A stretch of DNA of 64,000 nucleotides from Dictyostelium discoideum (lineage: Eukaryota), in the NCBI GenBank assembly GCA_000004695.1, contig CM000155.2, positions 352,001-416,000 of the forward strand. The letters run 5' to 3'. Every line of letters starts with the position of its first letter. Positions within the stretch are counted from its first letter, which is position 1. The translations under genes were made by a program, and so were the position numbers. This document shows, piece by piece, positions 1 to 64,000 of this stretch. The notes below the pieces were generated by a model. The model was not told where the DNA came from. It did not search any database and saw only the letters and a list, made by a program, of their open reading frames with translations.

Positions 1-44
1 AATATTGAAAATCATACAACAAAACTGATAATATTAAAATAAAT

Positions 45-63
45 TAGTGGGATGTGTGTGTTG
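45..63 (+). promoter_or_regulatory. Conserved GT/G-rich promoter block ttagtgggatgtgtgtgttg upstream of Tgr-like copy 1. Copies recur at 4101..4121 and 7619..7637. It is a candidate G-box (GBF-type) element.
   Basis: The block is conserved about 330 bp upstream of each exon-1 ATG, while the surrounding sequence is nearly pure A/T. It is G/GT-rich like Dictyostelium G-box/CAE elements. Confidence 0.35.
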
Positions 64-151
64 AAAAACATTATTTAATAAATTATGTGATTGTTTATTT
101 TTAATTTAATATTGAAGCATTACCTTATTGTTTTTATTATTATTTTATTAT

Positions 152-196
<45 letters not shown>

Positions 197-395
197 TATC
201 AATATTTTTTTTTTTTTTAATTATTATTAATATTTATGTTTTTTTTTTAATTATTAATATTTTTGTTTTTATATATTATTTTAATTTTTATTTTTTTTTA
301 TTTTTTTTATTTCAAATCATTAACAGTAATAATAAATTATTTAACATCCTCAAAAAAACAATTTCATAATTAAAATAATAAATAGTAAATCAAAA

Positions 396-559
396 ATGAA
401 ATTTATTATATTATTTTTTATTTTATATTTAGTTTCTGATACATTAGGATCTTTAAATGAACCAGTTGTCAAGAGTAAATATTTTAAATATAAATATAAT
501 TTAATTTTTTTTTTTTATTGTTTTTATTGTTTGGGTTATTTTTATTTCTCAAATTTAAT

Positions 560-621
<62 letters not shown>

Positions 622-3592
622 TTTGAATTATATTTGTTATTTACTATTTTTAATTTTTTAATATTAAAGTCTCCAAATATTCAGCTATTGTTTATTTTTT
701 ATATCATTGTTAATGTCATTAATAACTATAACTAGTTATTAATATAAATAAAAATCAATCATTTTGTAGATATATTATCTATTTATGTATTTTATAAGAT
801 ATTGATAATTTCCAACACTAATTTTTAATTTTTTGTTTGGTTCATTATTATTTTTTTAAAAATTGTTCAATGTTTTAACCACTTTTCAATGTAATTAAAG
901 ATATTTGCAATTGTTTATTAAAAAAAAAAAAAAAAATTGTTTGTTATTTTATTAAAAAAAAAAGAGCTACTGTTCATTTTTTAATAAATTAATTTTAAAT
1001 CAATATCTATAACAATTGATATTAATAAATAATAATCATTTAATAGATACATTATCTATATTTTTTGTAATTTTTTTAAAAAGAAATCAATAGTTTCCAA
1101 CACTAATTTTTTCTTATGATTTTATTTTAATTTCAGATTTTACATGCACAAAACAATCATTGGAATATACATATGATATTGATAGTACATATTATACAAA
1201 ATGGATTTTTTCAGATTTGGAATATGAATTGGTTTTTGAATGTAAAAATAATAGCAAAGAAAGAACATGTACTGCTGGTATGTCCATTGATATTGCTAAA
1301 AATTTACATGGTCAAATAAAGATGTGCGGAACTGATAATAATAGTGTATTAGATTGCCATTCGAATTACGAAGAATATTATCCAAAGCCAATTATTGAAG
1401 GTGACTTTAAACCATCTACCAAAGGTGGTCCTACTATTATGAAAGGTTATTATTTGGCAGTTGGTGCATACTACTATAACATTATCCCTTATACTAGATT
1501 GGGTATTATAGGTGATGTTCATAGTAACTCTATAGATGTCACAAATTTAATACTAGACTATAAAGGTGGTTGTGGCCCAAGAACTATTCAATGGCCAAAT
1601 GATTTTAAATATAGTTTCAATCATTCAAATCCAATCATTGAAAATATTTTTATTGAAGGTTCATCTTTTATATCAAAAGGTTCTAATTTTTGTAATTCTT
1701 CTGATTCAATTCAAATTTATTTAGATGGTGTTCAAATTGATAAATCAAAAATAAAATCAATTGATCATGAGCAGTTTGAAATAATTTACACTCAACTATA
1801 TTCAAAATCAATCAATGTTAAAATAGTATCTGGTGGACTTGAATCGAATATTTACAAATTGGATTTTAAACCTATACCTTTAAAAATTAATAGTGTTCCA
1901 AGATTAAAAGGTGGTTCAATTACAATAATTGGTGAAAGACTATCTTCACAAGTAAATAATTCAACAATCATTGTTAAAATTGGTCAATATGATTGTAAAA
2001 ATGTAATCTCATCAAAAAATGAAATTCTCTGTAATTTAGAATCGGTTCCAAATGTTGAAAAAGTTAAATTGGTAGATTTACAAGTTAATATCTCAATAAA
2101 TGGTATTTTTAATGAAAATAATTTATTATTCTCATTCGATATACCAATAATATCAGATTTTATACTTCCACAAGGTGAAGTTAAATTAGTTGGTGATTGT
2201 TTTGGTTCTTCACAATTGACTCAAGTTAAAATTGACGATGTATTACAATCCAATATAACAATTAATATTAATGAAAAAGAAACAACACTTTCATTTAAGC
2301 CAATTAAACCAATTAAAAAATCAAAGTTATATATAATTGTCAATGGTACAAAATCAAATACTATTGAAATTGATTCATCATTTTTTGTAAAAAGTGTTCC
2401 ATCTTCACCTTCAGTAAATGGTCAAATTGTAAACTTTACTCTTTTCAATATAAATCCAAATAATGTTAATGCAACACCAATTATGATTTTTCAAGATAAT
2501 AGTTCAATAAAAGCAATTGATTATAAAAATTCAAATGAATACTCAACTCACACATACTCTTTTGATATTCCAAAAAGTTGTGGGAGAAATGAAATTACAA
2601 TTTTAATTGGAGACCAACTAACCCGTACTGAAATTTATTATGAATTACCAATAATATCAAGTTGTTCAATTGTTTCAAATCAAATGATTAAATGTCTTGG
2701 TAATTTTTTAAATTATTTAGATTTATTTAAAAATGGTAAAATTAAAATACAATTTTCAAATATGGTAATAATTGATAATATTCCAAACAATCCAATTATT
2801 TTTATGAGTGATTCATTTTCATTCCCAATGAAGCCAGAGTATAGTTCAAGTGATATATATCTTATTGTTTGTGATGAAACTTCTCTAGATTTTAAAGTTG
2901 ATATAACTCCATCGCTTAAATTTGTGAGCCAATCTCTTGTTTTCAACTCCACTGGTGGTGAATTATTAATTAATGGTGAAAACTTAAATGAAAATACAAT
3001 TTACAATACATCTGTATATTGCTTTTCAAATAAACAAGTTTATAATTGTTCATTTATAAACAATACATCTATATCATGTGATATTGAATTGTTAGGTCCA
3101 TTCGATCAACTTTGTAAAATCAAATTTAATAGTAAAGATGAGAATAATAACATTTCAATATCATATTATCCTCCATTAGTTTTAAATTCAACAACGATTT
3201 CAAAATCATCAACTGGTGGAATTATTACTATTTTTGGTAATGAATTTTATAATCAAATTGATTCAATTACAGTTGGTAAAAGTAAATGTTTAAACTCTAC
3301 ATTTATAAATTCAACATCGATTTCATGTTTTGTAGAACCTTCAAATTTTAATATTAACCAAACTGAACAACAAAAAAAACAATATGTTAACATTATAATT
3401 AATGGTAAAAGTGGTGGTAATAATTTAATAATTTATTCTGGTAATTCAAATAGAATTGATGAAAATAACAAATCAAATAAAAATACAATTGACGAAAAAC
3501 AAACCAATAATGAAATCAAAAATGAATCTATTAAAAGAAATATAAATTTTATATTATTTATAATTATATTCTCAACAATTTTAATCATATAA
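396..3592 (+). CDS. IPT/TIG-domain cell-surface glycoprotein, Tgr(tiger)-family-like, copy 1. Model is join(396..474,1137..3592), about 844 aa. It has a signal peptide, several IPT/TIG repeats, many N-x-S/T sites and a hydrophobic extreme C-terminus, so it looks GPI-anchored or secreted.
   Basis: Exon 1 encodes [26 protein letters not shown], a signal peptide. The donor is AAGA|GTAAAT at 474/475 and the acceptor is tttcag| at 1136, with phase 1 preserved. IPT motifs follow the P..G..GGxITI.GxxF...V.xG...C pattern ([15 protein letters not shown]...[35 protein letters not shown]). The protein ends [17 protein letters not shown]. Confidence 0.85.
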
Positions 3593-4010
3593 TTTAATTT
3601 ATTAATTTCATTGTAAAAAAAAAAAAAAATAAAACTCCAACCAAAAACAATTATTGGGTATATATAAAAAATGATTATTTTTGGTGGGTTAAAAATAAAA
3701 TATAATACAATAATAAATTTTGAACTTATTTTTTTTTTTTTATTTTTTGATAATTTTTTTTTTTTTAATTATTTTTAAAATAATTATTTTTTTGTTTTTA
3801 CTATTTGATAAGTGTGATTGTGAATATTAATAATTTAAATAAAATATAAAATTAAAAATGATTAAAAATATAACCACTTATCATAAAATACTTTTTTTGG
3901 CAGTGGTTGAAAAAAAAAAAAAAAATAATAATATTCATTTCAATTAAAAAAAACACATCCAAAAAAGTTTAATAAAAAATAAATAGTATTCTAAAATGAT
4001 GAAAGAAACA

Positions 4011-4043
4011 CCAATTGGTGGGTGTGGTAAACTTGACACAGTG
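4011..4043 (+). promoter_or_regulatory. Second conserved G-rich block ccaattggtgggtgtggtaaacttgacacagtg (copy at 7523..7553) about 390 bp upstream of the copy-2 and copy-3 starts
   Basis: GGTGGGTGTGG core. It is retained in both inter-copy spacers despite the AT-rich, indel-rich surroundings. Confidence 0.35.
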
Positions 4044-4398
4044 TTTAATAAACATGATGAGTAATATTGAAAATCATACAACAAAACTGATAAAAATAAA
4101 TTAGTGTGGGAGTGTGTGTTGAAAAACATTTTTCAATAAATTATTTGATTGTTTTTTTTTAATTTACTATTGAAGCATCGTTACCTTAATTTTATTATTA
4201 TTATTATTATTATTTTTTTTTTTCTTTAATATTTTTTTTAATTATTATTATAATTTTTATTTTTTTTAATTATTAATATTTTTGTTTTTATATTTTTTTA
4301 ATTATTAATATTTTTTATTTTTTTATTTCAAATCATAAATTATTTAACATCCTCAAAAAAACAATTTTAATATTAAAATAATAATAGTAAATCAACAA

Positions 4399-4451
4399 TG
4401 AAAATTATTATATTTTTTTTTATTTTATATTTATTTTCCGATACATAAGGA
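4399..4451 (+). pseudogene. Disrupted signal-peptide exon of Tgr-like copy 2. It has an in-frame TAA (TTA to TAA) and a 9-nt deletion relative to copies 1 and 3.
   Basis: Copy 2 reads atgaaaattattatattttttttt...tccgatacaTAAggatctttagttgtcaagagtaaatat. Copies 1 and 3 read ...gatacaTTAggatctttaaatgaaccagttgtcaagagtaaatat. Confidence 0.6.
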
Positions 4452-4649
4452 TCTTTAGTTGTCAAGAGTAAATATATAAATTAAAATAATTTTAATTTTT
4501 TTTAGTTTTCATTATATCTATATGTACAAAATATATATGTGTCTTAGATAATCATTGAATAGATACATTATTTATATTTTGTATTTTTTTAAAAAGAAAT
4601 CAATGGTTTCCAACTCTAATTTTTTCTAATATTTACATTTTAATTTCAG

Positions 4650-7105
4650 ATTTTACATGCACAAAACAATCATTGGAATATACATATGATATCGATAGTA
4701 CATATTATACAAAATGGATTTTTTCAGATTTGGAATATGAATTGGTTTTTGAATGTAAAAATAATAGCAAAGAAAGAACATGTACTGCTGGTATGTCCAT
4801 TGATATTGCTAAAATTTTACATGGTCAAATAAAGAAGTGCGGAACTGATAATAATAGTGTATTAGATTGCCATTTGAAATACGAAGAATATTATCCAAAG
4901 CCAATTATTGAAGGTGACTTTAAACCATCTACCAAAGGTGGTCCTACTATTATGAAAGGTTATTATTTGGCAGTTGGTGCATACTACTATAACATTATCC
5001 CTTATACTAGATTGGGTATTATAGGTGATGTTCATTGTAACTCTATAGATGTCACAAATTTAATACTAGACTATAAAGGTGGTTGTGGCCCAAGAACTAT
5101 TCAATGGCCAAATGATTTTAAATATAGTTTCAATCATTCAAATCCAATCATTGAAAATATTTTTATTGAAGGTTCATCTTTTATATCAAAAGGTTCTAAT
5201 TTTTGTAATTCTTCTGATTCAATTCAAATTTATTTAGATGGTGTTCAAATTGATAAATCAAAAATAAAATCAATTGATCATGAGCAGTTTGAAATAATTT
5301 ACACTCAACTATATTCAAAATCAATCAATGTTAAAATAGTATCTGGTGGACTTGAATCGAATATTTACAAATTGGATTTTAAACCTATACCTTTAAAAAT
5401 TAATAGTGTTCCAAGATTAAAAGGTGGTTCAATTACAATAATTGGTGAAAGACTATCTTCACAAGTAAATAATTCAACAATCATTGTTAAAATTGGTCAA
5501 TATCATTGTAAAAAGGTAATCTCATCAAAAAATGAAATTCTATGTAATTTAGAATCGGTTCCAAATGTTGAAAAAGTTAAATTGGTAGATTTACAAGTTA
5601 ATATCTCAATAAATGGTATTTTTAATGAAAATAATTTATTATTCTCATTCGATATACCAATAATATCAGATTTTATACTTCCACAAGGTGAAGTTAAATT
5701 AGTTGGTGATTGTTTTGGTTCTTCACAATTAACTCAAGTTAAAATTGACGATGTGTTACAATCTAATATAACAATTAATATTAATGAAAAAGAAACAACA
5801 CTTTCATTTAAGCCAATTAAACCAATTAAAAAATCAAAGTTATATATAATTGTCAATGGTACAAAATCAAATACTATTGAAATTGATTCATCATTTTTTG
5901 TAAAAAGTGTTCCATCTTCACCTTCAGTAAATGGTCAAATTGTAAACTTTACTCTTTTCAATATAAATCCAAATAATGTTAATGAAACACCAATTATGAT
6001 TTTTCAAGATAATAGTTCAATAAATGCAATTGATTATAAAAATTCAAATGAAAACTCGACTCACACATACTCTTTTGATATTCCAAAAAGTTGTGGGAGA
6101 AATGAAATTACAATTTTAATTGGAGACCAACTAACCCGTACTGAAATTTATTATGAATTACCAATAATATCAAGTTGTTCAATTGTTTCAAATCAAATGA
6201 TTAAATGTCTTGGTAATTTTTTAAATTATCTAGATTTATTTAAAAATGGTAAAATTAAAATACAATTTTCAAATATGGTAATAATTGATAATATTCCAAA
6301 CAATCCAAATATTTTTATGAGTGATTCATTTTCATTCCCAATGAAGCCAGAGTATAGTTCAAGTGATATATATCTTATTGTTTGTGATGAAACTTCTCCA
6401 GATTTTAAAGTTGATATAACTCCATCGCTTAAATTTGTGAGCCAATCTCTTGTTTTCAACTCCACTGGTGGTGAATTATTAATTAATGGTGAAAATTTTA
6501 ATGAAAATACAATTTACAATACATCTGTATATTGCTTTTCAAATAAACAAGTTTATAATTGTTCATTTATAAACAATACATCTATCTCATGTGATATTGA
6601 ATTGGTAGGTCCATTCGATCAACTTTGTAAAATCAAATTTAATGGTAAAGATGAGAATTATAACATTTCAATATCATATTATCCTCCATTAGTTTTAAAT
6701 TCAACAACGATTTCGAATTCATCGATTGGTGGAATTATTATAATTTTTGGTAATGAATTTTATAATCAAATTGATTCAATTACAGTTGGTAAAAGTAAAT
6801 GTTTAAACTCTACATTTATAAATTCAACATCGATTTCATGTTTTGTAGAACCTTCAAATTTTATTATTAATCAAACTGAACAACAACAACAACAATATGT
6901 TAACATTACAATTAATAACAAAAGTGGTGGTAATAATTTAATAATTTATTCTGGTAATTCAAATAGAATTGATGAAAATAATAAATCAAATAAAAATACA
7001 ATTGATGATAAACAAACCAACAATGAAATCAAAAATGAATCCATAAAAAGAAATATAAATTTAATTTTATTTATAATTATATTCTCAACGATTTTAATCA
7101 TTTAA
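4650..7105 (+). CDS. Tgr-like IPT/TIG glycoprotein copy 2, main exon. Acceptor is tttcag| at 4649. It is 97-98% identical to copy 1 and has the same hydrophobic C-terminus. Because the upstream signal-peptide exon is broken, this is a possible pseudogene or a product lacking a signal peptide.
   Basis: The ORF 4673..7105 begins at an in-frame TTG. The reading frame stays open back to the acceptor at 4650. Alignment to copy 1 is nearly gap-free. Confidence 0.7.
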
Positions 7106-7943
7106 TTAAATTTATTACTTTCGTTATAAAAAAAATTATACTCCCACCAAAAACAATGATTGAATATATATAAAAAATGATTATTTTTAGTGGTTTTGTG
7201 TTAAATAAAAAAAAAAAAAATACAATAATAAATTTTGAACATGTTGTTTTTTTTTTTTTATATTTTTTTTTTTTTCTAATTATTTTTATAATAATTATTT
7301 TTTTGTTTTTGCTATTTGATAAGTGTGTTATTGTGAATTTTGATAATTAAAATAATATATAAAATCAAAAATAATTAAAAATATAACCACTTCTCATAAA
7401 CTACTTTTTATGGTAGTGGGTGAAAAAAAAAAAAATAATAATTTTCATTTCAATTAAAAAAAACAAGCCTAAAAAATTTTAATACAATTAATAGTTTTCT
7501 AATATGATGAAAGAAACATCAAGTGGTGGGTGTGGTAAACTTGGCACACAGTGTTAAAAAAAAACAATATGAGTAATTTTGAAAATCATACAACAAAACT
7601 GATAATATTAAAATAAATTAGTGGGATGTGTGTGTTGAAAAACATTATTTAATAAATTATGTGATTTGTTTATTTTAATTTAATATTGAAGCATTACCTT
7701 ATTGTTTTTATTATTATTTTTTTTTTTTTTTTTTTTTTTTTTTATTATTATCAATATTTTTTTTTTTTAATTATTATTAATATTTATGTTTTTTTAATTA
7801 TTAATATTTTTGTTTTTATATATTATTTTAATTATTATTTTTTTATTATTTTTTTTATTTCAAATCATTTACAGTAATAATAAATTATTTAACATCCTCA
7901 AAAAAACAATTTCATTATTAAAATAATAAATAGTAAACCAAAA

Positions 7944-8105
7944 ATGAAATATATTATATTATTTTTTATTTTATATTTAGTTTCTGATACATTAGGATCT
8001 TTAAATGAACCAGTTGTCAAGAGTAAATATTTTAAATATAAAAATAATTTTATTTTTTTTTTTTTATTGTTTTTACTGTTTGGGTTATTTTTATATCTCA
8101 AATTT

Positions 8106-8151
<46 letters not shown>

Positions 8152-11100
8152 TTTGATTATTGTTGTTATTTACTATTTTTAATTTTTTAATATTAAAGTC
8201 TCCAAATATTCAGCTATTGTTTATTTTTTTATATCATTGTTAATGTCATTAATAACTATAACTAGTTATTAATATAAATAAATATCAATCATTTTGTAGA
8301 TATATTATCTATTTATGTATTTTATAAAAGATATTGATAATTTCCAACACCAATTTTTAATTTTTTTATTTGGTTCATTAATATTTTTTTAAAAAATTTT
8401 CAATGTTTTAACCACTTGTCAATGTAATTAAAGATATTTGCAATTGTTTATTAAAAAAAAAAAAAAAAAAAAAATTGTTTGTTATTTTTTTAAAAAAAAA
8501 AAAAAAGAGCTACTGTTCATTTTTTAATAAATTAATTTTAAATTAATATCTATAACTATTAATATTAATAAATATTAATCATTTATTAGATACATTATCT
8601 CTATTTTTTGTATTTTTTTAAAAAGAAATCAATGGTTTCCAACACTAATTTTTTCTTATGATTTTATTTTAATTTTAGATTTTACATGCACAAAACAATC
8701 ATTGGAATATACATATGATATTGATAGTACATATTATTCAAAATGGATTTTTTCAAATTTGAAATATGAATTGGTTTTTGAATGTAAAAATAATAGCAAA
8801 GAAAGAACATGTACTGCTGGTATGTCCATTGATATTGCTAAAAATTTACATGGTCAAATAAAGATGTGCAGAACTGATAATAATGGTGTATTAGATTGCC
8901 ATTCGAATTACGAAGAATATTTTCCAAAGCCAATTATTGAAGGTGACTTTAAACCATCTACCAAAGGTGGTCCTACTATTATGAAAGGTTATTATTTGGC
9001 AGTTGGAGTAATTCCTTACTTTACTATTATCCCTGATACTATATTGGGAACAATAGGTGATATTTTTAGTAACTCTATAGATGTCACAAATTTAATACTA
9101 GACTATAAAGGTGGTTGTGGCCCAAGAACTATTCAATGGCCAAATGATTTTAAATATAGTTTCAATCATTCAAATCCAATCATTGAAAATATTTTGATAG
9201 AAGGTTCATCTTTTATATCAAAAGGTTCTAATTTTTGTAATTCTTCTGATTCAATTCAAATTTATTTAGATGGTGTTCAAATTGATAAATCAAAAATAAA
9301 ATCAATTGATCATGAACAATTTGAAATAATTTACACTCAACTATATTCAAAATCAATAAATGTTAAAATAGTATCTGGTGGACTTGAATCGAATATTTAC
9401 AAATTGGATCTTAAACCTATACCTTTAAAAATTAATAGTGTTCCAAGATTAAAAGGTGGTTCAATTACAATAATTGGTGAAAGACTATCTTCACAAGTAA
9501 ATAATTCAACAATCATTGTTAAAATTGGTCAATATGATTGTAAAAATGTAATCTCATCAAAAAATGAAATTCTCTGTAATTTAGAATCGGTTCCAAATGT
9601 TGAAAAGGTTAAATTGGTAGATTTACAAGTTAATATCTCAATAAATGGTATTTTTAATGAAAATAATTTATTATTCTCATTCGATATACCAATAATATCA
9701 GATTTTATACTTCCTCAAGGTGAAGTTAAATTAGTTGGTGATTGTTTTGGTTCTTCACAATTGACTCAAGTTAAAATTGACGATGTGTTACAATCCAATA
9801 TAACAATTAATATTAATGAAAAAGAAACAACACTTTCATTTAAGCCAATTAAACCAATTAAAAAATCAAAGTTATATGTAATTGTCAATGGTACAAAATC
9901 AAATACTATTGAAATTGATTCATCATTTTTTGTAAAAAGTGTTCCATCTTCACCTTCAGTAAATGGTCAAATTGTAAACTTTACACTTTTCAATATAAAT
10001 CCAAATAATGTTAATGCAACACCAATTATGATTTTTCAAGATAATAGTTCAATAAAAGCAATTGATTATAAAAATTCAAATGAATACTCAACTCACACAT
10101 ACTCTTTTGATATTCCAAAAAGTTGTGGGAGAAATGAAATTACAATTTTAATTGGAGACCAACTAACCCGTACTGAAATTTATTATGAATTACCAATAAT
10201 ATCAAGTTGTTCAATTGTTTCAAATCAAATGATTAAATGTCTTGGTAATTTTATAAATTATCTAGATTTATTTAAAAATGGTAAAATTAAAATACAATTT
10301 TCAAATATGGTAATAATTGATAATGTTCCAAACAATCCAATTATTTTTATGAGTGATTCATTTTCATTCCCAATGAAGCCAGAGTATAGTTCAAGTGATA
10401 TATATCTTATTGTTTGTAATGAAATTTCTCCAGATTTTAAAGTTGATATAACTCCATCGCTTAAATTTGTGAGCCAATCTCTTGTTTTCAACTCCACTGG
10501 TGGTGAATTATTAATTAATGGTGAAAATTTTAATGAAAATACAATTTACAATACATCTGTATATTGCTTTTCAAATAAACAAGTTTATAATTGTTCATTT
10601 ATAAACTATACATCTATCTCATGTGATATTGAATTGGTAGGTCCATTCGATCAACTTTGTAAAATCAAATTTAATGGAAAAGATGAGGAGTATAACATTT
10701 CAATATCATATTATCCTCCATTAGTTTTAAATTCAACAACGATTTCGAATTCATCAATTGGTGGAATTATTACAATTTTTGGTAATGAATTTTATAATCA
10801 AATTGATTCAATTACAGTTGGTAAAAGTAAATGTTTAAACTCTACATTTATTAACTCAACATCAGTTTCATGTTTTTTAGAACCTTCCAAAATTATTATT
10901 GATCAAAGCAAACAACAACAGCAACAACAACAACAACAACAACAATATGTTAACATCACGATTAATGGTAAAAGTGGTGGTAATAATTTAATTATTTATT
11001 TTGATAATTCAATTATTGAAGTTAAAAACCAATCAAGCCAAAGTGATAAAAACAACAACAACAACAACAACAACAATGGTAAAAATATAAATAATGGTGA

Positions 11101-11863
11101 TAGTAAAACTGATGGTAGAAGTTTTTATGAAAAAAATAAAAAATGGATAACAGTATTAATAATAATTGGAAGTTTGGCATTACTTTTATTTATCTTTTTT
11201 GGTATAATTTATTGTAATAGAAAAAACGGTACTGTTATCTATTGGAAATATATTATGTGTCGCGGAATCAAAGAAAAAAAATATAAATTTAAAAATAGAA
11301 AAGAGATAAAACAAATACAAGAATTAAGACATACATTGGATAATGCAGAGACAATTTTTGCTGACTTTGAATTAGATAATATAATAACTTATTCAGAGTA
11401 TCAACTTACACCCGAAAATCGTCTACGAAAAGAACAACAAGAATTAGCTCGAGAAAATTATATTGAAACTTACCCAGATTATTATTTACATATAAATAAA
11501 ACTAAAAATTTACCAAATAATGATTCATTACCTCCAAATCAAGTTGAAAATTTACCAAATAATAATTCATTACCTCCAAATAAAATTGAAAATTCATTAC
11601 CTCCGAATCAAACTGAAAATTTACCAAATAATAATTCATTACCTCCAAATCAAACTGAAACATTACAAGAAGATTCTTTACCTCCAAATCAAACTGAAAC
11701 ATTACCAGAAGTTTCATTACCTCCAAATCATATTGAAACATTACCAGAAGTTTCATTACCTCCAAATCAAATTGAAACATTACCAGAAGTTTCATTACCT
11801 CCAAATCATATTGAAAAACTAACAGACAATTCATCATCATCTCAAGACCCAAGCTCTTCATAA
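7944..11863 (+). CDS. Tgr-like IPT/TIG type-I transmembrane glycoprotein, copy 3, full length. Model is join(7944..8022,8679..11863), about 1087 aa. After the ectodomain it has polyQ and polyN linkers, a TM helix ([23 protein letters not shown]) and a roughly 230-aa cytoplasmic tail with eight SLPPNQTE-type repeats.
   Basis: Exon 1 is identical in structure to copy 1, with donor GTAAAT at 8023 and acceptor ttttag| at 8678. The ORF 8702..11863 continues through the TM segment. A basic stop-transfer run (CNRKNG) follows the TM. Confidence 0.85.
11500..11830 (+). repeat. Coding tandem repeat of 39-42 nt, about 8 units, encoding (N/T)LP(NNN/EV)SLPPN(Q/H)(T/I)E in the cytoplasmic tail of copy 3
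   Basis: aatttaccaaataataattcattacctccaaatcaaactgaa recurs with small substitutions. Both alternative frames also stay open (ORFs 11502..11861 minus and 11520..11822 plus), which is typical of a repeat. Confidence 0.9.
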
Positions 11864-12299
11864 TTTTTTAAAAAATAAATAAATAAATAAATAAATAAAG
11901 AAATAAAGAAATAAATAAATAAATAAATTTCTTTTAAAAATAATATTAAAAAATGGAAAATTGTATTGAAAAAAAAGAAAACTATCAATTTAAAAGATAT
12001 TCCTGTTTTAAATTTTTATTTTTTTTTTTTTTTTTTTATTCTTATAAAATTTATATTTCTATTGATTAAAATCTTCCCTTACCACCTTGTTCCATACCAT
12101 TCATGTTATACATTCATACCACCTTTGATTCATAGCATGATATCATTCATACAATTTTGATTGAAACCACCCATACCTTGATTGATCATAATTCCTCCAT
12201 TGAAACGTTAATTCATCATTTGTTGTGGTCTCATTGTTGGAATGGTTGAACCTGCTGAAGTAATTGGATGTGCTGGTAGTTGTATGAATGTGTGTATGT

Positions 12300-12335
<36 letters not shown>

Positions 12336-12420
12336 CAAAATTTCAAAATAGTAAAAAATAATAATTACTGTTTTATAATTTAAATAATTATTACATGTAT
12401 TATTATTTGTCGTTTGTTGA

Positions 12421-12462
<42 letters not shown>

Positions 12463-12469
12463 GGAATTT

Positions 12470-12513
<44 letters not shown>

Positions 12514-12585
12514 GAAAAAAAAAAAAAAAAAATTAATTTCCATTTGAAAAAATTCCAACAATTAAATTTAATTTTTATTTATTAT

Positions 12586-12635
<50 letters not shown>

Positions 12636-12637
12636 TT

Positions 12638-14239
12638 ATGTCATATAATGGTATTGGAATAAAGACAGCAAGAGGTACAGGTACAAATGGTTATGTACAA
12701 AGAAATTTATCATATGTTAATACAAATTATAATAAAACTGAATATAGTATAAAAAAAGAAAGAGAATCAATTCTTGAACAACAAAAAAAACAACAATCAC
12801 AACCAATTAAAAAAGCAAATTTAGAATTAATTGAACATAATAGAAAAAGAAGAATTGAAGTTGAAATTGCACAATGGGCAGAAGAAAATGATTTATATGA
12901 AAAATATAAAGATCAAGAAGAATTGGATGCATTATTAGCAAAGAAAAGAGAAGAATTATTAGAGAAACAACAACAACAACAACAAAATAATAATAATAAT
13001 AATACCACTGAAGAAGAAGAAGAGGATGGGCAATATTCAAAACTAACAGATTCACATTCAAAACAATATCAAAAAGAAAAAGAGATAAAAAGATTCACAG
13101 ATGCATTAAACATTAAAGATTATATACCTGGTGCTTCTTTAGATAAGCAAGTTCAACAAGAACGTAAAGAAAAAAGACATCAAGAATATTTAGAAAGACA
13201 AAAAGAAAGAGAAAGAAAACAAAAAGAACATGAAAAACTTGAAAGAGATAGACAAAGAGAATACGATAGAAGAAGTAGAGATTCAGATAGAGATATTGAT
13301 AGATATAAAAGTACTAAAGATAGAGATAGAGATAGCGATAGAGATAGACATAGAGACAGAGACAGTGATAGATATAGAAGTAGTAGAGATAGTAGAGATA
13401 GTAGAGGTAGTAGAGATAGTAGAGATAGTAGAGATAGTAGAGATATTAGAGGTAGTAGGGATAGTAGGGATAATAGAGATAGTAGAGATAGAAGATATAG
13501 ATCTCGTAGTCGTTCAAATTCTCCTTCTTATTCAAAATCAACATCCCCAAGTAAGAGAGATAGAGATAGAAAGTCATATAGAGATCGTTCAGATTCAGAG
13601 TCATCATCAAGTAGTAGAGAAAGAGATCGTTCACATTCAATATCACCAAAAAGAGAAAAGAATACAACAACAACAACAACAAAAACAGCAATAAAGGAGA
13701 GATCAGTTTCTCCACCAAATATTGCTAGAAACAGATCACCACCACATAGAGATAGAGGTAATAAAAAAGAAGAAGAGGGGGATAAATCAATGTCACCACC
13801 AAGAAATAGAAGTGGTAGAAATAGATCGCTTTCACCATCACAATCACCAGCAATAAAAAGAAGTGTTAAAAAAGATGAAGAGGAGGATAAATCAATGTCA
13901 CCACCAAGAAATAGAAGTGGTAGAAATAGATCACTTTCACCATCGCAATCACCAACAATAAAAAGAAGTGTTAAAAAAGATGAAGAATCAATGTCACCAC
14001 CAAGAAATAGAGTTGGTAGAAATAGATCACTTTCACCAGCAATAAAAAGAAGTGTTAAAAAAGAAGAAAAGGAAGAAGAATCAATGTCACCACCAAGAAA
14101 AAGAAATAAAGATGATGAGGAGGAGCAGGAGGAGGAAGAGGATCTGAGATCAATATTTCCTTCAAGAAAAAGACAAAACACTCAAGACCATGAATCACCA
14201 CAAAGAAAAAGACTCGATTCTTCCTCTGATACTGATTAA
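12638..14239 (+). CDS. SRRM2/Cwc21-family splicing-associated protein. It has an N-terminal cwf21 motif and an RD/RS-rich domain.
   Basis: The N-terminus MSYNGIGIKTARGTGTNGYVQRNLSYV matches the conserved MYNGIGLxTPRGSGTNGYVQRNLS start of SRRM2/Cwc21. (RDS/RSR)n and SPPRNRSGRNRSLSP repeats follow. It is a single exon. Confidence 0.85.
   Translation: MSYNGIGIKTARGTGTNGYVQRNLSYVNTNYNKTEYSIKKERESILEQQKKQQSQPIKKANLELIEHNRKRRIEVEIAQWAEENDLYEKYKDQEELDALLAKKREELLEKQQQQQQNNNNNNTTEEEEEDGQYSKLTDSHSKQYQKEKEIKRFTDALNIKDYIPGASLDKQVQQERKEKRHQEYLERQKERERKQKEHEKLERDRQREYDRRSRDSDRDIDRYKSTKDRDRDSDRDRHRDRDSDRYRSSRDSRDSRGSRDSRDSRDSRDIRGSRDSRDNRDSRDRRYRSRSRSNSPSYSKSTSPSKRDRDRKSYRDRSDSESSSSSRERDRSHSISPKREKNTTTTTTKTAIKERSVSPPNIARNRSPPHRDRGNKKEEEGDKSMSPPRNRSGRNRSLSPSQSPAIKRSVKKDEEEDKSMSPPRNRSGRNRSLSPSQSPTIKRSVKKDEESMSPPRNRVGRNRSLSPAIKRSVKKEEKEEESMSPPRKRNKDDEEEQEEEEDLRSIFPSRKRQNTQDHESPQRKRLDSSSDTD
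13786..14100 (+). repeat. Three copies of an intragenic repeat of about 110 nt (SMSPPRNRSGRNRSLSPSQSPAIKRSVKKDEEE) within the SRRM2-like CDS
   Basis: Repeated nucleotide blocks beginning gataaatcaatgtcaccaccaagaaatagaagtggtagaaatagatc... Confidence 0.8.
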
Positions 14240-14299
14240 AAAAAAATAAATAAATAAAAAAAAAAAAAAAAAAAAAAAAAAATTATTTATTTTTATTTT

Positions 14300-15520
14300 T
14301 TATTTTTTTTTAATATGATTACATTCAATATAAATTGATAATATAAAACCAATAACAATTAAAATGTAACCTGGTATGGCGACTAATGGTAATTTCATAT
14401 GTTTAATTATTATATCAAATATTAAAGTTAATGGTATTGCCATTAATTCACCGGCTCTAACGAATAAAGGTGATGATGTAATTGATAAACCCCAATTAAT
14501 TAAATAATTAATTGAGAAAATTATAACAGTATTTGAAAAAATAATACCAAATGATTTTGGGTGTGGAATTTTAAATAATTCAAAATTTGTAAAATTGAAA
14601 ATTACCATTATTGGAATTCCAATTAAAAATCCAATAAATCCAATAAATGCTAAATATGTATGAACGATTGTTCTATTAACGTCACCTAATATTTTTGAAA
14701 CTAAAACTTCATATAAACCATATAAACTAGCTGATAAAATCATTAATAAATAACCTTTAACTTTATTTGATAATATTTGATTTTCAATTATTTCTGAACT
14801 TGTTCCTAATGTAGTACCTAAAGTTATTCCAATAATACCTGCCATAAAAATTATTACTGAAATTGTTTTTAAAAATCTAATTCTTTCTTTTAATATAATT
14901 ATTGAAAAAATAAAACAAAAAATAGATGCACTTTCTTTTATTTTTTAAAAAAAAAAAAAAAATTAATATATAAATATTAAATTATTATAATATTATTTTA
15001 TAAGTAACATACGATATAATGCTGTTGAAATACTAACATCTATTAATGGTAATGCATATAACCAAATCCAATTCATAAAAAGAAATAAAATTGACATTGG
15101 AATTGAAATTGAAAATAATTTTTTTAATTTAATTGAATTATCATTACTTACAAATTTACTTTTATAGTAATTTAAAAATGAAATTTTAATATTATCTGAT
15201 GATTGTTGTTGTTGTTGTTTTTCTTTTTTAAATAATTCAATTTTTAATAAAATTAATTCTATTAAAATTGAAAAAACTGAAAATGATACATTAAACCATG
15301 TTATCATAAATGATGAATCGAAATCATTTATTATAATATATTGTGATAATTCTGCACTTGTTGTATTTGATATTGCAATTAAAATAATTATAATAATTCC
15401 AATAAATTTTAAAAACCCATTTTTATTATTTTTAGATAATTCAATATTATCTTTATTTAATATATTACTATTTTCAATATTATTATTATTATTAATATTT
15501 ATAATTTCCAAATTATCCAT
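14300..15520 (-). CDS. Multi-pass membrane transporter of the DMT superfamily, SLC35F/Thi74-like. Model is join(15013..15520,14300..14856), about 354 aa.
   Basis: The two minus-strand ORFs join through an intron with donor TATC|GTATGT at 15012 and acceptor tttcag| at 14857, preserving phase 1. It has about 10 hydrophobic helices. The motif NWGLSITSSPLFVRAGELMAIPLTLIFD resembles EamA/SLC35F transporters. Confidence 0.6.
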
Positions 15521-16130
15521 TTCTTCTAAAAATGGTTTTTTTATTTTTTTTTTGGTTAATTTTTTTTATTTTTTTTATTTTTTTATTTTTGTATTTATTT
15601 TAAATAAATATATTACCCATTTTGGATTGTTTCTCCTCTGAAGGGTTGGTATTTTCCATCATTTTTAATTATCTAAAATAATAAATCGTTTCATTTTTAA
15701 ATGAATTAATTTTTGGTAAAAGTAATTTTTTTTTTTTTTTTTTTAATTAATTGATTTGTTAGTTATAGTTACTTTTACTTTTACTTTTTTTATAGATATT
15801 TAAAGAAGCGTAATTTAATCCTTCTAGAATTATTTTTTTATTTTAGATTATTAAAATTAAAATAAAAAAAATCCCAATATTCCCGTCGGGTCAAAAAGTC
15901 GATGGGTTTTTTATTTTTTTTTTTTAAAAAATATCCTAATCATAATTAAGATCATTTACCTTTTGGGATTCATTAAATAACTATCTTTTATTTTTTTCAA
16001 CTTTTAATTTTCCCTTAACAATAAAAAAAAAAAAAATGAAAAAAATAAAATATTGCTTTAGTAAATTTTTAAATAAAACAATGTGAGGTATTATTTTTTA
16101 AAAAAATAAAATTTAATTAAATAAATAAAG

Positions 16131-16169
<39 letters not shown>

Positions 16170-16957
16170 CCCAAAAAATTATAATAAATAAGCCAATAAA
16201 TAAAGTATTTTATTATTTTTTTTTTTTTTTTTTTTTTTTTTATATTTTAAAATGCATGAAAAAAAATGAATTTCAAAAATTTAACAAAATCATTTTTTGC
16301 TGAATTGCTTTCATTTATTGAATAGCTTTTATTAATATTATTAAAATTATTTTCACAATTGATATTATTTATAGTATTATTTTTTGAAATTTGTAGCGAT
16401 ATATTTTTCAAATTTTCTAAACATAATAGATATTTTAAAATTAGAATTACTTTTTAAAAAAAAAAAAAAAAAAAAGGAAAAATTTAATTAAAAAAATATA
16501 TTTTAATATATCAACATACTTAGTAAGGTCATTGTTTTGTTTTTATTTTTTTTGTTAATTTGATAAAAAGGAAATGTTTTAAAATTCTATTTGATACTTT
16601 TAAAAAATAAAAAATGGAAAATAAAATAAAAAAAAAATAATAAAAATAAAAAAAAATAAACCAACTATTCAAAGATTATCAAAAAATAAAAGGAATAGTG
16701 TTCTATTTTTGTAAATTTTATTTTTTAAATTTTATTTTTATATTAAATTCTTTTTTTTTTTTTTTTAATTATTACATAAAAAAATTCCTTTTTACTATCA
16801 TCTCAAATAGAAATAATTAATTGACAATATAAAAATAATTATTATTGAAATTCAATATTTAACCATATTTATAGAGTGTGTGTTTACACTCATTTTGATA
16901 AACCGAAAACTTAATTTTACTTTGCTATGAATTATTGTTAATAAAAATTTTAACCCT

Positions 16958-16990
<33 letters not shown>

Positions 16991-17356
16991 CTTTATAAAA
17001 AAGGAAAAAAAATTTGTAAATCATTTAAAAAAAATTCCCAAAATACCCACACAAACACTTAATATTTCAATTTAAAAAAAAACACTTATGCATTGGAGTT
17101 TATAAAAACACCAGATAGGTAACCAATCCAATTTGTGTGAACAAATCAAAAAACTGTTCCACCCCATTAATTCTATTTATATATATATTAAAATAAAAAA
17201 AAAAATAATATTGTTAATAAAATCAGAGAATTTTTTTTTTTTTTTTGTTTTATTTTTTTTTGATATTTTATAATACCAATTCAACGTAAAATAAAATTAA
17301 AATATTTTAATTATTAATGTACCATTGTTTTTTTTCAAAAAAAGTATTTAATTATT

Positions 17357-17391
<35 letters not shown>

Positions 17392-17606
17392 AATAAATAC
17401 AAGTAAAAATAATCCAAAAATAGAATTATATTATTAATTTACAAACACTGTTTTTTAAAAAAAGTAATAAAATTATTTTAAGAATTGTTTTTTTTTCAAA
17501 ATTATTTGTATTTTACATTTTATTTTAATTTTTGGTTTTTTTTTTTTTTTTTTTATCAATAAATATATAAATATATATGTGAATATTTGTTTTACTAGGA
17601 TTTTTT

Positions 17607-17653
<47 letters not shown>

Positions 17654-17673
17654 ATTAATATCTATCTATGTAT

Positions 17674-20427
17674 TTATGATTTTCCAAAAAATAAGGATTT
17701 TCTCTTATTAATTGTTTCTTTATCTTTTTGACTAGATAATGATGGTGATCGAGTTGAATTTGTTGAATTTGAAGATGAAAGAGATGAAGTTGAAGAGACT
17801 GAATTATTGTCGACAATATGAGAAAGATGTGGTGGTGATGATGAAGTTGGTAATTGTGTGTCACTTTCTTTAAAGTTTGGATTTGACTTTGAAGATTGTA
17901 AATTTGAACCTTCCTGACTATTACTTAAACTACTAGGATTACTTGAATTATTTGATGATGATGATGTTGAATCAACCAAACCTTTAGTTGGGGGGGGATT
18001 ATTATTATTATTATTATTATTATTTACACTTGAATTTAAATTATTTTCTTTTTCTTTTTCTTTTTCTTTTTCTTTTCCTTTTCCTTTTCCCTTTTCTTTT
18101 TCTTTTTCCTTTTCTTTTTTAACGGATACATTATTTGTTGGTGGTGGTTGTTCTTTTTCTTTTTCTTTTTCTTTTTCTTTTAATTTCTTTTCTTGATCAG
18201 CTTTTTTCTCTTGTTCAGCTTTTTCAATTTTTTCTAATTTCTTTAAATATTTTTCATTCTTTTTAGTCATTTCTTTCTTTTCTTTCTCTAATCTCTTTTC
18301 ACGTTCTTTATTTTCTTTATCGATTTTAGTTAATGATTTTGAACTTGTATTCTTTCTTTCCAATGTTTTTGGTGAATTTGTAAGATATACAGGTGTTGAT
18401 GGGAATTGCATAATATCATTAATATTATCTTTATTACCACCAGTGGTGGTGGTGGTGGTAGTAGCAGTGGTAGTAGCAGTGGCAGAGTTATTATTAGTTG
18501 ATGATGATAAATTTGAAGTTGAAGCTAAAGCATGTTGTTGATCAGGTGTAAGGAAAAAGTTTGCACCCAATTTTGCCATTGATGATTTTGAAGTGGTTGC
18601 AGTACCACTAACAATAATATCTTGACTACTTGTTGAACGATTAAATGATGCACCAAAAGTATTACCATGAGTTGAATGTGCATTTGTTTGAATATTCATT
18701 GCAGTTAATGAATTTGTTGATGATGCTTGCTCTGTTGTATTTGGTAATAATTCTAAAGAACTCTCTGGTGTTGTTGTTGTTGTTGTTGTCATTGTTGCTG
18801 CTAATCTATCATTATTATTACCATTATTACCACCCATATAATTTAACATTATATCACCACCCATTTTCATACCACCATTCTTTTTCATACGAATTGTTTT
18901 ATACATTCTTTGATTATTTGATTTAGTAGTTGTAGTTGTAGTAGTAGTAGTAGTATTTGTTGAAGATGCATCACTACCTTGTGAAGAAATTGATTCAACT
19001 GATGGATCTGGTTTTAATTTACCTTCTTCATATTCTGGTGATGATGGTACTGAAATAGCATTATTATTATTACTATTATTATTATTGGTTGTATTTGTAG
19101 TTGTATTACCACCCTGCACAATTGGTGAAGAAACTTCAGAAGTTGAAGCAGCTGGAGTTTGTTGTGAAATCGTTTGAGTATTTGAATTTGATACAGTTGC
19201 TGTACCTCCAACATTACCACTTGTTTGTTGTTGTTGTTGTTGCTGTTGTTTTGAAGTTAATAATTCTTTTAATGCTTGTAATTCTTGTTGTAATAATTTT
19301 GAATTCTCTTTTTCATCATCTAATAATGATAAAGTTTCATGATGTGAAGAGATTAATTCTTTCATTCTTGCAACTAAATTATCGGCTGTTTTCTTATTCA
19401 ATTCTGATTTCTTTCTCTCCTCTTCCAATAACATCGATGTCTTATGATGATTATTCTTTTCATCAGTGACAGAGCCCTTCAAAGAGTTGATTTCAAACAT
19501 TGCATTCTGATCCAACTGTCCACCATTCTTTTCAGCGAATCCAATTATCTTTCTACCTTGGAATAAAAGATTATCCAAATTTTGTAATCTCTCTTTCTCT
19601 TGATTCAATTGTTGTTGTGTATCTGATAATTGTTTTTTCAATTGTACAATTAATACTTGATCTGCTGCAGATCCAGTAGTGGTGGTATTACCACCACTAC
19701 TACCAGTACTATTGTTGTTGTTGTTTGTAATATTTGAAATTTCAGTATTATAAGATTCTAATTTTTGATTTAATAAAATTTGTTCATTTAAATTTAATTG
19801 AGTTTTTTGGTGAAGTTGTCTCTCTTTTTCCAATTCTTTCTCCAAGAGTGAATTTGATTCTTCGATATGAGTGATTTCGTTCATTAGAGTTTGTAAATTG
19901 TTTATGTTTTCTTTGGAGATGGTTTGTTTCTCTTTGTCCAATTGCTCACATTCCAATATTACAATCTCCAATTGTTTGGTGAGATTCTCTTTCTCGGCTT
20001 CTGTCTCTTTATAGATTTCAAATAATTCCAGTTTAGTGTTTTTCTCTTGTTTTAATTGTGCTTCTAAAATTTGTCTTTCCTCTTCAACAGTCTGTTTATA
20101 GACTGTGATTTGCTCAACTAGACTATTGACTGTCTCTTTGGTATCCAACACTCTTGATTTCTCTTTCAACAATTTCATCTTCAAATTCTTTACTTCTGCT
20201 GAATCTTCATTTTGAATTTGAACACATGATAAATCAAATGAATCTGAATCTGAATCTGAGTCTGAATCTGAATCTGATGATGATGATGATGATGATGAGT
20301 CCTCTTCTTCATCCTCTTCCTCCTCTTCCTCCTCGTAACTATCTTCATCTAATTTTGATTTTATAACATTTTCAACATTATTAATGTTGTTCTCTTCTTC
20401 ATCCTCTAAATTATTATTATTGTTCAT
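17674..20427 (-). CDS. Large low-complexity coiled-coil protein. It has an acidic N-terminus with an (SD)n run, central heptad-rich coiled coils, S/T/N/Q-rich segments and a KEKEKE/GKGKGK tract.
   Basis: A 917-aa ORF with EEEEEEDEEED, DSDSDSDS and long charged heptad regions (LKMKLLKEKSRVLDTKETVNSLVEQITVYKQTVEEERQILEAQLKQEK...). The frame stays open upstream to about 21040 without an ATG, so a 5' exon or extension is possible. Confidence 0.7.
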   Translation of the reverse strand: MNNNNNLEDEEENNINNVENVIKSKLDEDSYEEEEEEEDEEEDSSSSSSSSDSDSDSDSDSDSFDLSCVQIQNEDSAEVKNLKMKLLKEKSRVLDTKETVNSLVEQITVYKQTVEEERQILEAQLKQEKNTKLELFEIYKETEAEKENLTKQLEIVILECEQLDKEKQTISKENINNLQTLMNEITHIEESNSLLEKELEKERQLHQKTQLNLNEQILLNQKLESYNTEISNITNNNNNSTGSSGGNTTTTGSAADQVLIVQLKKQLSDTQQQLNQEKERLQNLDNLLFQGRKIIGFAEKNGGQLDQNAMFEINSLKGSVTDEKNNHHKTSMLLEEERKKSELNKKTADNLVARMKELISSHHETLSLLDDEKENSKLLQQELQALKELLTSKQQQQQQQQTSGNVGGTATVSNSNTQTISQQTPAASTSEVSSPIVQGGNTTTNTTNNNNSNNNNAISVPSSPEYEEGKLKPDPSVESISSQGSDASSTNTTTTTTTTTTKSNNQRMYKTIRMKKNGGMKMGGDIMLNYMGGNNGNNNDRLAATMTTTTTTTPESSLELLPNTTEQASSTNSLTAMNIQTNAHSTHGNTFGASFNRSTSSQDIIVSGTATTSKSSMAKLGANFFLTPDQQHALASTSNLSSSTNNNSATATTTATTTTTTTGGNKDNINDIMQFPSTPVYLTNSPKTLERKNTSSKSLTKIDKENKEREKRLEKEKKEMTKKNEKYLKKLEKIEKAEQEKKADQEKKLKEKEKEKEKEQPPPTNNVSVKKEKEKEKEKGKGKGKEKEKEKEKENNLNSSVNNNNNNNNNPPPTKGLVDSTSSSSNNSSNPSSLSNSQEGSNLQSSKSNPNFKESDTQLPTSSSPPHLSHIVDNNSVSSTSSLSSSNSTNSTRSPSLSSQKDKETINKRKSLFFGKS

Positions 20428-21345
20428 TTTTCTTTGACTAATTAAACTTGTTGGTAATGTTGATGGTAATGTTGATGGTATTGGTGGTATTGGTGTAATT
20501 GGTGTTAAATTATCAATGATTATATCTCTATTATCAACTATTGTTACTGTTTTTCTTCTAACTGAATTATTATTATTATTATTGTTATTTGTTGATTCAA
20601 ATCCTCCCCCTCCTGTATTCGATGATACTGGTAATGATGATAATGACGATTCTTTTTTAATTATTGAAACTGGATGATGATGAGGTGGTTGTTGTTGTTG
20701 TTGTTGTTGATAATGACCTGCTGTTATATTATTATAGCAATTATTATTGTGTTGATTATTTATTAAATTATTTAAATGATTTTTTGTAAATGTATTAAAT
20801 ATTCTGCTATCTTGAGATTGAATTTGTGGAATACTATTACTATTACTACTCTTTTCACTTAAATGACTATTTTTACTATTCGATGTATTTTTATTACTAT
20901 TATTATTATTACTTGTAGTTGTGGTTGTATTATTAATATTATTATTATTATTATTATTATCTAAATTCTTATTTTTATTTTTCCCACTTATATTCTCTTT
21001 GATTTTTTTATTTAATCTATTTTGTTTTTTAGAATGATTTTATAGAAAAAAAAAAAAAAAAAAAATTAATAAACTTTTTTTCTTTCAAAAATTTGCTTTG
21101 AAATATTAAAAAAAAAAAAAAAAAAATTAAAAAAATAAATTATAAAAAAAAATTAAAAATAAATATAAATAGTAACAATGATTAATTAAAGATTCAATAG
21201 ATCAATTTAATTTGTTTTTTTTTGTTTTTGTTTTTTTATTTTTATTTTTTTATTTTTGTTTTTATTTTTGTTTTTTTTTTTAATAAAAAATAATAATAAT
21301 AACAAGAGAGGGAGAGGGGGGTATTATTTACTTTTGAGCCCCAAC

Positions 21346-21397
<52 letters not shown>

Positions 21398-21452
21398 ATA
21401 TGATATATAGGATTTATAAAGTATTTTAAAAAAAAATATATATAAATATTTG

Positions 21453-21488
<36 letters not shown>

Positions 21489-22193
21489 TGGAGGGTGATG
21501 GAAAAATAATTATAGTGATAATAAAAATTATTTTAAAATAAATAAATAAATAAAATAATAATAAATATATTTTAAAATAATAAAATGTTTTAAAAAATAA
21601 AAAATAAAAAAATAAAAAAATAAAAAAATAAAAAAACAATTTGTATATACATGTGTGTTTGTATGTATTTTGTTGATGAACAATAAATAAAATTAAATAA
21701 TAATAAAAATAAAATATCTCTAATAATTTTTTAAAATTACTAGGTGTGGTAATTTTATAAACATATATATATATATCAAATATATATATATATTTATGTA
21801 TAAAAAATATTTTATATGATGGGTTGGAAAACACACACAAAATTATTATTATTTTTAATTTATATATAAATTTAGTAATCTTATAATAATAATAATATAT
21901 ACATTTTTAGTTGTTGTTGTGTTTGTTGTTGTTGTTGTTGTTGGTAGTAGTGATGTTGTGCCTGATGGACCATGGTTAAAAAAAAATAATAGATTTTAAA
22001 TAAAAAATTATTAATATTTTTATAATAATAATTTATTTAAAAAAAGGTAATTTGTTTGAAGAACCAAATAAGAGTTTTAATAATTATAATTATAATTATA
22101 AATTAAAATTAAAATTAAAATAATAAATAAATAAATAAATAGCACACCCTTTAATTTTAAAAAGGTCACTCTTTTTTTTTTAAAAAAAAAAAA

Positions 22194-22194
<1 letters not shown>

Positions 22195-22283
<89 letters not shown>

Positions 22284-22285
22284 CA
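22195..22285. repeat. (AAT)n microsatellite, about 30 units
   Basis: ataataataat... throughout. It produces the spurious polyI ORF 22077..22286. Confidence 0.95.
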
Positions 22286-23400
22286 CTCTTATAAAATGGT
22301 AATATACATCTTATCTATTAATAAGAGAATATTTTATTATTTATTATTATTTATTATTAAATTTATTTTAAAAAAAAAATAAAAAAAAAAAAAAAAATTT
22401 TAAATGATATAAAATAAAATAAAATAAAAAAATCATATAGAAAAAAAAAAAAATAAAAAAAAAATAAATCAAAAAATGCACATATAATCTTAAATAACAA
22501 TTTGATCATGTAAACACATATAAAAACCCCACTTTTTAATATAAAAAAAAAAAAAAAAAACTGAAACACAACCACAAAGTAAAAATAGCAATAAACATGA
22601 AAATAAACAATTCATCCTTTCTTTGATTGGGGGTGAAAAAAAAAAAAAAAAAAAAAAAAGTGGAACAATTACTTTTGTACTAAAGTGGCCACTAATATCT
22701 ATTATCTATTATTTTCAATATTATTTTTACTTTTTTATTATTATTATATTTATATTTTTTTTTTTATTCATTTTTTATTCATTTTTTTTTTTATTATTTT
22801 TATTATTAATATTAATAATATTATTATTTTTATTATTACTACTAATATTATTATTATTACTATTAACTATTATTGGATGACACTATTTTCTAAAGAAAGT
22901 AAAAAAGAAAAAAAAAAAAAAAAACACAATTTACAAGAAAATTTTATTTTACTCCTACTCTACCACAAAATAATTTTAAAAAATCTATATGAAGTCATTT
23001 TAATTTAAATATTGATGATGATGATGATGATGATTAATCAACCCATTTTTCATAATGCCAATGAATGAATAATTTATGGGCAAATTTATAATTTTGATTT
23101 AATCCAATCCAACCCCATTTTATTATAATAAATATATGACAAAATAAAAAAAATAAAAAAATAAAAATATATCATACTATACAATTATTTTAAAATTGTA
23201 TTTTGACTATAATATTTACTAATTTCGAATTGTTATTATTATTTGTTTTTTTTTTTTTTTTTGTTCTAAATATAGTTATTATTATAATATTATAATATTA
23301 TTATTATTTGGTATTATAAAAAATACTGTTCGAATTCATAGATTTTTTCTATTTATTTTGAATTTATTTTTAAACCAAACTTTTGATGTGGACTAAAACA

Positions 23401-23520
23401 AACTTTTTATTTTATTTTATTTTATTTTATTTTATTTTATTTTATTTTATTTTATTTTATTTTATTTTATTTTATTTTCTATTTTCTATTTTCTATTTTA
23501 TTATATTTTCTATTTTACAA
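23401..23520. repeat. (TTTTA)n then (TTTTCTA)n microsatellite
   Basis: ttttattttattttatttt... followed by ttttctattttctattttcta. Confidence 0.9.
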
Positions 23521-23607
23521 TTTTAGTTTGCTTAAAAATTACATTAAAACAAATTATATTAAAAAAAGAAAAAAAAAAAAATATTTGTTTTGTTTTTTGT
23601 TTTATTA

Positions 23608-23639
<32 letters not shown>

Positions 23640-23706
23640 GTATGGTTGGGAGTGAATTGAAAATTGTGGTTATTTATAAATTTAGGTTAATTTTTTAATT
23701 TATTAT

Positions 23707-23738
<32 letters not shown>

Positions 23739-23835
23739 GGGGGCCCCCCCTTTAAAAACAATAAAAAAAAAAAACAAAAAATATCTAAATCTAGATATGA
23801 AATAAATAAAACTCGATTGATTCAATAAAAATTAC

Positions 23836-23866
23836 TCTTTATCTCTCTCTCTCTCTCTCTCTCTCT
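23836..23866. repeat. (CT)n dinucleotide repeat
   Basis: ctctctctctctctctctctctctctc. Confidence 0.9.
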
Positions 23867-24214
23867 TTTAATTAAATTCTAATATTACTTTAATCTTTAG
23901 AAAAACAATAATTATTGGTATTATTTTGAATTTATTTATTAATAATTATTGGTGGTATAATTATAAATTTATTTATTAATAAAATAACTGGCTATAATAC
24001 GAAAACCAATCCCCATAATATAATATAATATAATATATAAATGATGTTTATAAAAATTACTTTTTTTTTTTTTTTTTTTTTTTTTAATTGGGTTTATAAT
24101 TTTATATTATAATCTAAAAATACTATTGTTATATTAAATTGCTGATATCGAAAAAAAAAAAAAAAAAAAAAAAATGCGAAAAAAAGGTTATAAAAAAAAA
24201 AAAAAAAAAAAAAT

Positions 24215-24262
<48 letters not shown>

Positions 24263-24382
24263 AAAAAAAAAAAAAAAATTTGGTTTTTTTTTTTCATATG
24301 AAAAACCCAGATTGAAACCGATCATTGGGTGTTTTGTTTTCAATTTTTTGATCTTTTTTTTTTATTTTTATTTTTATTTTTA

Positions 24383-24413
<31 letters not shown>

Positions 24414-24633
24414 TTATTTTTTTTTTAAAAAATAAAGCGACACCAATGACAACATTGTTCAAATTCTAAAAATAAAAATTCTATTTATTTTATTTTTTGT
24501 CATGGGGTGTCACTTTTTTTTTTTTTTTTAACCTTTTTTTAAAAAAATAAAATAAAATAAACAATTCTATTTTTAAATTACACATTTACAATAAAAAAAA
24601 AAAAAAAAAAGATTACTTTTTGTATTATTATTA

Positions 24634-25962
<1,329 letters not shown>

Positions 25963-26000
25963 TGTATATAAAATTAATAAATATACAAATACACAAATAT

Positions 26001-26034
<34 letters not shown>

Positions 26035-26346
26035 TTAAAAGATTTCTTGTTTTTTTGAAAAATAAAAAAAAAAAAAAAATTTTAAAAAAAAAAATTATTT
26101 GAAAATTAGATTTTCTAGCTAAAAATTTGGTTTGTAAGGGTGGTAGTGGTAATATTTTTTAAAAAAAAAAAAAAAAATAAAAATAAAAAAAAAAAAAAAA
26201 ATAAAAATTTGTTTTTTTATTTTTGTTTTTTTTTTTTAAACCAATCTTTTTTTTTTTCTTTCTCAAATTCTCACATTTTTACTTATTTATTTATTTATAT
26301 AAATATATTATAGATACCCAAAAACATTCAACACTGTTTCGTTGAT

Positions 26347-26389
<43 letters not shown>

Positions 26390-26402
26390 GAATATATTAA
26401 AA

Positions 26403-28189
26403 ATGAACTTTTTCAAGAGTAACAGTAACAGTAACAGTGATACTAGTAGTAGCAGTAGTAATAATACATCAAATGATATAAAACCAGAAAAAAAAGATTA
26501 TAAACATATAGATGATCCATTTCGTATTCATAGATTAACTTGCGAAAATAATATTGAAGAAATTAAGAAATATTTAGATAGTGAACCATATTATAAAGAG
26601 TTTATTGATATTAGAGATACCCATGGTTATTCAGCTTCTCATTATGCAGCACATGTATGTATTTTTTCTTTTTTTTTTTTTCCATTAATATTTTAGTGCA
26701 CTATTAACTTTATCAAACATATATATATATATAGTTTGGACATAAAAATATTATCGAATTATTATTAAAATATGGGGCAGATCCAACTAAAAAGAGCGCT
26801 GCAGGTTGGTCAGTAATTCAGGAAGCATGTGGAAGAAAAGATAGAGAAATTGTAACATTACTATTACAACAAATAAAGAATAAAATTGAAAATGAATTCA
26901 CAAAAAGAATGCCAATATTAGTTTCAGCACTTGAAAATGTAAATAATATACCCCCTCCCCATATAATTTTATAAACTAAATATATATATATATATATATA
27001 ATAACTAATAATTTTTATTTTTTTATTTATTTTTTAGATACCAGATTTTGAAATGGAATTAAAATGGGAAGTTAAAAGTTGGGTACCATTAGTAACTAGA
27101 TTTTGTCCATATGATACTTATAAAATTTATAAACAAGGATCATCATTTAGAGTTGATACATCAATTATTGGAATGGATGGTATTAAATTCATTAGAGGGG
27201 ATTTATCATTTTTATATAAATCTCAAAGACTATTTTCAATGGATAATATAAAACATACATATTCAGAGATGGAAATTGTAGCTTCAAAAAATCCAAAAGT
27301 ACATGATGAAGAAGTAGATATACTTTTAGATCAAACTATGAATAGAGTAAAATTAATGACTGATGAAATCGTTTTCACAAAATCAAAAACTTGGTTTGGT
27401 AATGAAAAAACAGAGAAAATCGGTGACAATGCTGATTGGAATGCTAAAATGTTTGATGTTACAAATGTAGATTTAAAAATTATGGCAAGAAAACCAAAAA
27501 GACAACCAAATCATCCACATTTTAATAAAGATCAACAACAATTAGAAGGTAAAGATAGTAGTAGTAGTGGTAGTGATGATGATGATAATAATAATAATAA
27601 TAATAATAATAAAATTACAACAAATATAGATGATAATAATAATAATAATGATGAAGATGAACTTAATCAAAATCCAATTGAACAAACAAAGAAATATATT
27701 GAATCATTAAAAAATGTAACTTATGAAATTAGAGATAGTACATTGAAATCAAAAATAATGGAACCAGGTTATTTTAAAGCACCAAAGAATTTTGATCCTT
27801 ATACACATGAACAAAATATTAACAAGTCAAAGATTAAAACTCAAGGTTTATTATGTGATGGTGAAACCGTTAGTGAAAGACATAAATATTTCAAGGGTAC
27901 AATTTGGATATCTGAGGAATTCCCTAGAAAAGTCACTGATCTATTACCAATTTTTGAAGTTTTATCACCAACCAATAAATTGTTTAGTAGATTATGTGAA
28001 TTTATCTCTTTGAAATTACCATCAGATGGTTTTCCTGTTAAATTGGATTTACCATTATTTCCAACTATTTCTGCAACTGTTATCTTTACAAAATATATTG
28101 AAAAGCCTGTTGATAAAAATTTATTTACAATTCCATCTCATTATATTGTAAAAACAACCCCACCATCTTCAACAACATTTACAAAATAA
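26403..28189 (+). CDS. ANKRD13-family protein with ankyrin repeats and a GPCR-chaperone-type domain. Model is join(26403..26654,26735..26938,27038..28189), about 535 aa.
   Basis: Donors are CAT|GTATGT at 26655 and AAT|GTAAAT at 26939. Acceptors are atatatag| at 26734 and tttttag| at 27037, all phase 0. WEVKSWVPLVTRFCPYDTYKIYKQGSSFRVDTSIIGMDGIKFIRGDLSFLYK matches ANKRD13A [52 protein letters not shown]. An ANK repeat (GYSASHYAAHFGHKNIIELLLKYGADP) spans the first intron. Confidence 0.8.
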
Positions 28190-28221
<32 letters not shown>

Positions 28222-28553
28222 TTAAAATTAATTATTTAATTTTTTAAAATTCTATTTATAGATTAAAAAATATCTATTTGATAGAGTTTTTTTTTTTTTG
28301 TAATTGTTTAATAAAAGATTGATTAAAAAAGTGGATATTTTTTTTTTTTCTTTTTCTAATTTTTTTTTTTTTTTTTTTTTTTTTTATATTTTTCTCTAAA
28401 AAAATAATGGTTTTTTTAAACATTTTAAAAACATGTTTTGTTTTTTTAAATTATATTTTTTTTTTTTTTTTTTTTCATTAACTTGGTCACATTGATCTAT
28501 TTATATACCAATTTTAAAATTGAAATAAAAATAATATACAAATAAAAAAAAAA

Positions 28554-29585
28554 ATGATTAAAGAAGAAAATAAATTTCTTTTTTATATTTGGAGAAATTT
28601 ATATTTAAAAAATAAAATTTTACAACAAGTTAAATATTTAAATAATAATATTTTTATAGTTGAAATAAAAAGTAAAGAAGAGTTATTAAATCATAAATTT
28701 AGAGATTTAATAAAAGTTATAATTTATAATTCAAATGAAGATATTTGTAAAGGTGATTTACCATCAAATATTGTTAAATTATCATTTGGTAGAGGTTTTA
28801 ATAAACCAATACCAAGTGGAGCAATTCCTTTAACCGTAAAGTCAATAACATTTGGAATGTTTTTTAATCAAAAATTAACTTTAGGAATAGTTCCATCAAG
28901 TTGTAAATTATTAAAATTTGGTGAATTTTATAATCAAAATTTAATACCAAATCAATCAATTCCACCAAGTGTTGAAAATTTAGAATTTGGGTTTATGTAT
29001 AATGAAAAACTAATTAAAGGTTCAATTCCATCAAGTGTTACTTATTTAACATTTGGGAATCAATTTAACCAAATACTAACAGATGGAATCATTCCATCGA
29101 GTGTGAAAACACTGATATTCGGTGACAGTTTCAATTTACCATTATTTAAAAATGCAATTCCATCAAGTGTGCAAACCTTGAAATTCGGTTTAAAATTCAA
29201 ACAATATTTAAACAAAAATTCAATTCCACCAAGTGTGAAATCATTAACCTTTGGAAACGGGTTTAATAAACCATTAACCAATGAATCAATTCCATCAAGT
29301 GTTGAATCATTAACATTTGGTAATTGTTTCAATAGAGAATTACTACCAGGTGTAATTCCACCAAGTGTCAAATCATTAACATTTGGAAATGATTTTAATA
29401 AACCATTAACCAAACAATCAATTCCATCAAGTGTTATCTCATTAACATTTGGTAATAAATTTAATCAACCATTACCTGACGGAGTGCTACCTCCAAATCT
29501 TTTAACTTTAAAATTTGGTAACTCCTTTAACCAACCGAAATCAAATATATCAATTCCTCAAACTGTTAAATCATTAAATTTTTAA
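28554..29585 (+). CDS. FNIP-repeat-containing protein, the Dictyostelium-type FNxxIP ~22-aa repeat, with about 12 repeats
   Basis: Repeated units LxFGxxFNxPLxxxxIPSSVxxL (LSFGRGFNKPIPSGAIPLTVKS, LTFGNQFNQILTDGIIPSSVKT and others). It is a single exon. Confidence 0.85.
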   Translation: MIKEENKFLFYIWRNLYLKNKILQQVKYLNNNIFIVEIKSKEELLNHKFRDLIKVIIYNSNEDICKGDLPSNIVKLSFGRGFNKPIPSGAIPLTVKSITFGMFFNQKLTLGIVPSSCKLLKFGEFYNQNLIPNQSIPPSVENLEFGFMYNEKLIKGSIPSSVTYLTFGNQFNQILTDGIIPSSVKTLIFGDSFNLPLFKNAIPSSVQTLKFGLKFKQYLNKNSIPPSVKSLTFGNGFNKPLTNESIPSSVESLTFGNCFNRELLPGVIPPSVKSLTFGNDFNKPLTKQSIPSSVISLTFGNKFNQPLPDGVLPPNLLTLKFGNSFNQPKSNISIPQTVKSLNF

Positions 29586-29634
29586 ATTTTTAAATTTATT
29601 GAATTTTTATAAATTTTATTATAATTGATGTTTG

Positions 29635-31021
29635 TTAAAATCTTCCAGCTTGGTAGTCTTTAAAAGCTTGTTGAATTTCAGCTTCAGTATTCATAACGAA
29701 AGGACCATATCTTGCAACGGGTTCATTCAATGGTTTACCAGCTACTAATAAAAAACGTACACCTTGATCTGAATCACCAGCGATAACATCGATTCTATTT
29801 CTATCCTGACCACCTTGTAAAATACCAATTTGTGAGGTTTTAACTTCTTTTCCTTTTGCCTTTGGACCGAATCTAGCAGACCCTTCAAAAACGTAAACAA
29901 AAGCTTGATGATCATTTGGAATCTCTTCTGAAAATGTTGAACCTGGTGATAACTTAACATCTAAATATAATGGATTCGTTACGATTCCAGCGATTGGACC
30001 TGTAATATTTTTATAAACACCTGCAATAATTCTAGTTTTACCTCCACCCTGTTCATCAACTTCAGGTATATCTTTAGCGGGAATATCTTGATAACGTGGT
30101 TCCATCATTTTATGAGATTTTGGTAAATTTACCCAGAGTTGAAATCCCCAAACCACCTTATCACGATCAACAATTGGCATTTCTGAATGAATTATACCTT
30201 TACCAGCCGACATCCATGACACAGAATTTGCTTTTAATAATCCATAATTATGTTTATGATCTTTATGCTCCATAGTACCTCTTAACATATATGTTACAGT
30301 TTCAAATCCTCTATGAGGATGTGATGGAAATCCTGCTATATATTGATTTGGATCATCACTTTTTTTTTTTTTTTTTTTTTAATTATTAATAATTTTATTT
30401 GATTTAATTTAATTTATAAAAAAATAAATATTAAAATTTATTATTTACCTTTTAAATTCATCTAATAATAAAAATGGATCCAAGTCACTTATTGGTCCAC
30501 CAATAATTCTTCTTAATTTTACTCCTAAATTAAAAAAAAAAAAAAAAAAAATGGGATTAGTGGTTTTTCCTAAAAAATAAAAAAAAAATAAAATAATTAC
30601 CAGCTCCATCTGAAGTCATCATTCCAGTACTAACTTTACTAACTATTCTTGAACTCATTTCTATAATATTATTATTTTTATTTATATCCTCTTCTTCTTT
30701 AATTTTATTATTATTATTATTATTATCTTTTAATTTTTGTTTTTTATTATTTAATAAATTAATATTATTAATATTATTATTATTATTATCCTTTTTATTA
30801 TTATTACTATTATTATTTAATGGTTTAAAAGTATTTTGTTGTTCTTGTTGTTGTTGTTGTTGTTCTTGTTCCCTTTGCTGTTGTTGTAAATATGTAGTTG
30901 TGGTTGTAGTTGTTGAAGATAAAAAATAATATAGTAAAGAGGCTATTACAATTATAAAGATAATAGTATATTGATTTTTATATTTATTATTATTTGTTCG
31001 GTTATGTTTATGAGAAACCAT
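29635..31021 (-). CDS. Pirin (bicupin). The core model is join(30601..30658,30449..30524,29635..30358), 285 aa starting MSSRIVSKV. The frame stays open upstream to an ATG at 31021, which would add about 120 aa with a hydrophobic segment and a Q/N-rich linker (a longer-isoform hypothesis).
   Basis: LDPFLLLDEFK|...|SDDPNQYIAGFPSHPHRGFETVTYML...WMSAGKGIIHSEMP...LWVNLP...GPFVMNT matches human pirin (DPFLLFDEFKGG..GFPDHPHRGFETVSYLL...WMTAGRGILHAEMP..LWVNL...GPFVMNT). Donors are GCTG|GTAATT at 30600 and AAAAG|GTAAAT at 30448. Acceptors are atttag| at 30525 and aaaaag| at 30359. Exon lengths of 58, 76 and 724 nt keep the frame. Confidence 0.85.
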
Positions 31022-31675
31022 TAATGATATATTTATTGTATTATATATTTTTATAATTTTAAATATTTTATAGTCTTAAAACTATTTTTTTTTTTTTTTT
31101 TTTTATCATTTTATAATTTTATTTTTATACCCTCTGCAAATTTTAAAATGTTTTTTTTTTTTTATTTTATTTTATTTTTTTATTTTTATTTTTTTTTTTT
31201 TATTTTTTTATTTTTTTTGAAAAATTCTTTTTTTGGATCTGCAAACTCCGGAACCATAGATATTTGTCTTCTTGATTTATAAAGAACATAATAAATAAAT
31301 AATTAAATTTATTTGAAAAAAAATAAATAATAAAAAAAAAATAAAAAAAAATTTCTTTTTAAAAATACAAGAATATATACACAATCAAGAATAAAAGAAC
31401 ATTATATAATAAACATAAATGGATATAAAAAAAAACTTTTTGATTTATTACAAGTTTATGTATAAATTAATTAATTAAAAAAAGAAAATAAAAAAATAAT
31501 AAAAAATAAAAAAAATAAAAACTATTAATTTTTTTAAAATAATTTATACATATTTTTTATTTATAATTTTCTTTTTTTTTTTTAAAAAAAAATAGATATT
31601 TTTTCTATTTTTAGTTTTTTTTTTCTATTTTTTTATATTTTCTATTTTTATTTTTTTTTTTATTATTATTTTTTT

Positions 31676-33001
31676 TTATAATTTTGAACCTTGCATTAAT
31701 GCACCTAATTTAGTAGCTAAACCCATATTACCAGAAATCTTTAATTTACCTTTGGTGAAAGCAGATTGAGCATTTAATTTACCAGTCATAATATCAACAA
31801 AATCTTCATCTGAAACTGTGATTGTTACGTTTGGTTTAGTTGAACCAGCACCAACAACAATTGAACCAGAACCATTCTTTAAATCTAAAGCCCAAGCTTG
31901 GGTATTTGTACCTTTTTTAATGTTAATTAAATAGATACCATTGATTTTCTTTACTAATTCTGCACCTTTAGCACCAATGTTACCTTGAATGGTGGTGAAA
32001 ATCTTTGAAGCATTGTAACCATCGACAACGACAGAACCTGATGGAGTGGCAGCAAGAGCTTTTGGAACAGCAACCTTTGGTGGTCTAACCAAAACGGATT
32101 CACCATCAGCTGGTTTACTATTGACAGCGGCCAAGATACCACTAACACTTTCAGAGGCTGATGTTGGGTAGGATGGATTATCGAATGATTCGATTTGGGC
32201 CCAATTATCTTTGATTTTCTCTGGGGTCAAGTCTTTCATATAGACACCAGCAGAACGTTGTAAACGAACTTTGCTGACCCAACCAGCACCAACTTCGAAA
32301 ACACCACCAGTTTCAGTGGTGTCTTGATGGCAGAGATACAAGACCAATGGTACGATGTAGTCTGGTTTCATTTGCTCCAAAATTTCTGGTGGCATGACTG
32401 ATTCGGTTAAACGAGAGGCAGCAATTGGTGCAATTGTGTTACAGTGGATATTCTTGCTCTTACCTTCTTGAGCGAGTGTGTTGGAGAGACCAACCAATGC
32501 CATCTTCATTGAACCATAGTTTGCTTGACCAAAGTTACCATAGAGACCTGCGGCACTGCTTGTCATGATGATACGACCAAAGTTTTTCTCTCTCATATGA
32601 TTCCATGCTGCTCTTGATAATTTGTATGCACCTTTGGCGTGGACACGATAAACGAGATCCCAATCACCATCGGTCATTTTACCAAAACTGACGTCACGTA
32701 AAATACCTGCATTGTTGATTAAAATATCGACACCACCAAATGAATCCATAGCGGTTTGAACAATCTTTTCACCATCTTCAACAGAGTCATAATTGGCAAC
32801 TGCTGTACCACCTGCTGCTTTAATTTCTTCAACAACTTTATCTGCTGCTTTTGATGATGAACCTTGACCTGTATGTGAACCACCTAAATCATTAACAACA
32901 ACTTTAGCACCACGTTTAGCAAATTCTAATGCATAAACTTTACCAATACCACCACCAGCACCTGTAACAATTACAACTTTATCTTTAAAATTTAATGCCA
33001 T
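31676..33001 (-). CDS. mfeA: Peroxisomal multifunctional enzyme type 2-like, with an SDR 3-hydroxyacyl-CoA dehydrogenase domain and a C-terminal SCP2 sterol-carrier domain, ending in the PTS1 -SKL
   Basis: The N-terminus has the Rossmann motif VVIVTGAGGGIGK, the active-site Y..K (NYGSMK) and an SCP2-like C-terminal domain. The last three residues are SKL. The 441-aa single exon matches the known Dictyostelium MFE-A architecture, which has the dehydrogenase and SCP2 domains but no hydratase domain. Confidence 0.85.
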   Translation of the reverse strand: MALNFKDKVVIVTGAGGGIGKVYALEFAKRGAKVVVNDLGGSHTGQGSSSKAADKVVEEIKAAGGTAVANYDSVEDGEKIVQTAMDSFGGVDILINNAGILRDVSFGKMTDGDWDLVYRVHAKGAYKLSRAAWNHMREKNFGRIIMTSSAAGLYGNFGQANYGSMKMALVGLSNTLAQEGKSKNIHCNTIAPIAASRLTESVMPPEILEQMKPDYIVPLVLYLCHQDTTETGGVFEVGAGWVSKVRLQRSAGVYMKDLTPEKIKDNWAQIESFDNPSYPTSASESVSGILAAVNSKPADGESVLVRPPKVAVPKALAATPSGSVVVDGYNASKIFTTIQGNIGAKGAELVKKINGIYLINIKKGTNTQAWALDLKNGSGSIVVGAGSTKPNVTITVSDEDFVDIMTGKLNAQSAFTKGKLKISGNMGLATKLGALMQGSKL

Positions 33002-33227
33002 TTTATTTTTAATTTAACTATTTTAAAAAATATATTAATATTATTAAAATTTTATTATTATTATTGTTTTTTTTTTTTTTTTAAGTTAGTATAAAATTTA
33101 ATATATAAACAAAAAAATATATAAATTTATAAAAGTGTGAAATAAAAAAAAAAAAATAAAAAAAAAATAAAAAAACCCAATTAAAAAAAAAAAAAATTAA
33201 TTAATAAAAAAAATAAAAAATAATATG

Positions 33228-33267
<40 letters not shown>

Positions 33268-33404
33268 AAAAATAAATGTTATCATTATCAATTTCAAATT
33301 TTTTTTCTTTATTTTTTTAATTTGAATGATAAATGAAATATGGTTCTATAAAAAGATAATAACACATACAATTCGAATTTAATTATGATTTATTTAATAA
33401 TGAT

Positions 33405-33435
<31 letters not shown>

Positions 33436-33728
33436 TACAGAAAAAAAAAAAAAAATTGAAAATTTGAAATAAAAAATTAAATTGAATTGTTTTTTTTTTG
33501 AAAATGAAATTGCGATTGGTATTTCTTTTTTTGTATAAGATATTAGTTTAAATTTCGTAGCGCTATTTGTTTTCAAATTAAATTTCTTAAAAACTTTTTT
33601 TTAAAAAATAAAAAGAAATTTTAAAAAAATAAAAAAAAAAGAAATTTTAAAAAAATAAAATAAAAATTGAATTGGTAATCATCGATAATCAATGTTGTGT
33701 TTTATTGTTTTTAGTGTTTTTTGGTTTG

Positions 33729-33762
<34 letters not shown>

Positions 33763-34234
33763 AATAAAATTTATTTTTGGTTTAGTAAAAAAAATAAAAT
33801 AAAAAATATATATATAATCAATCATATTATTTTAATTTATTTTTAAATGGTAATTTGTAAATTTTAAATGTTGGTTAATAGTAAAATATTTTTACCAATG
33901 AATCTAAAAGAATGAAAAAGAGAGGAATTTTTACAATAAAAGATTATTATGGGAATAAATTCGAAATAAAAATAGTAAATACACATTTTGATAGTAAATT
34001 ATTATAAAAAGAAGGGTTGTTTAATAAAAAGACTGTAGATCATAATTGATTCTTTGAGATTTAAAACAATAATTTTTTATTCATCAGAAAAATAATAAAA
34101 AAAATTATAATAAAATAAAAAACAAAAATTTTTTTTTATAAAAAATCCAAAGTAGTAGAACCAGAGATTTTAAATTATTATTGAATAAATATAGTAAGAA
34201 CTTTCATTACTGAAAATATTTATTAATATTATTT

Positions 34235-34274
<40 letters not shown>

Positions 34275-35035
34275 CCAAAAAAAACCAATTCCGGTTTAAT
34301 TTTTTTTTTTTTTAAATTTTTTTTTTAAAAACCAAAAAAATTTTTTAATATTATTAATAAATTAAGGATCAAAACCCCCGGCTTTATTTAAAAAAAAATT
34401 TATTTTTATGATGTTATGAGTTATTTATTAATTTCATGTGAAAATGAATGGATGTTGTGTAATAGTAGTGGTTTAATTTTTTTTTTTTTTTTTTTTATAA
34501 ATTCCTGTCTTTTTTTGGAAATATAGTGGGGGTTTATTCAATTTTACTTTTTTATATTTCATTTTTACAAAATTAAACCTTTTATGTAAACATTTAGTAA
34601 ATTAAATTTATTATTATTATATTATTTACATTTCCTGTTTATAAAAAAACCATACATAGATGGTACTTTTTTTTTTATTAGTTTTTACCGTTTTTTTTTT
34701 ATTGTTTTTTTTTTCCTTTATTTACTTGGAGTTAATAAATGCTTTGAAAAGTTGATTCACTCACACACGCAATTAACACACACACACCATTATCTCATTA
34801 ACCCAAGTCCAATATTAATGAAATAAAATAAATATTTTTTAATAAATTTTTTAATTTTATTTTTTAATAAAATAAAATTCAAAAATATATAAATATTAGA
34901 AAAAATATGGTTTATTTTTTTAATTCATTCAAAAATTGTTTTTTTCTTTTTTTTTAGTGAATAATTAAATAATATTAATAGTAAAAATTCTAAAAAATAA
35001 AAATTTAAATTAGAACTATGTCAATTTTTGGTAAA

Positions 35036-35081
<46 letters not shown>

Positions 35082-35345
35082 TTTTATAATATTTAATTTC
35101 CATAAACTAATAAAAATCCTTTTTTTTTTTTTTTTTTTTTTCCAAAAGAATCAATTTGTAAGTTAAGAAAAATAAACACTAAAAATCAATCTAATTCAAT
35201 AATATCAAAATCACAAATGAATGAAATTTTATTTGAAGGAAATAAAAAATCAAACAATGGAAGAATAGAAGTTGTAACATGGGGTAGAGGAAATGTTGAT
35301 TATGGTAGTGTTTATCGTGATTGACTTTTTTTTTTTTTAATTTTA

Positions 35346-35380
<35 letters not shown>

Positions 35381-35672
35381 AAATTATTTAATAAATGTAT
35401 TTTAGTTAAAATAAAAATATCAACAAAAAATTAATTTTTTAATCCTAAATTTGTATTGTTTTATTTTTTTTTTTTGTTTTTGCGAAATATTGGAGTAAAT
35501 TTAAATTCAATGAAAAAAAAAGATCTCAAAAAAAAAAAAAAAAAAAGATATTTTTAAATATTTAAAAATATCTTTTTTTTTTTTTTGATTATTTTTTTTT
35601 TTCTTTTTTTTTTATTATTTTAATTTTTTTAAAAAAAATATTTTTATTATTTTAATTTTTTATTTTTTTTTT

Positions 35673-38600
35673 ATGGGAAAAAATAAAATGAATAAAAAAA
35701 ATAATAATTTTAAGTATTTATTTTTAATAATAATAAATTTATTTTTAAAAACTGCAAGTGCAGCAACAAAAAATGGTTTAGATGTGAACCAATATAACTG
35801 TATGGTGGATCTTTTTACATCAAATCAAATTTTGAACCAGGTTAATTTGGCAAACCTTAATTATAATTTTTGTGATTTTGTTAAAGGATTTCAATGTAAT
35901 ACTGCTACTTATTTTATTGAAAAAGTGTATGTTATTTTTTTTTTTTGATCAATTTACTACCCACAACAAAATTCTTAAATTTACTCAATTTTTTATTTTT
36001 TTAAAAAAAAAAAAAATCAAAAAAAAAGAACATTAAATTATCCTATAGGACAAGTTCCCATACCATTAATTACAACTAGTTTTGCATGTATACCAACAAT
36101 GACTCAATTAGTAATAAATAATTTCGATGTTGGATCTTTCATATCAACAAATAATGTTAAATTACAAAGATTGTAAATATTTTTTATCATAATACAACAA
36201 CAACAAAAATAATAATAATAATGAATTATAATTAATGTTTTTTTTTTTTTTTTTTTTTTTTAATATTATATAAATGAAATAGGGAATTAAATAATTGTAC
36301 AAAATTATATCCATTGCCAGTTTTAAGTTCAATTATTGAAGATGTTTACATTTTTAATAATGATAATTCGCACAATGAGAGTAGAGTGTCAATTGATTTT
36401 TCAAGTATTATAAATTTAAGATCATTTACCTTGGTTGATTATACAAGAAATGTGTCATATACAAGATTAATAGGTATACCAACAACTTTTAAATTATCTT
36501 CTTTAACAACACCTGTTGCAGAAATACCAATTTTAACAAATATGAACTTGACACTGTAAATATATTTATCATTAATATAAATTAAATTTAATTTTTATTC
36601 ATTTATCATTATTAAGCTAATAATTATAATAATTTTTAATATATTATATTATAGTTCAATTTTCTTTAATAATTATGTAAATAGAAATTCATTTATAAAT
36701 TTTAATACATTCAATTTAATAAGTTCTCTTACTTTATCATCTTATTCTCCAAATACATTAATACCATTTCCATTTGATTTACAAAATATACCAACTGGTG
36801 CTCCACTTACACTATTGTAAGTTTTTTATATTTATTTATCTATCTATTTATTTATTTATTTATTTTTTTAATTAAAGAATTTAATTTTAAAATAATTAAT
36901 TAATTAATTATAAAAAAAAGTATTTCTCATGTTTGTTTTGAACCAATAGTTTCAAATACTTCTGATGATTATTTTGCAGATTTTTCAAATCTTAAAAAAT
37001 TAATTTTATTTGGTGCTTTGTGTAACAGTAAACAACCATTACAAAAATCATATTTTCCAATTAAAAAACTTCAAGATGGGCCAACCCAATATTTTTATTT
37101 TGAAGGTTACAATTTTCATCCATTTTCATTTGACATATTTTCAACTGTTGCCGTATTATATTTAACACATAATAATTTAACAGGTGTAATTCCAATTAAA
37201 AAAGCAATTGAACAAGATGTGTATGTGTATTTTAATTTTTCATCATATGTAATATAATTTTTCATAATAAATTAACCAAAAACTATATATGATTTTTTTA
37301 AATATCAATAGAGATTTATCAAATAATCAATATATAGGTCGTTTAGATGATTCATATTGTACTTCATATGTCAATGTAAGTAATAATGTAGGAATAAATG
37401 ATATCCCAACTTGTTTTTCTTGTCATTGGAGTAGTTTTATGCAACCATATTTCCGGAATATAAGTTTTGTAAATTCAAATCAATGTAATAGTATTATTCC
37501 AAATTTAAAGGTTGAAACTGATGGACTTATTATATTGTATGGTAAAGATCTTGGTTTTTCAAACATTGATTTTGAAACTACACCATCATTAATTTGGAAA
37601 AGAATTCCATCCTCAAAAGGTACATCATTTTCTGCAAATTATTCATCAATTGCTAATTTTGGGTCATTGTCAACAATGGATATTCTATACTATTATCCAA
37701 ATAAGATTTATACAGTTTCATTATCTCCAATGTTTCCAGAAATTTATAAAGTGAAAGTAGTTTCACAAGATACATTCGACATTTATGGTAAATTCTTTAC
37801 ATATAATATTACAGATGTGTCAATTGAAATTGGTGATTTAATTCAACCATTAATTTGTTATGTATCATATACAAGTTTTGATTATATTAGTTGTTCATTG
37901 GAAAATATATTATCATTATTAATTGAATCACAACCACCAGTATTTGAAACAAATGTTATACCAATAGATGATAATTCAGGTATTACAATAAAATTATCAT
38001 CAATTAAAGTTTCTATTGGTTCATTAAGTTCAAAAGTTTATTTTACAAATACTGTTGGAGTGGAGAGTAATAATAGTTGTATTGCTTCTTGTCCAGTTGG
38101 ACAATATTGTAGTTTAAATTCTGCTACTTGTGTAGTACCTGACCCACTCCCAACCTCACCACCACCAGGTAATTGTAAAAATAATTGTTCAGGTAATGGT
38201 GTTTGTTTAGCTGCTTCAAGTCTATGTGTATGTAATGCAGGGTTCTCAGGTGAAGATTGTTCAGGTAAATTTTGTTCAAGTAGTTGTAGTGCAGATTTAT
38301 CACCTTCTCAAGGTTTATGTAACAATGTAAATGGTGAATGTGAATGTTTTAAATATTACACTGGTTCAAAATGTGAATTGCCAAATCACTTTGTTTCATC
38401 AAATGTACCATGTTCTATCAATGGTGGTACTGTATTATTATATGGTTGGTTTGGTACTAATAATACAAACGTTTTAGTTCATATTGGTGATGCAAAGTGT
38501 ATGAATGTTATTGTAAATTCATCTCAAATACAATGTACTATTGAAAAGGGTTCCATTGGTATAAAGTCAATTAATGTAACTCAAAATTCAATAGTTTGGT

Positions 38601-39662
38601 ATGCCAATAATGCTTATGAATATATAAATCCAGTTAAACAATGTTCAATTCCAAATTGTAATAATCATGGTACATGTAATCAAAATACAGGTAAATGTGA
38701 ATGTAGTAAACCATATAGTGGCTATGATTGTTTAGCTTTTGACCAAGCAAATTCAGGAGGTACTACCACATCACCATCAACACAACCACCTATTGCAATA
38801 CCAGAATCAAAACCAGTTATTAATACTACAACAGGTTCAGCAGAAATTACAAATGAACAAACCAATTATAAAATATTATTAAAATCAATTGTTGAATTAG
38901 ATTTTTCAAATAATGTAGTTTTTGAATATATATTGGATGGAAAATGGTCACTTTCAGCTTCAAAAAATGGTGATTCAGTTGTAACAAATTTCACACAAAC
39001 CATTAATAATACAACTAAAATAACTTCGAGTATTGAAGATTTATCATCAGATAAGAATTTTACATTTGCAGGTATTGATTTCACTGTTAAAAGTGGATCT
39101 GTTAAAGTATCTGTTGAAATTTTAAATTGGTCATTCTTAAATTCATTAAATACACTTCAATTAAGAATGGAATCATTAGTTTCAAATGATGGTGATGATA
39201 AAAATAATATAAATAAATGTAATTTAGAAAATGATGAAACTAATGTATCAAGTGATCAAAATCCACTTCAATTTAATAGTAATTTAAATAATGTTAAAAT
39301 TGAAAGGAATGCTAAAATTCTATACGGTAGATTCTTAAATAGAGCATTATCAGATGGTAGACCAACATTCATAACAAATCAAATCGTATCAAATTCATCA
39401 AATTCGTTAATAGTAGGCATTAACCTACCACATTGTAACAGCGAATGTGTAATTGATCCAGACTTTTCAGTATTAGTTTCATCAGATTTTAAATCTGCAG
39501 ATTCTTGTTCTCCTCATTCCGAAGACTCCAATAGAAAGTGGGTATTACCAGTTTCAATTGTTGTCAGTGTTGTAGGTGCTTCTCTTATTGTCATTATTAG
39601 TGTTATGATTTATCGTAAGAATAGAACAAAAATTAAAATTGGAATTTCAAAATTAAAAATAA

Positions 39663-39673
<11 letters not shown>
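35673..39673 (+). CDS. Type-I membrane protein with a signal peptide, leucine-rich repeats, tandem EGF-like cysteine repeats and a C-terminal TM. Six-exon model with exons at about 35673..35920, 36050..36172, 36283..36556, 36655..36816, 36921..37219 and 37311..39673.
   Basis: Exon 1 encodes the signal peptide (MGKNK...LFLIIINLFLKTASA). Introns are bounded by GT(A/G)(A/T)GT...(a/t)ag. LRR-like motifs include LTHNNLTGVIPIK and DLSNNQYIGRLD. EGF-like repeats include CKNNCSGNGVCLAASSLCVCNAGFSGEDC and CNNHGTCNQNTGKCECSKPYSGYDC. The TM is VSIVVSVVGASLIVIISVMIY followed by RKNRTK. The ORF-track start at 37289 lies inside intron 5. Individual exon edges may be off by ±10 nt. Confidence 0.6.
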
Positions 39674-39697
<24 letters not shown>

Positions 39698-39712
39698 AAA
39701 CCTTTATTAAAT

Positions 39713-41608
39713 TTAATAATTTTTAAAATGATCAGAAGTATGTTGAACAAACTTTTTAAATTTTGAATTTTGATTATTTATATTATTATTAATATTATTT
39801 TTATCAAAAATTTCAATTAATTCACCAGAATCAATTACAAGTATACGATCAGAATCAATGATTGTATCAATACGATGAGCAATTGTTAAGGTTGTAGAAT
39901 TTGTAATATTTTCTTTAACTGATATATTTAATTGATGAGCTGTAAAATAATCTATACTACTTGAATGTTCATCAAAGAATACTAATTTTGGTGATTTTAA
40001 TAGAACTCTAGTTAAACATAGAAGTTGTTTTTGACCAAAACTTAAATTTGCTTGTTCATGAATGATTGTATCAATTTTCATTGGTAATAAAGAGATTGTT
40101 TCTTTTAATTTAACTTTTTCTAATGCTAACCAAATTTCAGAGTCTGAATAGATTCCAAATGGGTCAATATTCTTTCTAATGGTACCAGAGAATATAAAAG
40201 GTTCTTGAGGACATATACCAATAGAGTTTCGTAATTTTGATAAACTAATTTTAGAAATATCAATACCATCGATATGAATTGAACCTTTTGAGCATTCAAT
40301 CATTCTAAATAGTGCTAGCATTGTTGTACTTTTACCACTACCAGATTTACCAACAATTCCAATTTTTTCATTTGATTTTATGTCGAATGAAATGTTTTTT
40401 AATGATGGTTTTAAATTTGGACGATATTTAATTTCAACATTTTTAAATTGGATTTCACCTTTTTGAGGCCAATTAATTGGTAGATTAGACTCTAATTCCA
40501 TATCAACATTCATTGTATCACCTTCTCTTGGTTGGTTAATATAATTTTCAATACGTTCAACTGATGACATTTTCATTGAGAATTCAATATATTGACGAAT
40601 GCACCAATTTAAATAACCAGTCAAAGAGAGTGATGTTGTTACAGCCAATACAGATAAACCAGTGTTTGAATTAAATAAAGAAAAGAATGCTGATAAAAAT
40701 ACGGCAGCCGAAGAAATGATTTCAATCTTTATACCAATCCAACGATGAGCTGAAAAGTTGTAATAAAATAAACGTAAATTCACATTTATACTATCTTGCA
40801 TTCTTTTAATAAATCTTGATTGTTGTCGAAATGATCTAATTGTAATTAAACCATTAAAACTTTCAGATAATATTGAAAATATTGGAGATCTTGAAATGTT
40901 TTCTAATCTTTTCAATTCCAATGATGATGATCTATACAATTTTTGAACCAAATAATAAAATAATGCTAATAATAAAAATGGAAATACAATCAATGGATTA
41001 ATTACTATCATCATTAAAACCGCAACCAAAACTGTTGAACCACAATAAAGTGCATCTGAAAGTACCATTAAAATTAAATCAACTTCAGCAATATCTTTAG
41101 TGAACCTATTATTAATTCTACCAGAACTATTAATATCAAAAAATTGACAACTTGCATATCCAATTGATTTCAAAAGCTTATCATGTAAATTCTTTGAACT
41201 TGAATTTGTAAAATGTAATATCATAAAATACCTAATTCCTAAAAATACACTAAATAAACCAACCAATAGCAAATAATATAAAATGTAAAAAGAATCACCT
41301 TTAGTTCCATTCTTATTCTTCTTTTCATCACTCCAAATCGTTAACCAATAATCAAATAATAAAAACAAAAGTTGACTAATTATATACATCATTATCATTG
41401 TAAAAAAGAAAATAAATGATGAACCATATTTAATATACATTTTATAAATATTTAATTCAACAGAACCAGTTTCTCTTTCTTCATTTACTAATAATTTTGA
41501 ATTTAATTCATCATTTTTTGATTCAAATTCATTTGAAATAACATCATTAACATTTATAACTTGTTGTTGTTGTTCTTTTTCTAAATTTTCAACATCTTCC
41601 TCTTCTTC

Positions 41609-41643
<35 letters not shown>

Positions 41644-43813
41644 TATTTAATTCTAAATTTAATTTCTTTGTTTTCATAATTGATTCAAAATCAAATTTAT
41701 CTTTTAATTCTTGATAGGTTCCTTGAGTTAATATTCCATTTTCAAGTACAACAATATGATCAGCTGATGGTATGAATTGAAGTTGATGAGTAACTAAAAT
41801 ACGTGTTTTATTATTCATTAATTCACCTTGAATGCAATGATTGAATAAATGAGTTGCAACTTGTGGATCAACAGCTGATAATGGTTCATCTAAAATATAA
41901 CAATCTGAATTTGAATATAATGCACGTGCTAAATTTATTCTTTGTTTTTGACCACCTGAAAGATTAATACCTCTTTCACCTATATATTATAATTTTAATA
42001 TCCATTAATATATATATATTAATCAATAATAATAAAAAATAGAAAATAATAAAATAAAAATAATAAAATAATAAATACCAATTTCAGTTAAATCTTTACC
42101 AGGCATTGATTGTAAATCAGTTAATAAACTACATGATTCTAATACTTTTTTATATCTATCCATATCCATTGGTAAACCAAATAATATATTTTCTCGTAAT
42201 GTTGAATTCACTAAAAATGGTTGTTGATTTGTAAATGAAACTGTATTTGGTATTGTTACTTGACCTGATACTTTATAAATTTCACCAATTAATCCATTAA
42301 TTAAACTTGATTTACCACTTCCGACAACACCACATATAATTGTTAATTTACCTGCAGGTGCTATAAAATTAATATCATCTAATACATATGACGTTGTTGT
42401 TTCTATACTATCGTTATTAACTAATTCAATCATATCATCATCATCATTTTTATTTTCTTGGCTATCAACACCAACATTAATATTTTTATTATTATCATTC
42501 CAATCAAAAGTTCCATTTGTTATTAAAATATCTTGATTTGTACCATTAGTTGTTGTTATTGTTGATAAATTTTCAATAATTTCTGAAGTTTCATATAAAA
42601 ATTTACAAATTCTATCAGATGATGGTAAAAGTGATAATAATCTTTGTATTGCTTGGGGAAGTAATTCACATGGTTCGCGAAGATTTGAAAAAATTGATAT
42701 TGAAGTGAATGCAACTTCATAAGTAATCGATTTATTTGCAATTAATGTATAAACTGTAAATGATGAAACTAAAACTAATGCACTTGAAATTTGTACTACC
42801 ATTTTATCTAATGCCCAAAATGCCATTCTTTTATAAAGATTAATTAATTGTTGTTTTCTTTGTTTTTCAATTCTATTTATAAAGAATAGTTCCCAATTAT
42901 ATAACTTTAATAAATAAATACCATTAATCATCTCACTAATTAAATTACAACGTTTATCGGAATATTTCAATGAGAGTAACTGATATTTACTGACTTTTGA
43001 ACTTAGGAAAGTTGATAATGGTAATGACAAAATCATAATTAAAAATCCAACTAACCCGCTATACCCAATAGTCCAACAAAGTAATGCTAGCAAAGCTATA
43101 ATTTGAATGGGTGCAACTAATAAAATTAAATAATCAATCCAAAAGTAGTCTGCAAAATTTTGGCAATCACTTGATATTAAATTTAAAATCGTTCCAGAAC
43201 TGTATAGCCTTTTACCATAATTTGAAAGTTTTAATGTTTTTGAATAGATTTTTGAAGTTAATGCACCCTTTACCTCCAAACCACATTTCATTGTGTACCA
43301 ATAGGTATGTTGTAGAGAAATCGATAAAAACAAAGCACCCATTAATACTAACACTGCATAGAATAATCCCACTAAAAATGATTTTTCACTTGGTTCTCTT
43401 TGAACATACAGAATGAATGCTCTAAGACATAATGGTGATAAAACCGATACTATCGCTGAGAATATTTGAACGATAATTGAAGTTTTATGTCTAACCATTA
43501 CAAATCGTTTATATATAAACCAAACTAATCCAAATTTTTCATTTTTTTTAAATTTAAATTCATCTAAAATTGGTGTTGTATTTTCAACTTTAATTGATTC
43601 TGGTAAATCTGGTACATCTTTTAATTGTAATGTATTAAAATAACCATAAATTAACATTTTTTGTGTCCATGAATATGTTATTCTTGATAAAAATGATGCA
43701 CAATCTTCTGGTGCTATTTCATTTTCTCTTGATCCCATTAATTCTCTTTCCAATAATGAATATGATATTTTATTTTTTATTTTTTCTTTAAAATTTTTAA
43801 AATATTCTTTCAT
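39713..43813 (-). CDS. ABC transporter, ABCC/MRP-type full transporter (TMD-NBD-TMD-NBD). Model is join(42079..43813,39713..41979), about 1333 aa.
   Basis: Walker A motifs GVVGSGKSS in NBD1 and GKSGSGKST in NBD2. The ABC signature LSGGQKQR is encoded across the single intron, with donor ATTG|GTATTT at 42078 and acceptor atatag| at 41980, phase 1. Exon lengths of 1735 and 2267 nt keep the frame. Confidence 0.85.
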
Positions 43814-44019
43814 TTTATTATTTATTATTTATTATTATTATTACAAATAAATATTATTACTCTTATTTTTCATTTGTTTTTTTTTTTTTTTTTTTTGTTT
43901 TTTTTTCGTTCGTTTTTTATTCTAAAAATATTGTTTAAACAGAAAAAATAAAAAATGAAAAAAAAAATAAAAAAAAAAATTATGAAAATATGATTATGTG
44001 GACATTTTTTAAACAACAG

Positions 44020-44054
<35 letters not shown>

Positions 44055-44539
44055 GTTTGATTTATTTTAACAAATTATATTTTCTCTCCCTCAATCATTT
44101 TTATGACACCAACTTTAATTCAAACAGTCCTTTTTAAAAAAAAAAAAAATAAAAAAAATAAAAAATAATAATAAATATAATAAAATTAAGTAAAAATAAA
44201 AAAATAAAAAAATAATTAAATTAAAAATATTAATATTTATTTATTTTTATATTTAAATGTGGTAATGTTTTTGTAATGATAAACATTACACTACATTTTG
44301 TAAAATATATAATGTGTTACCACTAATTTTTTTTTTTTTTTTTTATTCAATTTACAAATTTATTTATTTTTCATTTATTATTTTTATTAATTATTAATTA
44401 TTAATTATTAATTATTAAATGTAATTTAATTAATTTAATTAATTTAATTATTTTTATTATTTTTATTATTTTCATTATTTTTTTTATTTTTTTTTTTTAT
44501 TAATTATTTATTATTTTTATTATCATAATTGTATAAAAA

Positions 44540-45265
44540 ATGAGTAATAATAAGAATAATTTAACAATTATTTTAGTTCATGGTGCATGGGGAAATTCAT
44601 TACATTGGAATGAAGTTTCAAAATCATTACTTAGAGATGGATATAAAGTTGTTGCTGTTGAAAATCCATTAACAAGTTTACAAGATGACATTAATAAAAC
44701 AAGAGATTTAATAGATGCACAAGATGGAAAAGTTTTATTAGTTGGCCATAGTTATGGCGGTTCTGTTATAACTGGTGCTGGTAATCATGATAAAGTTGTT
44801 GGTTTAGTTTACATTGCCGCATTTGCTCCCGATGAAGGTGATAGTTTATTTGGTATTTTCAGCAGAAGAGAACAACCAAGTGGCGGTGCAAATATTTTAC
44901 CAGCAGATAAAAAAGGATTCCTTTGGATTAACTATGATAAATTTCCAGAATCGTTTTGTCAAGATTTGCCAAAAGATGATGCTATGGTATTGTCAATTTC
45001 TCAAAAACCAATTCACTCAAATGGATTCTCTGATAAATTAAACTGTAAACCAGCATGGAGAACCAAACCAAGTTGGTACCAAGTTTCAAATAATGATAAT
45101 ATGATTCCACCTGAAACTGAACTTGAAATGGCAAAATACATAAATGCAAAGAAAATAATTCATCTAAATGCTTCACATGCTTCACTTGCATCACATCCAA
45201 AAGAAGTTTTTTCATTAATCACAGAAGCTGCCAATTCTTTAAATTCAAAACTTCCATCAAATTAA
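44540..45265 (+). CDS. Alpha/beta-hydrolase-fold esterase-like protein, carboxylesterase or methylesterase-like, with the nucleophile elbow GHSYGG
   Basis: The N-terminal strand TIILVHGAWGNSLHW (HG oxyanion motif), the nucleophile LVGHSYGGSV and a C-terminal His candidate (LNASHASLASHP). It is a 241-aa single exon. Confidence 0.7.
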   Translation: MSNNKNNLTIILVHGAWGNSLHWNEVSKSLLRDGYKVVAVENPLTSLQDDINKTRDLIDAQDGKVLLVGHSYGGSVITGAGNHDKVVGLVYIAAFAPDEGDSLFGIFSRREQPSGGANILPADKKGFLWINYDKFPESFCQDLPKDDAMVLSISQKPIHSNGFSDKLNCKPAWRTKPSWYQVSNNDNMIPPETELEMAKYINAKKIIHLNASHASLASHPKEVFSLITEAANSLNSKLPSN

Positions 45266-45696
45266 ATCAAAAAAAAAAAAAAACAAAAAAACAAAAAAAC
45301 AAATAAACTGATTAAAAACTTTTGGAAATCTTCAAAAAAAAAGAAATCCTTCACCTTTTTTTTTTTTTTTTTTTTTTCCAATATTTTGATTAATATTTTT
45401 ATTAATTTAAAAAAAAAAATTGTTTTTTTTTTGATTTTTTTTTTTGTATTTTCAAAATTAATTTAAACTTTTTTTTTTTTTTTTTTTCGCTTTTCTTTTT
45501 TATTTTCATTTTTTTATTTTTTTATTTTTTTATTTTTTTATTTTTTTATTTTTTAGATAATATTAATATTATCTCTTTCAAATAAATTTATAAATTTACA
45601 TTATTTAATATGGATATTTGAAATTTATTTATAAATTAATTAAAATAAAAAATAAAAAAAAAAAGACACAATTAAAAATAATAAAAAAAATTAATA

Positions 45697-45977
45697 ATGA
45701 ATAAAAACAATAACAATAATAATACACCAACATCATCATGGAAATCAGGAACTACTAAACCCACTACAACAACAACTACAACAAATACAACAACAACCAA
45801 TAATAATCCTACTTCACCTAATAAAACACAAACATCAAATGATCTTGATATTGTATCAATATTATCAGCACCACCACCTTCTACTAAAAGAGTTTTCGAT
45901 CCAACTTCTACACCAATAAAAGATAAAAGTTTGTATACATACATTATAATGGTTAAATAATAACACAAAAATAATAA

Positions 45978-46014
<37 letters not shown>

Positions 46015-48747
46015 GAGTACAGGAAGCACAGGTAGTAATAGTTCAGGTAGTAATAGTAATTTATCATCACCAACTAAATCATTAACAATTGAACAACAAC
46101 AACAGCAACAATCTATTGGAAGAAATAATAGTTTTAATATTGGTAGTTTAAAAGCAAATTCATTGAGTAATAGTTCAACAAGTATAGGTAGTGATGTTAA
46201 TTTTATAAATGATCCAAAATTAAAAAATACAAATAATAATAATAAACAACAACAACAACCAATAAATAAAGAATTAATTGATAGTATATTAAATGATGAT
46301 ATTAATGATGATGAGGATGATGAAGTTGGTGAAATAATAATAAATAATAATAGTACTATAAATAATTTTAATTCTGACACAGAGTCAGATTCAGAGGAGG
46401 TCGATCCAGAGATTTTAAAGAAAATATTGAATGAGCAAGATGATGATATTATAATTGACGAAAGTATGACAGTGGATGATATTTTAAAAGAGGTTGCAAC
46501 TCAAGAGGATCAAGAGGAGAGTGAACTATTGAATGAGTTTATAAAGTCACCAATTCTATCACAGATTCAACAGGAATTGGATATAATGGAATCACAGCAA
46601 CCAATGCTATGGCAATCGAGAAACAATAGGTTGGTAGTGAATGGAATTGTAGTGGAACCACAATCCTATACAAAGATATCTGAACAATTATCATCGAGCG
46701 ATATTAGAAAAGTGGTTGGATATCCAACATGTTTCACTGTGTCAAAGTTTATTTGCATTGGTACATCGCATGGGTATTTGATGATTTTCAACTTCAACCA
46801 AGAGTTACTATCGATTATCGGAGGTTCCATATGCTCTGATTGCGGCCCTGTCACCGCCATAGATTCGCCATCATGCAGGGTCAACGAGGACTGGCTGGTC
46901 AGCGGCCACCAGTCAGGCCATATCATACTGTGGGATATAGTGGGTGGCAAACCTATCAAGGTCATAGACAGAATCCATAAGTTGCCATTGGTACACTTGA
47001 AATTCTTTGCTGATGGCGCCAGATTCGTATCGTCCGATTCAAATGGTATCACTAATATCATCTCGATTACCAAAGGTTTCATGTCAATTGGTACCGATCA
47101 ACAATTGTTACTAAATGGTAACTTAGGTCCAGTATTGTCCATCGCGTTATTATTACCAGGCAATCACGACCATCCAACTGATAGACAAGGTATTGTGGCA
47201 TTAGCAACAAGTAGAAAAATATTAATTATTTCAACCTCAAGTGATGGTGTTTCAATTTTAAATAATAAAATTACAAAACCAAAAAATATTAATAATAATA
47301 GTGCATCAGAGGGAGGTAGTGGCGGAGCTTTACCATATTTATCATGGCGTAGAGTGATTTATAATAGATCATTAGGACATACTAAACCATTAGAACCAAT
47401 ACTTGCAATTGGTTGGGGTACATCAATTCAATTACTTCAAATTGTGACAGCACCAAATGATTTTAAATTTCAAGCACCAGAATTTATAGTTGTAGCAAAT
47501 TATCAAACTGATCATACAATTTGTGGTTTGGAATGGTTAGATAGTCAAACTATATTATTCCAAAATTCAAAAGATGAATTAAGAGTATTTGATCCATTCG
47601 CATTGGAGGAGGTTGAAAGTGTTAATATCAAATCTATGCAATTAATTCATCATTCTAAATATCAAGGTATTTCAGTATACTCATTTCATAGTAGTATTAA
47701 AACATTGAAATCTAGAATTTATTTCTTGGGTTTAAATGGTTTATTCACAGCACATATTTTAACATGGATAGAGAGATTATCAATATTGACCACCAATGGC
47801 CAATGGTTTGAAGCATTATGTTTAGCATTGGATTTCTATGAAGGTAAAGCTAAAGCCTGCACAGGTCTATCAAGTAATACTGTGGATTCTAAATACATCA
47901 CGTCAGAGAAAATCGTTGAAATCATATCAAACCTTTGTCAAAGCATTTTCAACATCACTCAACCGGAATTGTTGGCAGGTAAATCGTTAATACCAAAGAG
48001 CTACTATCAACAAATGGACCCTCGTATTGAATATCTCAACATTTACCAACAATTGGCATTGATTTCAATTGAATTTTGTATTGCTATAAAAAGAACCGAT
48101 TTACTATTTGGTGAAGTTTTTAATTATTTCTTTGATAATGATATGAAGAGTTGTATATTGGATTTCTTGGAACCCTATATTCTAAATGATAGACTCACTC
48201 ATTTAAACCCAGAGGTTATGCAATACATGATGACCTATTACCAAGATTTGGGTATATTAGTTAGAGCAGAACAATGTGTACTACATTTGGATATCTCTTC
48301 AATCGATTTTCATCAAACGGTGGTGTTATGTAGAAAACATGGGCTTTACAGCGCATTGATTTATCTCTACAATAAAGGATTGAATGATTATATCACACCA
48401 ATGGAAGATATGATGGAAGTTGTAATTAAACCAAATAATTTAAATAATCAACCAACTGAAATGGATAAAAATTCAAAAAGTGTAGCACAAAGATTACTAC
48501 TCTATTTACAACTTAGTCTATCGGGTAAATCATTTCCTAGTGGTCTAATAGCACCATCACGTGTTTTATCATTAAAATCTGAAATCTATGAATACCTCTT
48601 CCTTTGGAATATCGATCCTGATGATCCAACACCATATCCAAGAATTTATAATTTATTAAAAATGGATACAACTGAATTATTAAAAATTTTATCATTAGGT
48701 TTTTATGATAAAGGTTTTCAAATGTCACCAAATCAGCAACAGCAACC

Positions 48748-48778
<31 letters not shown>

Positions 48779-50983
48779 AATGAAAATAATGAAAACTATT
48801 TAGATGAAACTATACCACAATTAAGTGTACCAAATTTACCATTAAATTTCCCAGTTTCAAGATCAAATTTAACAACATTTAATATGATCTCTGTATTATT
48901 ATTAATTGTTATCGATAAGAGTCAACATCCTTATGAATTGAAACCAAATAATAAATGGCCATTTTCATTCCAACAACAAGGTCAACTGCTTTGTATATTA
49001 GGTAAAGTTTTCATTGATGGTTTATTTCGTGTTGATAATAATCTATTAAATAGAATCATTGGTATGTTATCAGTTACACCAATTGAAAATACACCAATGT
49101 TTGATTTAAAAACTAGACAAAGTGTATTATTAGATATTTTAAAGATTATACTCAATAATAATAATAAGAATAATAAGAATAATAATGGTGGTATGGCAAA
49201 TTTAGGTAGTGATATAAATTATGATAAATTATTAGTTAGTTGTGAAGGTAATGAATTCTTTAAAGTTTGTCAATACATTTATAGTATAAAGAATAATTTC
49301 AATAGAATGATCACTTGTCAAATTAAAGATCCAGATAATAAACAACATTCATTCGATTATATTAGAGAGATTTTAGCAAGACCTTCACTAACAATTGAAC
49401 AACGTGAAACTGTAAAAAATACATCAATTTCAAATTTAGCTCAACTCATTCTAATTGATAGTGTTAAAACTGCTCAATTAATTATGGATTGTTTCTCTAG
49501 TGATCATGAAAAAGTTTTAAGAGAATTAAGTTCATTTCCAAAATTACAATTTACATATTTACAAGGTTTATTTAAAAAAGGTACAACTAGTTCAAATAAT
49601 AATAATGGCAATAATAATGGTAATAATAATAGTAATAATAATAATAATAATAATAACAATGGTAATGGTAATAATAATAATAATGACTTATCAATTATTC
49701 AACAATATGGAATACATATTTCACAAGAAACTCATGAACTTTATTTAAGATTAATGTGTAATTTTTCACCAGAATTAGTTATACGTTATTTATCATCAAA
49801 TGATGATTATCCATTAGATAGTTGTTTAAAGATTTGTCAACAATTTAATAATTTGGAAGGTTCAATTTATTTATTAGAGAGAATTGGTGATGTTTTTAAA
49901 GCATTGGATATGTTATTATTGATATTGAAAGACAAGTTGGATGAATTATTGAAATACTATGTTCAAGTATTTGCAAATGTTAAACAATTAAAAGAATCTG
50001 ATGGTAATAATAATTTACAAGCACCAAGTAAGCAAGAGAAACAAGTGATGACTGATCTTTATTCGGCCATTTCATTATGTCAACGTAATTCACCAAAATT
50101 ACAAGATTCAGAGAATGAGCCATTATGGTTCAGATTATTCGATACCATTGTAACTTGTATTCAAAGAATTAAACAGCAATCGAATCAAGGTGTTTTTAGT
50201 AAACAATCGGCAATCTATTGGAAATCTTTGAATTTCCTCTCGAAATTAGTTCATTCAATTTTAAATTCAATGATGGGTTATGTTGCATTGCCTGTGATTC
50301 TCTCAAGAATTGTCAATGAATATGGTGGTAATGAGTTGGGTGATTTCAAATCAATTATCACCGATATGATGGATACTTGTACTTTTGAAACTATAATCTT
50401 AAAGACTGCAAATGACTTGATTCAAGCTGATATGTTCTCTGCCACTCAAACTTTTGTTGAAAAATTATCACGTGCTTACACTCCAAACATTTCAAAATGT
50501 GGTATGTGCTATCGTCCACTAAGTGAAGCTCCAATAGCAAAACAACAACCAAATCATACTATGGCACTTGATACATTAATTGTATACCAATGTAATCATA
50601 CTTTTCATTCTGAATGTCTTGGAAAACATAAAGTTTGTCCATTATGTTCAAAAGAAAAAGAACGAAAGAAATTACCATCATCATTAACTAGCAATAATAA
50701 TAATATCAATAATAAAACAGTACATCAACAACAACAACAACAAAAAGAAAAAGAAAAAGAAAAAGAAGATGAAGAATTATTAGATGCTGTCAAATTTGAT
50801 GTATCAAAATATGAAAAAGAGAAAACTCAAAAGGAAACTGCTAAATATATGGAAAGATTAGAAAATTATTCAAAATTAAATAGACGTATTGGTTATAGTA
50901 ATTATACTGCTTTTAAATCTTTTGAAAGTCATGATAAAGAACAAAAAAGTCAAAAACCAAAAGGTAGAGTACAACAACATATG

Positions 50984-51015
<32 letters not shown>

Positions 51016-51037
51016 AAAACAAAGACAAAGAAGATAA
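45697..51037 (+). CDS. Vps8-like CORVET/endosomal tethering subunit, with an N-terminal WD40/beta-propeller, an alpha-solenoid and a C-terminal RING-H2. Model is join(45697..45928,46014..51037), about 1751 aa.
   Basis: Donor is GATAAAA|GTTTGT at 45929 and acceptor is (t)n tag| at 46013, phase 1. The propeller segment is GYPTCFTVSKFICIGTSHGYLMIFNF...WLVSGHQSGHIILWDIVGGKPIKVI...KFFADGARFVSSDSNG. The C-terminal RING-H2 is CGMCYRPL...YQCNHTFHSECLGKHKVCPLC. The size and domain order fit Vps8. Vps41, Vps11 and Vps18 are less likely but not excluded. Confidence 0.65.
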
Positions 51038-51180
51038 AAACAATAAAATAAATAAATATATAAATAAAATTAAAAAAAAAAAATAGTGGTATTACAAAAA
51101 AAAAAAAAAAAAAGAAAAATATATATATATATATATACAGTTTATAGGGGAGTGAATAATCTTTTATTTATTTTATTAAT

Positions 51181-52869
51181 TTAATTAATATAAGAATTAT
51201 TATTAGTATTATTTAATTTACTATTTCTAATTGAATAAACAAAATAAACAATTGTACCAACAACTGTCCAAATTGCCATACGAATAAAACTAGCTGAATC
51301 TAAATGCATAATGAAATAGGTATTGATAATTATACCAAGACATGGAATAATTGGAACTAATGGACAAAGGAAATAATTACATGTACTTTTATCTAATGTT
51401 TGTTTTTTGAAACAAAGGAGGATGATAAGAGCTAATTGGATCACTGCCAATACAATTTGAATCCAAATTTTCCAACCATTATAACTTGCAGCACCAAATA
51501 CACAAGCGACTACAAATAAGACAAAGAGTACTAATGTGGATGGAATTGGACCATTTTCTGAGCCATCCTCATTTCTATATCTCATTACGACCACACCGGC
51601 GCAAACACAAGTGAATGCAAGTAAAGTACCAATACTAATCATATTAGTTAAATTATCTAAATCTAATACGATAGCGAGTAATGAAGCAAAGCCACAAGTG
51701 AAGAGAATACCAAATACTGGAACTTGTTTTTTATTTAATTCACCAAATTTCTTGAAGAATAAACCATCTTTGGCCATTTGGAGGTAGATACGTGGTTGAC
51801 CAATTAAGCAACATAATGTTGAGGCGGTTAATGAAGTTAATGTACCAAATGCAATGATCATAGCTGCCCATTTCATATCCAAACCATTGTGAATGAATGC
51901 ATCGGATAATGGTGAACCTTGGCTAACTTCACGGAAATTAACCATACCAGAGAGTACCAATGTTACACCAATGTAAAGAGAGGTTGCAATAACTAAGGAA
52001 CCGATAACACCAATTGGAAGATCACGTTTTGGATTCTTAACTTCACCTGCCAATGTTGTTACTGAATCGAATCCTACATAACTAAAGAATACCACTGAAC
52101 ATGCATTGAAAACACCATCGAAACCAAATGGAAGGAAAGGAGTCCAATTTTCAACTTTAACATAGATTGAGCCCAAAACAATGAAAAAGAGAATTGTCAA
52201 AATGTTGATACATGTAATGATCATATTGAATCTAGCGGAATCTTTAATACCAAATACCAAAATTATTGTACAAAATACAATTATAAGTGGTGCAATTGGA
52301 TTAATGTTAATCCAATCATTAATTTGATAACCTTGGATAAATTGTGGTGTTTTAGCACCGAAAATTGAGAAAATTACACTAAAATAACCAACCCAACCCC
52401 TTGCTACCGCCGATGCTGAAATGGCATACTCTAGTGTAAGATTCCACCCAACGAACCAACCCATATATTCACCCAATGAAACGTAGGCAAATGTATAGGC
52501 ACTACCAGATGCTGGAATACGAGCTGAGAATTCCGAATAACAAAATGCGGAAATTAAACAAGCAATTGCAGAGAATAAAAATGATAACAATGTACCCGGA
52601 CCTGCATAGGAGCTAATCGCAATACCAATGGATACAAAAACACCTGCTCCAACTGTACTACCGATACCATAGGAAATGATATCAAATACCGTTAGACATT
52701 TATTCAAATTTCCTTCACCATTGTTGGTTTGTTGATTGTTGTTATCATCATCATCTTGAAATCCATTGACTGGGTATTTTCTAATCAATGAATTTAAACT
52801 ATAAATTTTTCTATTTTTAAGTAGAGGTATATTTTGTTGCTCGCTTGATCGATTCAAGTAACTGGCCAT
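51181..52869 (-). CDS. Cationic amino-acid transporter/permease of the APC superfamily, SLC7-like, with 12-14 TM helices
   Basis: The AA_permease signature region GIGSTVGAGVFVSIGIAISSYAGPGTLLSFL...FCYSEFSARIPASGSAYTFAYVSLGE matches the CAT/SLC7 N-terminal consensus. It is a 562-aa single exon. Confidence 0.8.
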   Translation of the reverse strand: MASYLNRSSEQQNIPLLKNRKIYSLNSLIRKYPVNGFQDDDDNNNQQTNNGEGNLNKCLTVFDIISYGIGSTVGAGVFVSIGIAISSYAGPGTLLSFLFSAIACLISAFCYSEFSARIPASGSAYTFAYVSLGEYMGWFVGWNLTLEYAISASAVARGWVGYFSVIFSIFGAKTPQFIQGYQINDWININPIAPLIIVFCTIILVFGIKDSARFNMIITCINILTILFFIVLGSIYVKVENWTPFLPFGFDGVFNACSVVFFSYVGFDSVTTLAGEVKNPKRDLPIGVIGSLVIATSLYIGVTLVLSGMVNFREVSQGSPLSDAFIHNGLDMKWAAMIIAFGTLTSLTASTLCCLIGQPRIYLQMAKDGLFFKKFGELNKKQVPVFGILFTCGFASLLAIVLDLDNLTNMISIGTLLAFTCVCAGVVVMRYRNEDGSENGPIPSTLVLFVLFVVACVFGAASYNGWKIWIQIVLAVIQLALIILLCFKKQTLDKSTCNYFLCPLVPIIPCLGIIINTYFIMHLDSASFIRMAIWTVVGTIVYFVYSIRNSKLNNTNNNSYIN

Positions 52870-53041
52870 TCTTTAATTGGGTTTTGATTAATAATTGTTG
52901 AGAAATTAATTTTCGTTTTTTTTTTTCTATATTAAAAAAATAAATATATTATATATTTATATATTTATTTAGTTTTAATATTATTTTATTGTGTGAATAC
53001 AATTGTAAAAGAATTTTTTAATTTTTCAATTTATACCAAAA

Positions 53042-53053
53042 TTTCGGCCGAAA
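53042..53053. promoter_or_regulatory. Perfect 12-bp GC-core palindrome TTTCGGCCGAAA about 175 bp upstream of the permease start
   Basis: Direct reading. It is the only CGGCCG in a stretch more than 90% AT, and it lies in the promoter position of the minus-strand gene ending at 52869. Confidence 0.3.
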
Positions 53054-53732
53054 AAATAAAAAAAAAACTACAAAATGTTTTTTAATTTTTTTTTTTTCCG
53101 ACCCTTTTGATCAGTTTAAATAAAAAAAATAAAATAGATTTTTTTTCACCTAAAAAAGTGAAAAAGATATTTTTTTGTTTTTTCAAAAATGATTAGTTTT
53201 TTTTGTTATTTTTTTAAGAATTTTTTTAATATTGTGCAAACCAGCTCATCAAATAATTTTTTTTAATTTTTTTTGGGCACTACCCAGATTTTTTCATCAT
53301 TATTACATCATATTAATTATTTTTAGTTTTAATTTATTTTAGAATTTCATACCAATCTTATCAAAAAACAATGATCAATTCTCAAATATTTAACATTTTT
53401 ATAATTAACCCAATGTTTTGGCTTTTGAGAATGGAATGGATTTTGAAATAGCTAAGGATACTTCACATCCTAAATTCAAAAAATGTAAAAAGATCTTGAG
53501 ATTTTTTTTTTTTTTTTTTATAATACTAATTTATATTTAATATAGCTATATATAATAAATCATTTTAAAAATAAAAAGTTAAAAAAATAAAATAAAAAAA
53601 TAAAATAAAATGTTTAATTATTTAAAAAGAAATGGTTATTTATTTAAAGGATATTAATAAAGAAAGTAATAATTAAAAATAAAAAATTCCATTTCAAATT
53701 GTTTTATAAGAAAAAGAAAATTTACATTTATT

Positions 53733-53822
53733 TTAAGGTAATTTATATTTATAAATATTAGATAATAATGAATGAGATGAATTTGAATTTATATATGTAC
53801 ATATTCTAGTTTTATTTAATAT

Positions 53823-53854
<32 letters not shown>

Positions 53855-54929
53855 CAGATGATAAAGTTATTTGACCACTTGGATTGTTTGGTGAATTTGA
53901 ATCATTAATTTCTATTTGTTCAATTAATTCCTCATCACAATTACGATTTAATAAAACTCTATAACTTTCAAAATCCCATATATAAAATCCTTGGCCTTCA
54001 ATATGATCAATATTAAAGAATGAAGCATCAGTTATGATATTTTTAACACTTGTAAATAATGCTTGTAACCATTGACCAGAATAAGTCAATGGTTTATTAA
54101 TTTCATTATAAAAGAAATCTTTAGTGATTGGGTTTGTATCTGTTGCATCCAATGGAGTCAATAATAATTTGGGACCCAATGACGATACCATGATTTGAAA
54201 TGCCTTTATATCAACAAAGAGGTTAAACTCTGCCACTGTATTATTCCTATACGTGAATATATTTGCTGGCGCGTCAATTGTACCACCCATTTGTGAGACC
54301 AATTCAATATTATCCACTACGTTGGGATACAAGGTTAGCAATATAGCCAAATCAGTGGCGGGTCCTGCTGATAGAATTTCAATTGGTTCATTTAATTCTA
54401 ATAATTCTTTATTGATTTTTACGAATAATTCAGTACATGACATATTCGTTGGTACTAAACCATTGGTATTATTATTAAAATACTGATCTTTAGTATACCA
54501 TAATGTGTCACCGAGTGCTCTAACTTGGTTATTTGTTGCATTTAAAATACTGATCTCAAAATTTAATGCTGAATCCAATGGTATTGATGAACCTAATGCC
54601 ACAGGTATTGATAATAATTCTTTATATCTATCATTATCTTTCTCTGTCATAAAGTTAAAAACTTTGAAAATAGTATCTAATCCAATTGCTCTCGTTGTAA
54701 ATCCTGTACCTGAAACACAAATACCTCTTAATTTAAATTCTGAATCATTTGATAATATTGATTGTAATGCTATTATATCATCAATATTTGCATCAGTATA
54801 AAAAAATAAATTTCTTTTTTTTAAAATATCTTCATTTTTATCATTTTCTATATTAATTTTTAAACTACAAATATAAAAATTATTAAAAATTATTAAAATT
54901 AAAATTATAGATAATAATTTATATATCAT
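53733..54929 (-). CDS. Secreted inosine-uridine nucleoside hydrolase (IUNH)-like protein, with a signal peptide, an N-terminal D-x-x-x-DD motif and a C-terminal polySer
   Basis: The signal peptide is MIYKLLSIILILIIFNNFYICS. LFFYTDANIDDIIALQSIL resembles the IUNH N-terminal aspartate cluster (DTDPGIDDAxAI). Size is 398 aa. The family call is tentative. Confidence 0.5.
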
Positions 54930-54952
54930 TTTTGTGTTTGAAATAATTTCCC

Positions 54953-54989
<37 letters not shown>

Positions 54990-55089
54990 ATAAAAAAAAA
55001 AACAAAAAAAAAATAAATAAAATTAAAATTAAAAATAAAAATAGGTTTTGTTGGTATAAAAATTTTATTTGGTTTTATATGGGGCCAAC

Positions 55090-55113
55090 TTTTTAATATC
55101 CGGATATTAAAAA
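55090..55113. promoter_or_regulatory. Perfect 24-bp palindrome TTTTTAATATCCGGATATTAAAAA with a CCGG core, about 165 bp upstream of the IUNH-like gene start
   Basis: Direct reading. The reverse complement equals the sequence over all 24 positions. Confidence 0.3.
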
Positions 55114-55955
55114 TTTCAGCATTAAAGTGGTGAAAAGTAATTTTATGTGGCGGTGTCTTGTTGGTAAAAAAAAAAAAAAAAAAAAAAAATTGTTATTTTT
55201 TACTATTTAAACTTTCCTTTTTTAATTTTATATTAAAACCTTTCATTATTTCCATAAATTGAAATATCTCCTTAATATTTATAGATTTTTTAATTTTCTT
55301 TGTAAATAAATTTTTACATTTTATTTTAGGATATCTTACTTCTTTCAGAGATAACTATTAAATTTTTTGTTAAAACAACATATTACAAATTCTTATAAAA
55401 TTTAGATAAAAAAAATCCAAATAAGATTTGATTTTGTTATCATTAAAAATTTCTCAAAATCTTTTTGTAAAATTCAAGATTTAATTTTTAATTTTATATA
55501 TTCATTTATTTTTTTATTTATTAATTTATTTTATCTTTTTTTTTTTTTTTTATTTTTTTTTTTATTTTAAAAAAAGTTAAAAAGTTACTATGTCGGAATT
55601 GTAGAAATAATATAACTCATTTTTTTTTATTTTTAATAAAAACTATTTTAATTGATTTCATAATATTTCAAAACATTTAACAGACTATATTAATAGGTTT
55701 TTCATTAAAATAACATAAATGTTCTTTAAATAAATTTAATATGAACAAAGTAATTATAATTTAAAATTATAAAATTATAAAATAAATTATTTCATTCATA
55801 GTTTGGTATTTTGATGCACCACAACAACCACTTTTTCATTTTTTTATTTTTTTGTAAAATTAAAAACCAATAATAAATAGTGTTTTTTTTACAATTGTTT
55901 TAAAAAATGGGGTATTGATTTTTTCAATCTTTATTTTTTTATTTGATAATTTTTG

Positions 55956-55992
<37 letters not shown>

Positions 55993-56055
55993 CTTATATA
56001 TTTGACAATAGTTATTTTTTTTTTTTTTTTTAAATTTTTTACAAACAAATAAATT

Positions 56056-56418
56056 TATTTAAAATATGCCCACAGAGATTAAAATGATTATTAAAAATGG
56101 AGAAGGAGAATCAAAAATAATTGGAAAAGGTAATATAAAATGAATTAAATTATAAATAATTCAACATGTTGAATTAATTCCAATAACTAATTATTTTTAT
56201 AAAATTTAGCAATCACTTTACCAACTCCAAAAATTTTCCCACAACCATTTTTTATACGTTTATCTGAATATACATCAGAAGGTAATCTTTGGGATAATGA
56301 AAATTTTGAATTCAATTCTGGAAAGGTTGAATGCAATGGAGAAGATTATGATCTTGCCCCATCAACTTGTTCATTGGCCAAATTTGATGAAGATGATGGT
56401 TCAAAAAAATTGATATAA
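56056..56418 (+). CDS. Small two-exon protein of about 90 aa, function unknown. Model is join(56056..56119,56210..56418).
   Basis: ATG at 56056. Donor GGAAAAG|GTAATA at 56120 and acceptor aaatttag| at 56209, phase 1. The product is MPTEIKMIIKNGEGESKIIGKAITLPTPKIFPQPFFIRLSEYTSEGNLWDNENFEFNSGKVECNGEDYDLAPSTCSLAKFDEDDGSKKLI. Composition is coding-like and about 65% AT. Confidence 0.45.
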
Positions 56419-56489
56419 GAATAATGCCAACTAGACCTCTTGGAAATGATTTACCATATTTTAATTAAAAAATATATATTATTGTTTCG

Positions 56490-56537
<48 letters not shown>

Positions 56538-56653
56538 AAATCGGTCAAGAAGTCCTTAACTATCACTGTTATTTTTTTTTATTTATTTATTTGTTTTTTT
56601 ATTTATTTATTTATTTATTTTTAATTTACAATGTATATATTTTTTTTTATTTT

Positions 56654-57172
56654 TTATCTATTATTGTATTCAAATAAAGTTTTAATGGTTATAGATTTTT
56701 TAAGAATTAATCTTTTTAAATAAAGTATATTGAATAAACCAGATAAACCAATTAAAACTAAAAATGAATGTAAACCTCTATTAATTTGTATGAACCTTTT
56801 CTTTTTATTTGTAATTATATAATAATTTGATAAATCTGTTTTTACAAATAATAATGAGATTGCATCAATTGGTAGTTGAGAAGTAGTTTTAAAATCTTCA
56901 ATAATTGTTAACTCTACAATTGGTTTATATTTATCATCATCATCATTAATCATTAAATAATCTAATTCTGATTGATCTAACCATGATTTTAATAATCTTG
57001 GTTCTAAAATTGCTTCAATACCATCATCAATACCACCACCACCACCACCACCACCACCACTACTACTTTTTCCACCCTCTTTATTTGGTTTCTTTACAAT
57101 TGCAACTTTTGGTTTTATCTTTTTAACTCTTTCAATAAACTGATTAACATCATTTGATCTCTCTCTGTACAT
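56654..57172 (-). CDS. Hypothetical 172-aa protein with a basic N-terminus, a poly-Gly run, an acidic middle and a hydrophobic C-terminal segment, possibly tail-anchored
   Basis: An ORF with coding-like composition, containing GGGGGGGGG and ending ...GLHSFLVLIGLSGLFNILYL... I recognise no family. Confidence 0.4.
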   Translation of the reverse strand: MYRERSNDVNQFIERVKKIKPKVAIVKKPNKEGGKSSSGGGGGGGGGIDDGIEAILEPRLLKSWLDQSELDYLMINDDDDKYKPIVELTIIEDFKTTSQLPIDAISLLFVKTDLSNYYIITNKKKRFIQINRGLHSFLVLIGLSGLFNILYLKRLILKKSITIKTLFEYNNR

Positions 57173-57303
57173 TCTTTTTATTAAATAGTTATCTCTAATA
57201 CCATCAAATATTAAATTATAATATGAAATAAATAAAATTATTAAATTTATAAAAAATGGCTAATAATAAAAAATGTTAATATAATATAAAATTAAATAAT
57301 AAT

Positions 57304-57355
<52 letters not shown>

Positions 57356-57357
57356 CT

Positions 57358-58192
57358 TTAGTTCGTAATTACAATTAAATTAAATTTAAAACCAAAATAA
57401 TATAATGAAAAATAAGAACCAATATAAAATAATTGAAAAATTGATAATAAAATTGAATTCATTGGTTTCTTTGTATAATTATACCAAATGTTTCTACCCC
57501 ATAAATCTAAACCAGATTCAATGACATCGTTAGGATCATCATCTTCAAAATTTTCGTCATTCTCTTGTTCGAATAATGAATAATTTTGACCATCACCATT
57601 ATTTAAAGTGTTTGCATCCTTTATTAATAATACCAATACTATTACTAACATTGAAAATGAGAATACAATAGTTGCAATTATAAAATACCAATTATAAGTT
57701 ATTCCCCATTCTAATGTTGTTGTTGTTGTTGTTGTTGTTGTTGTATCACTAAAACTACCTTTAAAATAATTAAATGATTCTTTTAAATTACAAATTGTTG
57801 TATTTCCTTTATCAACTATATTACTTTTAATAAATCCATTCTTTAAATCACTACATAATGTTTCTCTTAAACTAATAATAATAAATGAAAATTATTAGTG
57901 TGTGTGCGGGTATGAAAAATTAAAAATTAAAAATTAAAAATTAAAAATTAAAAAATTAAAAAAAATTAAAAAAATAAAAAATTAAAGATAAACTTACTTT
58001 AAAGGAAAAATACAAATTGAAACAATTAAAAATAATGGTATAGTAATTAGCATCATTATACCAAATATAGTGAATGCTTTTTTTACAAGGTCTACTTTTA
58101 ATACTGAAGCTAAAATGTACATATATCCTAATAATGGTAAAAAGCATAACTAATTTTAAAAAAAATATATATTTATATATTTTTAGTAAAAA

Positions 58193-58240
<48 letters not shown>

Positions 58241-58538
58241 AAAATTAATTAATTTAAATAATAATTATTATAATTATAATTACAATATTTATAGGAATAA
58301 TTTGAAATAATATAAAAGATGAATTAAATTGATTCAATTGTGAATTTGAATTAAAATCGGTATATTTACTAATAGTATATGGAATACATGTTGTTTTATT
58401 ATTATCAATCATACAACTATCTATTTTATATACACTCCCAGAAGAAAACCAAAGTGCAATTGATAATATCCAAAATGGAATTATAAATATTGCTTTAGAA
58501 TAAAGCCTTCTCTTTATTGCATCTGACCTCATTATCAA
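57358..58538 (-). CDS. Hypothetical four-TM membrane protein. Model is join(58284..58538,57998..58149,57358..57871), about 306 aa.
   Basis: Donors are AATATT|GTAATT at 58283 and CCTTTAAA|GTAAGT at 57997. Acceptors are aaattag| at 58150 and attattag| at 57872. Phases of 0, 2 and 0 are consistent across exons of 255, 152 and 514 nt. Hydrophobic helices include AIFIIPFWILSIALWF, LCFLPLLGYMYILASVL, IFGIMMLITIPLFLIVSICIF and WYFIIATIVFSFSMLVIVLVLLI. Intron 1 contains a (TAA)n repeat. Confidence 0.55.
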
Positions 58539-58590
58539 TATTAATAATTAATAATAAAAAAAAAAATATTTAAATATTATAGTGAGGAGA

Positions 58591-58621
<31 letters not shown>

Positions 58622-58743
58622 TAAAAAAAAAAAAAAAAAAAAAAAACTTTAAAATTAAAAAACCAAAATCAAAAAAAAAAAAAAAAAATTTAAGGTTTTT
58701 GAAAATCAAGGAAATTTTTAATTTTAAGAAAAAAGGGGAAAAA

Positions 58744-58777
<34 letters not shown>

Positions 58778-59248
58778 GGTATGTAAAAATTATTTTATGG
58801 AAAAATAATAAAAAGTTTCTATTGTTCTTTCTTTTAATTTAAAAAAAAAAAAAAAAAAAATTTTCAAAGCTAAATATAAAATATATGTATTGAACAAAAA
58901 AAAAAAAAAATAGAATTCTTTTTTTTTAAAATTTAAGGAATTTTTAAAATTGATAAATTTAAAAATTTTAATCAAATTAAAGAGACAACATACAATGGAA
59001 TAAAATTGGTTTCCATGGAATAAACAGAAAGATCTTTCCAACCATTTAAAAAAATAGAAAATTAAAAAATTCGTTGAAAACTCAATAACTCTGTTTTTTT
59101 TTCAAAAATATTTGTTTTGGTTAAATTTTATTTTTTTTTTTTTTTTTTTTATTAAAATTTTATTTTTTTTTTATTTTTTTTATTTTTTTTTTTATTTTTT
59201 CACATTTAAAGAATCTTTTTTTAAATTTTTTTTTTTTTTTTTTTGTAA

Positions 59249-60250
59249 ATGAACTTTTTAATAAAACAAATTTTAAAAAATAATAATAATAATAAACAAA
59301 TATTTATTAAAAATATTTTAAATAATAATAAACAAATAATCAATAAATTTTATACAACAACCAAAAATAAAATGTCAAATAAAGCAAAGATTGAAGTATT
59401 TCCAGAATTAGAATCAGCAACTGGTCAAATGATTATTATTGATGAACAAACAAAGAAATGTGCAATCTTAGATTCAGTATTAAATTATACACAAAACAAT
59501 GGTAGAACCTCAACAAAGGATGCAGATAAATTAATTGCCTATATTAAAGAGAATCAATTGGAACCAGAATGGATCTTAGAGACACATATTCATGCCGATC
59601 ATTTATCAGGCGCACATTATTTAAAGGGAATCTATCCAAATGCAAAGACAGCAATTGGCGAGGGTGCAAAAATCGTTCAAAAAACATTCAAAACCATATA
59701 TAATTTAGAACACACTTTTCCAACTGACGGCAGTCAATTTGATAAGTTATTCACAGATGACGAAAGATTCACGATTGGTAGTTTACAAGTTAGAGTTATA
59801 TCAACACCAGGTCATACACCAGCATGTGTAAGTTACTACATTGAAAACGATTCAGTATTTGTTGGTGACACTATGTTTATGCCAGATGTTGGTACTGCAC
59901 GTTGCGATTTTCCAAATGGTTCCGCTGAAACACTATGGACATCAATGAAAAAGATTTTAGAATTACCAGAGACTGTCAAAGTTTACGTTTGCCATGATTA
60001 CCCACCTCAAGAACGTGGTATCACCTTTTTCACAACAATTGCTGAACAAAGACTCTCTAATAAACATATCAAAGATTCCGTCACTAAAGATGAATTTATC
60101 AAAATGAGAACTGAAAGAGATGCAACCCTCAAAGCACCACAATTACTCCTTCCATCAATTCAAGTTAATATTCGTGCTGGTGAATTACCACCAAAAGAAG
60201 ATAATGGTATTTCTTATATTAAAATCCCATTAAATTATTTAAAACAATAA
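59249..60250 (+). CDS. Metallo-beta-lactamase-fold persulfide dioxygenase (ETHE1-like), probably with an N-terminal organellar presequence
   Basis: The H-x-H-x-D-H motif ETHIHADHLSG. Downstream GTARCDFPNGSAETLW...VYVCHDY resembles ETHE1 GCGRTDFQQGCAKTLY...IYPAHDY. The N-terminal 40 aa are basic, N- and K-rich and lack acidic residues. It is a single exon. Confidence 0.7.
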   Translation: MNFLIKQILKNNNNNKQIFIKNILNNNKQIINKFYTTTKNKMSNKAKIEVFPELESATGQMIIIDEQTKKCAILDSVLNYTQNNGRTSTKDADKLIAYIKENQLEPEWILETHIHADHLSGAHYLKGIYPNAKTAIGEGAKIVQKTFKTIYNLEHTFPTDGSQFDKLFTDDERFTIGSLQVRVISTPGHTPACVSYYIENDSVFVGDTMFMPDVGTARCDFPNGSAETLWTSMKKILELPETVKVYVCHDYPPQERGITFFTTIAEQRLSNKHIKDSVTKDEFIKMRTERDATLKAPQLLLPSIQVNIRAGELPPKEDNGISYIKIPLNYLKQ

Positions 60251-60296
60251 AAAAAAAAAATAATAATAATAATTAATAATAAAAAACTGTATTTAT

Positions 60297-61046
60297 TTAT
60301 TTCTTTTTAAAAATTAACATTTTTGCATTTGTTGGTGCATCATAATTTACAAATTTATTTAATTCTATAATTTCCATCTAAATTAAAAAAAAAAAAAATA
60401 TTAATAATTAAATTTTTAATAAATAATAATAATAATTTAATTAAAACTTACAGTAAAATTATATTTTTCAGAAACTGATAATAAGGTTGGGAAATGATTT
60501 TTACGATCTAAAAATGATAAATAAAATGTACCTTTACCACTTGATTTATTTGTTTTTAAGATTGAATCAACTGTAAAGAATAATGGTTCAATTGAAGAAT
60601 CAACATAAATTAAATCAGAACCAATGATAGTATTAAAATTATATTTTGTTGAATATTGTTGAATGAAATGAGTTAATGTTGGTTGATTATCACCCCAATA
60701 TAATCTTTCAATTGAGATTCTATCATTATTGTTATTAAATAGTTTAGAATTGGAATTAACATTATCTCTTAATAATGGTAACGATTTTTCATCACCATCT
60801 GAAAATAATGTAAAATTTGAATATTTTGATGAAACTAAACCACATAATCCAACACCTGATCCTAATTCAACAATATCTTTTCCAATGAATTCTTCTTTAA
60901 ATTTTGAAATATATAATGATAATATTCTACTTGCTGGCCATGGTAATAATCCTGTTGATGGTTGTACATTTACATTTTGTAATCTAAAAATAAAAAAATA
61001 AAAATAAATATAAAAGGGGTGTGGTGTGTAAGTATGACGATTTTTT

Positions 61047-61092
<46 letters not shown>

Positions 61093-61241
61093 ACCCACTC
61101 TTGTCCCTCAATTTCAATTTTAATATCATCATAAAATTCATATTTATAAGTTTCAAATCCCTCTTCAATTAAATATCCATTTAACCCAATCTCTTCATCA
61201 GAGTTGTCACTGTTTATTTCATTTTTATTTATTTTGTCCAT
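60297..61241 (-). CDS. Class-I SAM-dependent protein-lysine methyltransferase of the Methyltransf_16 (FAM86/METTL21-like) family. Model is join(61099..61241,60452..60983,60297..60377), about 251 aa.
   Basis: Donors are CAAGA|GTGGGT at 61098 and ACT|GTAAGT at 60451. Acceptors are tttttag| at 60984 and aatttag| at 60378. Phases of 2 and 0 are consistent across exons of 143, 532 and 81 nt. Motifs include LPWPASRILSLYI, VELGSGVGLCGLV (SAM-binding GxGxG), FSDGDE and LYWGD, as in the Methyltransf_16 family. Confidence 0.7.
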
Positions 61242-61872
61242 AGACTTTTTACCAAAGAAAAAAAAAAAAAAAAAAAAAATGAAAAATATGAAAAATATGA
61301 AAAAAAAAAAAACAATAAAATAAATAAAAATTATTTTTTATTTTTTTTTAATAAAATTATCTTTTATGTATGAAAAAAAAAAAAATAAATAAATAAAATA
61401 AAATTAAAATTATCAACTTCACATGTAGATGTACCACAAATAAAAAAAAAAAAATACCATTATTAAAAAAAAAAAAAAAAAAAAAAAATTTAGCTTAGAA
61501 ACAAAGGAGTTGGTTATATATATTTTTTTTGTTTTTTTGGTTGCGGCTAAAAATAATTATTTTTTTTTTTTTTTTTTTTTTTATTTTTTATTTTTTTATA
61601 TTTTTTTTTTTTTTTTTCATTTTTTTCATTTTTTTTTCATTTTTTTTTTTTTTTTTTCTTTTTATTTTCACCACCACATTAAAAATTTCATATATTTTTT
61701 TAATTTAAAAATAAATTAATAAATCCACATTAATAAAAAATTAAAAAATTAAAAAACAATAAATTAATTAATATAAATTTAATTTAATTAAATCTTGATA
61801 AAAATAATTTTAATTTTAAAAAATAATATAAAAAATATATAAAAAATAAAAATAAAAAAATAATAAAAAAAA

Positions 61873-63521
61873 ATGTCAACTAAACTATTTGTTGGACAAA
61901 TTCCAAAATCATTTAATGAAGAAGAGATTAAAAATTTATTTACCAATATAGCTAATATTGAATCAGTATCATTGATAAAGAATAAAACTACCAATGAGCC
62001 ACAAGGATGTGCATTCGTATCAGTACCATCACGTGAGGAAGCCGACAGAGCCATTGAGCAATTACATAATAGTAAGAAATTCCAAGGCGTATTAAACAAC
62101 TTACAAGTAAAGTATGCCGATAGTGAGCAAGAGAAATTGGCTAGTAAATTATTCGTTGGTATGCTACCCCGTTCCTACGAGGAGGAGCAAATTAGGGAGT
62201 TGTTTGAGCCACATGGTGTTGTTGAGGATATTTGTATTTTACGGGGCCCCAATTCCGAGAGCAAGGGATGCGGTTTCATAAAGTTTGACAACAGAGAATC
62301 TGCTCTCTCTGCCATTGCAACTTTGAATGGTATGAAATTGGACGGTTCACCAAACCCATTGGTTGTAAAATTCGCTGATACTGAAAAAGATAAGAAAAAG
62401 AAACAAAAACAACAACAAATTCAAATTCAAATGCAACAAAGACAACAACAACAGCAACAACAACAACAACAACCATCTCATCAACAACAACAATCTCATC
62501 AACAATCTTTTCAATCACAATATCAACAACCTGTAGTTAATCAATTCCCTCCAAAAATGAATCAACAACCATTCATTGTTAATCCATATTTTGGTCAAAT
62601 GCCAAATTTTAATTTTATTCCAAGTAGTAAGTAATTACTTTTTTTCTATTTTTTTAATATTTTAATAATATATATATTTATAGTAATTTTATTTTATTTT
62701 ATTTTATAGTTGATTCATCACCATCATTATTAGGTACACCACCAATTATTGGTGATGGTATTTATGATATATATTCAAATTCACAATTTGATAATAAATA
62801 TAATAATAATGGTGGTATGGGTGGTAATGGTGGTAATAATGGTAATATGTATGGTAGAAACTTTAACAATGGTAATAATGGTCCAATGGGTGGTATGAAT
62901 GGTAATGGTATGAATAATGGTGGTCCAATGGGTAATGGTATGAACAATGGTGGTCCAATGGGTAATGGTATGAATAATGGCGGTCCAATGGGTAACGGTA
63001 TGAATAATGGTGGTCCAATGGGCAATGGCATGAATGGTAATGGTATGAATGGTAATGGTATGGGTGGTCCAATGGGTAATGGTATGAATAATGGTATGGG
63101 TGGCATGAATCAAGGTGGTCCAATGGGTAATAAAAAGAATCAAAGTGTTGGTCCACAAGGTTCAAATCTATTCGTTTACAATATACCAAATTACTTCTCT
63201 GATAATGATTTACTTGGACTATTCCAACAATATGGTATTGTTGTAAGTGCTAAAGTTTATGTTGATAAAAATACTGGCGTTAGTAAAGGTTTTGGTATGT
63301 TTTTTTTTTTTTTTTTTCCTCTCTCCTTTAATTTATTTAACTAATTTATTAATAATTTTATTTGTCTCTCTCTATCTTTCTCATTTATAGGTTTTGTATC
63401 ATATGATAATCCAGCTTCTGCAAATTTAGCTATTTCTAATTTACATGGTCAAATGATGGCAGGTAAAAAATTGAAGGTTTCACTCAAGCAAACTTCTGGT
63501 CAAGGTTCCCAACCATATTAA
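61873..63521 (+). CDS. CELF/Bruno-like (CUGBP-Elav-like family) RNA-binding protein with three RRMs. Model is join(61873..62626,62710..63294,63391..63521), about 489 aa.
   Basis: RRM1 has LFVGQIPKSFNEEEIKNLF...KGCAFV and RRM2 has LFVGMLPRSYEEEQIRELFEPHG...KGCGFIKF. A Q-rich linker and a G/M/N-rich linker follow. RRM3, [79 protein letters not shown], matches CELF RRM3 ([61 protein letters not shown]). Donors are GTAAGT at 62627 and GTATGT at 63295. Acceptors are ttatag| at 62709 and tttatag| at 63390. Phase 1 is maintained. Confidence 0.85.
62905..63065 (+). repeat. Coding tandem repeat of a 30-nt unit, aatggtggtccaatgggtaatggtatgaac, about 4-5 copies (GGPMGNGMNN) in the CELF linker
   Basis: Direct repeat visible at 62916, 62946, 62976 and 63006. 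All six frames stay open (ORFs 62762..63106, 62781..63158 and 62863..63189), which is a repeat signature. Confidence 0.85.
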
Positions 63522-63719
63522 AACAAAAAAAGAAAAGAAAAAAAATAATAATGAAGAGGAGGGGAGAGAGAGGATAGGAAAGAGAGAGGAATATTAGGGC
63601 GATAAAAAGGTAGGGGAAGAGTTTAGCAGACAGGAATTGAGAGAGGAGAATTTAGGGAACAGGGATACAGGGATTTTTTTTTTATTTGTACATTTTATTT
63701 TATTTTTTAAAAAATGGGT

Positions 63720-63900
63720 TTCCATTGCCGCATTTGTTTCCAATTCAATCATAACAATTAATAATAACAATAACAATAACAATAACAATAACAATAACAA
63801 TAACAATAACAATAACAATAACAATAACAATAACAATAACAATAATAGTAATAATAATAACAACAACAACAACAACAACAACAACAAAATAATAGTAATA
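63720..63900 (+). repeat. (AACAAT)n hexanucleotide repeat, plus-strand polyN codons, possibly the start of a coding region running off the window
   Basis: aataacaataacaataac... then (aac)n. The last 60 nt of the window are GC-richer and coding-like. Confidence 0.5.
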
Positions 63901-64000
63901 ATTTTAAATAATAGTAATAATAGTCAATAACCACCAATAGTTCAAATAGTGCACACCAAGCGATAACAAAAATTCATCGAATGAAAAACACAATCACGCA

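Follow-up and report, generated by a model that had tools for sequence, protein, structure and literature searches.

The window, which is the whole 64-kb stretch of DNA analysed and is part of chromosome 6 of Dictyostelium discoideum AX4, carries at positions 1-11863 three head-to-tail units of the tgrA subfamily (units A, B and C; Table 1), all on the + strand. Judged by its sequence, unit A is tgrA2, unit B is an unnamed tgrA pseudogene and unit C is tgrA3, and both intact genes are already annotated. Very probably, these units represent the distal end of the chromosome 6 tgrA cluster, with a history of recent duplication and sequence exchange and a role as surface proteins. Because the units are annotated tgrA genes of a cluster with published duplication, the observation recorded in the preliminary description of this DNA is correct but ordinary. 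As a discovery, it is of little weight: the reference annotation already names these genes, and work on the subfamily's dynamics appeared in 2025.

The exons of unit A, when spliced in silico, encode exactly the 844-aa protein XP_635224, and those of unit C encode exactly the 1087-aa protein XP_635226; the 1053-aa ORF of unit C shows 100% identity to the latter AX4 protein. The N- and C-termini of XP_635224 and XP_635226 agree with the printed translations of tgrA2_Ax4 (DDB_G0291666) and tgrA3_Ax4 (DDB_G0291668) in the supplement of Holland et al. 2025 (10.1101/2025.08.01.668227), and no difference was found between these AX4 genes and units A and C. No protein matching unit B was present in the AX4 protein set returned by the searches. 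The exon-2 ORFs are open in all three units (810, 810 and 1053 codons in A, B and C, respectively). The ATG-to-ATG spacing is 4002 nt from A to B (396 to 4398) and 3546 nt from B to C (4398 to 7944), and the stop-to-stop unit lengths of B and C are 3513 and 4758 nt. Scans of the whole 64-kb window for tRNAs and Rfam families yielded no match.

Table 1. Features of the three tgrA units at the start of the window.
Feature	Position	Strand	Remarks
Unit A (tgrA2) 5' intergenic region/promoter	1..395	+	96-99% identical to 7575-7943 upstream of unit C
tgrA2 exon 1, signal peptide	396..474	+	In-silico splice gives XP_635224; hydrophobic N-terminal segment
tgrA2 intron, 662 nt, GTAAAT...TTTCAG, run of 63 T	475..1136	+	
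tgrA2 exon 2, ectodomain and 14-residue hydrophobic C-terminal tail (short form, 844 aa in total)	1137..3592	+	
Unit B degenerate exon 1	4398..4467	+	ATG kept; TAA at 4446-4448; 9-nt deletion
Unit B intron remnant, 182 nt, splice-site consensus kept	4468..4649	+	About 480 nt missing relative to A and C
Unit B exon-2 homologue, short-form C-terminus	4650..7105	+	Open 810-aa ORF at 4673-7105
Unit C (tgrA3) intergenic region and promoter	7106..7943	+	
tgrA3 exon 1, signal peptide MKYIILFF...	7944..8022	+	In-silico splice gives XP_635226
tgrA3 intron, 656 nt	8023..8678	+	
tgrA3 exon 2, ectodomain, transmembrane helix and cytoplasmic tail (long form, 1087 aa in total)	8679..11863	+	
39-42-nt tandem repeats in tgrA3 tail, eight LPPN(Q/K/H)(V/I/T)E motifs	11494..11834	+	TRF

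In each unit, a small exon for the signal peptide is followed by a single intron and a large ectodomain exon. The ectodomain is a cysteine-containing, heavily N-glycosylatable string of Ig-like and IPT/TIG beta-sandwich domains. Membership of the Tgr family, which had been proposed in the preliminary description, was borne out by profile searches in all three units. PF01833 (TIG) scored 46.5, 41.8 and 44.4 bits in units A, B and C (curated cut-off, 20.9), and PF24612 (Ig_TgrO1) scored 115.2, 108.6 and 108.1 bits (cut-off, 27.9), with two stretches in each unit. The corresponding E-values for Ig_TgrO1 and TIG are 1.6e-33 and 3.8e-12 in unit A and 1.8e-31 and 1.1e-10 in unit B. The AF2 model of tgrA2 is all-beta, with its sandwich domains arranged as a string (mean pLDDT, 78), and Foldseek returned FMG1B, plexin IPT domains, MET and contactins for it. 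As the model is a flexible rod of several domains, these matches have low TM-scores, and the fold comparison therefore supports the domain type rather than any specific homologue. When tgrA2 was searched against PDB sequences, no entry reached E<=1, and relatives were detected by fold comparison only.

The earlier suggestion that members of the array differ in topology was also correct. Hydropathy indicates a hydrophobic N-terminus, specified by the separate exon 1, in units A and C but not in unit B, where this exon is interrupted by a stop at codon 17. In tgrA3, a hydrophobic transmembrane segment (residues about 849-871) is followed by a repeat-rich tail of ~215 aa, the repeats of which have a period of 39 with 6.3 copies and 88% matches in TRF. 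Units A and B end in only a 14-residue hydrophobic C-terminus with no cytoplasmic part, which would be either a GPI signal or a short anchor; from the shape of the C-terminus, the short tail of tgrA2 is a putative GPI-anchor signal. Some members of the Tgr family are known to lack a transmembrane domain (bioRxiv 10.1101/2025.10.22.684067). These proteins are candidate cell-surface adhesion or contact molecules in multicellular development, and the long form could signal via its tail.

Although all three units had been described as genes with a conserved signal-peptide exon, this does not hold for the middle unit. Alignment revealed a TAA at codon 17 of exon 1 of unit B, where units A and C read TTA, in addition to the 9-nt deletion. 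Because the signal-peptide exon stops at codon 17, unit B is unable to make a secreted protein. By our reading of the DNA, unit B is a pseudogene despite its open exon 2, and it should be treated as such and not as a third gene. The same lesion is present in both units of the 856/857-type in the long-read assembly described below, where the automatic 857-aa model of unit B has no signal peptide. In new long-read assemblies, the automatic models of disabled units (856, 857 and 963 aa) are artefacts of intron read-through or frameshift bridging. We also considered an exon 1 of unit B without an ATG, but this was rejected, as the alignment places the ATG at 4398.

The claim of at least three near-identical tandem units was confirmed by the identity analysis. 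A self-BLAST of the window, in which percentages include gap columns, aligned 1-3449 with 7575-11012 (94.8% over 3487 columns), 1032-4503 with 4548-8061 (93.7%) and 4549-6962 with 8576-11012 (95.7%). In a three-way MAFFT alignment, exon 2 is 94-100% identical per 200 columns in all unit pairs, and units A and C are 96-99% identical in the 5' intergenic region, exon 1 and the intron. However, the non-coding part of unit B shows 83-94% identity and lacks ~480 nt of the intron. Therefore, the value of about 97% that had been given for all parts of the units applies to the coding DNA and to the comparison of A with C, but not to the non-coding DNA of unit B. The homology of unit C to A and B stops at 11012. 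A remnant of the long-form 3' end was sought past the break of the short form, but no homology was detectable between 3455-4062 and 11020-12640 (local alignment score, 189; mean of 50 shuffles, 185; maximum, 212).

Near-identical repeats are difficult to assemble, and short reads are known to cross-map among tgr paralogues (bioRxiv 10.1101/2025.10.22.684067). It is thus conceivable that the three copies are an assembly artefact, in which one gene was expanded or copies were misjoined. The difference in copy number that may exist at the locus points in the same direction: the AX4 annotation names tgrA1, tgrA2 and tgrA3, and eight units are present in a long-read assembly, GCA_054883475.1 (contig JBTAPE010000005.1). 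However, the copies differ by 2-6% and have unit-specific structures, namely the intron deletion and nonsense codon of unit B and the distinct 3' end of unit C. Furthermore, the three units recur in unchanged order in this independent assembly, with each paralogue-specific coding variant present, and the differences between it and positions 1-13630 of the window are limited to 4 mismatches and 9 homopolymer indels, all of which are non-coding. For these three units, an artefact is accordingly so improbable that it can practically be disregarded.

The long-read assembly is most likely that of AX2-214 of Holland et al. 2025, as indicated by its near-identity to AX4 and by an eight-gene array matching the AX2 gene tree in the supplement. 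Its eight tgrA units lie in a row on one strand, and five of them are located upstream of the position corresponding to base 1 of the window, in agreement with the earlier surmise that the array may extend in this direction. Because this assembly contains all units of the window and five more upstream, the window begins mid-array, and its copies are not products of assembly. Base 1 lies 468 nt 3' of the stop of the preceding tgrA pseudogene (long-read segment positions 9617 versus 9149). The match to the window comprises the final three units and the downstream gene, which encodes the same 533-aa protein in both sequences; the window covers only three of the eight units. The predicted proteins of the long-read array are, in order, 846, 963, 844, 856, 963, 844, 857 and 1087 aa, and half of the units are disabled. 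The exonic length of tgrA1 (2541 nt, or 846 aa plus the stop) is equal to that of the 846-aa predicted protein. The array also contains a higher-order repeat of 11.4 kb, with 99.3% identity over 14.2 kb. The copy number of the AX4 reference at the tgrA locus is worth checking against long reads, because read mapping to tgrA and expression estimates depend on it.

The proposal of recent duplication, gene conversion or both agrees with the divergence data. The dS values between copies are 0.03-0.06, and the informative sites of exon 2 form a mosaic: the pattern is AB|CJ at thirteen sites in nt 76-1314 and then changes to AC|BJ at three sites in nt 1386-2102, and none of the 18 sites private to unit A lies before nt 1116. 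The units therefore arose via recent tandem duplication and have since exchanged sequence, as shown by the shifting relationships among copies along exon 2. Exchange probably proceeded through unequal crossing-over and gene conversion, with birth-and-death dynamics as described for the tgr family. Prolific duplication of tgrA genes has already been described by Holland et al. 2025 and by Polo Prieto et al. 2025 (see bioRxiv 10.1101/2025.10.22.684067 and PMC12745789). The disabled units may serve as gene-conversion donors into the expressed tgrA2 and tgrA3, forming self-diversifying surface-protein cassettes, with the AX4 reference being short of one 11.4-kb higher-order repeat, but we consider this combination unlikely. 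The mosaic sites indicate past exchange involving unit B and are silent on its direction, rate and benefit.

Pairwise dN/dS values, which compare paralogues, are 0.45-0.55. The differences are concentrated in codons 61-140 of exon 2, where pN/pS is 0.5-0.9 and dN/dS is at most ~1, compared with a pN/pS of ~0.1 in the middle of the exon (small counts). Neither per-region pN/pS nor lineage-private counts, which are likewise small, gave a significant signal of positive selection, and no region is clearly >1. The lineage-private substitutions do not depart significantly from the neutral expectation in any copy. Together with the dN/dS of ~0.5, these private changes are compatible with weak constraint even on the intact copies. 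They also fit another explanation, that the array is largely dispensable DNA in neutral birth-and-death turnover, acting mainly as a conversion reservoir for other tgrA copies. The disabling of four of the eight long-read units, the movement of sequence between copies including pseudogene unit B, and the mostly low or undetectable expression of tgr genes other than tgrB1, tgrC1 and tgrM1 reported for clonal AX4 development are in line with this explanation. However, the codon frames of tgrA2 (844) and tgrA3 (1087) are intact with correct splice sites, pairwise dN/dS is below 1, tgrA homologues have been kept across the sampled Dictyostelium species, and tgrA3 and tgrA1 transcripts have been reported at 9 h of development in QS33. 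We regard this explanation as a somewhat doubtful, minority possibility, and prefer the interpretation of a recently duplicated cluster that encodes putative surface proteins.

The preliminary description had further presented the array as a candidate new recognition module. As units A and C are the annotated tgrA2 and tgrA3 and both the cluster and its duplication are published, the array is not new, and neither our data nor published accounts of tgrA, which state that TgrA, H, I and O have no known function (PMC12745789), provide evidence of a kin-recognition role for these genes. The units share with tgrB1 and tgrC1 a signal peptide, IPT/TIG and Ig E-set repeats, membrane attachment and developmental expression. 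If the array were a working allorecognition module of the same kind, the short and long forms would together make up a ligand-receptor pair whose specificity lay in the variable N-terminal patch; the membership of the same family, the two topologies, one with a cytoplasmic tail, the concentration of differences in codons 61-140 and the published transcription of tgrA3 and tgrA1 are compatible with such a role. However, tgrB1 and tgrC1 form a divergent pair, arranged head to head around a single promoter, with extreme polymorphism and proven ligand-receptor function, whereas the tgrA units are co-oriented, have their own upstream regions and are near-identical to each other. Because all units are on one strand, none of them are paired head to head around a common promoter. 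This layout of the three window units and the eight long-read units fits the same-strand arrangement described for the tgrA cluster (bioRxiv 10.1101/2025.10.22.684067). The dN/dS values and the proportion of pseudogenes given above also argue against an allorecognition module, and extreme polymorphism has been published as concentrated in the tgrBC cluster. Such a module is thus very unlikely, and the array is better regarded as part of the known tgrA cluster.

Two other members of the subfamily lie outside the window and the tandem array. tgrA4 (DDB_G0291514) resembles tgrA3, with which it shares 76% identity, in being a long form that has a transmembrane helix and a tail of PPNQ repeats. tgrA5 (DDB_G0274225), which is located on another chromosome, is ~50% identical.

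Self-comparison of the window (A+T content, ~78%) revealed three head-to-tail units, A, B and C, within the first 12 kb, an arrangement that is real and far beyond chance. The tandem array of near-identical units in the preliminary description was thus confirmed, both by this comparison and by the long ORFs and a three-way alignment of the units scored per 200-column block. In this alignment, the large exon is 94-100% identical in every pair of units, and the upstream region, first exon and intron of units A and C are 96-99% identical. The similarity of ~97% initially described is therefore real, but the figure needs qualifying, because the 5' part of unit B shows an identity of just 83-94% and has lost ~480 nt of the intron. 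Homology between units A/B and unit C ends at 3449/11012, past which the coding sequence of unit C continues for 850 nt with a 3' end of its own.

Features of the window and of the upstream array. L001 and L003 are stretches of the long-read assembly GCA_054883475.1; all other coordinates are window positions unless a contig is named.
Feature	Coordinates	Strand	Size or identity	Remarks
Self-match	1-3449 vs 7575-11012		94.8% identity	
Self-match	1032-4503 vs 4548-8061		93.7% identity	
Self-match	4549-6962 vs 8576-11012		95.7% identity	
Unit A long ORF	1160-3592	+	810 aa	
Unit B long ORF	4673-7105	+	810 aa	
Unit C long ORF	8702-11863	+	1053 aa	
tgrA3 tail tandem repeats	11494-11834		39-42 nt	encode LPPN(Q/K/H)(V/I/T)E motifs
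Protein gene	12638-14239	+	533 aa	rich in Arg, Ser, Asp
ORF	17674-20427	-	917 aa	most G+C-rich stretch of first 20 kb
Dispersed repeat	24047-24254 vs 61777-61557		77-84% identity (range for set)	some of set inverted
Dispersed repeat	25410-25650 vs 63756-63930 and 30664-30870		77-84% identity (range for set)	some of set inverted
ComC-like ORF	37289-39673	+	794 aa	EGF-like domains, one TIG (E=6e-7), ComC supersandwich (E=4e-57)
ABC half-transporter ORF	39713-41818	-		adjoins next
ABC half-transporter ORF	42023-43813	-		adjoins previous
Upstream stretch examined	JBTAPE010000005.1 272326-314613 (L001-L003)			upstream of window base 1; eight tgrA units
963-aa models	L001 13338-16853; L003 5631-9149		963 aa	two frameshifts bridged, without signal exon
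856/857-aa models	L003 2155-5261; L003 13573-16682		856/857 aa	intron remnant read through, without signal peptide

The large exons of units A, B and C matched Pfam TIG (PF01833) with 46.5, 41.8 and 44.4 bits (cut-off, 20.9 bits) and Ig_TgrO1 (PF24612), in two stretches each, with 115.2, 108.6 and 108.1 bits (cut-off, 27.9 bits), which bears out their assignment to the Tgr/TIG family; the refuting outcome named in the preliminary description, a lack of TIG matches, did not occur. In-silico splicing of unit A (396-474 joined to 1137-3592) yielded exactly the 844-aa XP_635224, and that of unit C (7944-8022 joined to 8679-11863) exactly the 1087-aa XP_635226; the 1053-aa ORF is itself 100% identical to this D. 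discoideum AX4 protein (XP_635226/EAL61818). The introns, with the boundaries GTAAAT...(T)TTCAG/TTTTAG, are 662 nt (475-1136) and 656 nt (8023-8678) in length, several times the usual length of Dictyostelium introns, and include stretches of 63 and 47 consecutive T, respectively. Holland et al. (10.1101/2025.08.01.668227, published as PMC12745789) list in their supplement the genes tgrA1 (DDB_G0291622), tgrA2 (DDB_G0291666), tgrA3 (DDB_G0291668), tgrA4 (DDB_G0291514) and tgrA5 (DDB_G0274225), and the translations given there for tgrA2, tgrA3 and tgrA4 match XP_635224 (P0005), XP_635226 (P0001) and P0003. In Table S3 of Polo Prieto et al. (bioRxiv 10.1101/2025.10.22.684067), the exonic lengths of tgrA1 (2541 nt, or 846 aa plus stop) and tgrA5 (2805 nt, or 934 aa plus stop) equal those of P0007 and P0023, whereas that of tgrA3 is 3267 nt versus 3264 nt for P0001. 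Taken together, the spliced products, printed translations and exonic lengths indicate that unit A is tgrA2 and unit C is tgrA3.

Unit B retains the ATG (4398) and the 5' splice site of the first exon. However, its codon 17 (4446-4448) is TAA, in contrast to TTA in units A and C, and the exon also carries a 9-nt deletion. No AX4 protein for unit B was found among the matches of the protein search, and the automatic 857-aa model in the long-read assembly (P0006) runs through the intron remnant and does not contain a signal peptide. These sequence features indicate that unit B is a pseudogene. Its second exon is still open over 810 codons, which is not surprising because unit B has accumulated just ~12 lineage-private codon changes. 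Of the three genes originally proposed, two, tgrA2 and tgrA3, stand.

P0007 (tgrA1) and P0005 map to contig JBTAPE010000005.1 of GCA_054883475.1, which is most likely an AX2-214 assembly because of its near-identity to AX4 and a gene series matching DD_AX2_00011982-11989 in the tree of Holland et al. This contig reproduces window positions 1-13630 except for 4 mismatches and 9 indels, which are confined to non-coding homopolymer tracts; therefore, the three copies are not an assembly artefact. The array in this assembly consists of eight tgrA units, with predicted products of 846 (tgrA1), 963, 844 (tgrA2), 856, 963, 844, 857 and 1087 aa (tgrA3) in this order, followed by the 533-aa gene of window position 12638. 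In the two 963-aa models, exon 1 is unrecognisable and exon 2 requires two frame changes, and the 856- and 857-aa models have a TAA exon 1 identical in kind to that of unit B. Thus, half of the eight units are disabled and half are intact, and the automatic gene models of the disabled units look artefactual. The stop codon of the second 963-type unit lies 468 nt upstream of window base 1; the window therefore starts mid-array, and the suspected upstream continuation is borne out by these further units. The array also contains a higher-order repeat of 11.4 kb, with 99.3% identity over 14.2 kb. In contrast to the eight units of the long-read assembly, the AX4 annotation names just tgrA1, tgrA2 and tgrA3 at this locus; either the AX4 Sanger reference is collapsed here or a duplication arose very recently in the other strain. 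Three tgrA homologues from other D. discoideum or D. cf. discoideum assemblies, P0002 (1595 aa), P0004 (1626 aa) and P0011 (1486 aa), are nearly twice the normal length and probably result from the fusion of adjacent array members in the gene models of wild-strain assemblies.

Pairwise Nei-Gojobori analysis of 765 codons shared by units A, B and C and tgrA1 gave dS values of 0.029-0.058, dN values of 0.013-0.028 and dN/dS ratios of 0.45-0.55. Differences cluster in two parts of exon 2: codons 61-140, which lie within and next to the first Ig_TgrO1 domain, and the final 165 of the shared codons. The N-terminal patch has a pN/pS of 0.5-0.9 versus ~0.1 for codons 141-450, and no region of exon 2 is convincingly above 1 in this paralogue comparison. 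Parsimony-informative sites are perfectly segregated, with 13 sites of the AB/CJ type (J being, by elimination, tgrA1) at nt 76-1314 followed by 3 of the AC/BJ type at nt 1386-2102, an order with a chance of 1 in 560. Furthermore, none of the 18 private sites of unit A lies before nt 1116 (p ~6e-6 under an even spread). The tgrA copies are therefore mosaics: sequence has been exchanged among them, the pseudogene included, presumably by unequal crossing-over or gene conversion, which supports the earlier proposal of recent duplication or ongoing gene conversion.

The array members also differ in topology, as had been suggested. In the short form, represented by tgrA2, tgrA1 and unit B, the common C-terminus ('...NESIKRNIN(F/L)' plus 13 residues) places a 14-residue hydrophobic stretch at the extreme end with zero cytoplasmic residues, resembling a putative GPI-attachment signal. 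In contrast, tgrA3 has a 23-residue helix followed by a tail of ~215 aa with eight LPPN(Q/K/H)(V/I/T)E motifs, a long design shared by tgrA4; a search for the long-form 3' end 3' of the short genes did not find it. There are 25 N-x-S/T sequons and 20 Cys in tgrA2 and 32 and 22, respectively, in tgrA3. For tgrA2, AlphaFold2 modelling with 19 homologues (mean pLDDT, 78) gave a structure that is all-beta from residue 27 to ~790. While a PDB sequence search with tgrA2 detected no relative, Foldseek matched the model to multi-domain Ig/IPT ectodomains in the PDB (Chlamydomonas FMG1B, plexin A4/A1 IPT domains, MET, contactins and cytokine receptors) with high probabilities but low TM-scores, as expected for a flexible rod.

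The locus, family, layout and dynamics have all been published already, and the array is thus known rather than the candidate new recognition module that had been envisaged. Holland et al. (PMC12745789) divide the tgr family into 20 subfamilies, with 38 genes and 26 pseudogenes in all, and describe TgrA, H, I and O as proteins of unknown function. During clonal development of AX4, expression is weak for most tgr genes; direct RNA from QS33 at 9 h gave 215 CPM for tgrA3, 133 for tgrA1, 76 for tgrA5 and 63 for tgrA4 (Polo Prieto et al., bioRxiv 10.1101/2025.10.22.684067). A kin-recognition role of the tgrA array is not supported and looks unlikely: the units form no head-to-head pair, comparison of the paralogues gave no hint of diversifying selection, and half of the larger array is disabled.

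The window contains a second TIG-containing surface protein, the 794-aa ComC-like ORF 25 kb downstream of the tgrA array, which is unrelated to the tgr units. The 533-aa protein showed no Pfam match at E<=0.1, and its N-terminus has what we take to be a resemblance to the Cwc21/SRRM2 N-terminal motif; its gene contains 96-105-nt tandem repeats (13762-14105) encoding SMSPPRNRSGRNRSLSP units. The 917-aa ORF had no Pfam match at E<=1e-5. The two ABC half-transporter ORFs resemble a tandem pair; in the second, the match to ABC_tran is partial, covering only profile positions 1-68 of 137, and this ORF is either intron-split or damaged. The short dispersed repeats of the window probably represent low-complexity coding sequence or AT-rich repeats.

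Follow-up and report, generated by a model that had tools for sequence, protein, structure and literature searches.

Paired GT-rich boxes upstream of a tandem tgr gene array in Dictyostelium discoideum: a probable cis-regulatory module with putative GBF sites

The tandem array

The window, that is, the entire 64-kb stretch of chromosome 6 of Dictyostelium discoideum AX4 that was analyzed, opens with three tandem tgr-type IPT/TIG (Pfam Ig_TgrO1) genes on the forward strand (1-11863) that are part of a longer array. The first of these (396..3592; exon 1 396-474, exon 2 1137-3592; forward strand) encodes an 844-aa protein with the Pfam Ig_TgrO1/TIG assignment that is identical to the AX4 protein P0005 (EAL61817). 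The third (7944..11863; exon 1 7944-8022, exon 2 8679-11863; forward strand) encodes a protein of 1087 aa with a transmembrane segment and a cytoplasmic tail that is identical to P0001 (EAL61818, Q54EL4). The copy between them (4398..7105, forward strand) is probably a pseudogene: its frame is interrupted by a TAA at codon 17, exon 1 has lost 9 nt and the intron is shortened, and no matching protein was found among the AX4 proteins. The count of three genes in the initial annotation thus has to be revised to at least four same-strand members, one of which is interrupted at codon 17.

The array genes combine the Ig_TgrO1 (PF24612) and TIG (PF01833) domains of Pfam with an N-terminal hydrophobic leader, and these features, along with the number of same-strand copies, are those of a tgrA-type cluster of the tgr (Tiger) family. 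The array is most likely the tgrA cluster, a name that we infer from the description in bioRxiv 10.1101/2025.10.22.684067. The tgrAHIO genes show low expression in clonal development (PMC12745789; bioRxiv 10.1101/2025.10.22.684067).

Two GT-rich boxes in the upstream regions

Two GT-rich boxes are located approximately 300-400 bases upstream of the array genes, on the far side of a long oligo-T tract and of a conserved TTTATTTCAAATCATTAACA region, the likely position of the core promoter. The proximal box (block 1) is present as the exact sequence TTAGTGGGATGTGTGTGTTG in copy 1 (44..63, some 350 nt before its ATG at 396), where it includes TGTGTGTGT, a KGKGKGK run, and in copy 3 (7618..7637), and as the indel variant TTAGTGTGGGAGTGTGTGTTG in copy 2 (4101..4121), in all cases on the forward strand. 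The distal box (block 2), also on the forward strand, is the exact GGTGGGTGTGGTAAACTTGACACAGTG in copy 2 (4017..4043), with GGTGGGTGTGG followed by an inverted CACA half, and differs from GGTGGGTGTGGTAAACTTGACACAGTG by 3 mismatches in copy 3 (7525..7551); in copy 1, it lies just to the left of window position 1 and is seen in L005 (about 2053-2080), an assembly with 99.3% identity. In shuffled sequence, 0 matches are expected for either block. Hence the earlier observation that both blocks are kept upstream of each copy stands, with the distal block of copy 1 located through L005, but not in the sense of exact identity.

The boxes are embedded in a conserved upstream module that alignments delineate at 3996..4188 in copy 2 and 7502..7702 in copy 3 (both forward strand); in copy 1, the right-hand part occupies 1..128 of the same strand, and L005 supplies the missing left part including block 2. 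The surroundings of the boxes, described in the initial annotation as homopolymeric A/T, are nothing of the kind: complex AT-rich sequence (ATATGATGAAAGAAAC..., ATTGAAAATCATACAACAAAACTGATA, ATTGAAGCATTACCTTAT) extends over about 200 bp and is retained equally well, together with weaker G islands. A third such island, TGGTAGTGGGTG (7411..7422, forward strand), precedes block 2 of copy 3 by about 100 nt; its copy 2 counterpart is at 3899-3909, and it is also kept in the dispersed copy L006. Other weak G islands occur at 3683-3689 and at about 3808-3826, and similar GT-rich islands are found in another intergenic region of the window.

Could the blocks act at the level of RNA or protein, by forming a hairpin or by serving as an upstream ORF or small first exon? 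An ATGATG-initiated mini-ORF does span block 2 (3996-4064); one public annotation takes it as the N-terminus of copy 2 (MMKETPIGGCGKL...), the AX2-type assembly making it exon 1 of P0007, so the mini-ORF accounts for this odd public gene model. Its length and frame, however, differ from copy to copy (17, 22, 10 and 37 codons), and neither D. citrinum nor D. firmibasis has it; an upstream ORF or coding exon was accordingly rejected. Block 2 also contains an inverted GTGTG...CACAC pair, but five orthologous segments folded as DNA had z-scores of -0.9 to +0.8 against shuffles, the two halves share the same orientation in the syntenic orthologs L008 and L009, and D. dimigraforme carries the entire module inverted, so that a hairpin or cruciform was rejected as well. 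A G-quadruplex was rejected by inspection, the AX4 boxes having only three runs of at least 2 G, and the search for ncRNAs and tRNAs with ARAGORN and Rfam (gathering threshold) yielded no match in the entire window. A function at the RNA or protein level is thus largely refuted and appears extremely improbable.

Conservation within the array and across species

The array units, each of 3.5 kb, are 94-97% identical to each other over their whole length. In one comparison of copies, identity is 47/47 in the boxes vs 232/243 in the flanks (p=0.22), and in a second one, 41/47 vs 197/243 (p=0.41); among the array copies, conservation of the boxes does not exceed that of the flanks. Moreover, copy 2, the probable pseudogene, still has both boxes. 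The copies arose by recent duplication and one of them is probably dead, so that the retention of the boxes between copies is uninformative, and the argument from conservation within the array to shared developmental control carries no weight. Conservation among tandem paralogs is not evidence of constraint; comparison with sister species is. All these observations fit the possibility that the boxes have no function, having been kept through recent duplication and gene conversion, and that any likeness across species reflects the GT-rich islands and (GT)n microsatellites that are common in the intergenic DNA of Dictyostelium. The presence of similar islands elsewhere in the window points the same way.

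Pairs of GT boxes separated by 40-100 nt also precede Ig_TgrO1 genes in at least four other taxa: D. citrinum, D. firmibasis, D. dimigraforme, where the pair is inverted, and a cryptic D. discoideum-like species. They lie 220-450 nt before the ATG, and they recur as well in paralogs with only 45-50% protein identity. Three of these species are well diverged from D. discoideum, given that third-codon identity to copy 3 is 0.74 in D. citrinum, 0.71 in D. dimigraforme and 0.64 in D. firmibasis. At least one GT box is present at -600..-1 in 17/17 Ig_TgrO1 genes vs 13/47 neighboring non-tgr genes (p=9e-8), or in 8/8 vs 13/47 when the genes are collapsed to lineages (p=2e-4), although these Fisher tests overstate independence, the compared tgr upstream regions being related by descent. 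With a GT box in some 28% of the unrelated upstream regions, an observation that agrees with functionless boxes, only the paired, positioned arrangement is distinctive: a same-strand pair is present in 11/17 Ig_TgrO1 genes vs 2/47 controls. The pair is missing from one Ig_TgrO1 gene (L007, minus strand) and from one other TIG gene (L010:11334).

The sequence similarity itself was assessed by counting G/C-informative k-mers, which replaced an AT-aware local alignment against mononucleotide shuffles that proved to be dominated by oligo-T tracts and was unusable as a test. All but one of the informative 8-mers common to the region upstream of AX4 copy 3 and other species lie inside the two boxes, and at least one such 8-mer is present in 10/11 tgr regions vs 11/47 controls (p=6e-5). 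The distal box has its best-conserved core in GTGTGGTA, which is not a microsatellite and is common to D. discoideum, D. citrinum and distant syntenic orthologs. The syntenic single-copy orthologs L008 (D. firmibasis) and L009 (D. citrinum) share a single alignable upstream island of about 120 bp (-330..-210), with both boxes inside and unalignable sequence around it. In diverged paralogs, identity is 0.85-0.94 in the boxes vs 0.73-0.76 in the module flanks, and the inversion of the entire module in D. dimigraforme argues for an element that acts at the DNA level and independently of orientation.

The limits of this comparison lie in the tgrA-type promoters themselves. Multiple alignment with MAFFT and global pairwise alignment both handle the copies of the discoideum clade well but place the boxes wrongly in D. 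citrinum and D. firmibasis; in global pairwise alignments of the tgrA-type promoters of D. discoideum, D. citrinum and D. firmibasis, the boxes do not align. Because these global alignments fail, the homology of the boxes across the tgrA-type promoters of these species rests on short matches and position. Furthermore, the distal box of D. firmibasis is a (GT)n run of 9, 15 or 31 nt, length-variable as a microsatellite would be. Both facts favor functionless boxes. Against that explanation stand the enrichment of boxes and box pairs over controls, their constant position at -220..-450, the non-microsatellite core, the clear L008/L009 footprint between unalignable flanks and the excess of box over flank identity in diverged paralogs. 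Taken together, the boxes are kept in orthologous promoters in which the non-coding surroundings have diverged, notwithstanding the lack of global alignment among the tgrA-type promoters. We thus consider a lack of function unlikely and hold, from sequence comparison, that the boxes are quite probably functional cis-regulatory sites; the box module is probably a cis-regulatory module of an already known, G-box type.

Factors that might bind the boxes

Which factor, then, might recognize these sites? The response element of GBF is (T/G)G(T/G)G(T/G)G(T/G), typically as paired sites (PMC2257962). Runs of KGKGKGK that conform to this element, 9-11 nt in length, are present in every AX4 box and extend up to 16-31 nt in other species; in the 64-kb window as a whole, there are 55 matches vs 32.5 +/- 5.9 in shuffles, and 39 runs. 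The consensus is highly degenerate and its matches are frequent, which counts against the GBF reading. The arrangement also agrees with paired, flexible half-sites: each box holds overlapping heptamers, block 2 joins a GT half to an inverted CA half, and the two boxes are 40-100 nt apart. GBF elements reportedly consist of two half-sites or close pairs with flexible spacing and orientation, findings said to go back to Hjorth in 1990 and Schnitzler in 1994. A profile search for tgrB1/tgrC1 as a positive-control promoter found only the same Ig_TgrO1 clade. An RNA-seq series on the gbfA-null mutant has been published (PMC8327917). The original suggestion that the blocks are GBF sites accordingly keeps the consensus match and the location upstream of tgr genes, and gains recurrence across species, but loses the support it drew from conservation within the array. 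The boxes are putative GBF sites, and the assignment of GBF as the factor that binds them is a tentative one.

The boxes might, alternatively, be functional for another factor, such as the bZIP protein DimB, a regulator specific to the family, or some other protein of the zinc-finger or Myb type; the genes would then not have to be members of the post-aggregative GBF/cAMP class. The DimB site is CCCCAC-like, that is, GTGGGG on the other strand (PMC3253789), and the copies of the cryptic species have GTGGGG in their proximal box (TTAGTGGGGGTGTGTGT); the AX4 boxes, however, with GTGGGA/GTGGGT, match CCCCAC at just 5/6 positions. The distal-box core GTGTGGTA is longer than the KGKGKGK consensus, and the low expression in clonal development is a poor fit to strong GBF-driven induction. 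Conversely, the boxes vary between species yet stay GT-rich, which suits a factor for dissimilar elements more than one for a fixed hexamer; the title under which PMC2257962 cites Hjorth et al. 1990 speaks of a factor able to 'recognise dissimilar G/C-rich elements'. On this evidence, a factor other than GBF appears somewhat unlikely.

The explanation that we favor, with moderate confidence, is an upstream regulatory module of about 120-200 bp in which the two blocks would form the G/T-rich cores. The module would belong to the Ig_TgrO1-type tgr genes (the tgrA/H/I/O clade) and would have been carried along through many gene duplications, with GBF as the leading candidate and the array co-regulated. 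The boxes would bind a sequence-tolerant zinc-finger activator of GT-rich 'G-box/CAE' elements, for which GBF (gbfA) would be the prime candidate. If GBF is indeed the factor, the array genes would fall, together with tgrC1/lagC, in the post-aggregative class that depends on cAMP and GBF, and their members would be co-regulated.

A more radical possibility is that the paired boxes and the GTGTGGTA core are not generic GBF sites at all but a portable tgrA/H/I/O promoter cassette that is read by a dedicated regulator and copied at each duplication or transposition, the genes being near-silent in clonal development and switched on only in special social contexts. This appears improbable; were it true, chimeric aggregates, the sexual cycle or particular cell subtypes could be such contexts. 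Copying of the upstream region along with the gene is evident from L004, L006 and L007, dispersed copies whose upstream homology extends over about 600 bp.

The tgrA/H/I/O genes are among the fastest-expanding gene families of Dictyostelium. A conserved and easily mutable module would provide a handle for reporters of when and where these genes are on, for their possible place in the GBF/TgrC1 feed-forward program that governs the switch to multicellularity, and for separating live from dead array copies.

Comparison with known systems

GBF elements are the G-boxes, or CAEs, of post-aggregative Dictyostelium genes (cprB/CP2, cotC/SP60 and the lagC/tgrC1 class). Like the array boxes, they are GT-rich (CA-rich on the other strand), paired upstream of the gene, tolerant of changes in sequence and orientation, and found near a tgr-family adhesion gene. 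The array boxes differ in that the core GTGTGGTA goes beyond the published consensus and that the genes are reported to be weakly expressed in clonal development.

The closest parallel in design is the sigN family, likewise tandemly duplicated, with near-identical promoters that contain pairs of putative GBF sites inferred from an alignment of paralog promoters (PMC2257962). The sigN genes are developmentally regulated, and one member is GBF-dependent on microarrays; for sigN there are also reporter data and induction at 10-12 h (PMC2257962). The array boxes, unlike those in the sigN report, are seen in other species too.

The DimB sites (ecmA R1/R2 and site S of pspA; PMC3253789) resemble the array boxes in having a short C/G-rich core in an A/T-rich promoter, with two sites close to each other. 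The array boxes contain longer GT runs and match the DimB site incompletely, and DimB mediates DIF responses and prestalk/prespore patterning rather than the switch from aggregation to mound. Finally, the divergent promoter shared by tgrB1 and tgrC1 is, like those of the array, a promoter of the tgr family, and tgrC1/lagC is GBF-dependent, as far as it is cited in PMC2257962; there, however, one promoter serves a head-to-head pair, whereas the array genes are unpaired and on the same strand, as is typical of the tgrA type.

Organization of the array

Within the window, the G+C content of which is 22.5%, positions 1-11863 are occupied by three copies of a ~3.5-kb unit, all on the same strand. 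Each copy consists of a signal-peptide exon of 79 nt (70 nt in copy 2), a single intron and a long exon that codes for IPT/TIG repeats with the Pfam domains PF24612 (Ig_TgrO1) and PF01833. The product of copy 1 (396-3592) is the AX4 protein P0005 and that of copy 3 (7944-11863) is identical to AX4 P0001 (EAL61818/Q54EL4). In copy 2 (4398-7105), exon 1 has a 9-nt deletion and the intron is ~470 nt shorter than its counterparts in copies 1 and 3; given a TAA at codon 17 (4446-4448) and the lack of a match among the AX4 proteins, this copy is probably a pseudogene. One more copy, to the left of the window, is present in a 99.3%-identical assembly (L005), which brings the array to four members or more; from the published description of the tgrA cluster (bioRxiv 10.1101/2025.10.22.684067) we infer that the array is this cluster.

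In copies 1 and 2, the C-terminus is a short hydrophobic tail (3540-3592 and 7053-7105) and a cytoplasmic domain is absent. Copy 3 departs from them past ~11012, up to 11863, and alone among the three encodes a transmembrane segment followed by a cytoplasmic tail, the latter including 6.3 tandem 39-nt repeats (11588-11834) that encode units similar to a 12-residue sequence; the last member of the array would therefore be the only one to yield a transmembrane Tgr protein of conventional type. In copies 1 (475-1136) and 3 (8023-8678), the long intron 1 contains an internal ~280-nt duplication (for example, 757-830 is similar to 1034-1112, with TTTCCAACACTAATTTTT at the end of both) and a T run of ~60 nt; most of this intron is missing in copy 2. 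Directly downstream of the array, 12638-14239 holds a gene for a 533-aa protein with a long RS/RD-rich region, presumably resembling a splicing factor of the Cwc21/SRRM2 type.

GT-rich boxes within the array

The two blocks that the initial annotation placed upstream of each copy are real. Block 1, the proximal GT box, has exact matches at 44-63 (copy 1) and 7618-7637 (copy 3) and an indel variant at 4101-4121 (copy 2); block 2, the distal box, is matched exactly at 4017-4043 (copy 2) and with three mismatches at 7525-7551 (copy 3), and that of copy 1 lies directly outside the window and was found in L005. The distance to the ATG is 280-350 nt for block 1 and 380-420 nt for block 2, with weaker G islands further upstream. 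The surroundings are not homopolymeric A/T, as had been stated: the blocks are embedded in complex AT-rich sequence of ~200 bp, which is retained equally well.

So could retention among the array copies be taken as a sign of function, as had been argued? Whole units are near-identical, at 97% in the coding exons, 96% in third codon positions and 78-98% in intergenic DNA, and the blocks do not stand significantly above 243 flanking nt in either of two comparisons (47/47 vs 232/243, p=0.22; 41/47 vs 197/243, p=0.41). Given this exon identity, the lack of a significant excess over the flanks and the presence of both blocks in copy 2, the probable pseudogene, we have to regard retention among the copies as uninformative.

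Box pairs in other Dictyostelium loci

Members of this family were recovered by protein searches from newly sequenced Dictyostelium genomes, and eleven loci were retrieved. A GT-rich box pair at roughly equal distance from the ATG is present in L001, L002, L003, L004, L006 and L007. In the tandem array of D. firmibasis (L001), the distal box is GCTGTGGTG(TG)nATTGAACCTCACAATG at ~-330 and the proximal box TTTAGGGTGGTGGACTGTGTTCAAAAA at ~-245; in two genes of D. citrinum (L002), these are (GGTGT)GGGTGTGGTAATTTAAAGTTCACACC at ~-300 and GTGTGGGTGTGTAGAAA at ~-235. Both boxes are also found in a 76%-identical paralogue (L004) and in dispersed copies of a cryptic D. discoideum-like species (L006, L007). 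In D. dimigraforme (L003, 7680-7730), the coding strand is CA-rich at both boxes, whose distance from the ATG is the usual one and whose order is that expected from inversion of the whole module. Boxes extend to more distant members (45-53% protein identity; L008-L011), including the syntenic orthologues L008 (D. firmibasis) and L009 (D. citrinum), which neighbour a p450 gene and PRP8: their boxes, GTGTGGTATTRCAGTTGKGTGT and ATGTGGTGAGTGTGTG, both lie inside the sole alignable upstream island, -330..-210. The pair is absent from one Ig_TgrO1 gene (L007, minus strand) and from a different TIG gene (L010:11334).

The dispersed paralogues share ~600 bp of upstream homology with the array unit (L004 7200-7300; L006/L007 7400-8000) and in L004 a preceding copy's 3' end is retained as well; array-type units that include the promoter therefore seem to be the source of new copies. 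At ~15080-15200, L007 further carries a deleted and fused form of the module (TTATTGCAGTGGGGTGTGTTGAAAAACATTTTTCAATAAATT) standing alone.

Boxes were defined by a fixed rule (a 14-nt window with ≥6 G and ≥13 G+T, either strand), and 47 neighbouring non-tgr genes sharing no intergenic region with a tgr gene served as controls. At least one box within 600 nt upstream was found for 17/17 Ig_TgrO1 genes vs 13/47 controls (p=9e-8), and a same-strand pair 20-130 nt apart for 11/17 vs 2/47 (p=1e-6). Since tgr promoters are related by descent, the genes were collapsed to eight lineages, which gives 8/8 vs 13/47 (p=2e-4) and 5/8 vs 2/47 (p=3e-4), respectively. Among 8-mers with ≥4 G/C common to the upstream regions of AX4 copy 3 and of tgr genes from other species, all except one fall inside the two boxes; at least one occurs in 10/11 tgr regions vs 11/47 controls (p=6e-5). 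The lineages compared are well diverged, judging from third-codon identity to copy 3 (D. citrinum 0.74, D. dimigraforme 0.71, D. firmibasis 0.64), and in diverged discoideum-clade paralogues identity is 0.85-0.94 in the boxes, 0.73-0.76 in the module flanks and 0.81-0.87 in third codon positions. Global alignments of tgrA-type promoters from D. discoideum, D. citrinum and D. firmibasis did not align the boxes. The D. firmibasis distal box (L001 2320-2360, 6050-6070, 9670-9690) is a (GT)n of 31, 9 and 15 nt, a length variation that is microsatellite behaviour; each intergenic region of this array also has a second copy of the box region upstream, via a ~350-bp internal duplication. Taken together, the between-species comparison, rather than the array itself, provides reasonable evidence for constraint on the boxes.

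A probable regulatory module and its candidate reader

What, then, could the boxes do? An RNA-level or coding role is very unlikely: tRNA and Rfam searches gave no matches, the box segments fold no better than shuffled sequence, the mini-ORF over block 2 (3996-4064 in copy 2) differs in length and frame between copies, and one species has the module in inverted orientation. Assembly GCA_054883475 annotates copy 2 as an 857-aa protein (P0007), a model that is an annotation artefact because its N-terminus, MMKETPIGGCGKLDTVFNKHDE, is this chance mini-ORF. The boxes lie upstream of a long oligo-T tract and of a conserved TTTATTTCAAATCATTAACA segment near -85 that, by the usual Dictyostelium promoter layout, would correspond to core promoter and start region. 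With this placement and the failure of the RNA and coding readings, the boxes most likely act as an upstream activating module to which a transcription factor binds. The proposal that the boxes are regulatory sites survives on the box pairs of other species, which make a conserved cis-regulatory module probable, and loses array-copy conservation as its evidence.

The identification of the reader as GBF (G-box binding factor), also proposed initially, calls for more caution. The KGKGKGK consensus of GBF sites (PMC2257962), which the boxes match and which was found 55 times in the window vs 32.5 +/- 5.9 in shuffles, is too loose to be diagnostic for GBF; DimB, with its CCCCAC/GTGGGG site (PMC3253789), or another factor altogether possibly binds the boxes; and expression of the tgrAHIO genes is reported to be weak during clonal development (PMC12745789; bioRxiv 10.1101/2025.10.22.684067). 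For these reasons, we hold GBF to be a plausible candidate and its binding to the module a tentative proposition. In the long gene-poor intergenic stretch at 21000-22700, which includes an (AAT)n tract of ~85 nt (22196-22282), isolated islands of G or GT occur at several sites (GGAGAGGGGGGT at 21310, GGAGGGTGATGG at 21490, TGTGTGT at 21652, GGTGTGGTAA at 21743 and ACACACACA at 21831), which shows G-box-like islands to be a common feature of D. discoideum intergenic DNA.

GBF is the leading candidate because it binds G-rich motifs of both prestalk and prespore genes, because it is required for expression of lagC/tgrC1 (PMC2257962; PMC6598861), and because the sigN family offers a close precedent, there too with duplicated genes and paired putative GBF sites, and with GBF dependence of one member on microarrays (PMC2257962). 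The boxes appear to add a further case, in the tgr genes, to a well-known class of Dictyostelium promoter element.

Follow-up and report, generated by a model that had tools for sequence, protein, structure and literature searches.

TgrB1 and TgrC1 are the allorecognition receptor-ligand pair of Dictyostelium discoideum. Each possesses a signal peptide, IPT/TIG and Ig-like E-set repeats, a single membrane helix and a cytoplasmic tail, and the genes are clustered and duplicate rapidly, pseudogenes being numerous and the N-terminal region variable. Strain AX4 as a whole carries 38 tgr genes and 26 tgr pseudogenes, and according to two recent papers most of the genes other than tgrB1 and tgrC1 are weakly expressed in clonal development; no function has been reported for the TgrA/H/I/O clade. 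The tgrA cluster has been described as the only one in which the tgr genes are unpaired and lie on the same strand. Helix-less members are already accepted in the literature, an example being tgrB2, which is highly polymorphic and was strongly expressed in the one strain assayed. Three further systems bear on proteins that differ in membrane attachment. Contact site A (csA, gp80) is a lipid-anchored homophilic adhesion glycoprotein of aggregating D. discoideum. Human Fc-gamma-RIIIA is transmembrane and Fc-gamma-RIIIB GPI-anchored, the two being neighbouring duplicated tandem paralogs, and NCAM-120 and NCAM-140/180 are forms produced by alternative splicing of one gene.

The stretch of DNA analysed here (the window, 64,000 nt) was placed on the 3.6-Mb chromosome 6 of D. 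discoideum AX4 by exact AX4 protein matches. Its first 12 kb contain the three final units of a tandem array in which the tgr (Tiger, IPT/Ig) genes all lie on one strand; the array continues leftward beyond the window edge. The three copies are collinear on the + strand, with exon-2 open reading frames at 1160-3592, 4673-7105 and 8702-11863. The IPT/TIG and Ig-like E-set ectodomain repeats of the Tiger family were recognised in copies 1 and 3 by Pfam, through Ig_TgrO1 (PF24612; 1.9e-33 and 2.9e-31, respectively) and TIG (PF01833; 4.2e-12 and 2.1e-11), and by an all-beta AlphaFold2 model, and exon 1 of both copies encodes an N-terminal signal sequence with an MK(F/Y) start. The phase-1 intron after the signal-peptide exon is kept in all relatives examined. 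A single membrane helix followed by a cytoplasmic tail, however, was found in copy 3 and not in copies 1 and 2, so that copy 3 has the full architecture of TgrB1 and TgrC1. The window genes also share with that pair their clustering, rapid duplication, abundance of pseudogenes and variable N-terminal region. In contrast, tgrB1 and tgrC1 differ from one another in sequence and lie head to head on a shared promoter, whereas the window genes are near-identical, unpaired and all on one strand, and any putative partners in the window would differ in their anchor rather than in their ectodomain. Because they are unpaired, same-strand and prolifically duplicating, as published for the tgrA cluster, the window genes are probably that cluster, judged by the published description. 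They are approximately 50% identical to a relative on chromosome 2.

Copy 1 represents the short form. Its 79-nt exon 1 (396-474, + strand) encodes the signal peptide and is followed by a phase-1 splice donor, GTAAAT; intron 1 (475-1136, 662 nt, GT...AG) is AT-rich with a long T run, and exon 2 (1137-3592, stop included) encodes the all-beta Ig/IPT ectodomain and the short-form end. This two-exon model is an exact match to XP_635224.1 (844 aa). The short form thus consists of a signal peptide and an ectodomain of about 790 aa, to which an N/K-rich linker of some 35 aa and a 14-aa hydrophobic C-terminus are joined, the protein ending there. In copy 1 the linker, which is specific to the short form, lies at 3450-3547, homology to copy 3 stopping at its start, and it contains an invariant N-E-S (3521-3529) in which N822 is the candidate GPI attachment (omega) residue. 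The hydrophobic C-terminus occupies 3548-3592, including the TAA stop (3590-3592), the mean Kyte-Doolittle value being 3.29 for the final 14 residues and 1.98 for the final 20. In the AlphaFold2 model of copy 1 (mean pLDDT 68) the last beta-strand spans residues 784-791, disorder 793-829 and a terminal helix 826-843. The first-pass annotation had copies 1 and 2 closing on a short hydrophobic run, and this was borne out, both ending in 14 such residues with stops at 3592 and 7105; it had also placed that run right after the last IPT domain, which does not hold, since the N/K-rich linker intervenes.

Copy 2 carries the same short-form end, with one F>L change relative to copy 1, but it is probably a pseudogene, to judge from its first exon. 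Exon 1 (4398-4467, + strand) is a 70-nt variant with a 9-bp in-frame deletion, and it contains an in-frame TAA at 4446-4448, after 16 signal-peptide codons (MKIIIFFFILYLFSDT*). The TAA was also found in an independent assembly (two assemblies in all), while a wild strain has the same 70-nt variant of exon 1 intact and without the stop. Among the protein matches there was no AX4 protein for copy 2. Exon 2 (4650-7105, + strand) retains the hydrophobic run at 7061-7102 and the stop at 7103-7105, and because its frame is still open the inactivation is recent. Of the two short copies in the window, only copy 1 looks functional.

Copy 3 represents the full-length form, in which the same ectodomain leads into a linker of another kind, then a 23-aa membrane helix and finally a tail of about 215 aa with conserved short motifs. 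Exon 1 (7944-8022, + strand, 79 nt) encodes the signal peptide and exon 2 (8679-11863, stop included) the ectodomain, linker, helix and tail, and the two-exon model matches XP_635226.2 / Q54EL4 (1087 aa) exactly. The ectodomain had been described as collinear with the other copies to about 10860; in fact differences merely become denser from 10852 and homology reaches about 11012, the counterpart of about 3450 in copy 1 and 6963 in copy 2. Next comes the full-length linker (11013-11143), at whose start the resemblance to the other two copies stops; it includes an AAC repeat at 11051-11076. The helix (11144-11212, residues 849-871) is conserved in relatives from other species, and the cytoplasmic tail (11213-11860) has a juxtamembrane motif and a C-terminal motif. 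Tandem repeats with periods of 39, 42 and 69 nt (11494-11834) provide about 10 copies of SLPPNQ(T/I)E(T/N)LP, amplifying a motif that is conserved at the C-terminus of full-length relatives. The extension beyond the shared part had been given as polyQ and polyN linkers, a helix and a tail of roughly 230 aa; the polyN linker, helix and tail all stand, but the tail is 215 aa, and the polyQ belongs to the shared part, where copies 1 and 2 have QQKKQ and QQQQQ. No Pfam domain was matched in the tail, whose signalling role is putative; its motifs are conserved across species.

The short end could in principle be an annotation artefact, with copies 1 and 2 splicing before the stop to a downstream exon encoding the helix and tail, a general possibility that the first-pass annotation had raised and in favour of which no evidence emerged. 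A tblastn comparison of the copy-3 helix and tail with both spacers returned low-complexity noise only. The spacer between copies 1 and 2 (3593-4397, + strand) consists of the 3' flank and the next promoter, with no helix- or tail-like exon, and both spacers lead straight into the promoter and exon 1 of the following copy. The exact match of the copy 1 model to its reference protein means that the reference annotation ends at the same stop codon. The position of the stop is conserved, while the sequence past it diverges fast. The view of the first-pass annotation that neither copy splices onward to a helix-encoding exon is upheld, and we give the artefact explanation practically no weight.

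The short end was then compared among genes and genomes. It is common to at least 10 intact genes, from AX4, the wild D. discoideum strain ACTFIR (5) and the cryptic sister species ACTFIZ (3), and all the short-form genes examined, namely 10 intact ones from the three genomes together with AX4 copies 0 and 2, share one stop position. Length variants of 135, 117 and 108 nt are all in frame. Nucleotide identity is 88-90% within the short end and falls to about 70%, with indels, in the 200 nt past the stop. The pN/pS ratio was 0.26 for the short end, 0.34 for the body of the ectodomain and 0.72 for the N-terminal 120 codons, values that derive from non-independent pairs of recently duplicated, recombining genes and, for the short end, from only about 45 codons. 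Taken together, these comparisons mark the short end as a conserved coding module under purifying selection, although gene conversion rather than selection could partly explain its conservation.

These observations bear on the possibility that the short forms have no function, being by-products of unequal crossing-over that are decaying into pseudogenes, with a hydrophobic end that is an accident of translating T-rich DNA. Degeneration is present at the locus: of the four short copies that make up part of the AX4-type array, copy 2 is disabled by the stop in exon 1, and copy 0, to the left of the window, by frameshifts and an internal duplication. The array evolves by birth and death. The pseudogene count of the AX4 family and the low expression of most of its members are in keeping with decay, as is an upstream duplicate in D. 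citrinum that was independently truncated at its 3' end. When non-coding DNA of the window was read through from random entry points, a hydrophobic end alone was obtained in 2.4% of cases. The full pattern, with a 14-aa hydrophobic end preceded by 30 aa or more of polar sequence, arose at only 0.09% of entry points, however, and is unlikely to have come about by chance. Decay would also not be expected to leave at least ten intact short genes in three genomes with one shared stop, nor the pN/pS of 0.26-0.34 with only in-frame indels in the short end, nor a short end apparently common to a sister subfamily. A by-product origin is thus considered very unlikely. While the tgr family and its birth-and-death evolution were already known, the split into two forms is real and under selection.

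The origin of the short end was sought in the membrane helix of the full-length form, from which it is not detectably derived by sequence comparison. Local alignment of the short end with the helix scored no better than shuffles (87/500), nhmmer gave E>1, and in a protein comparison with the copy-3 linker and helix the observed score was reached by 965 of 2000 shuffles. In contrast, the short end gave an ungapped 39-aa alignment with the short-form end of a sister subfamily, the score of which was reached by only 9 of 2000 block shuffles, and the array of that subfamily is likewise laid out as short forms followed by a full-length gene. The short end is therefore probably an older module common to the two subfamilies. 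Since a membrane helix and tail are present in all the relatives from D. citrinum, D. dimigraforme and D. firmibasis and in the more distant paralogs as well, the helix-plus-tail form is the ancestral one. The two forms have not remained separate throughout their length, however. Copy 3 is 96.5% identical in nucleotide sequence to the neighbouring short copies and 89.9% identical to the other AX4 full-length gene, while that gene is 93.1% identical to short forms of the wild strain. Ectodomains thus cluster with their array and 3' ends with their form, a pattern that points to recombination between forms; within arrays, ectodomains are exchanged or homogenised between forms, with the two 3' ends staying distinct.

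Consideration was next given to how the short form is held at the membrane. A GPI signal has been described as four regions, with small residues at the omega and +2 positions, a spacer from +3 to +9 and an unstructured linker before (PMC2571997), and the short end largely follows this four-part layout. Copy 1 combines a signal peptide with a hydrophobic segment that extends to the C-terminus without cytoplasmic residues, and the best fit places omega at N822, S at +2, a 6-aa spacer (IKRNIN) and the hydrophobic run from +9, preceded by the disordered linker. N-E-S is invariant in all short forms, and the motif doubles as an N-glycosylation sequon. For a GPI signal, the length of the hydrophobic run is near the lower limit of the usual range. 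The same layout of small-x-small, a spacer of about 6 aa and a hydrophobic end is present in unrelated tail-less Tgr-like proteins of D. purpureum, D. firmibasis and D. citrinum. Our main reading, to which we assign a probability of roughly 0.55, is of a two-form array in which the short end would serve as a GPI signal or tail-less anchor, the two forms being read directly from the genes and the anchoring predicted from the C-terminal layout.

Short forms might instead be held or released otherwise, with the C-terminal helix of 14-18 residues serving as a permanent tail-less type I anchor, or with the ectodomain secreted in soluble form. AlphaFold2 gives residues 826-843 as one helix, the neighbours of the candidate site (K at -1 and E at +1) are unlike the small residues typical of GPI sites, and tgrB2, strongly expressed as mentioned above, reportedly has no membrane helix at all. 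However, 14 strongly hydrophobic residues with no charge after them are short for a stable span of the plasma membrane, and pure secretion would not require the hydrophobic run to be conserved, which it is. The fit of the layout to the GPI model and its recurrence in other tail-less Tgr-like proteins also argue against these alternatives, which we regard as rather unlikely.

Under the favoured reading of a GPI-type anchor, the short-form protein would enter the ER via its signal peptide, the transamidase would recognise the hydrophobic C-terminus and cut near N822 of N-E-S, and the lipid-anchored ectodomain would be displayed on the cell surface, able to bind but with no tail to signal through. 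Copy 3 would show a near-identical ectodomain, with its conserved tail motifs engaging cytoplasmic partners. Such a short form offers a working analogy to csA, in that both would be glycosylated adhesion ectodomains of the secretory pathway with a lipid anchor and no tail; there is no sequence relationship, however, and csA is a single gene whose anchoring is experimental, whereas that of the short forms is predicted. Fc-gamma-RIII and NCAM resemble the window genes in presenting nearly the same Ig-type ectodomain either with a helix and signalling tail or on a GPI anchor (predicted here). In Fc-gamma-RIII, however, the switch is a point difference in a homologous C-terminus, whereas the short end of the window genes is a non-homologous module. 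Within the family, tgrB2 has also lost the helix and tail, lies beside full-length relatives and has apparently been kept, but it is described as merely lacking the helix, while the short forms in the window end in a conserved GPI-signal-like module and are the amplified form.

The first-pass annotation saw in this locus a receptor together with decoy or ligand isoforms encoded by separate tandem genes. Its structural premise was confirmed, in that nearly the same ectodomain is joined to two different C-termini in separate genes (copy 3 and its neighbours being 96.5% identical in nucleotide sequence) and only copy 3 has a tail; the pairing itself is not conserved across strains and species. 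If short forms were decoys or ligands working with a neighbouring full-length receptor, and the tandem layout existed for such pairing, one could point to those near-identical ectodomains with different 3' ends, to the short-then-full-length layout at two AX4 loci and in the sister-subfamily array, and to the precedent of TgrB1 and TgrC1 in the family. However, in the wild strain ACTFIR one array of four short genes and another of two lack a full-length neighbour, ACTFIZ carries three short genes at the locus of a full-length AX4 gene, and the gene of full-length type in ACTFIY, a further cryptic-species genome, is a pseudogene. Short-only arrays in wild strains thus do not support a fixed receptor-plus-decoy arrangement, and gene conversion alone predicts high identity inside a tandem array. 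Functional pairing of neighbours is accordingly judged quite unlikely on these genome comparisons.

A broader proposal is that the short end is an old, portable GPI-signal cassette of at least two tgr subfamilies, repeatedly swapped by recombination with the helix-plus-tail cassette behind the same fast-evolving recognition ectodomain, so that each array would produce a single specificity in matched lipid-anchored and signalling-competent versions. We hold this to be improbable as it stands. If true, it would amount to a built-in homophilic ligand/receptor system for cell-cell recognition, unlike the heterophilic TgrB1-TgrC1.

The advance is an incremental one, because the genes and the family were already known and the anchor is predicted from sequence. 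It also bears on annotation, since a C-terminal hydrophobic run is easily miscalled as a membrane helix, and pseudogene stops lead gene predictors to false 'helix-less' models. Self/non-self recognition in social amoebae depends on the tgr family. In its TgrA/H/I/O clade, the product of most intact genes is tail-less, probably lipid-anchored, and closed by a conserved C-terminal module, and the ectodomains of these genes are exchanged with those of rare full-length forms. The two forms thus give a testable idea of how members of the clade may be placed at the membrane, which of them may be capable of signalling, and how binding may be separated from signalling.

The first-pass annotation had divided the tandem genes into two truncated, GPI-like or secreted copies (1 and 2) and one full transmembrane receptor (copy 3). 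This structural split between tail-less and full-length copies holds, and is strengthened by the conservation of the short end described below. In a window of ~20% G+C, two of the copies matched D. discoideum AX4 entries from the 3.6-Mb chromosome exactly, each as a 79-nt first exon joined to a long ORF: copy 1 (396-474 and 1137-3592) is XP_635224.1 (844 aa), and copy 3 (7944-8022 and 8679-11863) is XP_635226.2/Q54EL4 (1087 aa). Ig_TgrO1 and IPT/TIG were the only Pfam domains in either, and copies 1 and 3 are members of the Tiger (tgr) family. The array fits the published tgrA cluster, described as unpaired genes on the same strand with prolific duplication; we infer the tgrA label from that description and not from a gene name.

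Copies 1 and 2 do end in a short hydrophobic C-terminus, with stops at 3592 and 7105 after ...NESIKRNIN(F/L)..., and copy 3 extends into a polyN linker, then a membrane helix of 23 residues (11144-11212) and a cytoplasmic tail of 215 residues. Copy 3 is collinear with the short copies as proposed, though up to ~11012 (~3450 and ~6963 in copies 1 and 2) and not 10860; near 10852 the differences between the forms merely become denser, and homology is not lost. The polyQ attributed to the copy 3 extension sits within the part common to all copies. Copy 1 as modelled by AlphaFold2 (mean pLDDT 68) was all-beta to residue 791, disordered at 793-829 and helical at its terminus (826-843); no solved structure was found for any relative. 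Splicing of copies 1 and 2 onward to a downstream exon encoding a membrane helix and tail, named in that annotation as a refuting condition, was rejected, as the spacers hold no helix or tail like that of copy 3 and the reference protein stops at the same codon. The spacers lead directly into the promoter of the next copy.

As a truncated paralog, copy 2 carries the short-form end, but its signal-peptide exon has an in-frame TAA (4446-4448), which was also found in an independent assembly. The same 70-nt exon 1 variant is intact in a wild D. discoideum strain, no AX4 protein for copy 2 was present among the matches, and a newer annotation gives this copy an upstream start lacking a signal peptide. 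Thus copy 2 is probably a recent pseudogene. Its 5' region (4398-4649) is unlike those of copies 1 and 3 in further ways: exon 1 lacks 9 bp in frame, and the first intron is 182 nt long rather than ~660 nt, the intron explaining why the repeat spacing differs by 516 bp (3513 vs 4029).

The same short end with the same stop was present in AX4, the wild strain and a cryptic sister species. In the wild strain (ACTFIR), one array holds four intact short genes, and the kinase locus holds one intact and one frameshifted short gene; one cryptic species genome (ACTFIZ) has three intact short genes where AX4 carries the full-length gene P0003. Ten intact short genes gave a pN/pS of 0.26 in the short end, 0.34 over most of the ectodomain and 0.72 in the 120 N-terminal codons. 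When AX4 was compared with the cryptic species, the short end was 88-90% identical, similar to the adjoining ectodomain, as against ~70% with indels over the 200 nt past the stop. For the AX4 copies by themselves, pairwise dN/dS (0.41-0.55 at dS 0.03-0.08) was uninformative until genes of other genomes were added. Short ends were 135, 117 or 108 nt long, every variant being in frame, and random read-through into non-coding DNA of the window gave a polar-then-hydrophobic end at 0.09% of entry points. These comparisons, drawn from related genes that recombine and from a short stretch, indicate, without amounting to proof, that the short end is under constraint. The N-terminal ~120 codons of exon 2 (1160-1520, 4673-5030 and 8702-9060 in copies 1, 2 and 3) formed the most variable region across 13 genes (pN/pS ~0.7 vs ~0.3 elsewhere), and residues 104-165 there were modelled at low confidence; this variable part could be a specificity-determining surface.

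A membrane helix and tail were present in all relatives compared, both those of D. citrinum, D. dimigraforme and D. firmibasis and the more distant paralogs, which makes this the ancestral form. The tails of these relatives have in common a juxtamembrane motif, NRKN..VYW, and a C-terminal motif, L(S/P)PNQI.KL(P/T)D...PSSSS. No known domain was matched in the copy 3 tail, which holds repeats of 39-69 nt (11494-11834) encoding ~10 copies of SLPPNQ(T/I)E(T/N)LP. Full-length relatives in other species have a single related motif near the C-terminus, e.g. LSPNQIQKLPD, and the copy 3 repeats therefore amplify a conserved short motif. On the basis of this cross-species conservation, the tail likely binds some partner. 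A third topology, full-length without a helix, was suggested by two deposited proteins, P0010 and P0011, which were set aside as artefacts of gene prediction over a pseudogene disrupted by stops and a frameshift. At the P0011 locus of the cryptic species ACTFIY (L009, 8548-11726), in-frame stops, one just 5' of the helix, and a frameshift had been spliced around by the predictor; P0010 shows the same type of gap, the locus examined being that of P0011.

Two origins for the short end were considered, and neither was supported. The first would make it a remnant of the ancestral membrane helix truncated by a nonsense mutation, and MAFFT aligns the two in register. Local DNA alignment scored no higher than shuffled sequence (87/500), a profile built from seven short ends retrieved nothing from full-length genes (nhmmer E>1), and the protein score equalled the shuffle mean; the DNA and protein comparisons covered the linker and helix of copy 3 and P0003. 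The second, a tandem-duplication junction, would derive the short end from DNA 5' of the unduplicated ancestral gene, and no such source was found: the left edge of the array proved to be a scrambled partial copy, and the short-end profile and the spacers gave nothing beyond low complexity at the D. citrinum and D. dimigraforme loci. In a sister subfamily, the end of the short form (...NEKIPSEGVKKQYNIILIIVSIIISFL...) gave an ungapped 39-residue alignment to the short end of the window's genes, with a score reached by 9/2000 block-preserving shuffles. The sister array has the same layout, with a remnant, three short genes (one intact, two frameshifted) and then one full-length gene. From these alignments, the hydrophobic-ended module seems to predate the array in the window. 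In D. citrinum, an upstream tandem duplicate (L004, 5347-7992) is truncated within the cytoplasmic tail (...GIRDNVDKVKN*) with the helix kept, and the downstream copy is full length; the truncation site differs from that of the short form and is independent of it. Thus, with the sister-subfamily array, 3'-altered upstream copies arise repeatedly.

At the nucleotide level, the ectodomain of copy 3 shared 96.5% identity with those of the adjacent short copies and 89.9% with that of P0003, and that of P0003 was closest to wild-strain short forms (93.1%), while 3' ends clustered by form and not by array. The sequences thus point to recombination or gene conversion that shifts ectodomains from one form to the other, or cassettes from one ectodomain to another.

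In an AX4-type long-read assembly (GCA_054883475.1, contig JBTAPE010000005.1; loci L001 and L010, corresponding to window 1-11863 and upstream sequence), which matches the window at 99.3% with differences including many small indels, the array runs from a kinase gene through a scrambled partial copy, the intact short gene Q54EL9 (846 aa) and a frameshifted short copy to copies 1, 2 and 3. The triplet of frameshifted copy, copy 1 and copy 2 occurs twice there before copy 3; either the reference collapsed an ~11-kb higher-order repeat or the array of that strain has grown. The scrambled copy at the left edge (L001, ~8000-8530) comprises a short-form-end fragment, an unusually G+C-rich junction (TAGGCGCTTTTTTTCCCTGCAGTCAGG) and forward and inverted pieces of exon 2. 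At the second AX4 locus, ~100 kb away, a short-form-end remnant lies just 5' of P0003 (1038 aa). Both AX4 loci and the other genomes have an Ank/protein-kinase paralog beside the tgr array, in varying orientation (L001 4316-7298, L002 4042-7065, L004 401-2698, L007 795-3826), which suggests that kinase and tgr genes moved jointly as a segmental duplication. A gene 25 kb downstream (37289-39673, + strand) encodes an unrelated surface-type protein that combines EGF repeats with one IPT/TIG domain and a ComC supersandwich domain (ComC_SSD, 3.7e-57). Ordinary Pfam neighbours (24634-33001; 39713-43813, - strand; 46163-51037, + strand) were two adjacent ABC half-transporter-like genes, a VPS8 homolog, a SAE2/CtIP C-terminal domain protein, an ANKRD13-like protein, an FNIP-repeat protein and a short-chain dehydrogenase fused to SCP2. 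Two further ORFs (12638-14239 and 17674-20427) had no Pfam match.

The annotated genes, the tgr family and its birth-and-death evolution were already known, and a helix-less member, tgrB2, has been published; in two recent tgr family papers GPI is unmentioned, with 0 occurrences in the one that is a preprint. A GPI signal has been modelled as four regions, an unstructured linker, small residues around the site of attachment, a spacer spanning +3 to +9 and a hydrophobic tail that reaches the C-terminus (PMC2571997). In copy 1 this layout is matched by N822-E-S, by IKRNIN as the spacer and by a hydrophobic end of 14 residues; the residues flanking N822 (K and E) are not ideal for a GPI site. The short end is a candidate GPI signal, tail-less anchor or release signal. 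The lipid anchor of contact site A (csA) is reported to resist PI-PLC, so release by this enzyme alone would not decide the matter. Across the family, 6-7 of ~33 long representatives, belonging to D. purpureum, D. firmibasis, D. citrinum and a cluster of seven genes in the cryptic species, end in a hydrophobic run with nothing beyond, each with a small-x-small motif and a ~6-residue spacer before it. The receptor-plus-decoy arrangement proposed earlier is not supported as a fixed one, since short-form arrays occur without an adjacent full-length gene and full-length genes are absent or dead at corresponding loci of other genomes; as a looser functional relationship it may hold. From its spread across species, the predicted tail-less topology is an old, recurrent state among Tiger-like proteins.

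Follow-up and report, generated by a model that had tools for sequence, protein, structure and literature searches.

Introduction

The tgr ("Tiger") family, whose genes specify cell-surface proteins, comprises in Dictyostelium discoideum AX4 26 pseudogenes beside 38 genes, tgrC_ps1 being one example of the pseudogenes, and which of the copies are intact varies from strain to strain (PMC12745789; bioRxiv 10.1101/2025.10.22.684067). Among the clusters in which these genes are found, tgrA is described in the literature as the one whose members all lie on the same strand. We describe here a member of this cluster, copy 2, which is in all likelihood an unprocessed (duplicated) pseudogene of the chromosome 6 tgrA cluster, stopped by a TAA codon and located in a recombinant locus.

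The tgrA array and its intact members

The 64,000-nt stretch of DNA analysed (the window) belongs to chromosome 6 of AX4, and its copies 1, 2 and 3 lie inside the same-strand tgrA cluster, all copies of the array being on the + strand (Table 1). The translation of copy 1 is 100% identical to the AX4 protein XP_635224 (P0001), and that of copy 3 is identical to XP_635226 (P0004). Both proteins are encoded on a 3.6-Mb chromosome, and the two copies are probably tgrA2 and tgrA3 (DDB_G0291668), respectively; the published exonic length of tgrA3 is 3267 nt versus 3264 nt in copy 3, and the exonic length of P0003 equals the value published for tgrA1 (DDB_G0291622; 2541 nt). The tgrA gene names were all taken from a single supplementary expression table, which covers strain QS33 and contains tgrA1, tgrA3, tgrA4 and tgrA5 and no tgrA pseudogene; a full-text literature search on individual tgrA gene names and DDB_G identifiers returned nothing relevant. 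The Pfam families Ig_TgrO1 and TIG match copies 1 and 3 as they do copy 2, and the copy 3 protein continues into a transmembrane segment followed by a repeat-rich cytoplasmic tail. A tRNA scan of the window found zero tRNA genes.

Table 1. Positions of the tgrA copies in the window and of the features of copy 2 discussed in the text.
Feature	Position	Strand	Remarks
Copy 1	396..3592	+	intact tgrA gene, 844 aa product
Copy 1 parts	exon 1 396-474, intron 475-1136, exon 2 1137-3592	+	intron 662 nt
Short upstream ORF MMKETPIGGCGKLDTVFNKHDE	3996..4061	+	inside conserved intergenic element
Copy 2 exon 1 (signal-peptide exon)	4398..4467	+	70 nt vs 79 nt in neighbours
TAA nonsense codon, copy 2 codon 17	4446..4448	+	
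Site of 9-nt in-frame deletion	4457..4458	+	AATGAACCA, Asn-Glu-Pro absent after 4457, frame kept
Copy 2 intron	4468..4649	+	182 nt
Copy 2 exon 2	4650..7105	+	2456 nt, 817 codons uninterrupted
Copy-1-like tract of copy 2	4650..6401	+	19 differences from copy 1, 64 from tgrA1
Crossover interval of chimera P0032	5765..5952	+	copy 2-identical upstream, tgrA1-identical downstream
tgrA1-identical tract of copy 2	6402..7105	+	runs about 200 nt beyond stop codon
Copy 3	7944..11863	+	intact tgrA gene, 1087 aa product

Copy 2 adjoins intact paralogues in the cluster that also holds tgrA1 and tgrA3, which is the location of a tgrA gene, and most of it is well preserved. Its exon 2 differs from that of copy 1 at 49 positions (98.0% identity), in agreement with the intact remainder of 97-98% identity originally predicted. 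The two domains by which a Tgr ectodomain is recognised, an IPT/TIG domain and a TgrO1-like Ig domain, are both encoded in this exon, the matches to Ig_TgrO1 (1.8e-31) and TIG (1.2e-10) being above the curated Pfam cut-offs. The ectodomain contains 21 Cys and 29 N-x-S/T (N-glycosylation) sequons, which is consistent with a protein of the secretory pathway, and copy 2, like copy 1 and tgrA1, ends in a 14-residue hydrophobic tail without a cytoplasmic domain, a putative GPI anchor signal. Tgr proteins are typically attached to the membrane at the C-terminus, although a transmembrane segment is absent from some of them.

A nonsense codon in the signal-peptide exon

Translation of copy 2 begins at an ATG (4398-4400) located one base upstream of the start previously given and yields only the 16-residue peptide MKIIIFFFILYLFSDT before a stop is reached. 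Codon 17, which is TTA (Leu) in copies 1 and 3 and in tgrA1 and TTA or TTT across all relatives, reads TAA in copy 2, as had been predicted. Because the other paralogues and eight wild-strain relatives carry T at the mutated base (8/8 of the wild-strain paralogues; alignment column 681), TAA is the derived state. The stop codon probably falls two residues ahead of the signal-peptide cleavage site. Whereas the neighbours have an intact signal peptide beginning MK(F/Y), in copy 2 the exon for the signal sequence that characterises Tgr proteins is present but interrupted, and copy 2 thus counts as a tgrA member at the level of the gene, as a relic, but not at that of the protein. A stop results from 6.8% of single-base changes within this exon, so that one nonsense codon is unremarkable for a redundant paralogue.

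Two further changes had been counted among the lesions of this gene. The 9-nt in-frame deletion does occur, and the three residues that it removes belong to the mature N-terminus; exon 1 measures 73, 76 or 79 nt in intact relatives, the variation affecting this same post-cleavage segment, and the deletion is probably harmless. The intron is indeed shortened, but not by the 460 bp first proposed: compared with introns of 662 nt in copy 1, 656 nt in copy 3 and 422 nt in tgrA1, it is shorter by 480, 474 and 240 nt, respectively. Its first ~75 nt and last ~105 nt align with their counterparts in the family, whereas the middle blocks common to all D. discoideum relatives have been lost through an internal deletion, which is derived. 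Introns of the family span 72-731 nt, and copy 2 has preserved its splice signals (donor AAGA|GTAAAT, acceptor TTTCAG|AT). Because the deletion and the short intron fall within the normal variation of the family and splicing is expected to be unimpaired, the TAA is the sole disabling lesion of copy 2. The proposal that copy 2 is a disabled paralogue with a real lesion in its signal-peptide exon is borne out, and that of a gene caught mid-pseudogenisation through three lesions holds for the nonsense codon alone; the 9-nt deletion and the short intron are not defects.

Translation from the ATG at 4398 would accordingly end after 16 codons within the signal peptide, and the 817-codon Cys- and glycosylation-site-rich ectodomain would be barred from the secretory pathway, so that a product of the normal type would be absent and copy 2 would have lost its function; the deletion and the short intron would be neutral accompaniments outside the inactivation. 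Copy 2 retains its intron, upstream element and 3' flank in a tandem unit beside its parent, as unprocessed pseudogenes do, and it carries a real lesion without a bypass, the TAA being present in an independent assembly with neither a GT donor before it nor an alternative signal-peptide exon. A processed (retrotransposed) pseudogene was also considered and is ruled out by the retained intron and the position in a tandem array.

Confirmation in an independent assembly

One might suspect that the TAA, or all differences of copy 2, arose from errors in sequencing or assembling the reference, the sole ground being that tandem paralogues rich in A and T are generally hard to assemble. However, the stretch of the window from 3993 to 4720 (728 nt) is found base for base at two places in GCA_054883475.1, a de novo Nanopore plus Illumina assembly in which exon 2 of copy 2 is also identical. 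This exact double match excludes the sequencing error against which the original prediction had asked the TAA to be checked, and leaves a negligible probability for an artefact of any kind. GCA_054883475.1 is very probably AX2-214, which has the NC4/DdB ancestor in common with AX4, and the copy 2 allele is thus natural and common to two laboratory lineages descended from the wild isolate NC4. Among the assemblies compared, a recognisable copy 2 is found in NC4-derived sequence only. The agreement between the two assemblies applies to the sequence within NC4 descent and says nothing about other natural populations. The lesions and their reality are direct observations of the present analysis.

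Alternative starts and automatic gene models

Function could nevertheless persist if copy 2 were translated from another start into a non-secreted IPT/TIG protein, in line with the cytosolic IPT protein suggested earlier. Exon 2 is open, and two gene predictors have generated such models (P0002, 857 aa; P0033, 862 aa), both of which use the short upstream ORF at 3996-4061 as first exon. Against this, the same element reads MMKETSSGGCGKLGTQC-stop before every other array member, and those genes do not use it but the normal signal-peptide exon. The ORF was rejected as an exon because it is interrupted before all other copies and is itself devoid of a hydrophobic N-terminus, and the two models either run past the genuine acceptor or insert a very small exon in a shifted frame. 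A search upstream of copy 2 found no ORF that combines a hydrophobic N-terminus with a phase-compatible (phase-1) donor, and there is no GT donor ahead of the TAA in exon 1; the alternative upstream exon that might have supplied a signal peptide was therefore looked for and not found. The first in-frame ATG after the stop is located at 4793 (residue 72) and would yield a signal-less fragment, and an ectodomain so rich in Cys and sequons fits a protein of the secretory pathway. Moreover, current AX4 protein records contain none for copy 2, a gap existing between XP_635224 and XP_635226, and a remnant (P0033) appears in UniParc/MetaClust only. Continued function through another start is thus very improbable, and the cytosolic product finds no support in these results. 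The missing record together with the accession gap suggests that copy 2 has pseudogene status in the AX4 annotation.

For users of the databases, this means that there are two or three mis-modelled "proteins" for copy 2 and its chimeric twin (P0002, P0032 and P0033), in which a non-conserved upstream ORF is grafted onto the open exon 2. Such models make intact Tgr proteins look more numerous than they are, and surveys of domains or phylogeny that relied on them would be misled.

Mosaic structure and age of the lesion

Copy 2 is a mosaic whose parts have three separate histories: the promoter, exon 1 and intron form a 5' module that is old and divergent, the body resembles copy 1, and the 3' end is identical to tgrA1. 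This structure, which was observed directly, comes from an alignment of trimmed sequences, gene B (described below) and full-length copy 3 not being collinear with the rest. In the copy-1-like tract the majority of informative sites agree with copy 1 and only about five agree with tgrA1, whereas the following tract differs from tgrA1 by one substitution and one 3-nt CAA-repeat indel and from copy 1 by 30 differences; over aligned codons 600-760 copy 2 and tgrA1 show zero differences (Nei-Gojobori). This 3' tract would be the trace of a gene conversion or crossover that recently involved tgrA1. In the 5' module, on the other hand, the private changes of copy 2 are 5 to 10 times as numerous as those of its neighbours: the 320 nt upstream carry 25 private substitutions versus 2-5 in the neighbours, and the module has seven private indels, among them deletions of 5 nt and 13 nt that precede the ATG. 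Relative to exon 2, the private divergence of the module is higher by a factor of about 5 to 10 (25 observed versus 2.1 expected, P about 1e-18). As 17/31 of the private 5' states recur in wild-strain paralogues, much of this apparent divergence is retained ancestral sequence, the neighbours having been homogenised among themselves. We infer from these patterns both the direction and the timing of the exchanges: the old 5' module would have escaped the homogenisation seen among the neighbours and now precede a body that took part in recent exchanges with copy 1 and tgrA1 and may have been refreshed by gene conversion. Unequal crossing-over and gene conversion could in this way keep a dead copy looking intact.

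How long ago copy 2 was inactivated is read in two ways. The gene may have been functional until very recently, with the TAA as first hit and the intact body reflecting the short time since, an account that is plausible although it stays somewhat below an even chance. It agrees with the presence of one disabling lesion only, with an exon 2 open over its whole length, with private exon 2 changes (7 non-synonymous, 5 synonymous) in which replacements are not in excess, and with a dN/dS of 0.43-0.55 in the pairs including copy 2, the same as in intact pairs. Relaxed selection on copy 2 was not detectable by pairwise dN/dS or lineage-specific counts, whose power is low with 12 private changes. What speaks against the pseudogene reading is that neutrality accounts for the 7:5 split slightly less well (P = 0.08) than does the usual constraint of the family (dN/dS about 0.4-0.6); such a split is expected if the body was selected until recently or was imported from functional neighbours. 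However, the probability that 12 neutral substitutions create no stop is 0.50, which makes the open frame uninformative on age, and the mosaic body reflects its donors, not copy 2's own history. The private substitutions and indels of the 5' module also speak against a recently functional gene. Since copy 2 is recombinant, its intact body cannot show that inactivation was very recent, and the "very recent" loss of secretion of the original prediction is not inferable.

Alternatively, copy 2 would be an older pseudogene: functional neighbours would have replaced its body time and again through gene conversion or unequal crossing-over, while the divergent 5' module, which the intron deletion has shortened, would have dropped out of homogenisation; we regard this as having close to even prospects of being right. 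The different histories along the unit, with their excess of divergence at the 5' end, the 0.7 kb at the 3' end identical to tgrA1 and the chimera P0032, which directly displays an exchange involving copy 2, all point in this direction. But the 5' states shared with wild-strain paralogues represent retained ancestry and not decay after inactivation, and the age of the TAA itself is left unfixed by these data. Copy 2 is in any case a worked example that, in a converting array, an intact frame cannot date a pseudogene.

Turnover of the array

The rapid turnover of the array that had been proposed is strongly supported. GCA_054883475.1 contains eight genes versus five in the reference, a difference observed directly and of which AX2 and AX4 users should be aware. 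The extra genes are accounted for by an 11.4-kb duplication with zero substitutions that contains P0032 (856 aa), a chimera of copy 2 and tgrA1, and the difference is due either to a very recent non-allelic crossover or to a collapsed repeat in the reference. An array-CGH study of laboratory stocks, with a resolution limit of about 15-30 kb, makes no mention of the tgrA array (PMC2643946). In other D. discoideum and cryptic-species arrays (L004-L006), the nearest proteins are 67-84% identical and 2 to 4 or more genes are present in the stretch compared; no copy 2 orthologue could be assigned in these arrays, which are too rearranged and were used solely as outgroups for the exon 1 and intron states.

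It is tempting to suppose that the dead copy 2 has taken an active part in recombination within the lifetime of laboratory strains, a proposal that we make tentatively and consider possible rather than probable. A non-allelic crossover would have joined its defective 5' module to the 3' part of tgrA1 and thereby duplicated 11.4 kb, producing a new chimeric pseudogene and extra copies of gene B and copy 1, and the copy 2 body would have been rewritten from copy 1 and tgrA1; the exchanges that keep the copy looking intact would thus also have passed its defective 5' end on to a new gene. If so, tgrA pseudogenes constitute a sequence reservoir, and copy 2 could be brought back to function by one conversion in which a neighbour donates ~250 nt.

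Comparison with known pseudogenes and recognition families

The inactivation of copy 2 is ordinary for a family whose birth-and-death evolution and many pseudogenes are already known; the understanding of the family is unchanged, and the case is of value mainly for annotation and for researchers of tgr evolution. Like copy 2, the annotated tgr pseudogenes of AX4 are duplicated genes that lie beside intact paralogues in a cluster and are disabled by stop codons. However, tgrC_ps1 is a truncated gene interrupted internally by several stops, whereas in copy 2 the only stop lies in the signal peptide and the body remains open over its full length. A second dead tgrA member, gene B (predicted at 963 aa and situated immediately upstream of the window; L002 5633-9148), has also lost the function of its signal-peptide exon, but there the promoter and exon 1 were deleted outright, so that the tgrA1 3' flank meets intron sequence directly, and exon 2 is frame-shifted near codon 196; gene B is thus far more decayed than copy 2. 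In a broader context, the term birth-and-death, used for recognition multigene families such as the MHC, has been applied to tgr by two 2025 papers. What sets the TgrA proteins apart is that their role in recognition is presumed by analogy with TgrB1 and TgrC1 and that their expression is low.

The tgrA array and the structure of copy 2

The window (G+C about 20%) starts with one gene in three tandem copies, all on the same strand. Copy 1 and copy 3 are identical (100%) to the AX4 proteins XP_635224 and XP_635226, respectively, both encoded on the 3.6-Mb chromosome, and these proteins contain Pfam Ig_TgrO1 and IPT/TIG domains. The tgr (Tiger) family of AX4 comprises 38 genes and 26 pseudogenes (PMC12745789; bioRxiv 10.1101/2025.10.22.684067), and according to the literature tgrA is the one tgr cluster with unpaired, same-strand genes. 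In a supplementary table, tgrA1 (DDB_G0291622) and tgrA3 (DDB_G0291668) have exonic lengths of 2541 and 3267 nt; the former equals the length of an 846-aa paralogue encoded upstream of the window, and copy 3 (3264 nt) is near the latter. These matches, together with the family domains, therefore place the start of the window inside the chromosome 6 tgrA array, and from gene order we infer that copy 1 is tgrA2. A hydrophobic tail of 14 residues, resembling a GPI-anchor signal, closes the proteins of copy 1 (3500-3592), copy 2 (7015-7105) and tgrA1, which lack a cytoplasmic domain. Copy 3 (11000-11863), by contrast, encodes a transmembrane segment followed by about 250 aa of cytoplasmic tail, in which 39-nt tandem repeats (6.3 copies) encode SLPPNQ(T/I)E(T/N)LP units. 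The remainder of the window (12638-64000) holds ordinary single-copy genes, and a tRNA scan of the window found none.

Coordinates of the tgrA copies and of other genes in the window
Feature	Position	Exon 1	Intron	Exon 2	Strand
Copy 1		396-474	475-1136 (662 nt)	1137-3592	
Copy 2		4398-4467	4468-4649 (182 nt)	4650-7105	
Copy 3		7944-8022	8023-8678 (656 nt)	8679-11863	
SAE2/CtIP homologue	24634-25962				minus
ANKRD13-like	27053-28189				
FNIP-repeat protein	28554-29585				
SDR + SCP2	31676-33001				minus
ComC-like EGF/TIG protein	37289-39673				
Two adjacent ABC half-transporters	39713-43813				minus
Vps8	46163-51037				

Codon 17 of copy 2 (4446-4448) is TAA, where the other copies have TTA. 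After 4457 it lacks nine nucleotides (Asn-Glu-Pro), and its intron falls short of those of copies 1 and 3 by 480 and 474 nt, respectively. The splice signals of copy 2 are intact (donor GTAAAT, acceptor TTTCAG), and its exon 2 remains open for 817 codons and is 98.0% identical to that of copy 1 (49 differences over 2456 nt). The features named in the original prediction (the stop, the 9-nt deletion, the shorter intron and the intact exon 2) are all present; its start was one base off, and its 460-bp intron deletion is really about 480 nt.

The stop codon as the disabling lesion

Exon 1 and the intron were read in nine relatives from three other assemblies. Exon 1 measures 79 nt in D. discoideum relatives and 73, 76 and 79 nt in cryptic-species relatives, varying in the same segment as the loss in copy 2, just past the inferred cleavage site (...SDTLG^S...), and intron lengths are 72-73, 366-404 and 731 nt. 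Given these lengths and the intact splice signals, neither a loss of 9 nt nor an intron of 182 nt is outside the normal range of the family, and the TAA is the sole disabling lesion. The intron deletion is nonetheless derived, since copy 2 lacks blocks common to all D. discoideum relatives.

In copy 1 the long intron holds a partial duplicate of its own 3' end (785-826 and 1070-1111), 42 nt long with 81% identity and at a distance of 285 nt, as well as poly-T stretches of 60-70 nt. The copy 3 intron is alike, and these sequences contribute to the 660-nt length of the two introns; the 422-nt tgrA1 intron lacks part of this sequence. In the D. discoideum assembly GCA_054859355.1, the exon 1 donor of the first tgrA gene is GC, not GT (AAGG^CTAAAT; positions 10001-10090 of the fetched stretch, L005), a candidate splice-site lesion or GC donor; the predictor gave this gene a differing structure of 920 aa.

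Sequencing error, which the original prediction had given as grounds for refutation, does not explain the TAA. GCA_054883475.1, a de novo Nanopore and Illumina assembly (Holland et al., 2025), matches window 3993-4720 base for base at two places and is likewise identical in copy 2 exon 2. By elimination this assembly is taken as AX2-214, because its tgrA proteins equal those of AX4 and the other two 'D. discoideum' assemblies show only 67-84% identity. Since AX2 and AX3/AX4 share the DdB clone of NC4 as common ancestor (PMC2643946), the presence of the TAA allele in both assemblies makes it older than the axenic strains.

Alternative starts

The original prediction also allowed for another start, giving a cytosolic IPT protein, or for an upstream exon supplying a signal peptide. 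Neither is supported: the interval 3593-4649 contains no ATG-started ORF in which a hydrophobic N-terminus goes together with a donor of the phase that the exon 2 acceptor needs, and exon 1 has no GT ahead of the TAA. Past the stop, no in-frame ATG occurs before 4793 (residue 72). The ectodomain, with its 21 Cys and 29 N-x-S/T sequons, fits a secretory-pathway protein.

Two automatic models of copy 2 exist, an old AX4 model of 862 aa that survives only as a UniParc/MetaClust record (P0033) and one of 857 aa from GCA_054883475.1 (P0002). Both start in a short ORF (3996-4061) and read across the real acceptor; P0033 gains a frame-shifted mini-exon as well. That ORF lies in an intergenic element repeated ahead of every array member; before all the others it stops after 17 codons and the ordinary signal-peptide exon is used. 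Both models are artefacts. Current NCBI/UniRef AX4 proteins include none for copy 2, and the accession series jumps from XP_635224 to XP_635226, consistent with a withdrawn model. The element itself (3990-4062 and 7500-7575; also before each member in the fetched stretches L002, of GCA_054883475.1, and L003) consists of a G-rich core (GGTGGGTGTGGTAAACTTG) and the short ATG-started ORF. It is conserved, lies roughly 400 nt ahead of every tgrA start codon, and may be a promoter element or uORF or mark where the transcript of the preceding gene ends.

Mosaic history and age of the lesion

Comparison of the whole repeat unit among tgrA1 and copies 1-3 shows that copy 2 is a three-part mosaic. Its 5' module carries 25 private substitutions in 320 aligned upstream nt, 5 in exon 1 and 15 in the alignable intron (other three copies: 2-5, 0-3 and 2-5, respectively), besides private indels, among them deletions of 5 and 13 nt ahead of the ATG. 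For the upstream stretch, the rate seen in exon 2 would predict 2.1 private changes. About half of the private 5' states (17/31) also occur in wild-strain paralogues, so this module is largely an old lineage spared homogenisation with its neighbours, not just the product of decay. Informative sites of exon 2 side overwhelmingly with copy 1 over 4650-6401 and with tgrA1 from 6402 to about 200 nt past the stop, a part that differs from tgrA1 by one substitution and one CAA-repeat indel and from copy 1 by 30 differences.

The disabling stop is real, but the very recent loss originally proposed does not follow from the intact body, which cannot date the TAA because it has been exchanged with functional neighbours. 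Pairwise dN/dS is 0.4-0.6 for every pair of paralogues, whether copy 2 is one of the two or not, and the private exon 2 changes of copy 2 (7 non-synonymous, 5 synonymous) match the family norm and differ weakly from neutrality (P = 0.08). As about 5.7% of random substitutions create stops, 12 neutral changes would keep the frame open half the time. Copy 2 may have been caught mid-pseudogenisation, and it is about equally likely to be an older pseudogene whose body was refreshed.

Turnover of the array

By its series of protein accessions, AX4 would have five genes: tgrA1, gene B (immediately outside the window, on its upstream side) and copies 1-3. GCA_054883475.1 has eight, of 846, 963, 844, 856, 963, 844, 857 and 1087 aa, in a region equivalent to window 1-7105 and sequence upstream of it. 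An 11.43-kb tandem duplication accounts for the difference, and its two units differ by no substitution across 11.6 kb. P0032, the additional gene of 856 aa, equals copy 2, TAA exon and 182-nt intron included, up to window 5765-5952 and tgrA1 thereafter; if copy 2 and tgrA1 had undergone one unequal crossover, exactly this chimera and duplication would result. Either this crossover occurred very recently in the AX2 lineage, or the repeat was collapsed in the AX4 reference. In other strains, the corresponding places carry two, four and three tgrA genes within the stretches that were fetched. Gene B (963-aa prediction; L002 5633-9148, L003 5631-9149) is a second, more decayed pseudogene, in which the tgrA1 3' flank abuts intron sequence directly, promoter and exon 1 being deleted; its exon 2 carries a frameshift near codon 196, a break bridged by the gene predictor. 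The duplication, the chimera, the differing gene counts and gene B strongly support the rapid turnover proposed for the array.

Pseudogenes, gene/pseudogene clusters, gene conversion, non-allelic recombination and strain differences in intact copies have all been published for the tgr family (PMC12745789; bioRxiv 10.1101/2025.10.22.684067). Judged from its sequence, copy 2 is an unprocessed pseudogene and an ordinary instance of this known phenomenon, to which the present analysis adds the TAA alone as the defect, the automatic models as artefacts, the three-part mosaic and the copy 2/tgrA1 chimera in a second assembly.

Follow-up and report, generated by a model that had tools for sequence, protein, structure and literature searches.

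A tandem PPNQxE-type repeat array in the predicted cytoplasmic tail of a Tgr-family protein of Dictyostelium discoideum

Within the Tgr family, recognition roles are known only for TgrB1 and TgrC1, and the functions of TgrA, TgrH, TgrI and TgrO are stated to be unknown (PMC12745789). The cytoplasmic domains of Tgr proteins are said to mediate signalling (PMC12745789), and in TgrB1 an activating cytoplasmic mutation, L846F, adjoins the phosphosite S845 (PMC11088635, PMC12142906). The Dictyostelium discoideum AX4 protein XP_635226.2 (Q54EL4; here also P0001) belongs to the same superfamily as TgrB1 and TgrC1 and shares their architecture of a signal peptide, an ectodomain of IPT/TIG and Ig-like E-set domains and a single transmembrane (TM) helix (PMC12745789). 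Its tail differs from those of both: the cytoplasmic tail of TgrC1 is short (PMC4404348), whereas that of XP_635226.2 has 216 residues, and the intracellular domain of TgrB1 is near-invariable in nature (PMC11088635), whereas the non-repeat part of the XP_635226.2 tail shows a dN/dS of about 1 or more. Little is understood of how Tgr proteins signal downstream, and no function has been assigned to the large TgrAHIO clade; here we describe the tandem array that makes up half of this tail.

Variable-number arrays of linear motifs occur in other systems, such as the EPIYA segments of CagA, the multiple ITAMs of CD3-zeta and the heptads of the RNA polymerase II CTD, and multivalency is the presumed point of such arrays. 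The array in XP_635226.2 resembles them in its conserved core, variable flanks, predicted disorder and copy number changed by recombination between units; the partners and modifications of those arrays are known, and its motif is unrelated in sequence to theirs. A second comparison is offered by the polymorphic amino-acid repeats of D. discoideum, whose coding sequence is very tolerant of repeat expansion (PMC3460934). Both kinds of repeat lie in AT-rich, repeat-prone coding DNA that tolerates in-frame expansion, but the amino-acid repeats are mostly triplet or homopolymer runs, whereas the array is a minisatellite of 39-42-nt units with a differentiated core that appears constrained.

The array lies in the last exon of the gene, in frame within a 1053-codon ORF (8702-11863) of the window, the whole 64,000-nt stretch of DNA analysed. 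The joined translation of exon 1 (7944-8022) and exon 2 (8679-11863) matches the annotated 1087-residue P0001 exactly (Table). The earlier note had taken the product for a full-length Tgr-like receptor, and the domain searches agree: it is a single-pass protein of the Tgr family with significant matches to Ig_TgrO1 (PF24612, E 2.6e-31, 108 bits against a cutoff of 27.9) and TIG (PF01833, E 1.7e-11). The Pfam family name, together with identities of 45-92% to other AX4 'immunoglobulin E-set' proteins, leads us to infer that it is TgrO-like, i.e. a member of the TgrAHIO clade. The gene and its same-type paralogs are arranged head to tail on a 3.6-Mb chromosome, without the paired divergent arrangement of tgrB and tgrC. 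Both upstream tandem paralogs lack a repeat-bearing tail, and no tail-like sequence was found by tblastn at the first of them. The description of the protein as a kin-recognition-type receptor is supported as a resemblance to the Tgr family and not otherwise, the gene lying outside the tgrBC locus and its ectodomain having a dN/dS of 0.34-0.45 against paralogs. A literature search with several plausible identifiers returned no paper naming this gene or its neighbour.

The topology is that of a type-I membrane protein, with an N-terminal signal sequence, a single hydrophobic helix (residues 849-871) and a basic stretch directly after it. In a protein with a signal peptide and a single TM helix, an array that follows both this helix and the stop-transfer stretch should be cytosolic; the placement of the repeats in a cytoplasmic tail is thus borne out by the signal peptide, the basic stretch and the AlphaFold model together. 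In that model the ectodomain is all-beta (pLDDT 70-90), the non-repeat tail has low-confidence helices at residues 878-920 and 938-952, and residues 970-1087 are coil with pLDDT 22-33, so that the array is predicted to form the disordered distal part of the tail. A structural or extracellular role, as an LRR-like solenoid or an N-glycosylated stalk, is hardly credible on this evidence. It would draw on six N-x-S/T sequons in the array (NQT, NNS and NDS) and on weak matches, in the exhaustive search, to LRR proteins with GNQLTTLPES repeats; however, the sequons vary among units, no LxxLxLxxNxL pattern is present, the 13-residue period (9-14 residues) is too short for the 20-30 residues of an LRR, the predicted state is coil, and the array is C-terminal to the sole TM helix.

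Table. Positions, in the window, of the features of the XP_635226.2 gene and of its two upstream paralogs
Feature	Position (nt)	Strand	Evidence or remark
Short-type tandem Tgr paralog 1	1160-3592	+	no cytoplasmic tail, hydrophobic C-terminus
Short-type tandem Tgr paralog 2	4673-7105	+	homology to the long gene stops near nt 11010
Exon 1: start codon, signal peptide, first base of next codon	7944-8022	+	AlphaFold helix 2-18
Intron, 656 nt, donor GTAAAT, acceptor TTTTAG, GC 0.13	8023-8678	+	
Exon 2 ectodomain: TgrO1-like Ig and IPT/TIG beta domains	8679-11143	+	PF24612, PF01833
Transmembrane helix, P0001 residues 849-871	11144-11212	+	AlphaFold helix 846-873
Non-repeat membrane-proximal cytoplasmic tail, 98 aa	11213-11506	+	basic start CNRKNG; net charge +4
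Unit 1, type A, 42 nt	11507-11548	+	unit parsing; unit HMM 15.7 bits; SLPPN core from nt 11525
Higher-order 69-nt duplication over units 1-4	11523-11660	+	Tandem Repeats Finder period 69, 92% matches
Unit 2, type A, 42 nt	11549-11590	+	unit parsing; unit HMM; SLPPN core from nt 11567
Unit 3, truncated, 27 nt, NSLPPNQTE	11591-11617	+	product of 69-nt core-to-core duplication; SLPPN core from nt 11594
Unit 4, type A, 42 nt	11618-11659	+	unit parsing; unit HMM; SLPPN core from nt 11636
Unit 5, type B, 39 nt	11660-11698	+	unit parsing; unit HMM; SLPPN core from nt 11675
Unit 6, type B, 39 nt	11699-11737	+	identical to unit 8; SLPPN core from nt 11714
Unit 7, type B, 39 nt	11738-11776	+	1 nt off units 6 and 8; SLPPN core from nt 11753
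Unit 8, type B, 39 nt	11777-11815	+	identical to unit 6; SLPPN core from nt 11792
Ser-rich C-terminal end and stop codon	11816-11863	+	...SSSQD(G)PSSS(S) ending also in relatives

The array was parsed into the eight tandem units that the earlier note had reported, spanning 11507-11815 (+) and each encoding SLPPN. Its unit size of 39-42 nt is right for seven of them and wrong for the eighth, which is a short unit of 27 nt. In Tandem Repeats Finder the array scored as high as 320, at periods of 39, 42 and 69 nt and with 88-92% matches. With at most one mismatch allowed, the 15-nt core TCATTACCTCCAAAT occurs eight times against 0.02 expected from shuffled sequence, and all its occurrences are confined to 11525-11806. 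Two unit types are distinguished: type A, NLPNN[DN]SLPPN, with three copies and one truncated copy, and type B, TL[PQ]E[VD]SLPPN, with four. The units are acidic and rich in P, N, L and E, and share the conserved core L-P-x-x-S-x-P-P-N-Q-x-E; the exact ending ...PPNQTE is found in only three of the eight. The first half of the 69-nt duplication (11523-11591) differs from the second (11592-11660) at 5 positions. GC content is 0.278 in the repeat, a coding-like value, against 0.128 in the intron. The 720-nt segment encoding the TM helix and the tail shows zero base differences in the independent long-read assembly GCA_054883475.1, so the count of eight units is not an assembly artefact.

Related genes carry 4-6 older, diverged and positionally orthologous units. 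The closest comparison is P0003 (XP_635270.1 / Q54EH0), a member of the same subfamily with 76% identity to P0001 overall; P0003, P0012, P0009, P0039, P0020 and the gene at locus L009 all have the unit consensus of P0001. P0003 and its relatives also share with P0001 the whole long-type 3' module of TM helix, helical tail, PPNQxE array and ...SSSQDGPSSSS end, and their units include the variants QPPNQIE, PPPNQNE, LLPQNQIE, SLPPPNQIE and PPPNQTE. In P0001, unlike these relatives, the middle unit types have been lost, and all eight units are homogenised SLPPN units belonging to one or other of two types. With a profile HMM of the unit, each unit of six related genes reaches 13-24 bits, against a best of 5.9 bits among the other ORFs of the window (the tail-bearing ORF excluded).

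The expectation that the array is expandable was confirmed between genes: relatives have 4, 5, 5, 5 and 6 units, and the syntenic ortholog in a cryptic sister species has 6. A near-identical, decayed paralog of P0003 differs from it by one clean 39-nt unit deletion. These counts, with the one-unit difference of the decayed paralog, show that the array gains and loses whole units in register. In addition, one unit of the P0003 gene contains an in-frame indel of 15 nt that sets the AX4 allele apart from that of a wild strain. Such changes may come about through unequal recombination, or through slippage during replication, from one near-identical core to another. In AX4 the two unit types have been amplified recently and homogenised, and units 6-8 of the array are so nearly identical that they must be very young. 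The only other genome that carries the gene, GCA_054883475.1 from an AX4-type lab strain, has the same array, and in the one wild D. discoideum strain checked, ACTFIR, the syntenic site does not contain the gene, which is hence dispensable at least there. The 533-residue neighbour protein (12638) that served as synteny anchor was recovered through a homolog search. The ACTFIR array at locus L003 holds short-type genes only and is not syntenic downstream, the sequence of P0016 reaches the contig end, and at the D. citrinum anchor locus (L012) extra genes are inserted, which places the Tgr position outside the 10-kb flank.

Searches with the tail alone added little to this set. A word-indexed search gave one new protein, P0039, and an exhaustive phmmer search, run over one representative per 50% cluster, returned P0020, P0039 and otherwise only unrelated repeat proteins, with no informative homolog beyond the Tgr relatives. 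Tgr proteins that do not represent their cluster, perhaps TgrB1 among them, have tails that this search cannot see. Candidates for an ancestral single copy of the motif in a sister subfamily (PLSENQ[MFI]GKLPDY), in D. firmibasis (LSPNQIQKLPDYD) and in D. citrinum (LSPLKIEPLSDNS) were rejected at unit HMM scores below 5 bits; pairwise BLASTP gives them E values of 0.06-0.13 only, and they are kept as a lead.

Comparison of 28 units from five genes revealed that P10 and N12 are invariant in all 28 and E15 in 27, the variants at P10 and N12 being synonymous only. Between genes, the core has a pN of 0.052 and a pS of 0.157 (pN/pS about 0.33), whereas the unit flanks have a pN of 0.329 and a pS of 0.215 (pN/pS about 1.5); nonsynonymous divergence is thus six-fold lower in the core at similar synonymous divergence, in a contrast drawn from non-independent units delimited with a core-based pattern and from few synonymous counts. 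Extreme codon bias keeps these counts low, and as the synonymous differences within units do not suffice for a formal dN/dS test, pN and pS are reported in aggregate. For the non-repeat tail, dN/dS is about 0.87-3.5 between intact genes (small counts). The pattern favours purifying selection on the core PPNQxE, with flanks and remaining tail that appear free of constraint. Homogenisation inside P0001 can mimic conservation there, not between genes. The units of P0003, P0012, P0009 and P0039 are old and diverged and have kept the core, which gene conversion within one gene does not explain.

Since the core is conserved while the flanks and the rest of the tail drift, we propose that the array, itself a genuine and translated coding minisatellite, probably displays a lineage-specific, non-canonical short linear motif in multiple copies, a reading in which our confidence is evenly balanced. 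In keeping with a tandem short-linear-motif array, the units run head to tail without stable structure and combine a conserved core with variable flanks. The PPNQxE units would act together as a multivalent motif that binds a putative cytosolic partner, and copy number would set the avidity. Against this proposal stand the absence of the gene from its syntenic site in one wild strain, the lack of constraint on the rest of the tail and the failure of the motif to match a known ligand class.

The first two of these points belong equally to a neutral account, in which the array is a low-complexity expansion tolerated in the disordered, unconstrained tail of a fast-turnover family; it would have arisen by slippage or unequal crossing-over without a function of its own, and its cores would be alike through recent ancestry and gene conversion. 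Much about the locus fits: orphan and decayed copies of the tail exist, the last three units of P0001 are very young, the tgrAHIO clade duplicates at nearly the rate of transposons and includes many partial genes (PMC12745789), polymorphic amino-acid repeats abound in D. discoideum proteins (PMC3460934), and most members of the tgr family are reportedly weakly expressed (bioRxiv 10.1101/2025.10.22.684067). The account has more difficulty with the six-fold deficit of nonsynonymous change in the core, with P10 and N12 varying only synonymously across 28 units, with the retention of the core in old units of four other genes, and with an ORF of 1087 codons left unbroken in a 22%-GC genome. We therefore regard it as possible and somewhat unlikely.

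The PP-containing units had suggested docking of SH3, WW or EVH1 domains. D. discoideum has proteins with all three domains, and the array shares with their proline-rich ligands a proline content, predicted disorder and a cytoplasmic setting; each unit offers a PP dipeptide, and some paralog units contain PPP or S-P. The consensuses that define these ligands are nevertheless missing, every canonical pattern being absent from the 216-residue tail. For SH3, there are zero matches to PxxP, [RK]xxPxxP and PxxPx[RK], and the array is strongly acidic (net -13) with no Arg and a single Lys that is misplaced for class I or II ligands. For WW, PPxY, LPxY, PPLP and PPR are likewise at zero in the tail, and no phospho-[ST]P site occurs in the array, the sole TP of the tail falling in its non-repeat part. 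For EVH1, neither [FWYL]PPPP nor the relaxed [FWYL]Px[hydrophobic]P nor PPxxF occurs in the tail. Docking of these domains is accordingly very improbable. Other ligand classes were also rejected by pattern tests, with zero matches in the tail to PPG[WFYMLIH] (GYF), P[TS]AP (UEV) and proline runs of at least 5 (profilin), and no EH or AP2 motif.

The array could instead be a phospho-regulated acidic module that mainly supplies clustered Ser/Thr sites, namely T-L-P-E, CK2-type S/T-x-x-E and the Ser-rich C-terminus, and not a motif for proline recognition. Units 5-8 provide four matches to T-L-[PQ]-E, S7 is conserved in 24 of 28 units, and in TgrB1 the phosphosite S845 of the cytoplasmic domain adjoins an activating mutation (PMC11088635). 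The invariant residues, however, are P, N and E and not S/T, few positions vary more than that of the Thr at unit position 2 (entropy 2.2), and the CK2 pattern is wholly absent from type A units, all of which leaves this module improbable.

A bolder version of the multivalent-motif proposal is that LPxxSxPPNQxE is an unrecognised docking motif of the TgrAHIO clade for a specific adaptor, with 4-8 copies tuning the signal and the AX4/NC4 array being a recently amplified high-valency allele. We consider this doubtful as it stands. Were it true, the birth-and-death evolution of the ectodomains would be accompanied by diversification of the intracellular output. Kept while the remaining tail drifts, the motif gives a concrete starting point in the search for a cytosolic partner, and the natural series of 4, 5, 6 and 8 copies would let the role of valency be tested. 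If the motif is inert, the locus is still a well-resolved example of how a coding minisatellite is built in a repeat-prone genome, with a one-unit indel, a 69-nt higher-order duplication and homogenisation all on display.

The gene contains further repeats apart from the array. (AAC)n polyQ and polyN tracts are also present, and the two diverged copies of a direct repeat (8251-8310 and 8541-8600) lie in the intron.

The flagged region is the 3' end of a 1053-codon open reading frame, and the annotated protein XP_635226.2 (Q54EL4, 1087 aa) is reproduced exactly when this frame is joined across a single intron to a short first exon. The window has a GC content of ~20%, and its proteins are 100% identical to those of Dictyostelium discoideum AX4. 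The intron, at 656 nt a long one by Dictyostelium standards, includes a ~50-nt T-run and two diverged direct-repeat copies (80% identity, 290 nt apart). XP_635226.2 is a member of the Tgr family by domain content and topology, with an N-terminal signal peptide, an all-beta ectodomain carrying Pfam Ig_TgrO1 (E 2.6e-31) and IPT/TIG (E 1.7e-11), a sole hydrophobic helix, and after it a tail of 216 aa that starts with a basic stretch. No Pfam model matches the tail. AlphaFold modelling with 19 family members gave beta domains with a pLDDT of 70-90, a transmembrane (TM) helix over residues 846-873, low-confidence helices reaching as far as residue 952, and no secondary structure for residues 970-1087 (pLDDT 22-33). 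The signal peptide, the single helix, the basic tail start and the predicted coil therefore place the repeat in the disordered distal half of the cytoplasmic tail, in agreement with the location proposed in the earlier note. Just outside the membrane the protein has polyQ and polyN runs encoded by (AAC)n tracts, and the polyQ length varies from 3 to 11 Q between paralogs.

The tandem repeat reported for this tail is confirmed as eight in-frame units of two types, with periods of 39, 42 and 69 nt (TRF). With one mismatch allowed, its 15-nt core has 8 matches in the window (0.02 expected), all of them within the array. Unit 7 is 1 nt away from units 6 and 8, which match each other exactly; units 1, 2 and 4 differ pairwise by 2-3 nt. 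The odd length of unit 3 is explained by a 69-nt core-to-core duplication, the two copies of which have 5 differences. The 720-nt TM-plus-tail segment shows no difference between the window and the independent long-read assembly GCA_054883475.1, which shares all four AX4 Tgr proteins checked and which we infer to be the AX2-214 laboratory strain of PMC12745789; the array thus really has eight units, and this comparison is not informative on natural variation.

Features of the array gene, its relatives and the surrounding sequence
Feature	Position (strand)	Length	Content
First exon, array gene	window 7944-8022	79 nt	
Single intron, array gene	window 8023-8678 (+)	656 nt	GTAAAT...TTTTAG
Direct repeat in intron	window 8251-8310, 8541-8600		
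Open reading frame, array gene	window 8702-11863 (+)	1053 codons	
(AAC)n tracts	window 10911-10945, 11051-11076		11 Q, 8 N
Hydrophobic helix	window 11144-11212		residues 849-871
Non-repeat tail	window 11213-11506		
Array	window 11507-11815		8 units
Units 1, 2, 4		42 nt each	type A, NLPNN[DN]SLPPNxxE
Unit 3		27 nt	truncated, NSLPPNQTE
Units 5-8		39 nt each	type B, TL[PQ]E[DV]SLPPNxxE
69-nt duplication	window 11523-11591, 11592-11660		
Short-type Tgr paralogs	window 1160-3592, 4673-7105		
XP_635270.1 (P0003), AX4 paralog			5 units
P0020, decayed P0003 copy, another chromosome	L011 8001-10170		4 units
L009, ortholog of P0003 in wild strain ACTFIW			5 units
P0039, ACTFIW orphan TM-plus-tail fragment	L004 10001-10813	198 aa	5 units
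L007, gene of cryptic sister species ACTFIY	L007 10001-13726		6 units
L008, gene of ACTFIY			5 units
Syntenic site, AX4	window 11863-12281		three tandem tgr
Syntenic site, wild strain ACTFIR	L010 13390-21393		inverted 892-aa tgr only
Syntenic site, ACTFIY	L007 5780-16967		long-tail gene + inverted 816-aa tgr
RS/RD-rich protein gene	window 12638-14239	533 aa	three ~38-46-aa repeats
Second TIG surface protein gene	window 37289-39673		ComC supersandwich domain, EGF, IPT/TIG

The suggestion that the units are SH3, WW or EVH1 docking sites fails at the level of the defining consensus, since the array is acidic (net -13) and the 216-aa tail gave zero matches to the SH3 patterns PxxP, [RK]xxPxxP and PxxPx[RK], the WW patterns PPxY, LPxY, PPLP and PPR, and the EVH1 patterns [FWYL]PPPP, its relaxed form and PPxxF. 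The tail also gave zero matches to other proline-recognition motifs (PPG[WFYMLIH], P[TS]AP, runs of at least five prolines) and to the endocytic motifs NPF, DP[FW], NPxY and acidic dileucine. A CK2-type T-L-[PQ]-E matches four times, in units 5-8, but its Thr falls on one of the most variable unit positions. An LRR-like reading is ruled out by the pattern, the period and the predicted disorder. An exhaustive phmmer search of the tail against 1.84 billion representatives returned only two Tgr relatives and unrelated repetitive proteins. Retention of a single ancestral motif copy in other species and in a sister subfamily is only suggested by candidates on which the unit HMM is silent and for which BLASTP gives E = 0.06-0.13.

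An alignment of 28 units from five genes revealed that P10 and N12 are present in every unit, where they vary only synonymously (CCT/CCC, AAT/AAC), followed by E15 (27/28) and P11, Q13 and S7 (24/28 each); positions 2, 5, 6, 9 and 14 vary freely. The arrays are tiled gaplessly, so no degenerate internal unit was missed. Between-gene unit pairs alone give pN 0.052 against pS 0.157 for core codons and pN 0.329 against pS 0.215 for flank codons, values from units that are phylogenetically non-independent, delimited by a core-based pattern and, owing to codon bias, poor in synonymous sites. The non-repeat tail (88-92 codons, compared with L006, L007 and L009) has a dN/dS of 0.87-3.5 between intact genes, with small synonymous counts, and the ectodomain 0.34-0.45. 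Within an otherwise drifting tail, only the PPNQxE core is thus clearly conserved. By category the array is a familiar one, a coding minisatellite that encodes an array of short linear motifs in a disordered region. We give roughly even weight to the proposal that a linear motif, specific to the lineage and under selective constraint, has recently been amplified here into a multivalent set that would bind a putative partner. The main rival, a neutral expansion that is tolerated, is somewhat less likely; the D. discoideum genome is known for polymorphic amino-acid repeats (PMC3460934).

Three tandem Tgr paralogs lie in the window, and only the third has the long tail. The two short-type copies, head-to-tail upstream, are ~90% identical to it as far as ~nt 11010 (after ...GGNNLIIY), where they part from it; their C-termini are short and hydrophobic and could represent a GPI-anchor signal or a TM segment lacking a tail. 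Because several gene models are faulty, the unit counts for P0020, L009, P0039, L007 and L008 were taken directly from DNA. The units of P0003, P0012 (the deposited model of L007), P0009 and P0039 are old and different from one another, with positional orthology between genes (QPPNQIE, PPPNQNE, LLPQNQIE, SLPPPNQIE, PPPNQTE-KIT); in the AX4 array gene the units have been homogenised, stem from the first-unit type (A) and a late-unit type (B), and no longer include the middle types. L007 is syntenic with the window (downstream genes of 568 aa (+), 379 aa (-) and 1151 aa (-) versus 533 (+), 381 (-) and 1137 (-)), and the positional ortholog of the array gene therefore has six units. The tail of P0003 shares ~97% identity with that of its decayed copy, the two being separated by a clean deletion that removes a single whole 39-nt unit. 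Five cores are present in both the AX4 and the ACTFIW allele of P0003, which are collinear across 9.1 kb at ~90% identity and are distinguished by a 15-nt in-frame indel inside the last unit. These comparisons demonstrate unit-register gain and loss in the long-tail gene group, bearing out the expectation of an expandable array.

The decayed copy, in an AX4-type genome, also carries an in-frame stop and a 1-nt deletion near its end. P0039, immediately after an MCM-family gene, comprises the TM segment, tail and array of a long-type Tgr without the ectodomain, and represents a relic or else a partially duplicated long-type 3' module. P0012 splices away the TM segment, which the DNA reading frame of L007 keeps intact; the extreme C-terminus of L007 is frameshifted relative to ...SSSQDGPSSSS, perhaps through a sequencing error in a homopolymer and not for a biological reason.

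The ACTFIR locus was reached via the conserved neighbour DDB_G0291462. ACTFIR is D. discoideum, since its anchor protein shares 98.7% identity with the AX4 one. Its locus is collinear with window 25319-12281 and then, like that of ACTFIY, has an inverted tgr gene; what it lacks is precisely the stretch in which ACTFIY carries the long-tail gene. Presence of the locus is therefore polymorphic. Such polymorphism agrees with what has been published on the tgrAHIO clade, in which duplication is nearly as frequent as that of transposons and partial genes are repeatedly gained and lost (PMC12745789). The structure of the syntenic site as a whole is also polymorphic.

The array gene lies outside the tgrBC locus and is none of those for which a role in recognition is known; the functions of the TgrA/H/I/O proteins are stated as unknown (PMC12745789), and our literature search found no paper naming the gene or its repeat. 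TgrC1 has a short cytoplasmic tail (PMC4404348), and the intracellular domain of TgrB1, with phosphosite S845 and the activating L846F mutation, is nearly invariable (PMC11088635, PMC12142906). In contrast to both, the tail of XP_635226.2 is long, fast-evolving and half repeat, and its non-repeat part evolves faster than the ectodomain, the reverse of TgrB1.

The rest of the window holds no tRNA genes. Besides an unrelated TIG surface protein gene ~25 kb downstream, it encodes Vps8, two ABC transporters, SAE2/CtIP-like, ANKRD13-like and FNIP-repeat proteins and SDR-SCP2. The RS/RD-rich protein encoded downstream of the array gene has no Pfam match; its repeats contain ...SMSPPRNRSGRNRSLSPSQSP[AT]IKRSVKK..., and its length is 509, 533 or 568 aa according to strain or species.

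Follow-up and report, generated by a model that had tools for sequence, protein, structure and literature searches.

An N-terminal extension with a predicted membrane anchor in a Dictyostelium discoideum pirin

The window analyzed here, a stretch of 64,000 nucleotides of Dictyostelium discoideum AX4 DNA, carries on its minus strand a pirin gene with three exons and GT..AG intron borders. The gene is laid out as follows.

29635..31021, minus strand: whole pirin gene, long model, three exons
31021-30601, minus strand: exon 1
30600-30525, minus strand: intron 1, GT..AG
30524-30449, minus strand: exon 2
30448-30359, minus strand: intron 2, GT..AG
30358-29635, minus strand: exon 3, stop codon included

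When read from the ATG at 31021, the joined exons encode a protein of 406 amino acids identical to XP_635234.1 / EAL61720.1 / Q54EK6_DICDI, which bears the public name "pirin family protein." Thus, the N-terminal extension that the first-pass annotation had called possible is already the reference gene model, and the long version of this pirin is not new. The interval of 30359 to 31021 to which that annotation had been attached contains the extension, as claimed, but also takes in the 3' part of exon 1, intron 1, exon 2, and intron 2. The 285-amino-acid short product that would start at 30658 was absent from a collection of approximately 15 billion proteins. Among Logan transcript contigs, none carried the long protein, and a look-up of contigs encoding it returned none on record. 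In the literature, we found no transcript, ribosome-profiling, proteomic, or localization data for the D. discoideum pirin, and searches for Dictyostelium pirin, Q54EK6, DDB_G identifiers, and secreted or transmembrane pirins gave nothing useful. In one microarray table, a "pirin-like protein" (DDB0219410) is given as down-regulated on Pseudomonas; this entry cannot be tied to the present gene.

The conserved part of the protein, which follows the internal Met122, was located as given below.

29635..30655, minus strand: pirin bicupin core, residues 123-406, split by the two introns

Both pirin domains were detected above their curated thresholds, with Pfam PF02678 (Pirin) scoring 100.8 bits over residues 150-242 (cut-off, 26.1) and PF05726 (Pirin_C) scoring 105.3 bits over residues 297-406 (cut-off, 27). 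The HPH motif (H179 and H181) and the HSE motif (H223 and E225) aligned with the HPH and H-A-E motifs of human pirin, in which we take the metal ligands to be His56, His58, His101, and Glu103, the equivalents of these four residues. All four columns were invariant in an alignment of 53 sequences, and the 3-His-1-Glu site is intact. The AlphaFold2 model computed on this alignment showed a confident bicupin from residue 123, all-beta over residues 126-388 with pLDDT values of 82-98, and both the model and the sequence similarity to solved pirin structures (E values down to 1e-59) predict the bicupin beta-barrel fold for this protein. The core bears no mark of a lumenal location of its own, having no cysteine and a single sequon (N283) that D. 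purpureum does not share. Peroxisomal targeting was considered since the neighbor is a peroxisomal-type enzyme, and it was rejected on the C terminus, where ...YQAGRF is not a PTS1.

The region upstream of the core, all of it in exon 1, can be divided into a start codon, three protein segments, and the second start at which the short form would begin.

31019..31021, minus strand: long-form start codon, context tcattaATGg, with T at -3
30968..31021, minus strand: basic, Asn-rich head MVSHKHNRTNNNKYKNQY, codons 1-18, predicted from the charge count to be a cytoplasmic tail
30911..30967, minus strand: hydrophobic span TIIFIIVIASLLYYFLSST, codons 19-37, predicted signal-anchor transmembrane helix
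30659..30910, minus strand: low-complexity stalk, codons 38-121
30656..30658, minus strand: internal Met122 codon, context tagaaATGa, with G at -3

Downstream of an in-frame TAA at 31078-31076, the first ATG to be reached is the one at 31021-31019, and from it 121 in-frame sense codons (M1 to E121) lead up to the pirin core ATG at 30658 (MSSRIVSKV). These are the codons that the first-pass annotation had counted, and the peptide has the layout described there, MVSHKHNRTNNNKYKNQY-TIIFIIVIASLLYYFLSST-TTTTTTYLQQQQREQEQQQQQQEQQ followed by an N/K-rich linker. The AT content had been put too high, at more than 85%; the measured value was 83.2% for the extension, compared with 65.7% for the pirin coding sequence, 90.7% for the upstream intergenic DNA, and 87% and 97% for the two introns. 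A point against the anchor reading is that T-rich, AT-rich DNA readily yields Phe/Ile/Leu-rich "hydrophobic" peptides on translation. The statement that such a frame is improbable by chance was borne out, as none of 250,000 shuffled versions of the extension stayed open (0 of 200,000 mononucleotide shuffles and 0 of 50,000 dinucleotide shuffles), and the analytic probability of 121 stop-free codons was ~2e-6. Read in its five other frames, this 363-nt stretch showed 3 to 35 stops. On the basis of the shuffles and the analytic estimate, a chance open frame was rejected.

Four further genomes of the D. discoideum complex (D. cf. discoideum, a second D. discoideum strain, D. dimigraforme, and D. 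citrinum) have pirins annotated in a long form of 399-406 amino acids, and the layout of the extension is common to all four. At the DNA level, we aligned three of the loci (those of the second D. discoideum strain, D. dimigraforme, and D. citrinum) with AX4. All of the gap runs inside the extension were multiples of 3 (3, 6, 9, 15, or 18 nt), while the gaps in the 350 nt upstream were of 1, 2, 4, 5, 7, 8, 13, and 14 nt in the same three genomes. However, this argument for coding is weaker than it appears, because AAT/CAA trinucleotide repeats, where most of the indels are located, slip by 3 nt whether they are coding or not. Residues 19-36 of the span were identical at 17 to 18 of 18 positions in the three other genomes, with nucleotide changes that were mostly synonymous. 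Within the complex, amino acid identity was 14 to 15 of 18 positions in the head and 29 to 49 of 59 in the Asn/Lys linker. The sequence ATCATTA-ATG around the long start was conserved in four D. discoideum-complex genomes, and a second conserved element was found farther upstream.

31116..31140, minus strand: conserved TTTGCAGAGG-GTATAAAAATAAAAT, TATA-like, candidate core promoter, ~100 nt 5' of the long ATG

This TATA-like element aligned in four D. discoideum-complex genomes amid indel-ridden intergenic DNA. We regard the box at 31140-31116 as a candidate core promoter, and its position upstream of the long ATG would fit with a transcript that includes the extension. An Rfam scan of the region upstream of the pirin gene gave no matches.

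Outside the complex, D. purpureum allows a more independent comparison. Its pirin is annotated as a protein of 281 amino acids that starts at the core Met, and most dictyostelid pirin annotations likewise start at the short-form Met. The D. purpureum genome, however, has 139 stop-free in-frame codons 5' of this start, among them an ATG located 99 codons upstream of it. Translation from this ATG gives a basic head and a hydrophobic span, MINYSSNNNNRSNYLSNKY-IIIIIFLVSLLIVNFLFL-PSNSV, followed by an Asn/Lys linker that runs into the core at MASRTIAK. The span of 18-19 residues had a dG sum of -4.4 and was stronger than that of D. discoideum. BLASTP gave no alignments between the D. discoideum and D. 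purpureum extensions, and for this pair we therefore claim only a shared architecture. The D. purpureum orthologue is probably annotated some 99 codons too short.

A frame of this kind was absent from Cavenderia fasciculata and Heterostelium album, where 4 and 15 codons, respectively, are open upstream. P. violaceum carries two tandem pirins without the extension and a third copy with a possible 37-residue hydrophobic leader and an ATG. The P. violaceum region homologous to the extension (L002) contains stops, and in a relative from the P. violaceum complex (L003) the homologous region lies within a spliced transcript, lacks an ATG, and is shut by a TGA. A metagenome protein, P0011 (341 amino acids, with a hydrophobic stretch, poly-T, and poly-Q before MSKSRLV), was considered as independent proof of coding and was ruled out: it derives from contig L003, where the frame is shut by the TGA at 129-131 and the gene caller had used a TTG. 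This contig is spliced relative to P. violaceum and carries a 5' fold-back artefact. A further candidate, P0024 from contig L005, was ambiguous, with a GTG call and no ATG. From this comparison of sequences, an ATG-initiated, anchor-bearing extension is solid only in group-4 Dictyostelium, and its homologue in the violaceum complex, the sister group, resembles a leader that is not translated.

The same could be argued for D. discoideum itself, namely that the extension is an untranslated 5' leader or a relic and that only the 285-amino-acid pirin from 30658 is made. The transcribed and spliced, TGA-closed region of L003, the stops in P. violaceum, and the short start given for D. purpureum and most other dictyostelids all point in this direction. 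However, 121 codons free of stops at 83% AT are hard to reconcile with a leader (P, ~2e-6), the frame, the ATG, and the hydrophobic span are kept in five D. discoideum-complex genomes and in D. purpureum, and the conserved TATA-like box is found 5' of the long ATG and not within the extension. We consider an untranslated extension very improbable, the least probable of the alternatives weighed here, and the 363 nt from 31021 to 30659 in exon 1 are with high confidence genuine coding sequence, as judged from the frame and its conservation.

The properties of the encoded peptide suggest where it would take the protein. The head (residues 1-18) has a net charge of +4 and no acidic residues. Residues 19-37 form the only hydrophobic window in the whole protein, with a 19-residue Kyte-Doolittle mean of 2.06 and a biological-hydrophobicity sum of -0.57 kcal/mol; the next best window stood at +9.6. 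The stalk consists of a Thr run and then Gln/Glu over residues 38-62 and is Asn/Lys-rich over residues 63-121. AlphaFold2 modeled a helix at residues 13-62, with a pLDDT of ~86 across the hydrophobic core, and gave pLDDT values below 50 over residues 64-106. The sum of -0.57 is only marginally in favor of membrane insertion.

There is a single N-proximal span, and at 19 residues (37 being the last) it has the length of type II anchors, for which ~18 residues or more are needed. The charge flanking the span was +4 on the N side and 0 on the C side in D. discoideum, and it was +2 and -1 in D. purpureum, which is the positive-inside asymmetry of an N-in orientation. These charges predict an N-in type II signal anchor with the pirin domain in the lumen or outside the cell. 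We consider it likely, from the features of the peptide, that the D. discoideum pirin is targeted to a membrane or to the secretory pathway, and for the more specific prediction of a type II topology with a lumenal pirin domain we see the chances as even.

The hydrophobic segment might instead be a cleavable signal peptide, in which case the mature pirin, whether it retains the stalk or not, would be a soluble secreted, lysosomal, or lumenal protein and would not be tethered. Small residues (SSTTT) directly follow the hydrophobic core, an mRNA product of a related amoebozoan (P0020) has the classical short signal-peptide layout, and several pirin representatives have signal-peptide-like leaders. 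The combination of an 18-residue charged n-region with an h-region of 18-19 residues is, however, longer than in usual signal peptides and would be typical of signal anchors, and a cleaved leader is in our judgment unlikely. Mitochondrial targeting was also weighed, either by a bipartite presequence with a stop-transfer anchor or by an outer-membrane anchor with the pirin facing the cytosol. In both D. discoideum and D. purpureum, a basic, acid-free head precedes a moderately hydrophobic span, as such a signal would have it. The head, however, is nearly without the hydrophobic residues of an amphipathic helix, the Thr run right after the span is commoner in secretory-pathway stems, and the positive cluster that outer-membrane signal anchors would usually have C-terminal to the span is absent. 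A mitochondrial location is thus quite unlikely, and more so than a cleaved signal peptide.

The presence of two start codons in one frame raises a further alternative, in which a single mRNA read by leaky scanning (or two transcription starts) gives both an anchored long form and a soluble cytosolic or nuclear pirin from Met122. This weakly supported reading is compatible with an anchored pirin and does not exclude it. Between the two starts, there is no ATG in any frame in five genomes, including that of the independently diverged D. purpureum. In shuffles of codon order, the probability of finding none was P(0) = 0.003 and 0.004, and only 3 of 89 other AT-rich long-ORF windows of 360 nt in the 64-kb window were free of ATG (1 of 19 loci). 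At position -3, both lineages have T before the first ATG and G or A before the second, and Met122 is conserved and serves as the start codon in all short dictyostelid pirins. However, the absence of ATG was not significant under dinucleotide-preserving shuffles (P(0) = 0.41 and 0.24), because TG is rare anyway in the low-complexity extension, and ATG depletion was for this reason rejected as proof of leaky scanning and kept as a lead only. The T at -3 is not exceptional either, since 4 of the 19 long-ORF first ATGs in the window have it, and the lineages that can be compared independently number two. Dual initiation is possible but, in our estimate, doubtful. Slightly more doubtful still is an extended version in which one mRNA would be read from a weak-context AUG at 31021 into a type II anchored pirin of the lumen or surface and, by leaky scanning across 363 nt that are kept AUG-free, from a strong-context AUG at 30658 into a soluble one, an arrangement that would have originated in group-4 dictyostelids by recruitment of a formerly untranslated leader. 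If this were true, one gene would provide both sides of a membrane with a metal-dioxygenase or redox protein.

Taken as a whole, a coding extension of exon 1 that carries a type II anchor and holds the pirin on a stalk in the lumen or at the surface is the explanation that we favor, with moderate confidence. Its direct support comes from the open frame, the identity with the reference protein, the conservation, the hydrophobicity, the charge asymmetry, and the intact metal site. We infer that translation would begin at the upstream AUG (31021) and that the basic head of 18 residues would remain in the cytosol, with the hydrophobic helix of 18-19 residues recognized as an uncleaved type II signal anchor. 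The disordered Thr/Gln/Asn/Lys-rich stalk of ~85 residues would be translocated together with the pirin domain, and the Fe-bicupin would end up flexibly tethered at the lumenal face of the secretory/endocytic pathway or at the cell surface. There, the tethered pirin may serve as a redox protein or as a metal-dependent dioxygenase of the quercetinase type, with substrates in the lumen or outside the cell. The first-pass annotation had proposed a real, anchor-bearing N terminus for this pirin. The reference model, the conservation, the open frame, and simple transmembrane measures all speak for it; as a novelty the proposal did not hold, since the extension was annotated already, and translation from 31021 and membrane insertion are its predicted parts.

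If the favored reading is true, it places this chemistry in the secretory/endocytic lumen or on the surface of a bacterivorous amoeba and would point to a dioxygenase role toward small molecules (polyphenols, polyketides, or bacterial metabolites) rather than to a nuclear one. D. discoideum is genetically tractable, and the location of the pirin can be tested in it. To the existing record, the analysis adds comparative support for the long RefSeq model, a probable misannotation in D. purpureum, a topology prediction, and a weak lead on dual initiation. Unless the localization or the use of two isoforms is confirmed, the consequences for the field would be minor.

The first-pass annotation had also called a membrane-tethered pirin unusual. 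Characterized pirins are nuclear or cytosolic iron proteins with a debated role (quercetinase, redox sensor, or transcription co-regulator), and to our knowledge all of them are soluble. Among characterized pirins the statement therefore stands, but the databases hold pirins with export-type leaders. N-terminal Tat, lipoprotein, or signal-peptide-like leaders were found in ~7-10 of 134-150 pirin cluster representatives (~5-7%); a hydrophobic N-terminal 12-mer was present in 7 of the 134 cluster representatives with the DPF motif, and Tat-type leaders were present in three more. With a share of this size, exported pirins are uncommon but not unique. Bacterial examples with Tat and/or lipobox leaders include P0105, P0133, P0139, and P0250, and a poly(A)-tailed Logan contig from a Physarum-related amoebozoan (SRR7971547) encodes a signal-peptide-like leader fused to pirin (MSIFSLFFFIVLICFA... 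/ MSIFSLFFFIVLICFATHTTTH...).

Human pirin (PIR; PDB 1J1L and 4HLT) is a soluble nuclear/cytosolic protein of 290 amino acids without an N-terminal hydrophobic segment. Its core aligned with that of the D. discoideum protein over residues 134-402 (E = 1e-59), and the two are alike in being bicupins with Pirin and Pirin_C domains and equivalent metal ligands. In contrast to human pirin, the D. discoideum protein begins with 121 additional residues, in which a transmembrane helix and a disordered stalk are predicted and for which no solved structure gave a match. The closest relatives outside Amoebozoa were the bacterial YhhW / YhaK / quercetin 2,3-dioxygenase pirins, with core identities of 53-58%, and the bacterial structures 2p17, 6d0p, and 7te5 matched the D. 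discoideum core with E values of 1e-39 to 1e-54. These bacterial proteins are ~275-290 amino acids long and mostly leaderless, and where a minority carries leaders, they belong to the prokaryotic export route. Their Tat and lipobox leaders thus differ from the eukaryotic signal anchor and low-complexity stalk predicted for D. discoideum.

The arrangement of the D. discoideum protein resembles that of type II enzymes such as Golgi glycosyltransferases, which have a basic cytoplasmic tail, one N-terminal span, a flexible Ser/Thr-rich stem, and a catalytic domain. There is no sequence relationship to these enzymes, so the likeness is one of architecture only, and on the D. discoideum side insertion and topology are predicted. 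Some metal cupins with oxidase or dioxygenase activity, namely germins, germin-like proteins, and the secreted quercetinase of fungi, function in places other than the cytosol. They show that passage through the secretory pathway and cupin chemistry can go together, but they belong to cupin families other than Pirin/Pirin_C, have cleaved signal peptides, and are untethered. Set beside these systems, the D. discoideum pirin is, by its predicted features, a eukaryotic version, with a signal anchor and a stalk, of a theme that is uncommon but already known from sequence databases.

The D. purpureum pirin gene model (DICPUDRAFT_148704, 281 aa) has probably been annotated without its first 99 codons. 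Read in frame with the annotated start, these give a basic head followed by a hydrophobic span and then an Asn/Lys linker. The corresponding regions in D. purpureum and P. violaceum are as follows.

L001 (D. purpureum, GL870973.1) 2704-3000: probable unannotated pirin N-terminal codons
L002 (P. violaceum) 1248-2377 and 3001-4130: tandem pirin pair, both without the extension
L011 (P. violaceum) 1390-1500: leader region of a third pirin copy

In the third P. violaceum copy, 65 open codons precede the annotated start; they contain an ATG and MFFKFTYIFIFIIFLIKLL...QQQQLT, possibly a short hydrophobic leader. The 341-aa protein called on L003, a contig (JGI 3300028160) from a relative within the P. 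violaceum complex, was rejected as a real N terminus: its called start codon is TTG, and the 5' end of the contig (bases 1-260) is an inverted duplication in which bases ~141-260 are the reverse complement of bases 1 to ~120, a fold-back artefact of assembly or cDNA. The Cavenderia fasciculata pirin model (P0012, L009 1501-3925) is 627 aa long and carries an Acyl_transf_1 domain, malonyl-CoA:ACP transacylase-like, on its C-terminal side; this is a genuine fusion protein or else an annotation that merges two neighbouring genes.

Features flanking the AX4 pirin coding region in the window include the following.

31288-31235, minus strand: GC-containing island TGTTCTTTATAAATCAAGAAGACAAATATCTATGGTTCCGGAGTTTGCAGATCC, within ~91% AT intergenic DNA upstream of pirin
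31109-31107, minus strand: upstream ATG (aaaATGataaaaaaa...), 88 nt 5' of the long pirin start
28554-29585, plus strand: FNIP-repeat gene, convergent with pirin (minus strand, stop ending at 29635)

The TGTTCTTTATAAATCAAGAAGACAAATATCTATGGTTCCGGAGTTTGCAGATCC island is kept across the D. discoideum complex, and an ATATCT...TTCCGG-like core also precedes pirin in D. purpureum (L001 ~2508-2533), P. violaceum (L002 ~2765-2800), and the L003 organism (~130-160). Rfam returned no match for the island, a candidate that may act as a cis-regulatory element. The upstream ATG opens a uORF of ~13 codons in AX4 and is missing in the other three genomes of the complex. Because it lies immediately 3' of the TATA-like box, the uORF may be outside the transcript. 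At the other end of the gene, the pirin and FNIP-repeat stop codons are 49 nt apart (29585-29635), and therefore the two 3' UTRs must either overlap or be extremely short.

Signal-type leaders were found on five database pirins that are apparently bacterial in origin (P0105, P0133, P0139, P0238, and P0250). Most contain a twin-arginine motif, and all except P0139 have a lipobox-like Cys (for example, MRPTRRELVVGTGALAAGTLLGC). From their sequences, these proteins look like exported or lipoprotein pirins, a type for which no description was found in the literature searched. Pirins of dictyostelids and myxogastrids share 53-58% identity with bacterial ones, and a quick neighbor-joining tree placed a SAR324 bacterial sequence among the amoebozoan proteins; this closeness of amoebozoan and bacterial pirins could reflect slow evolution or an old horizontal transfer.
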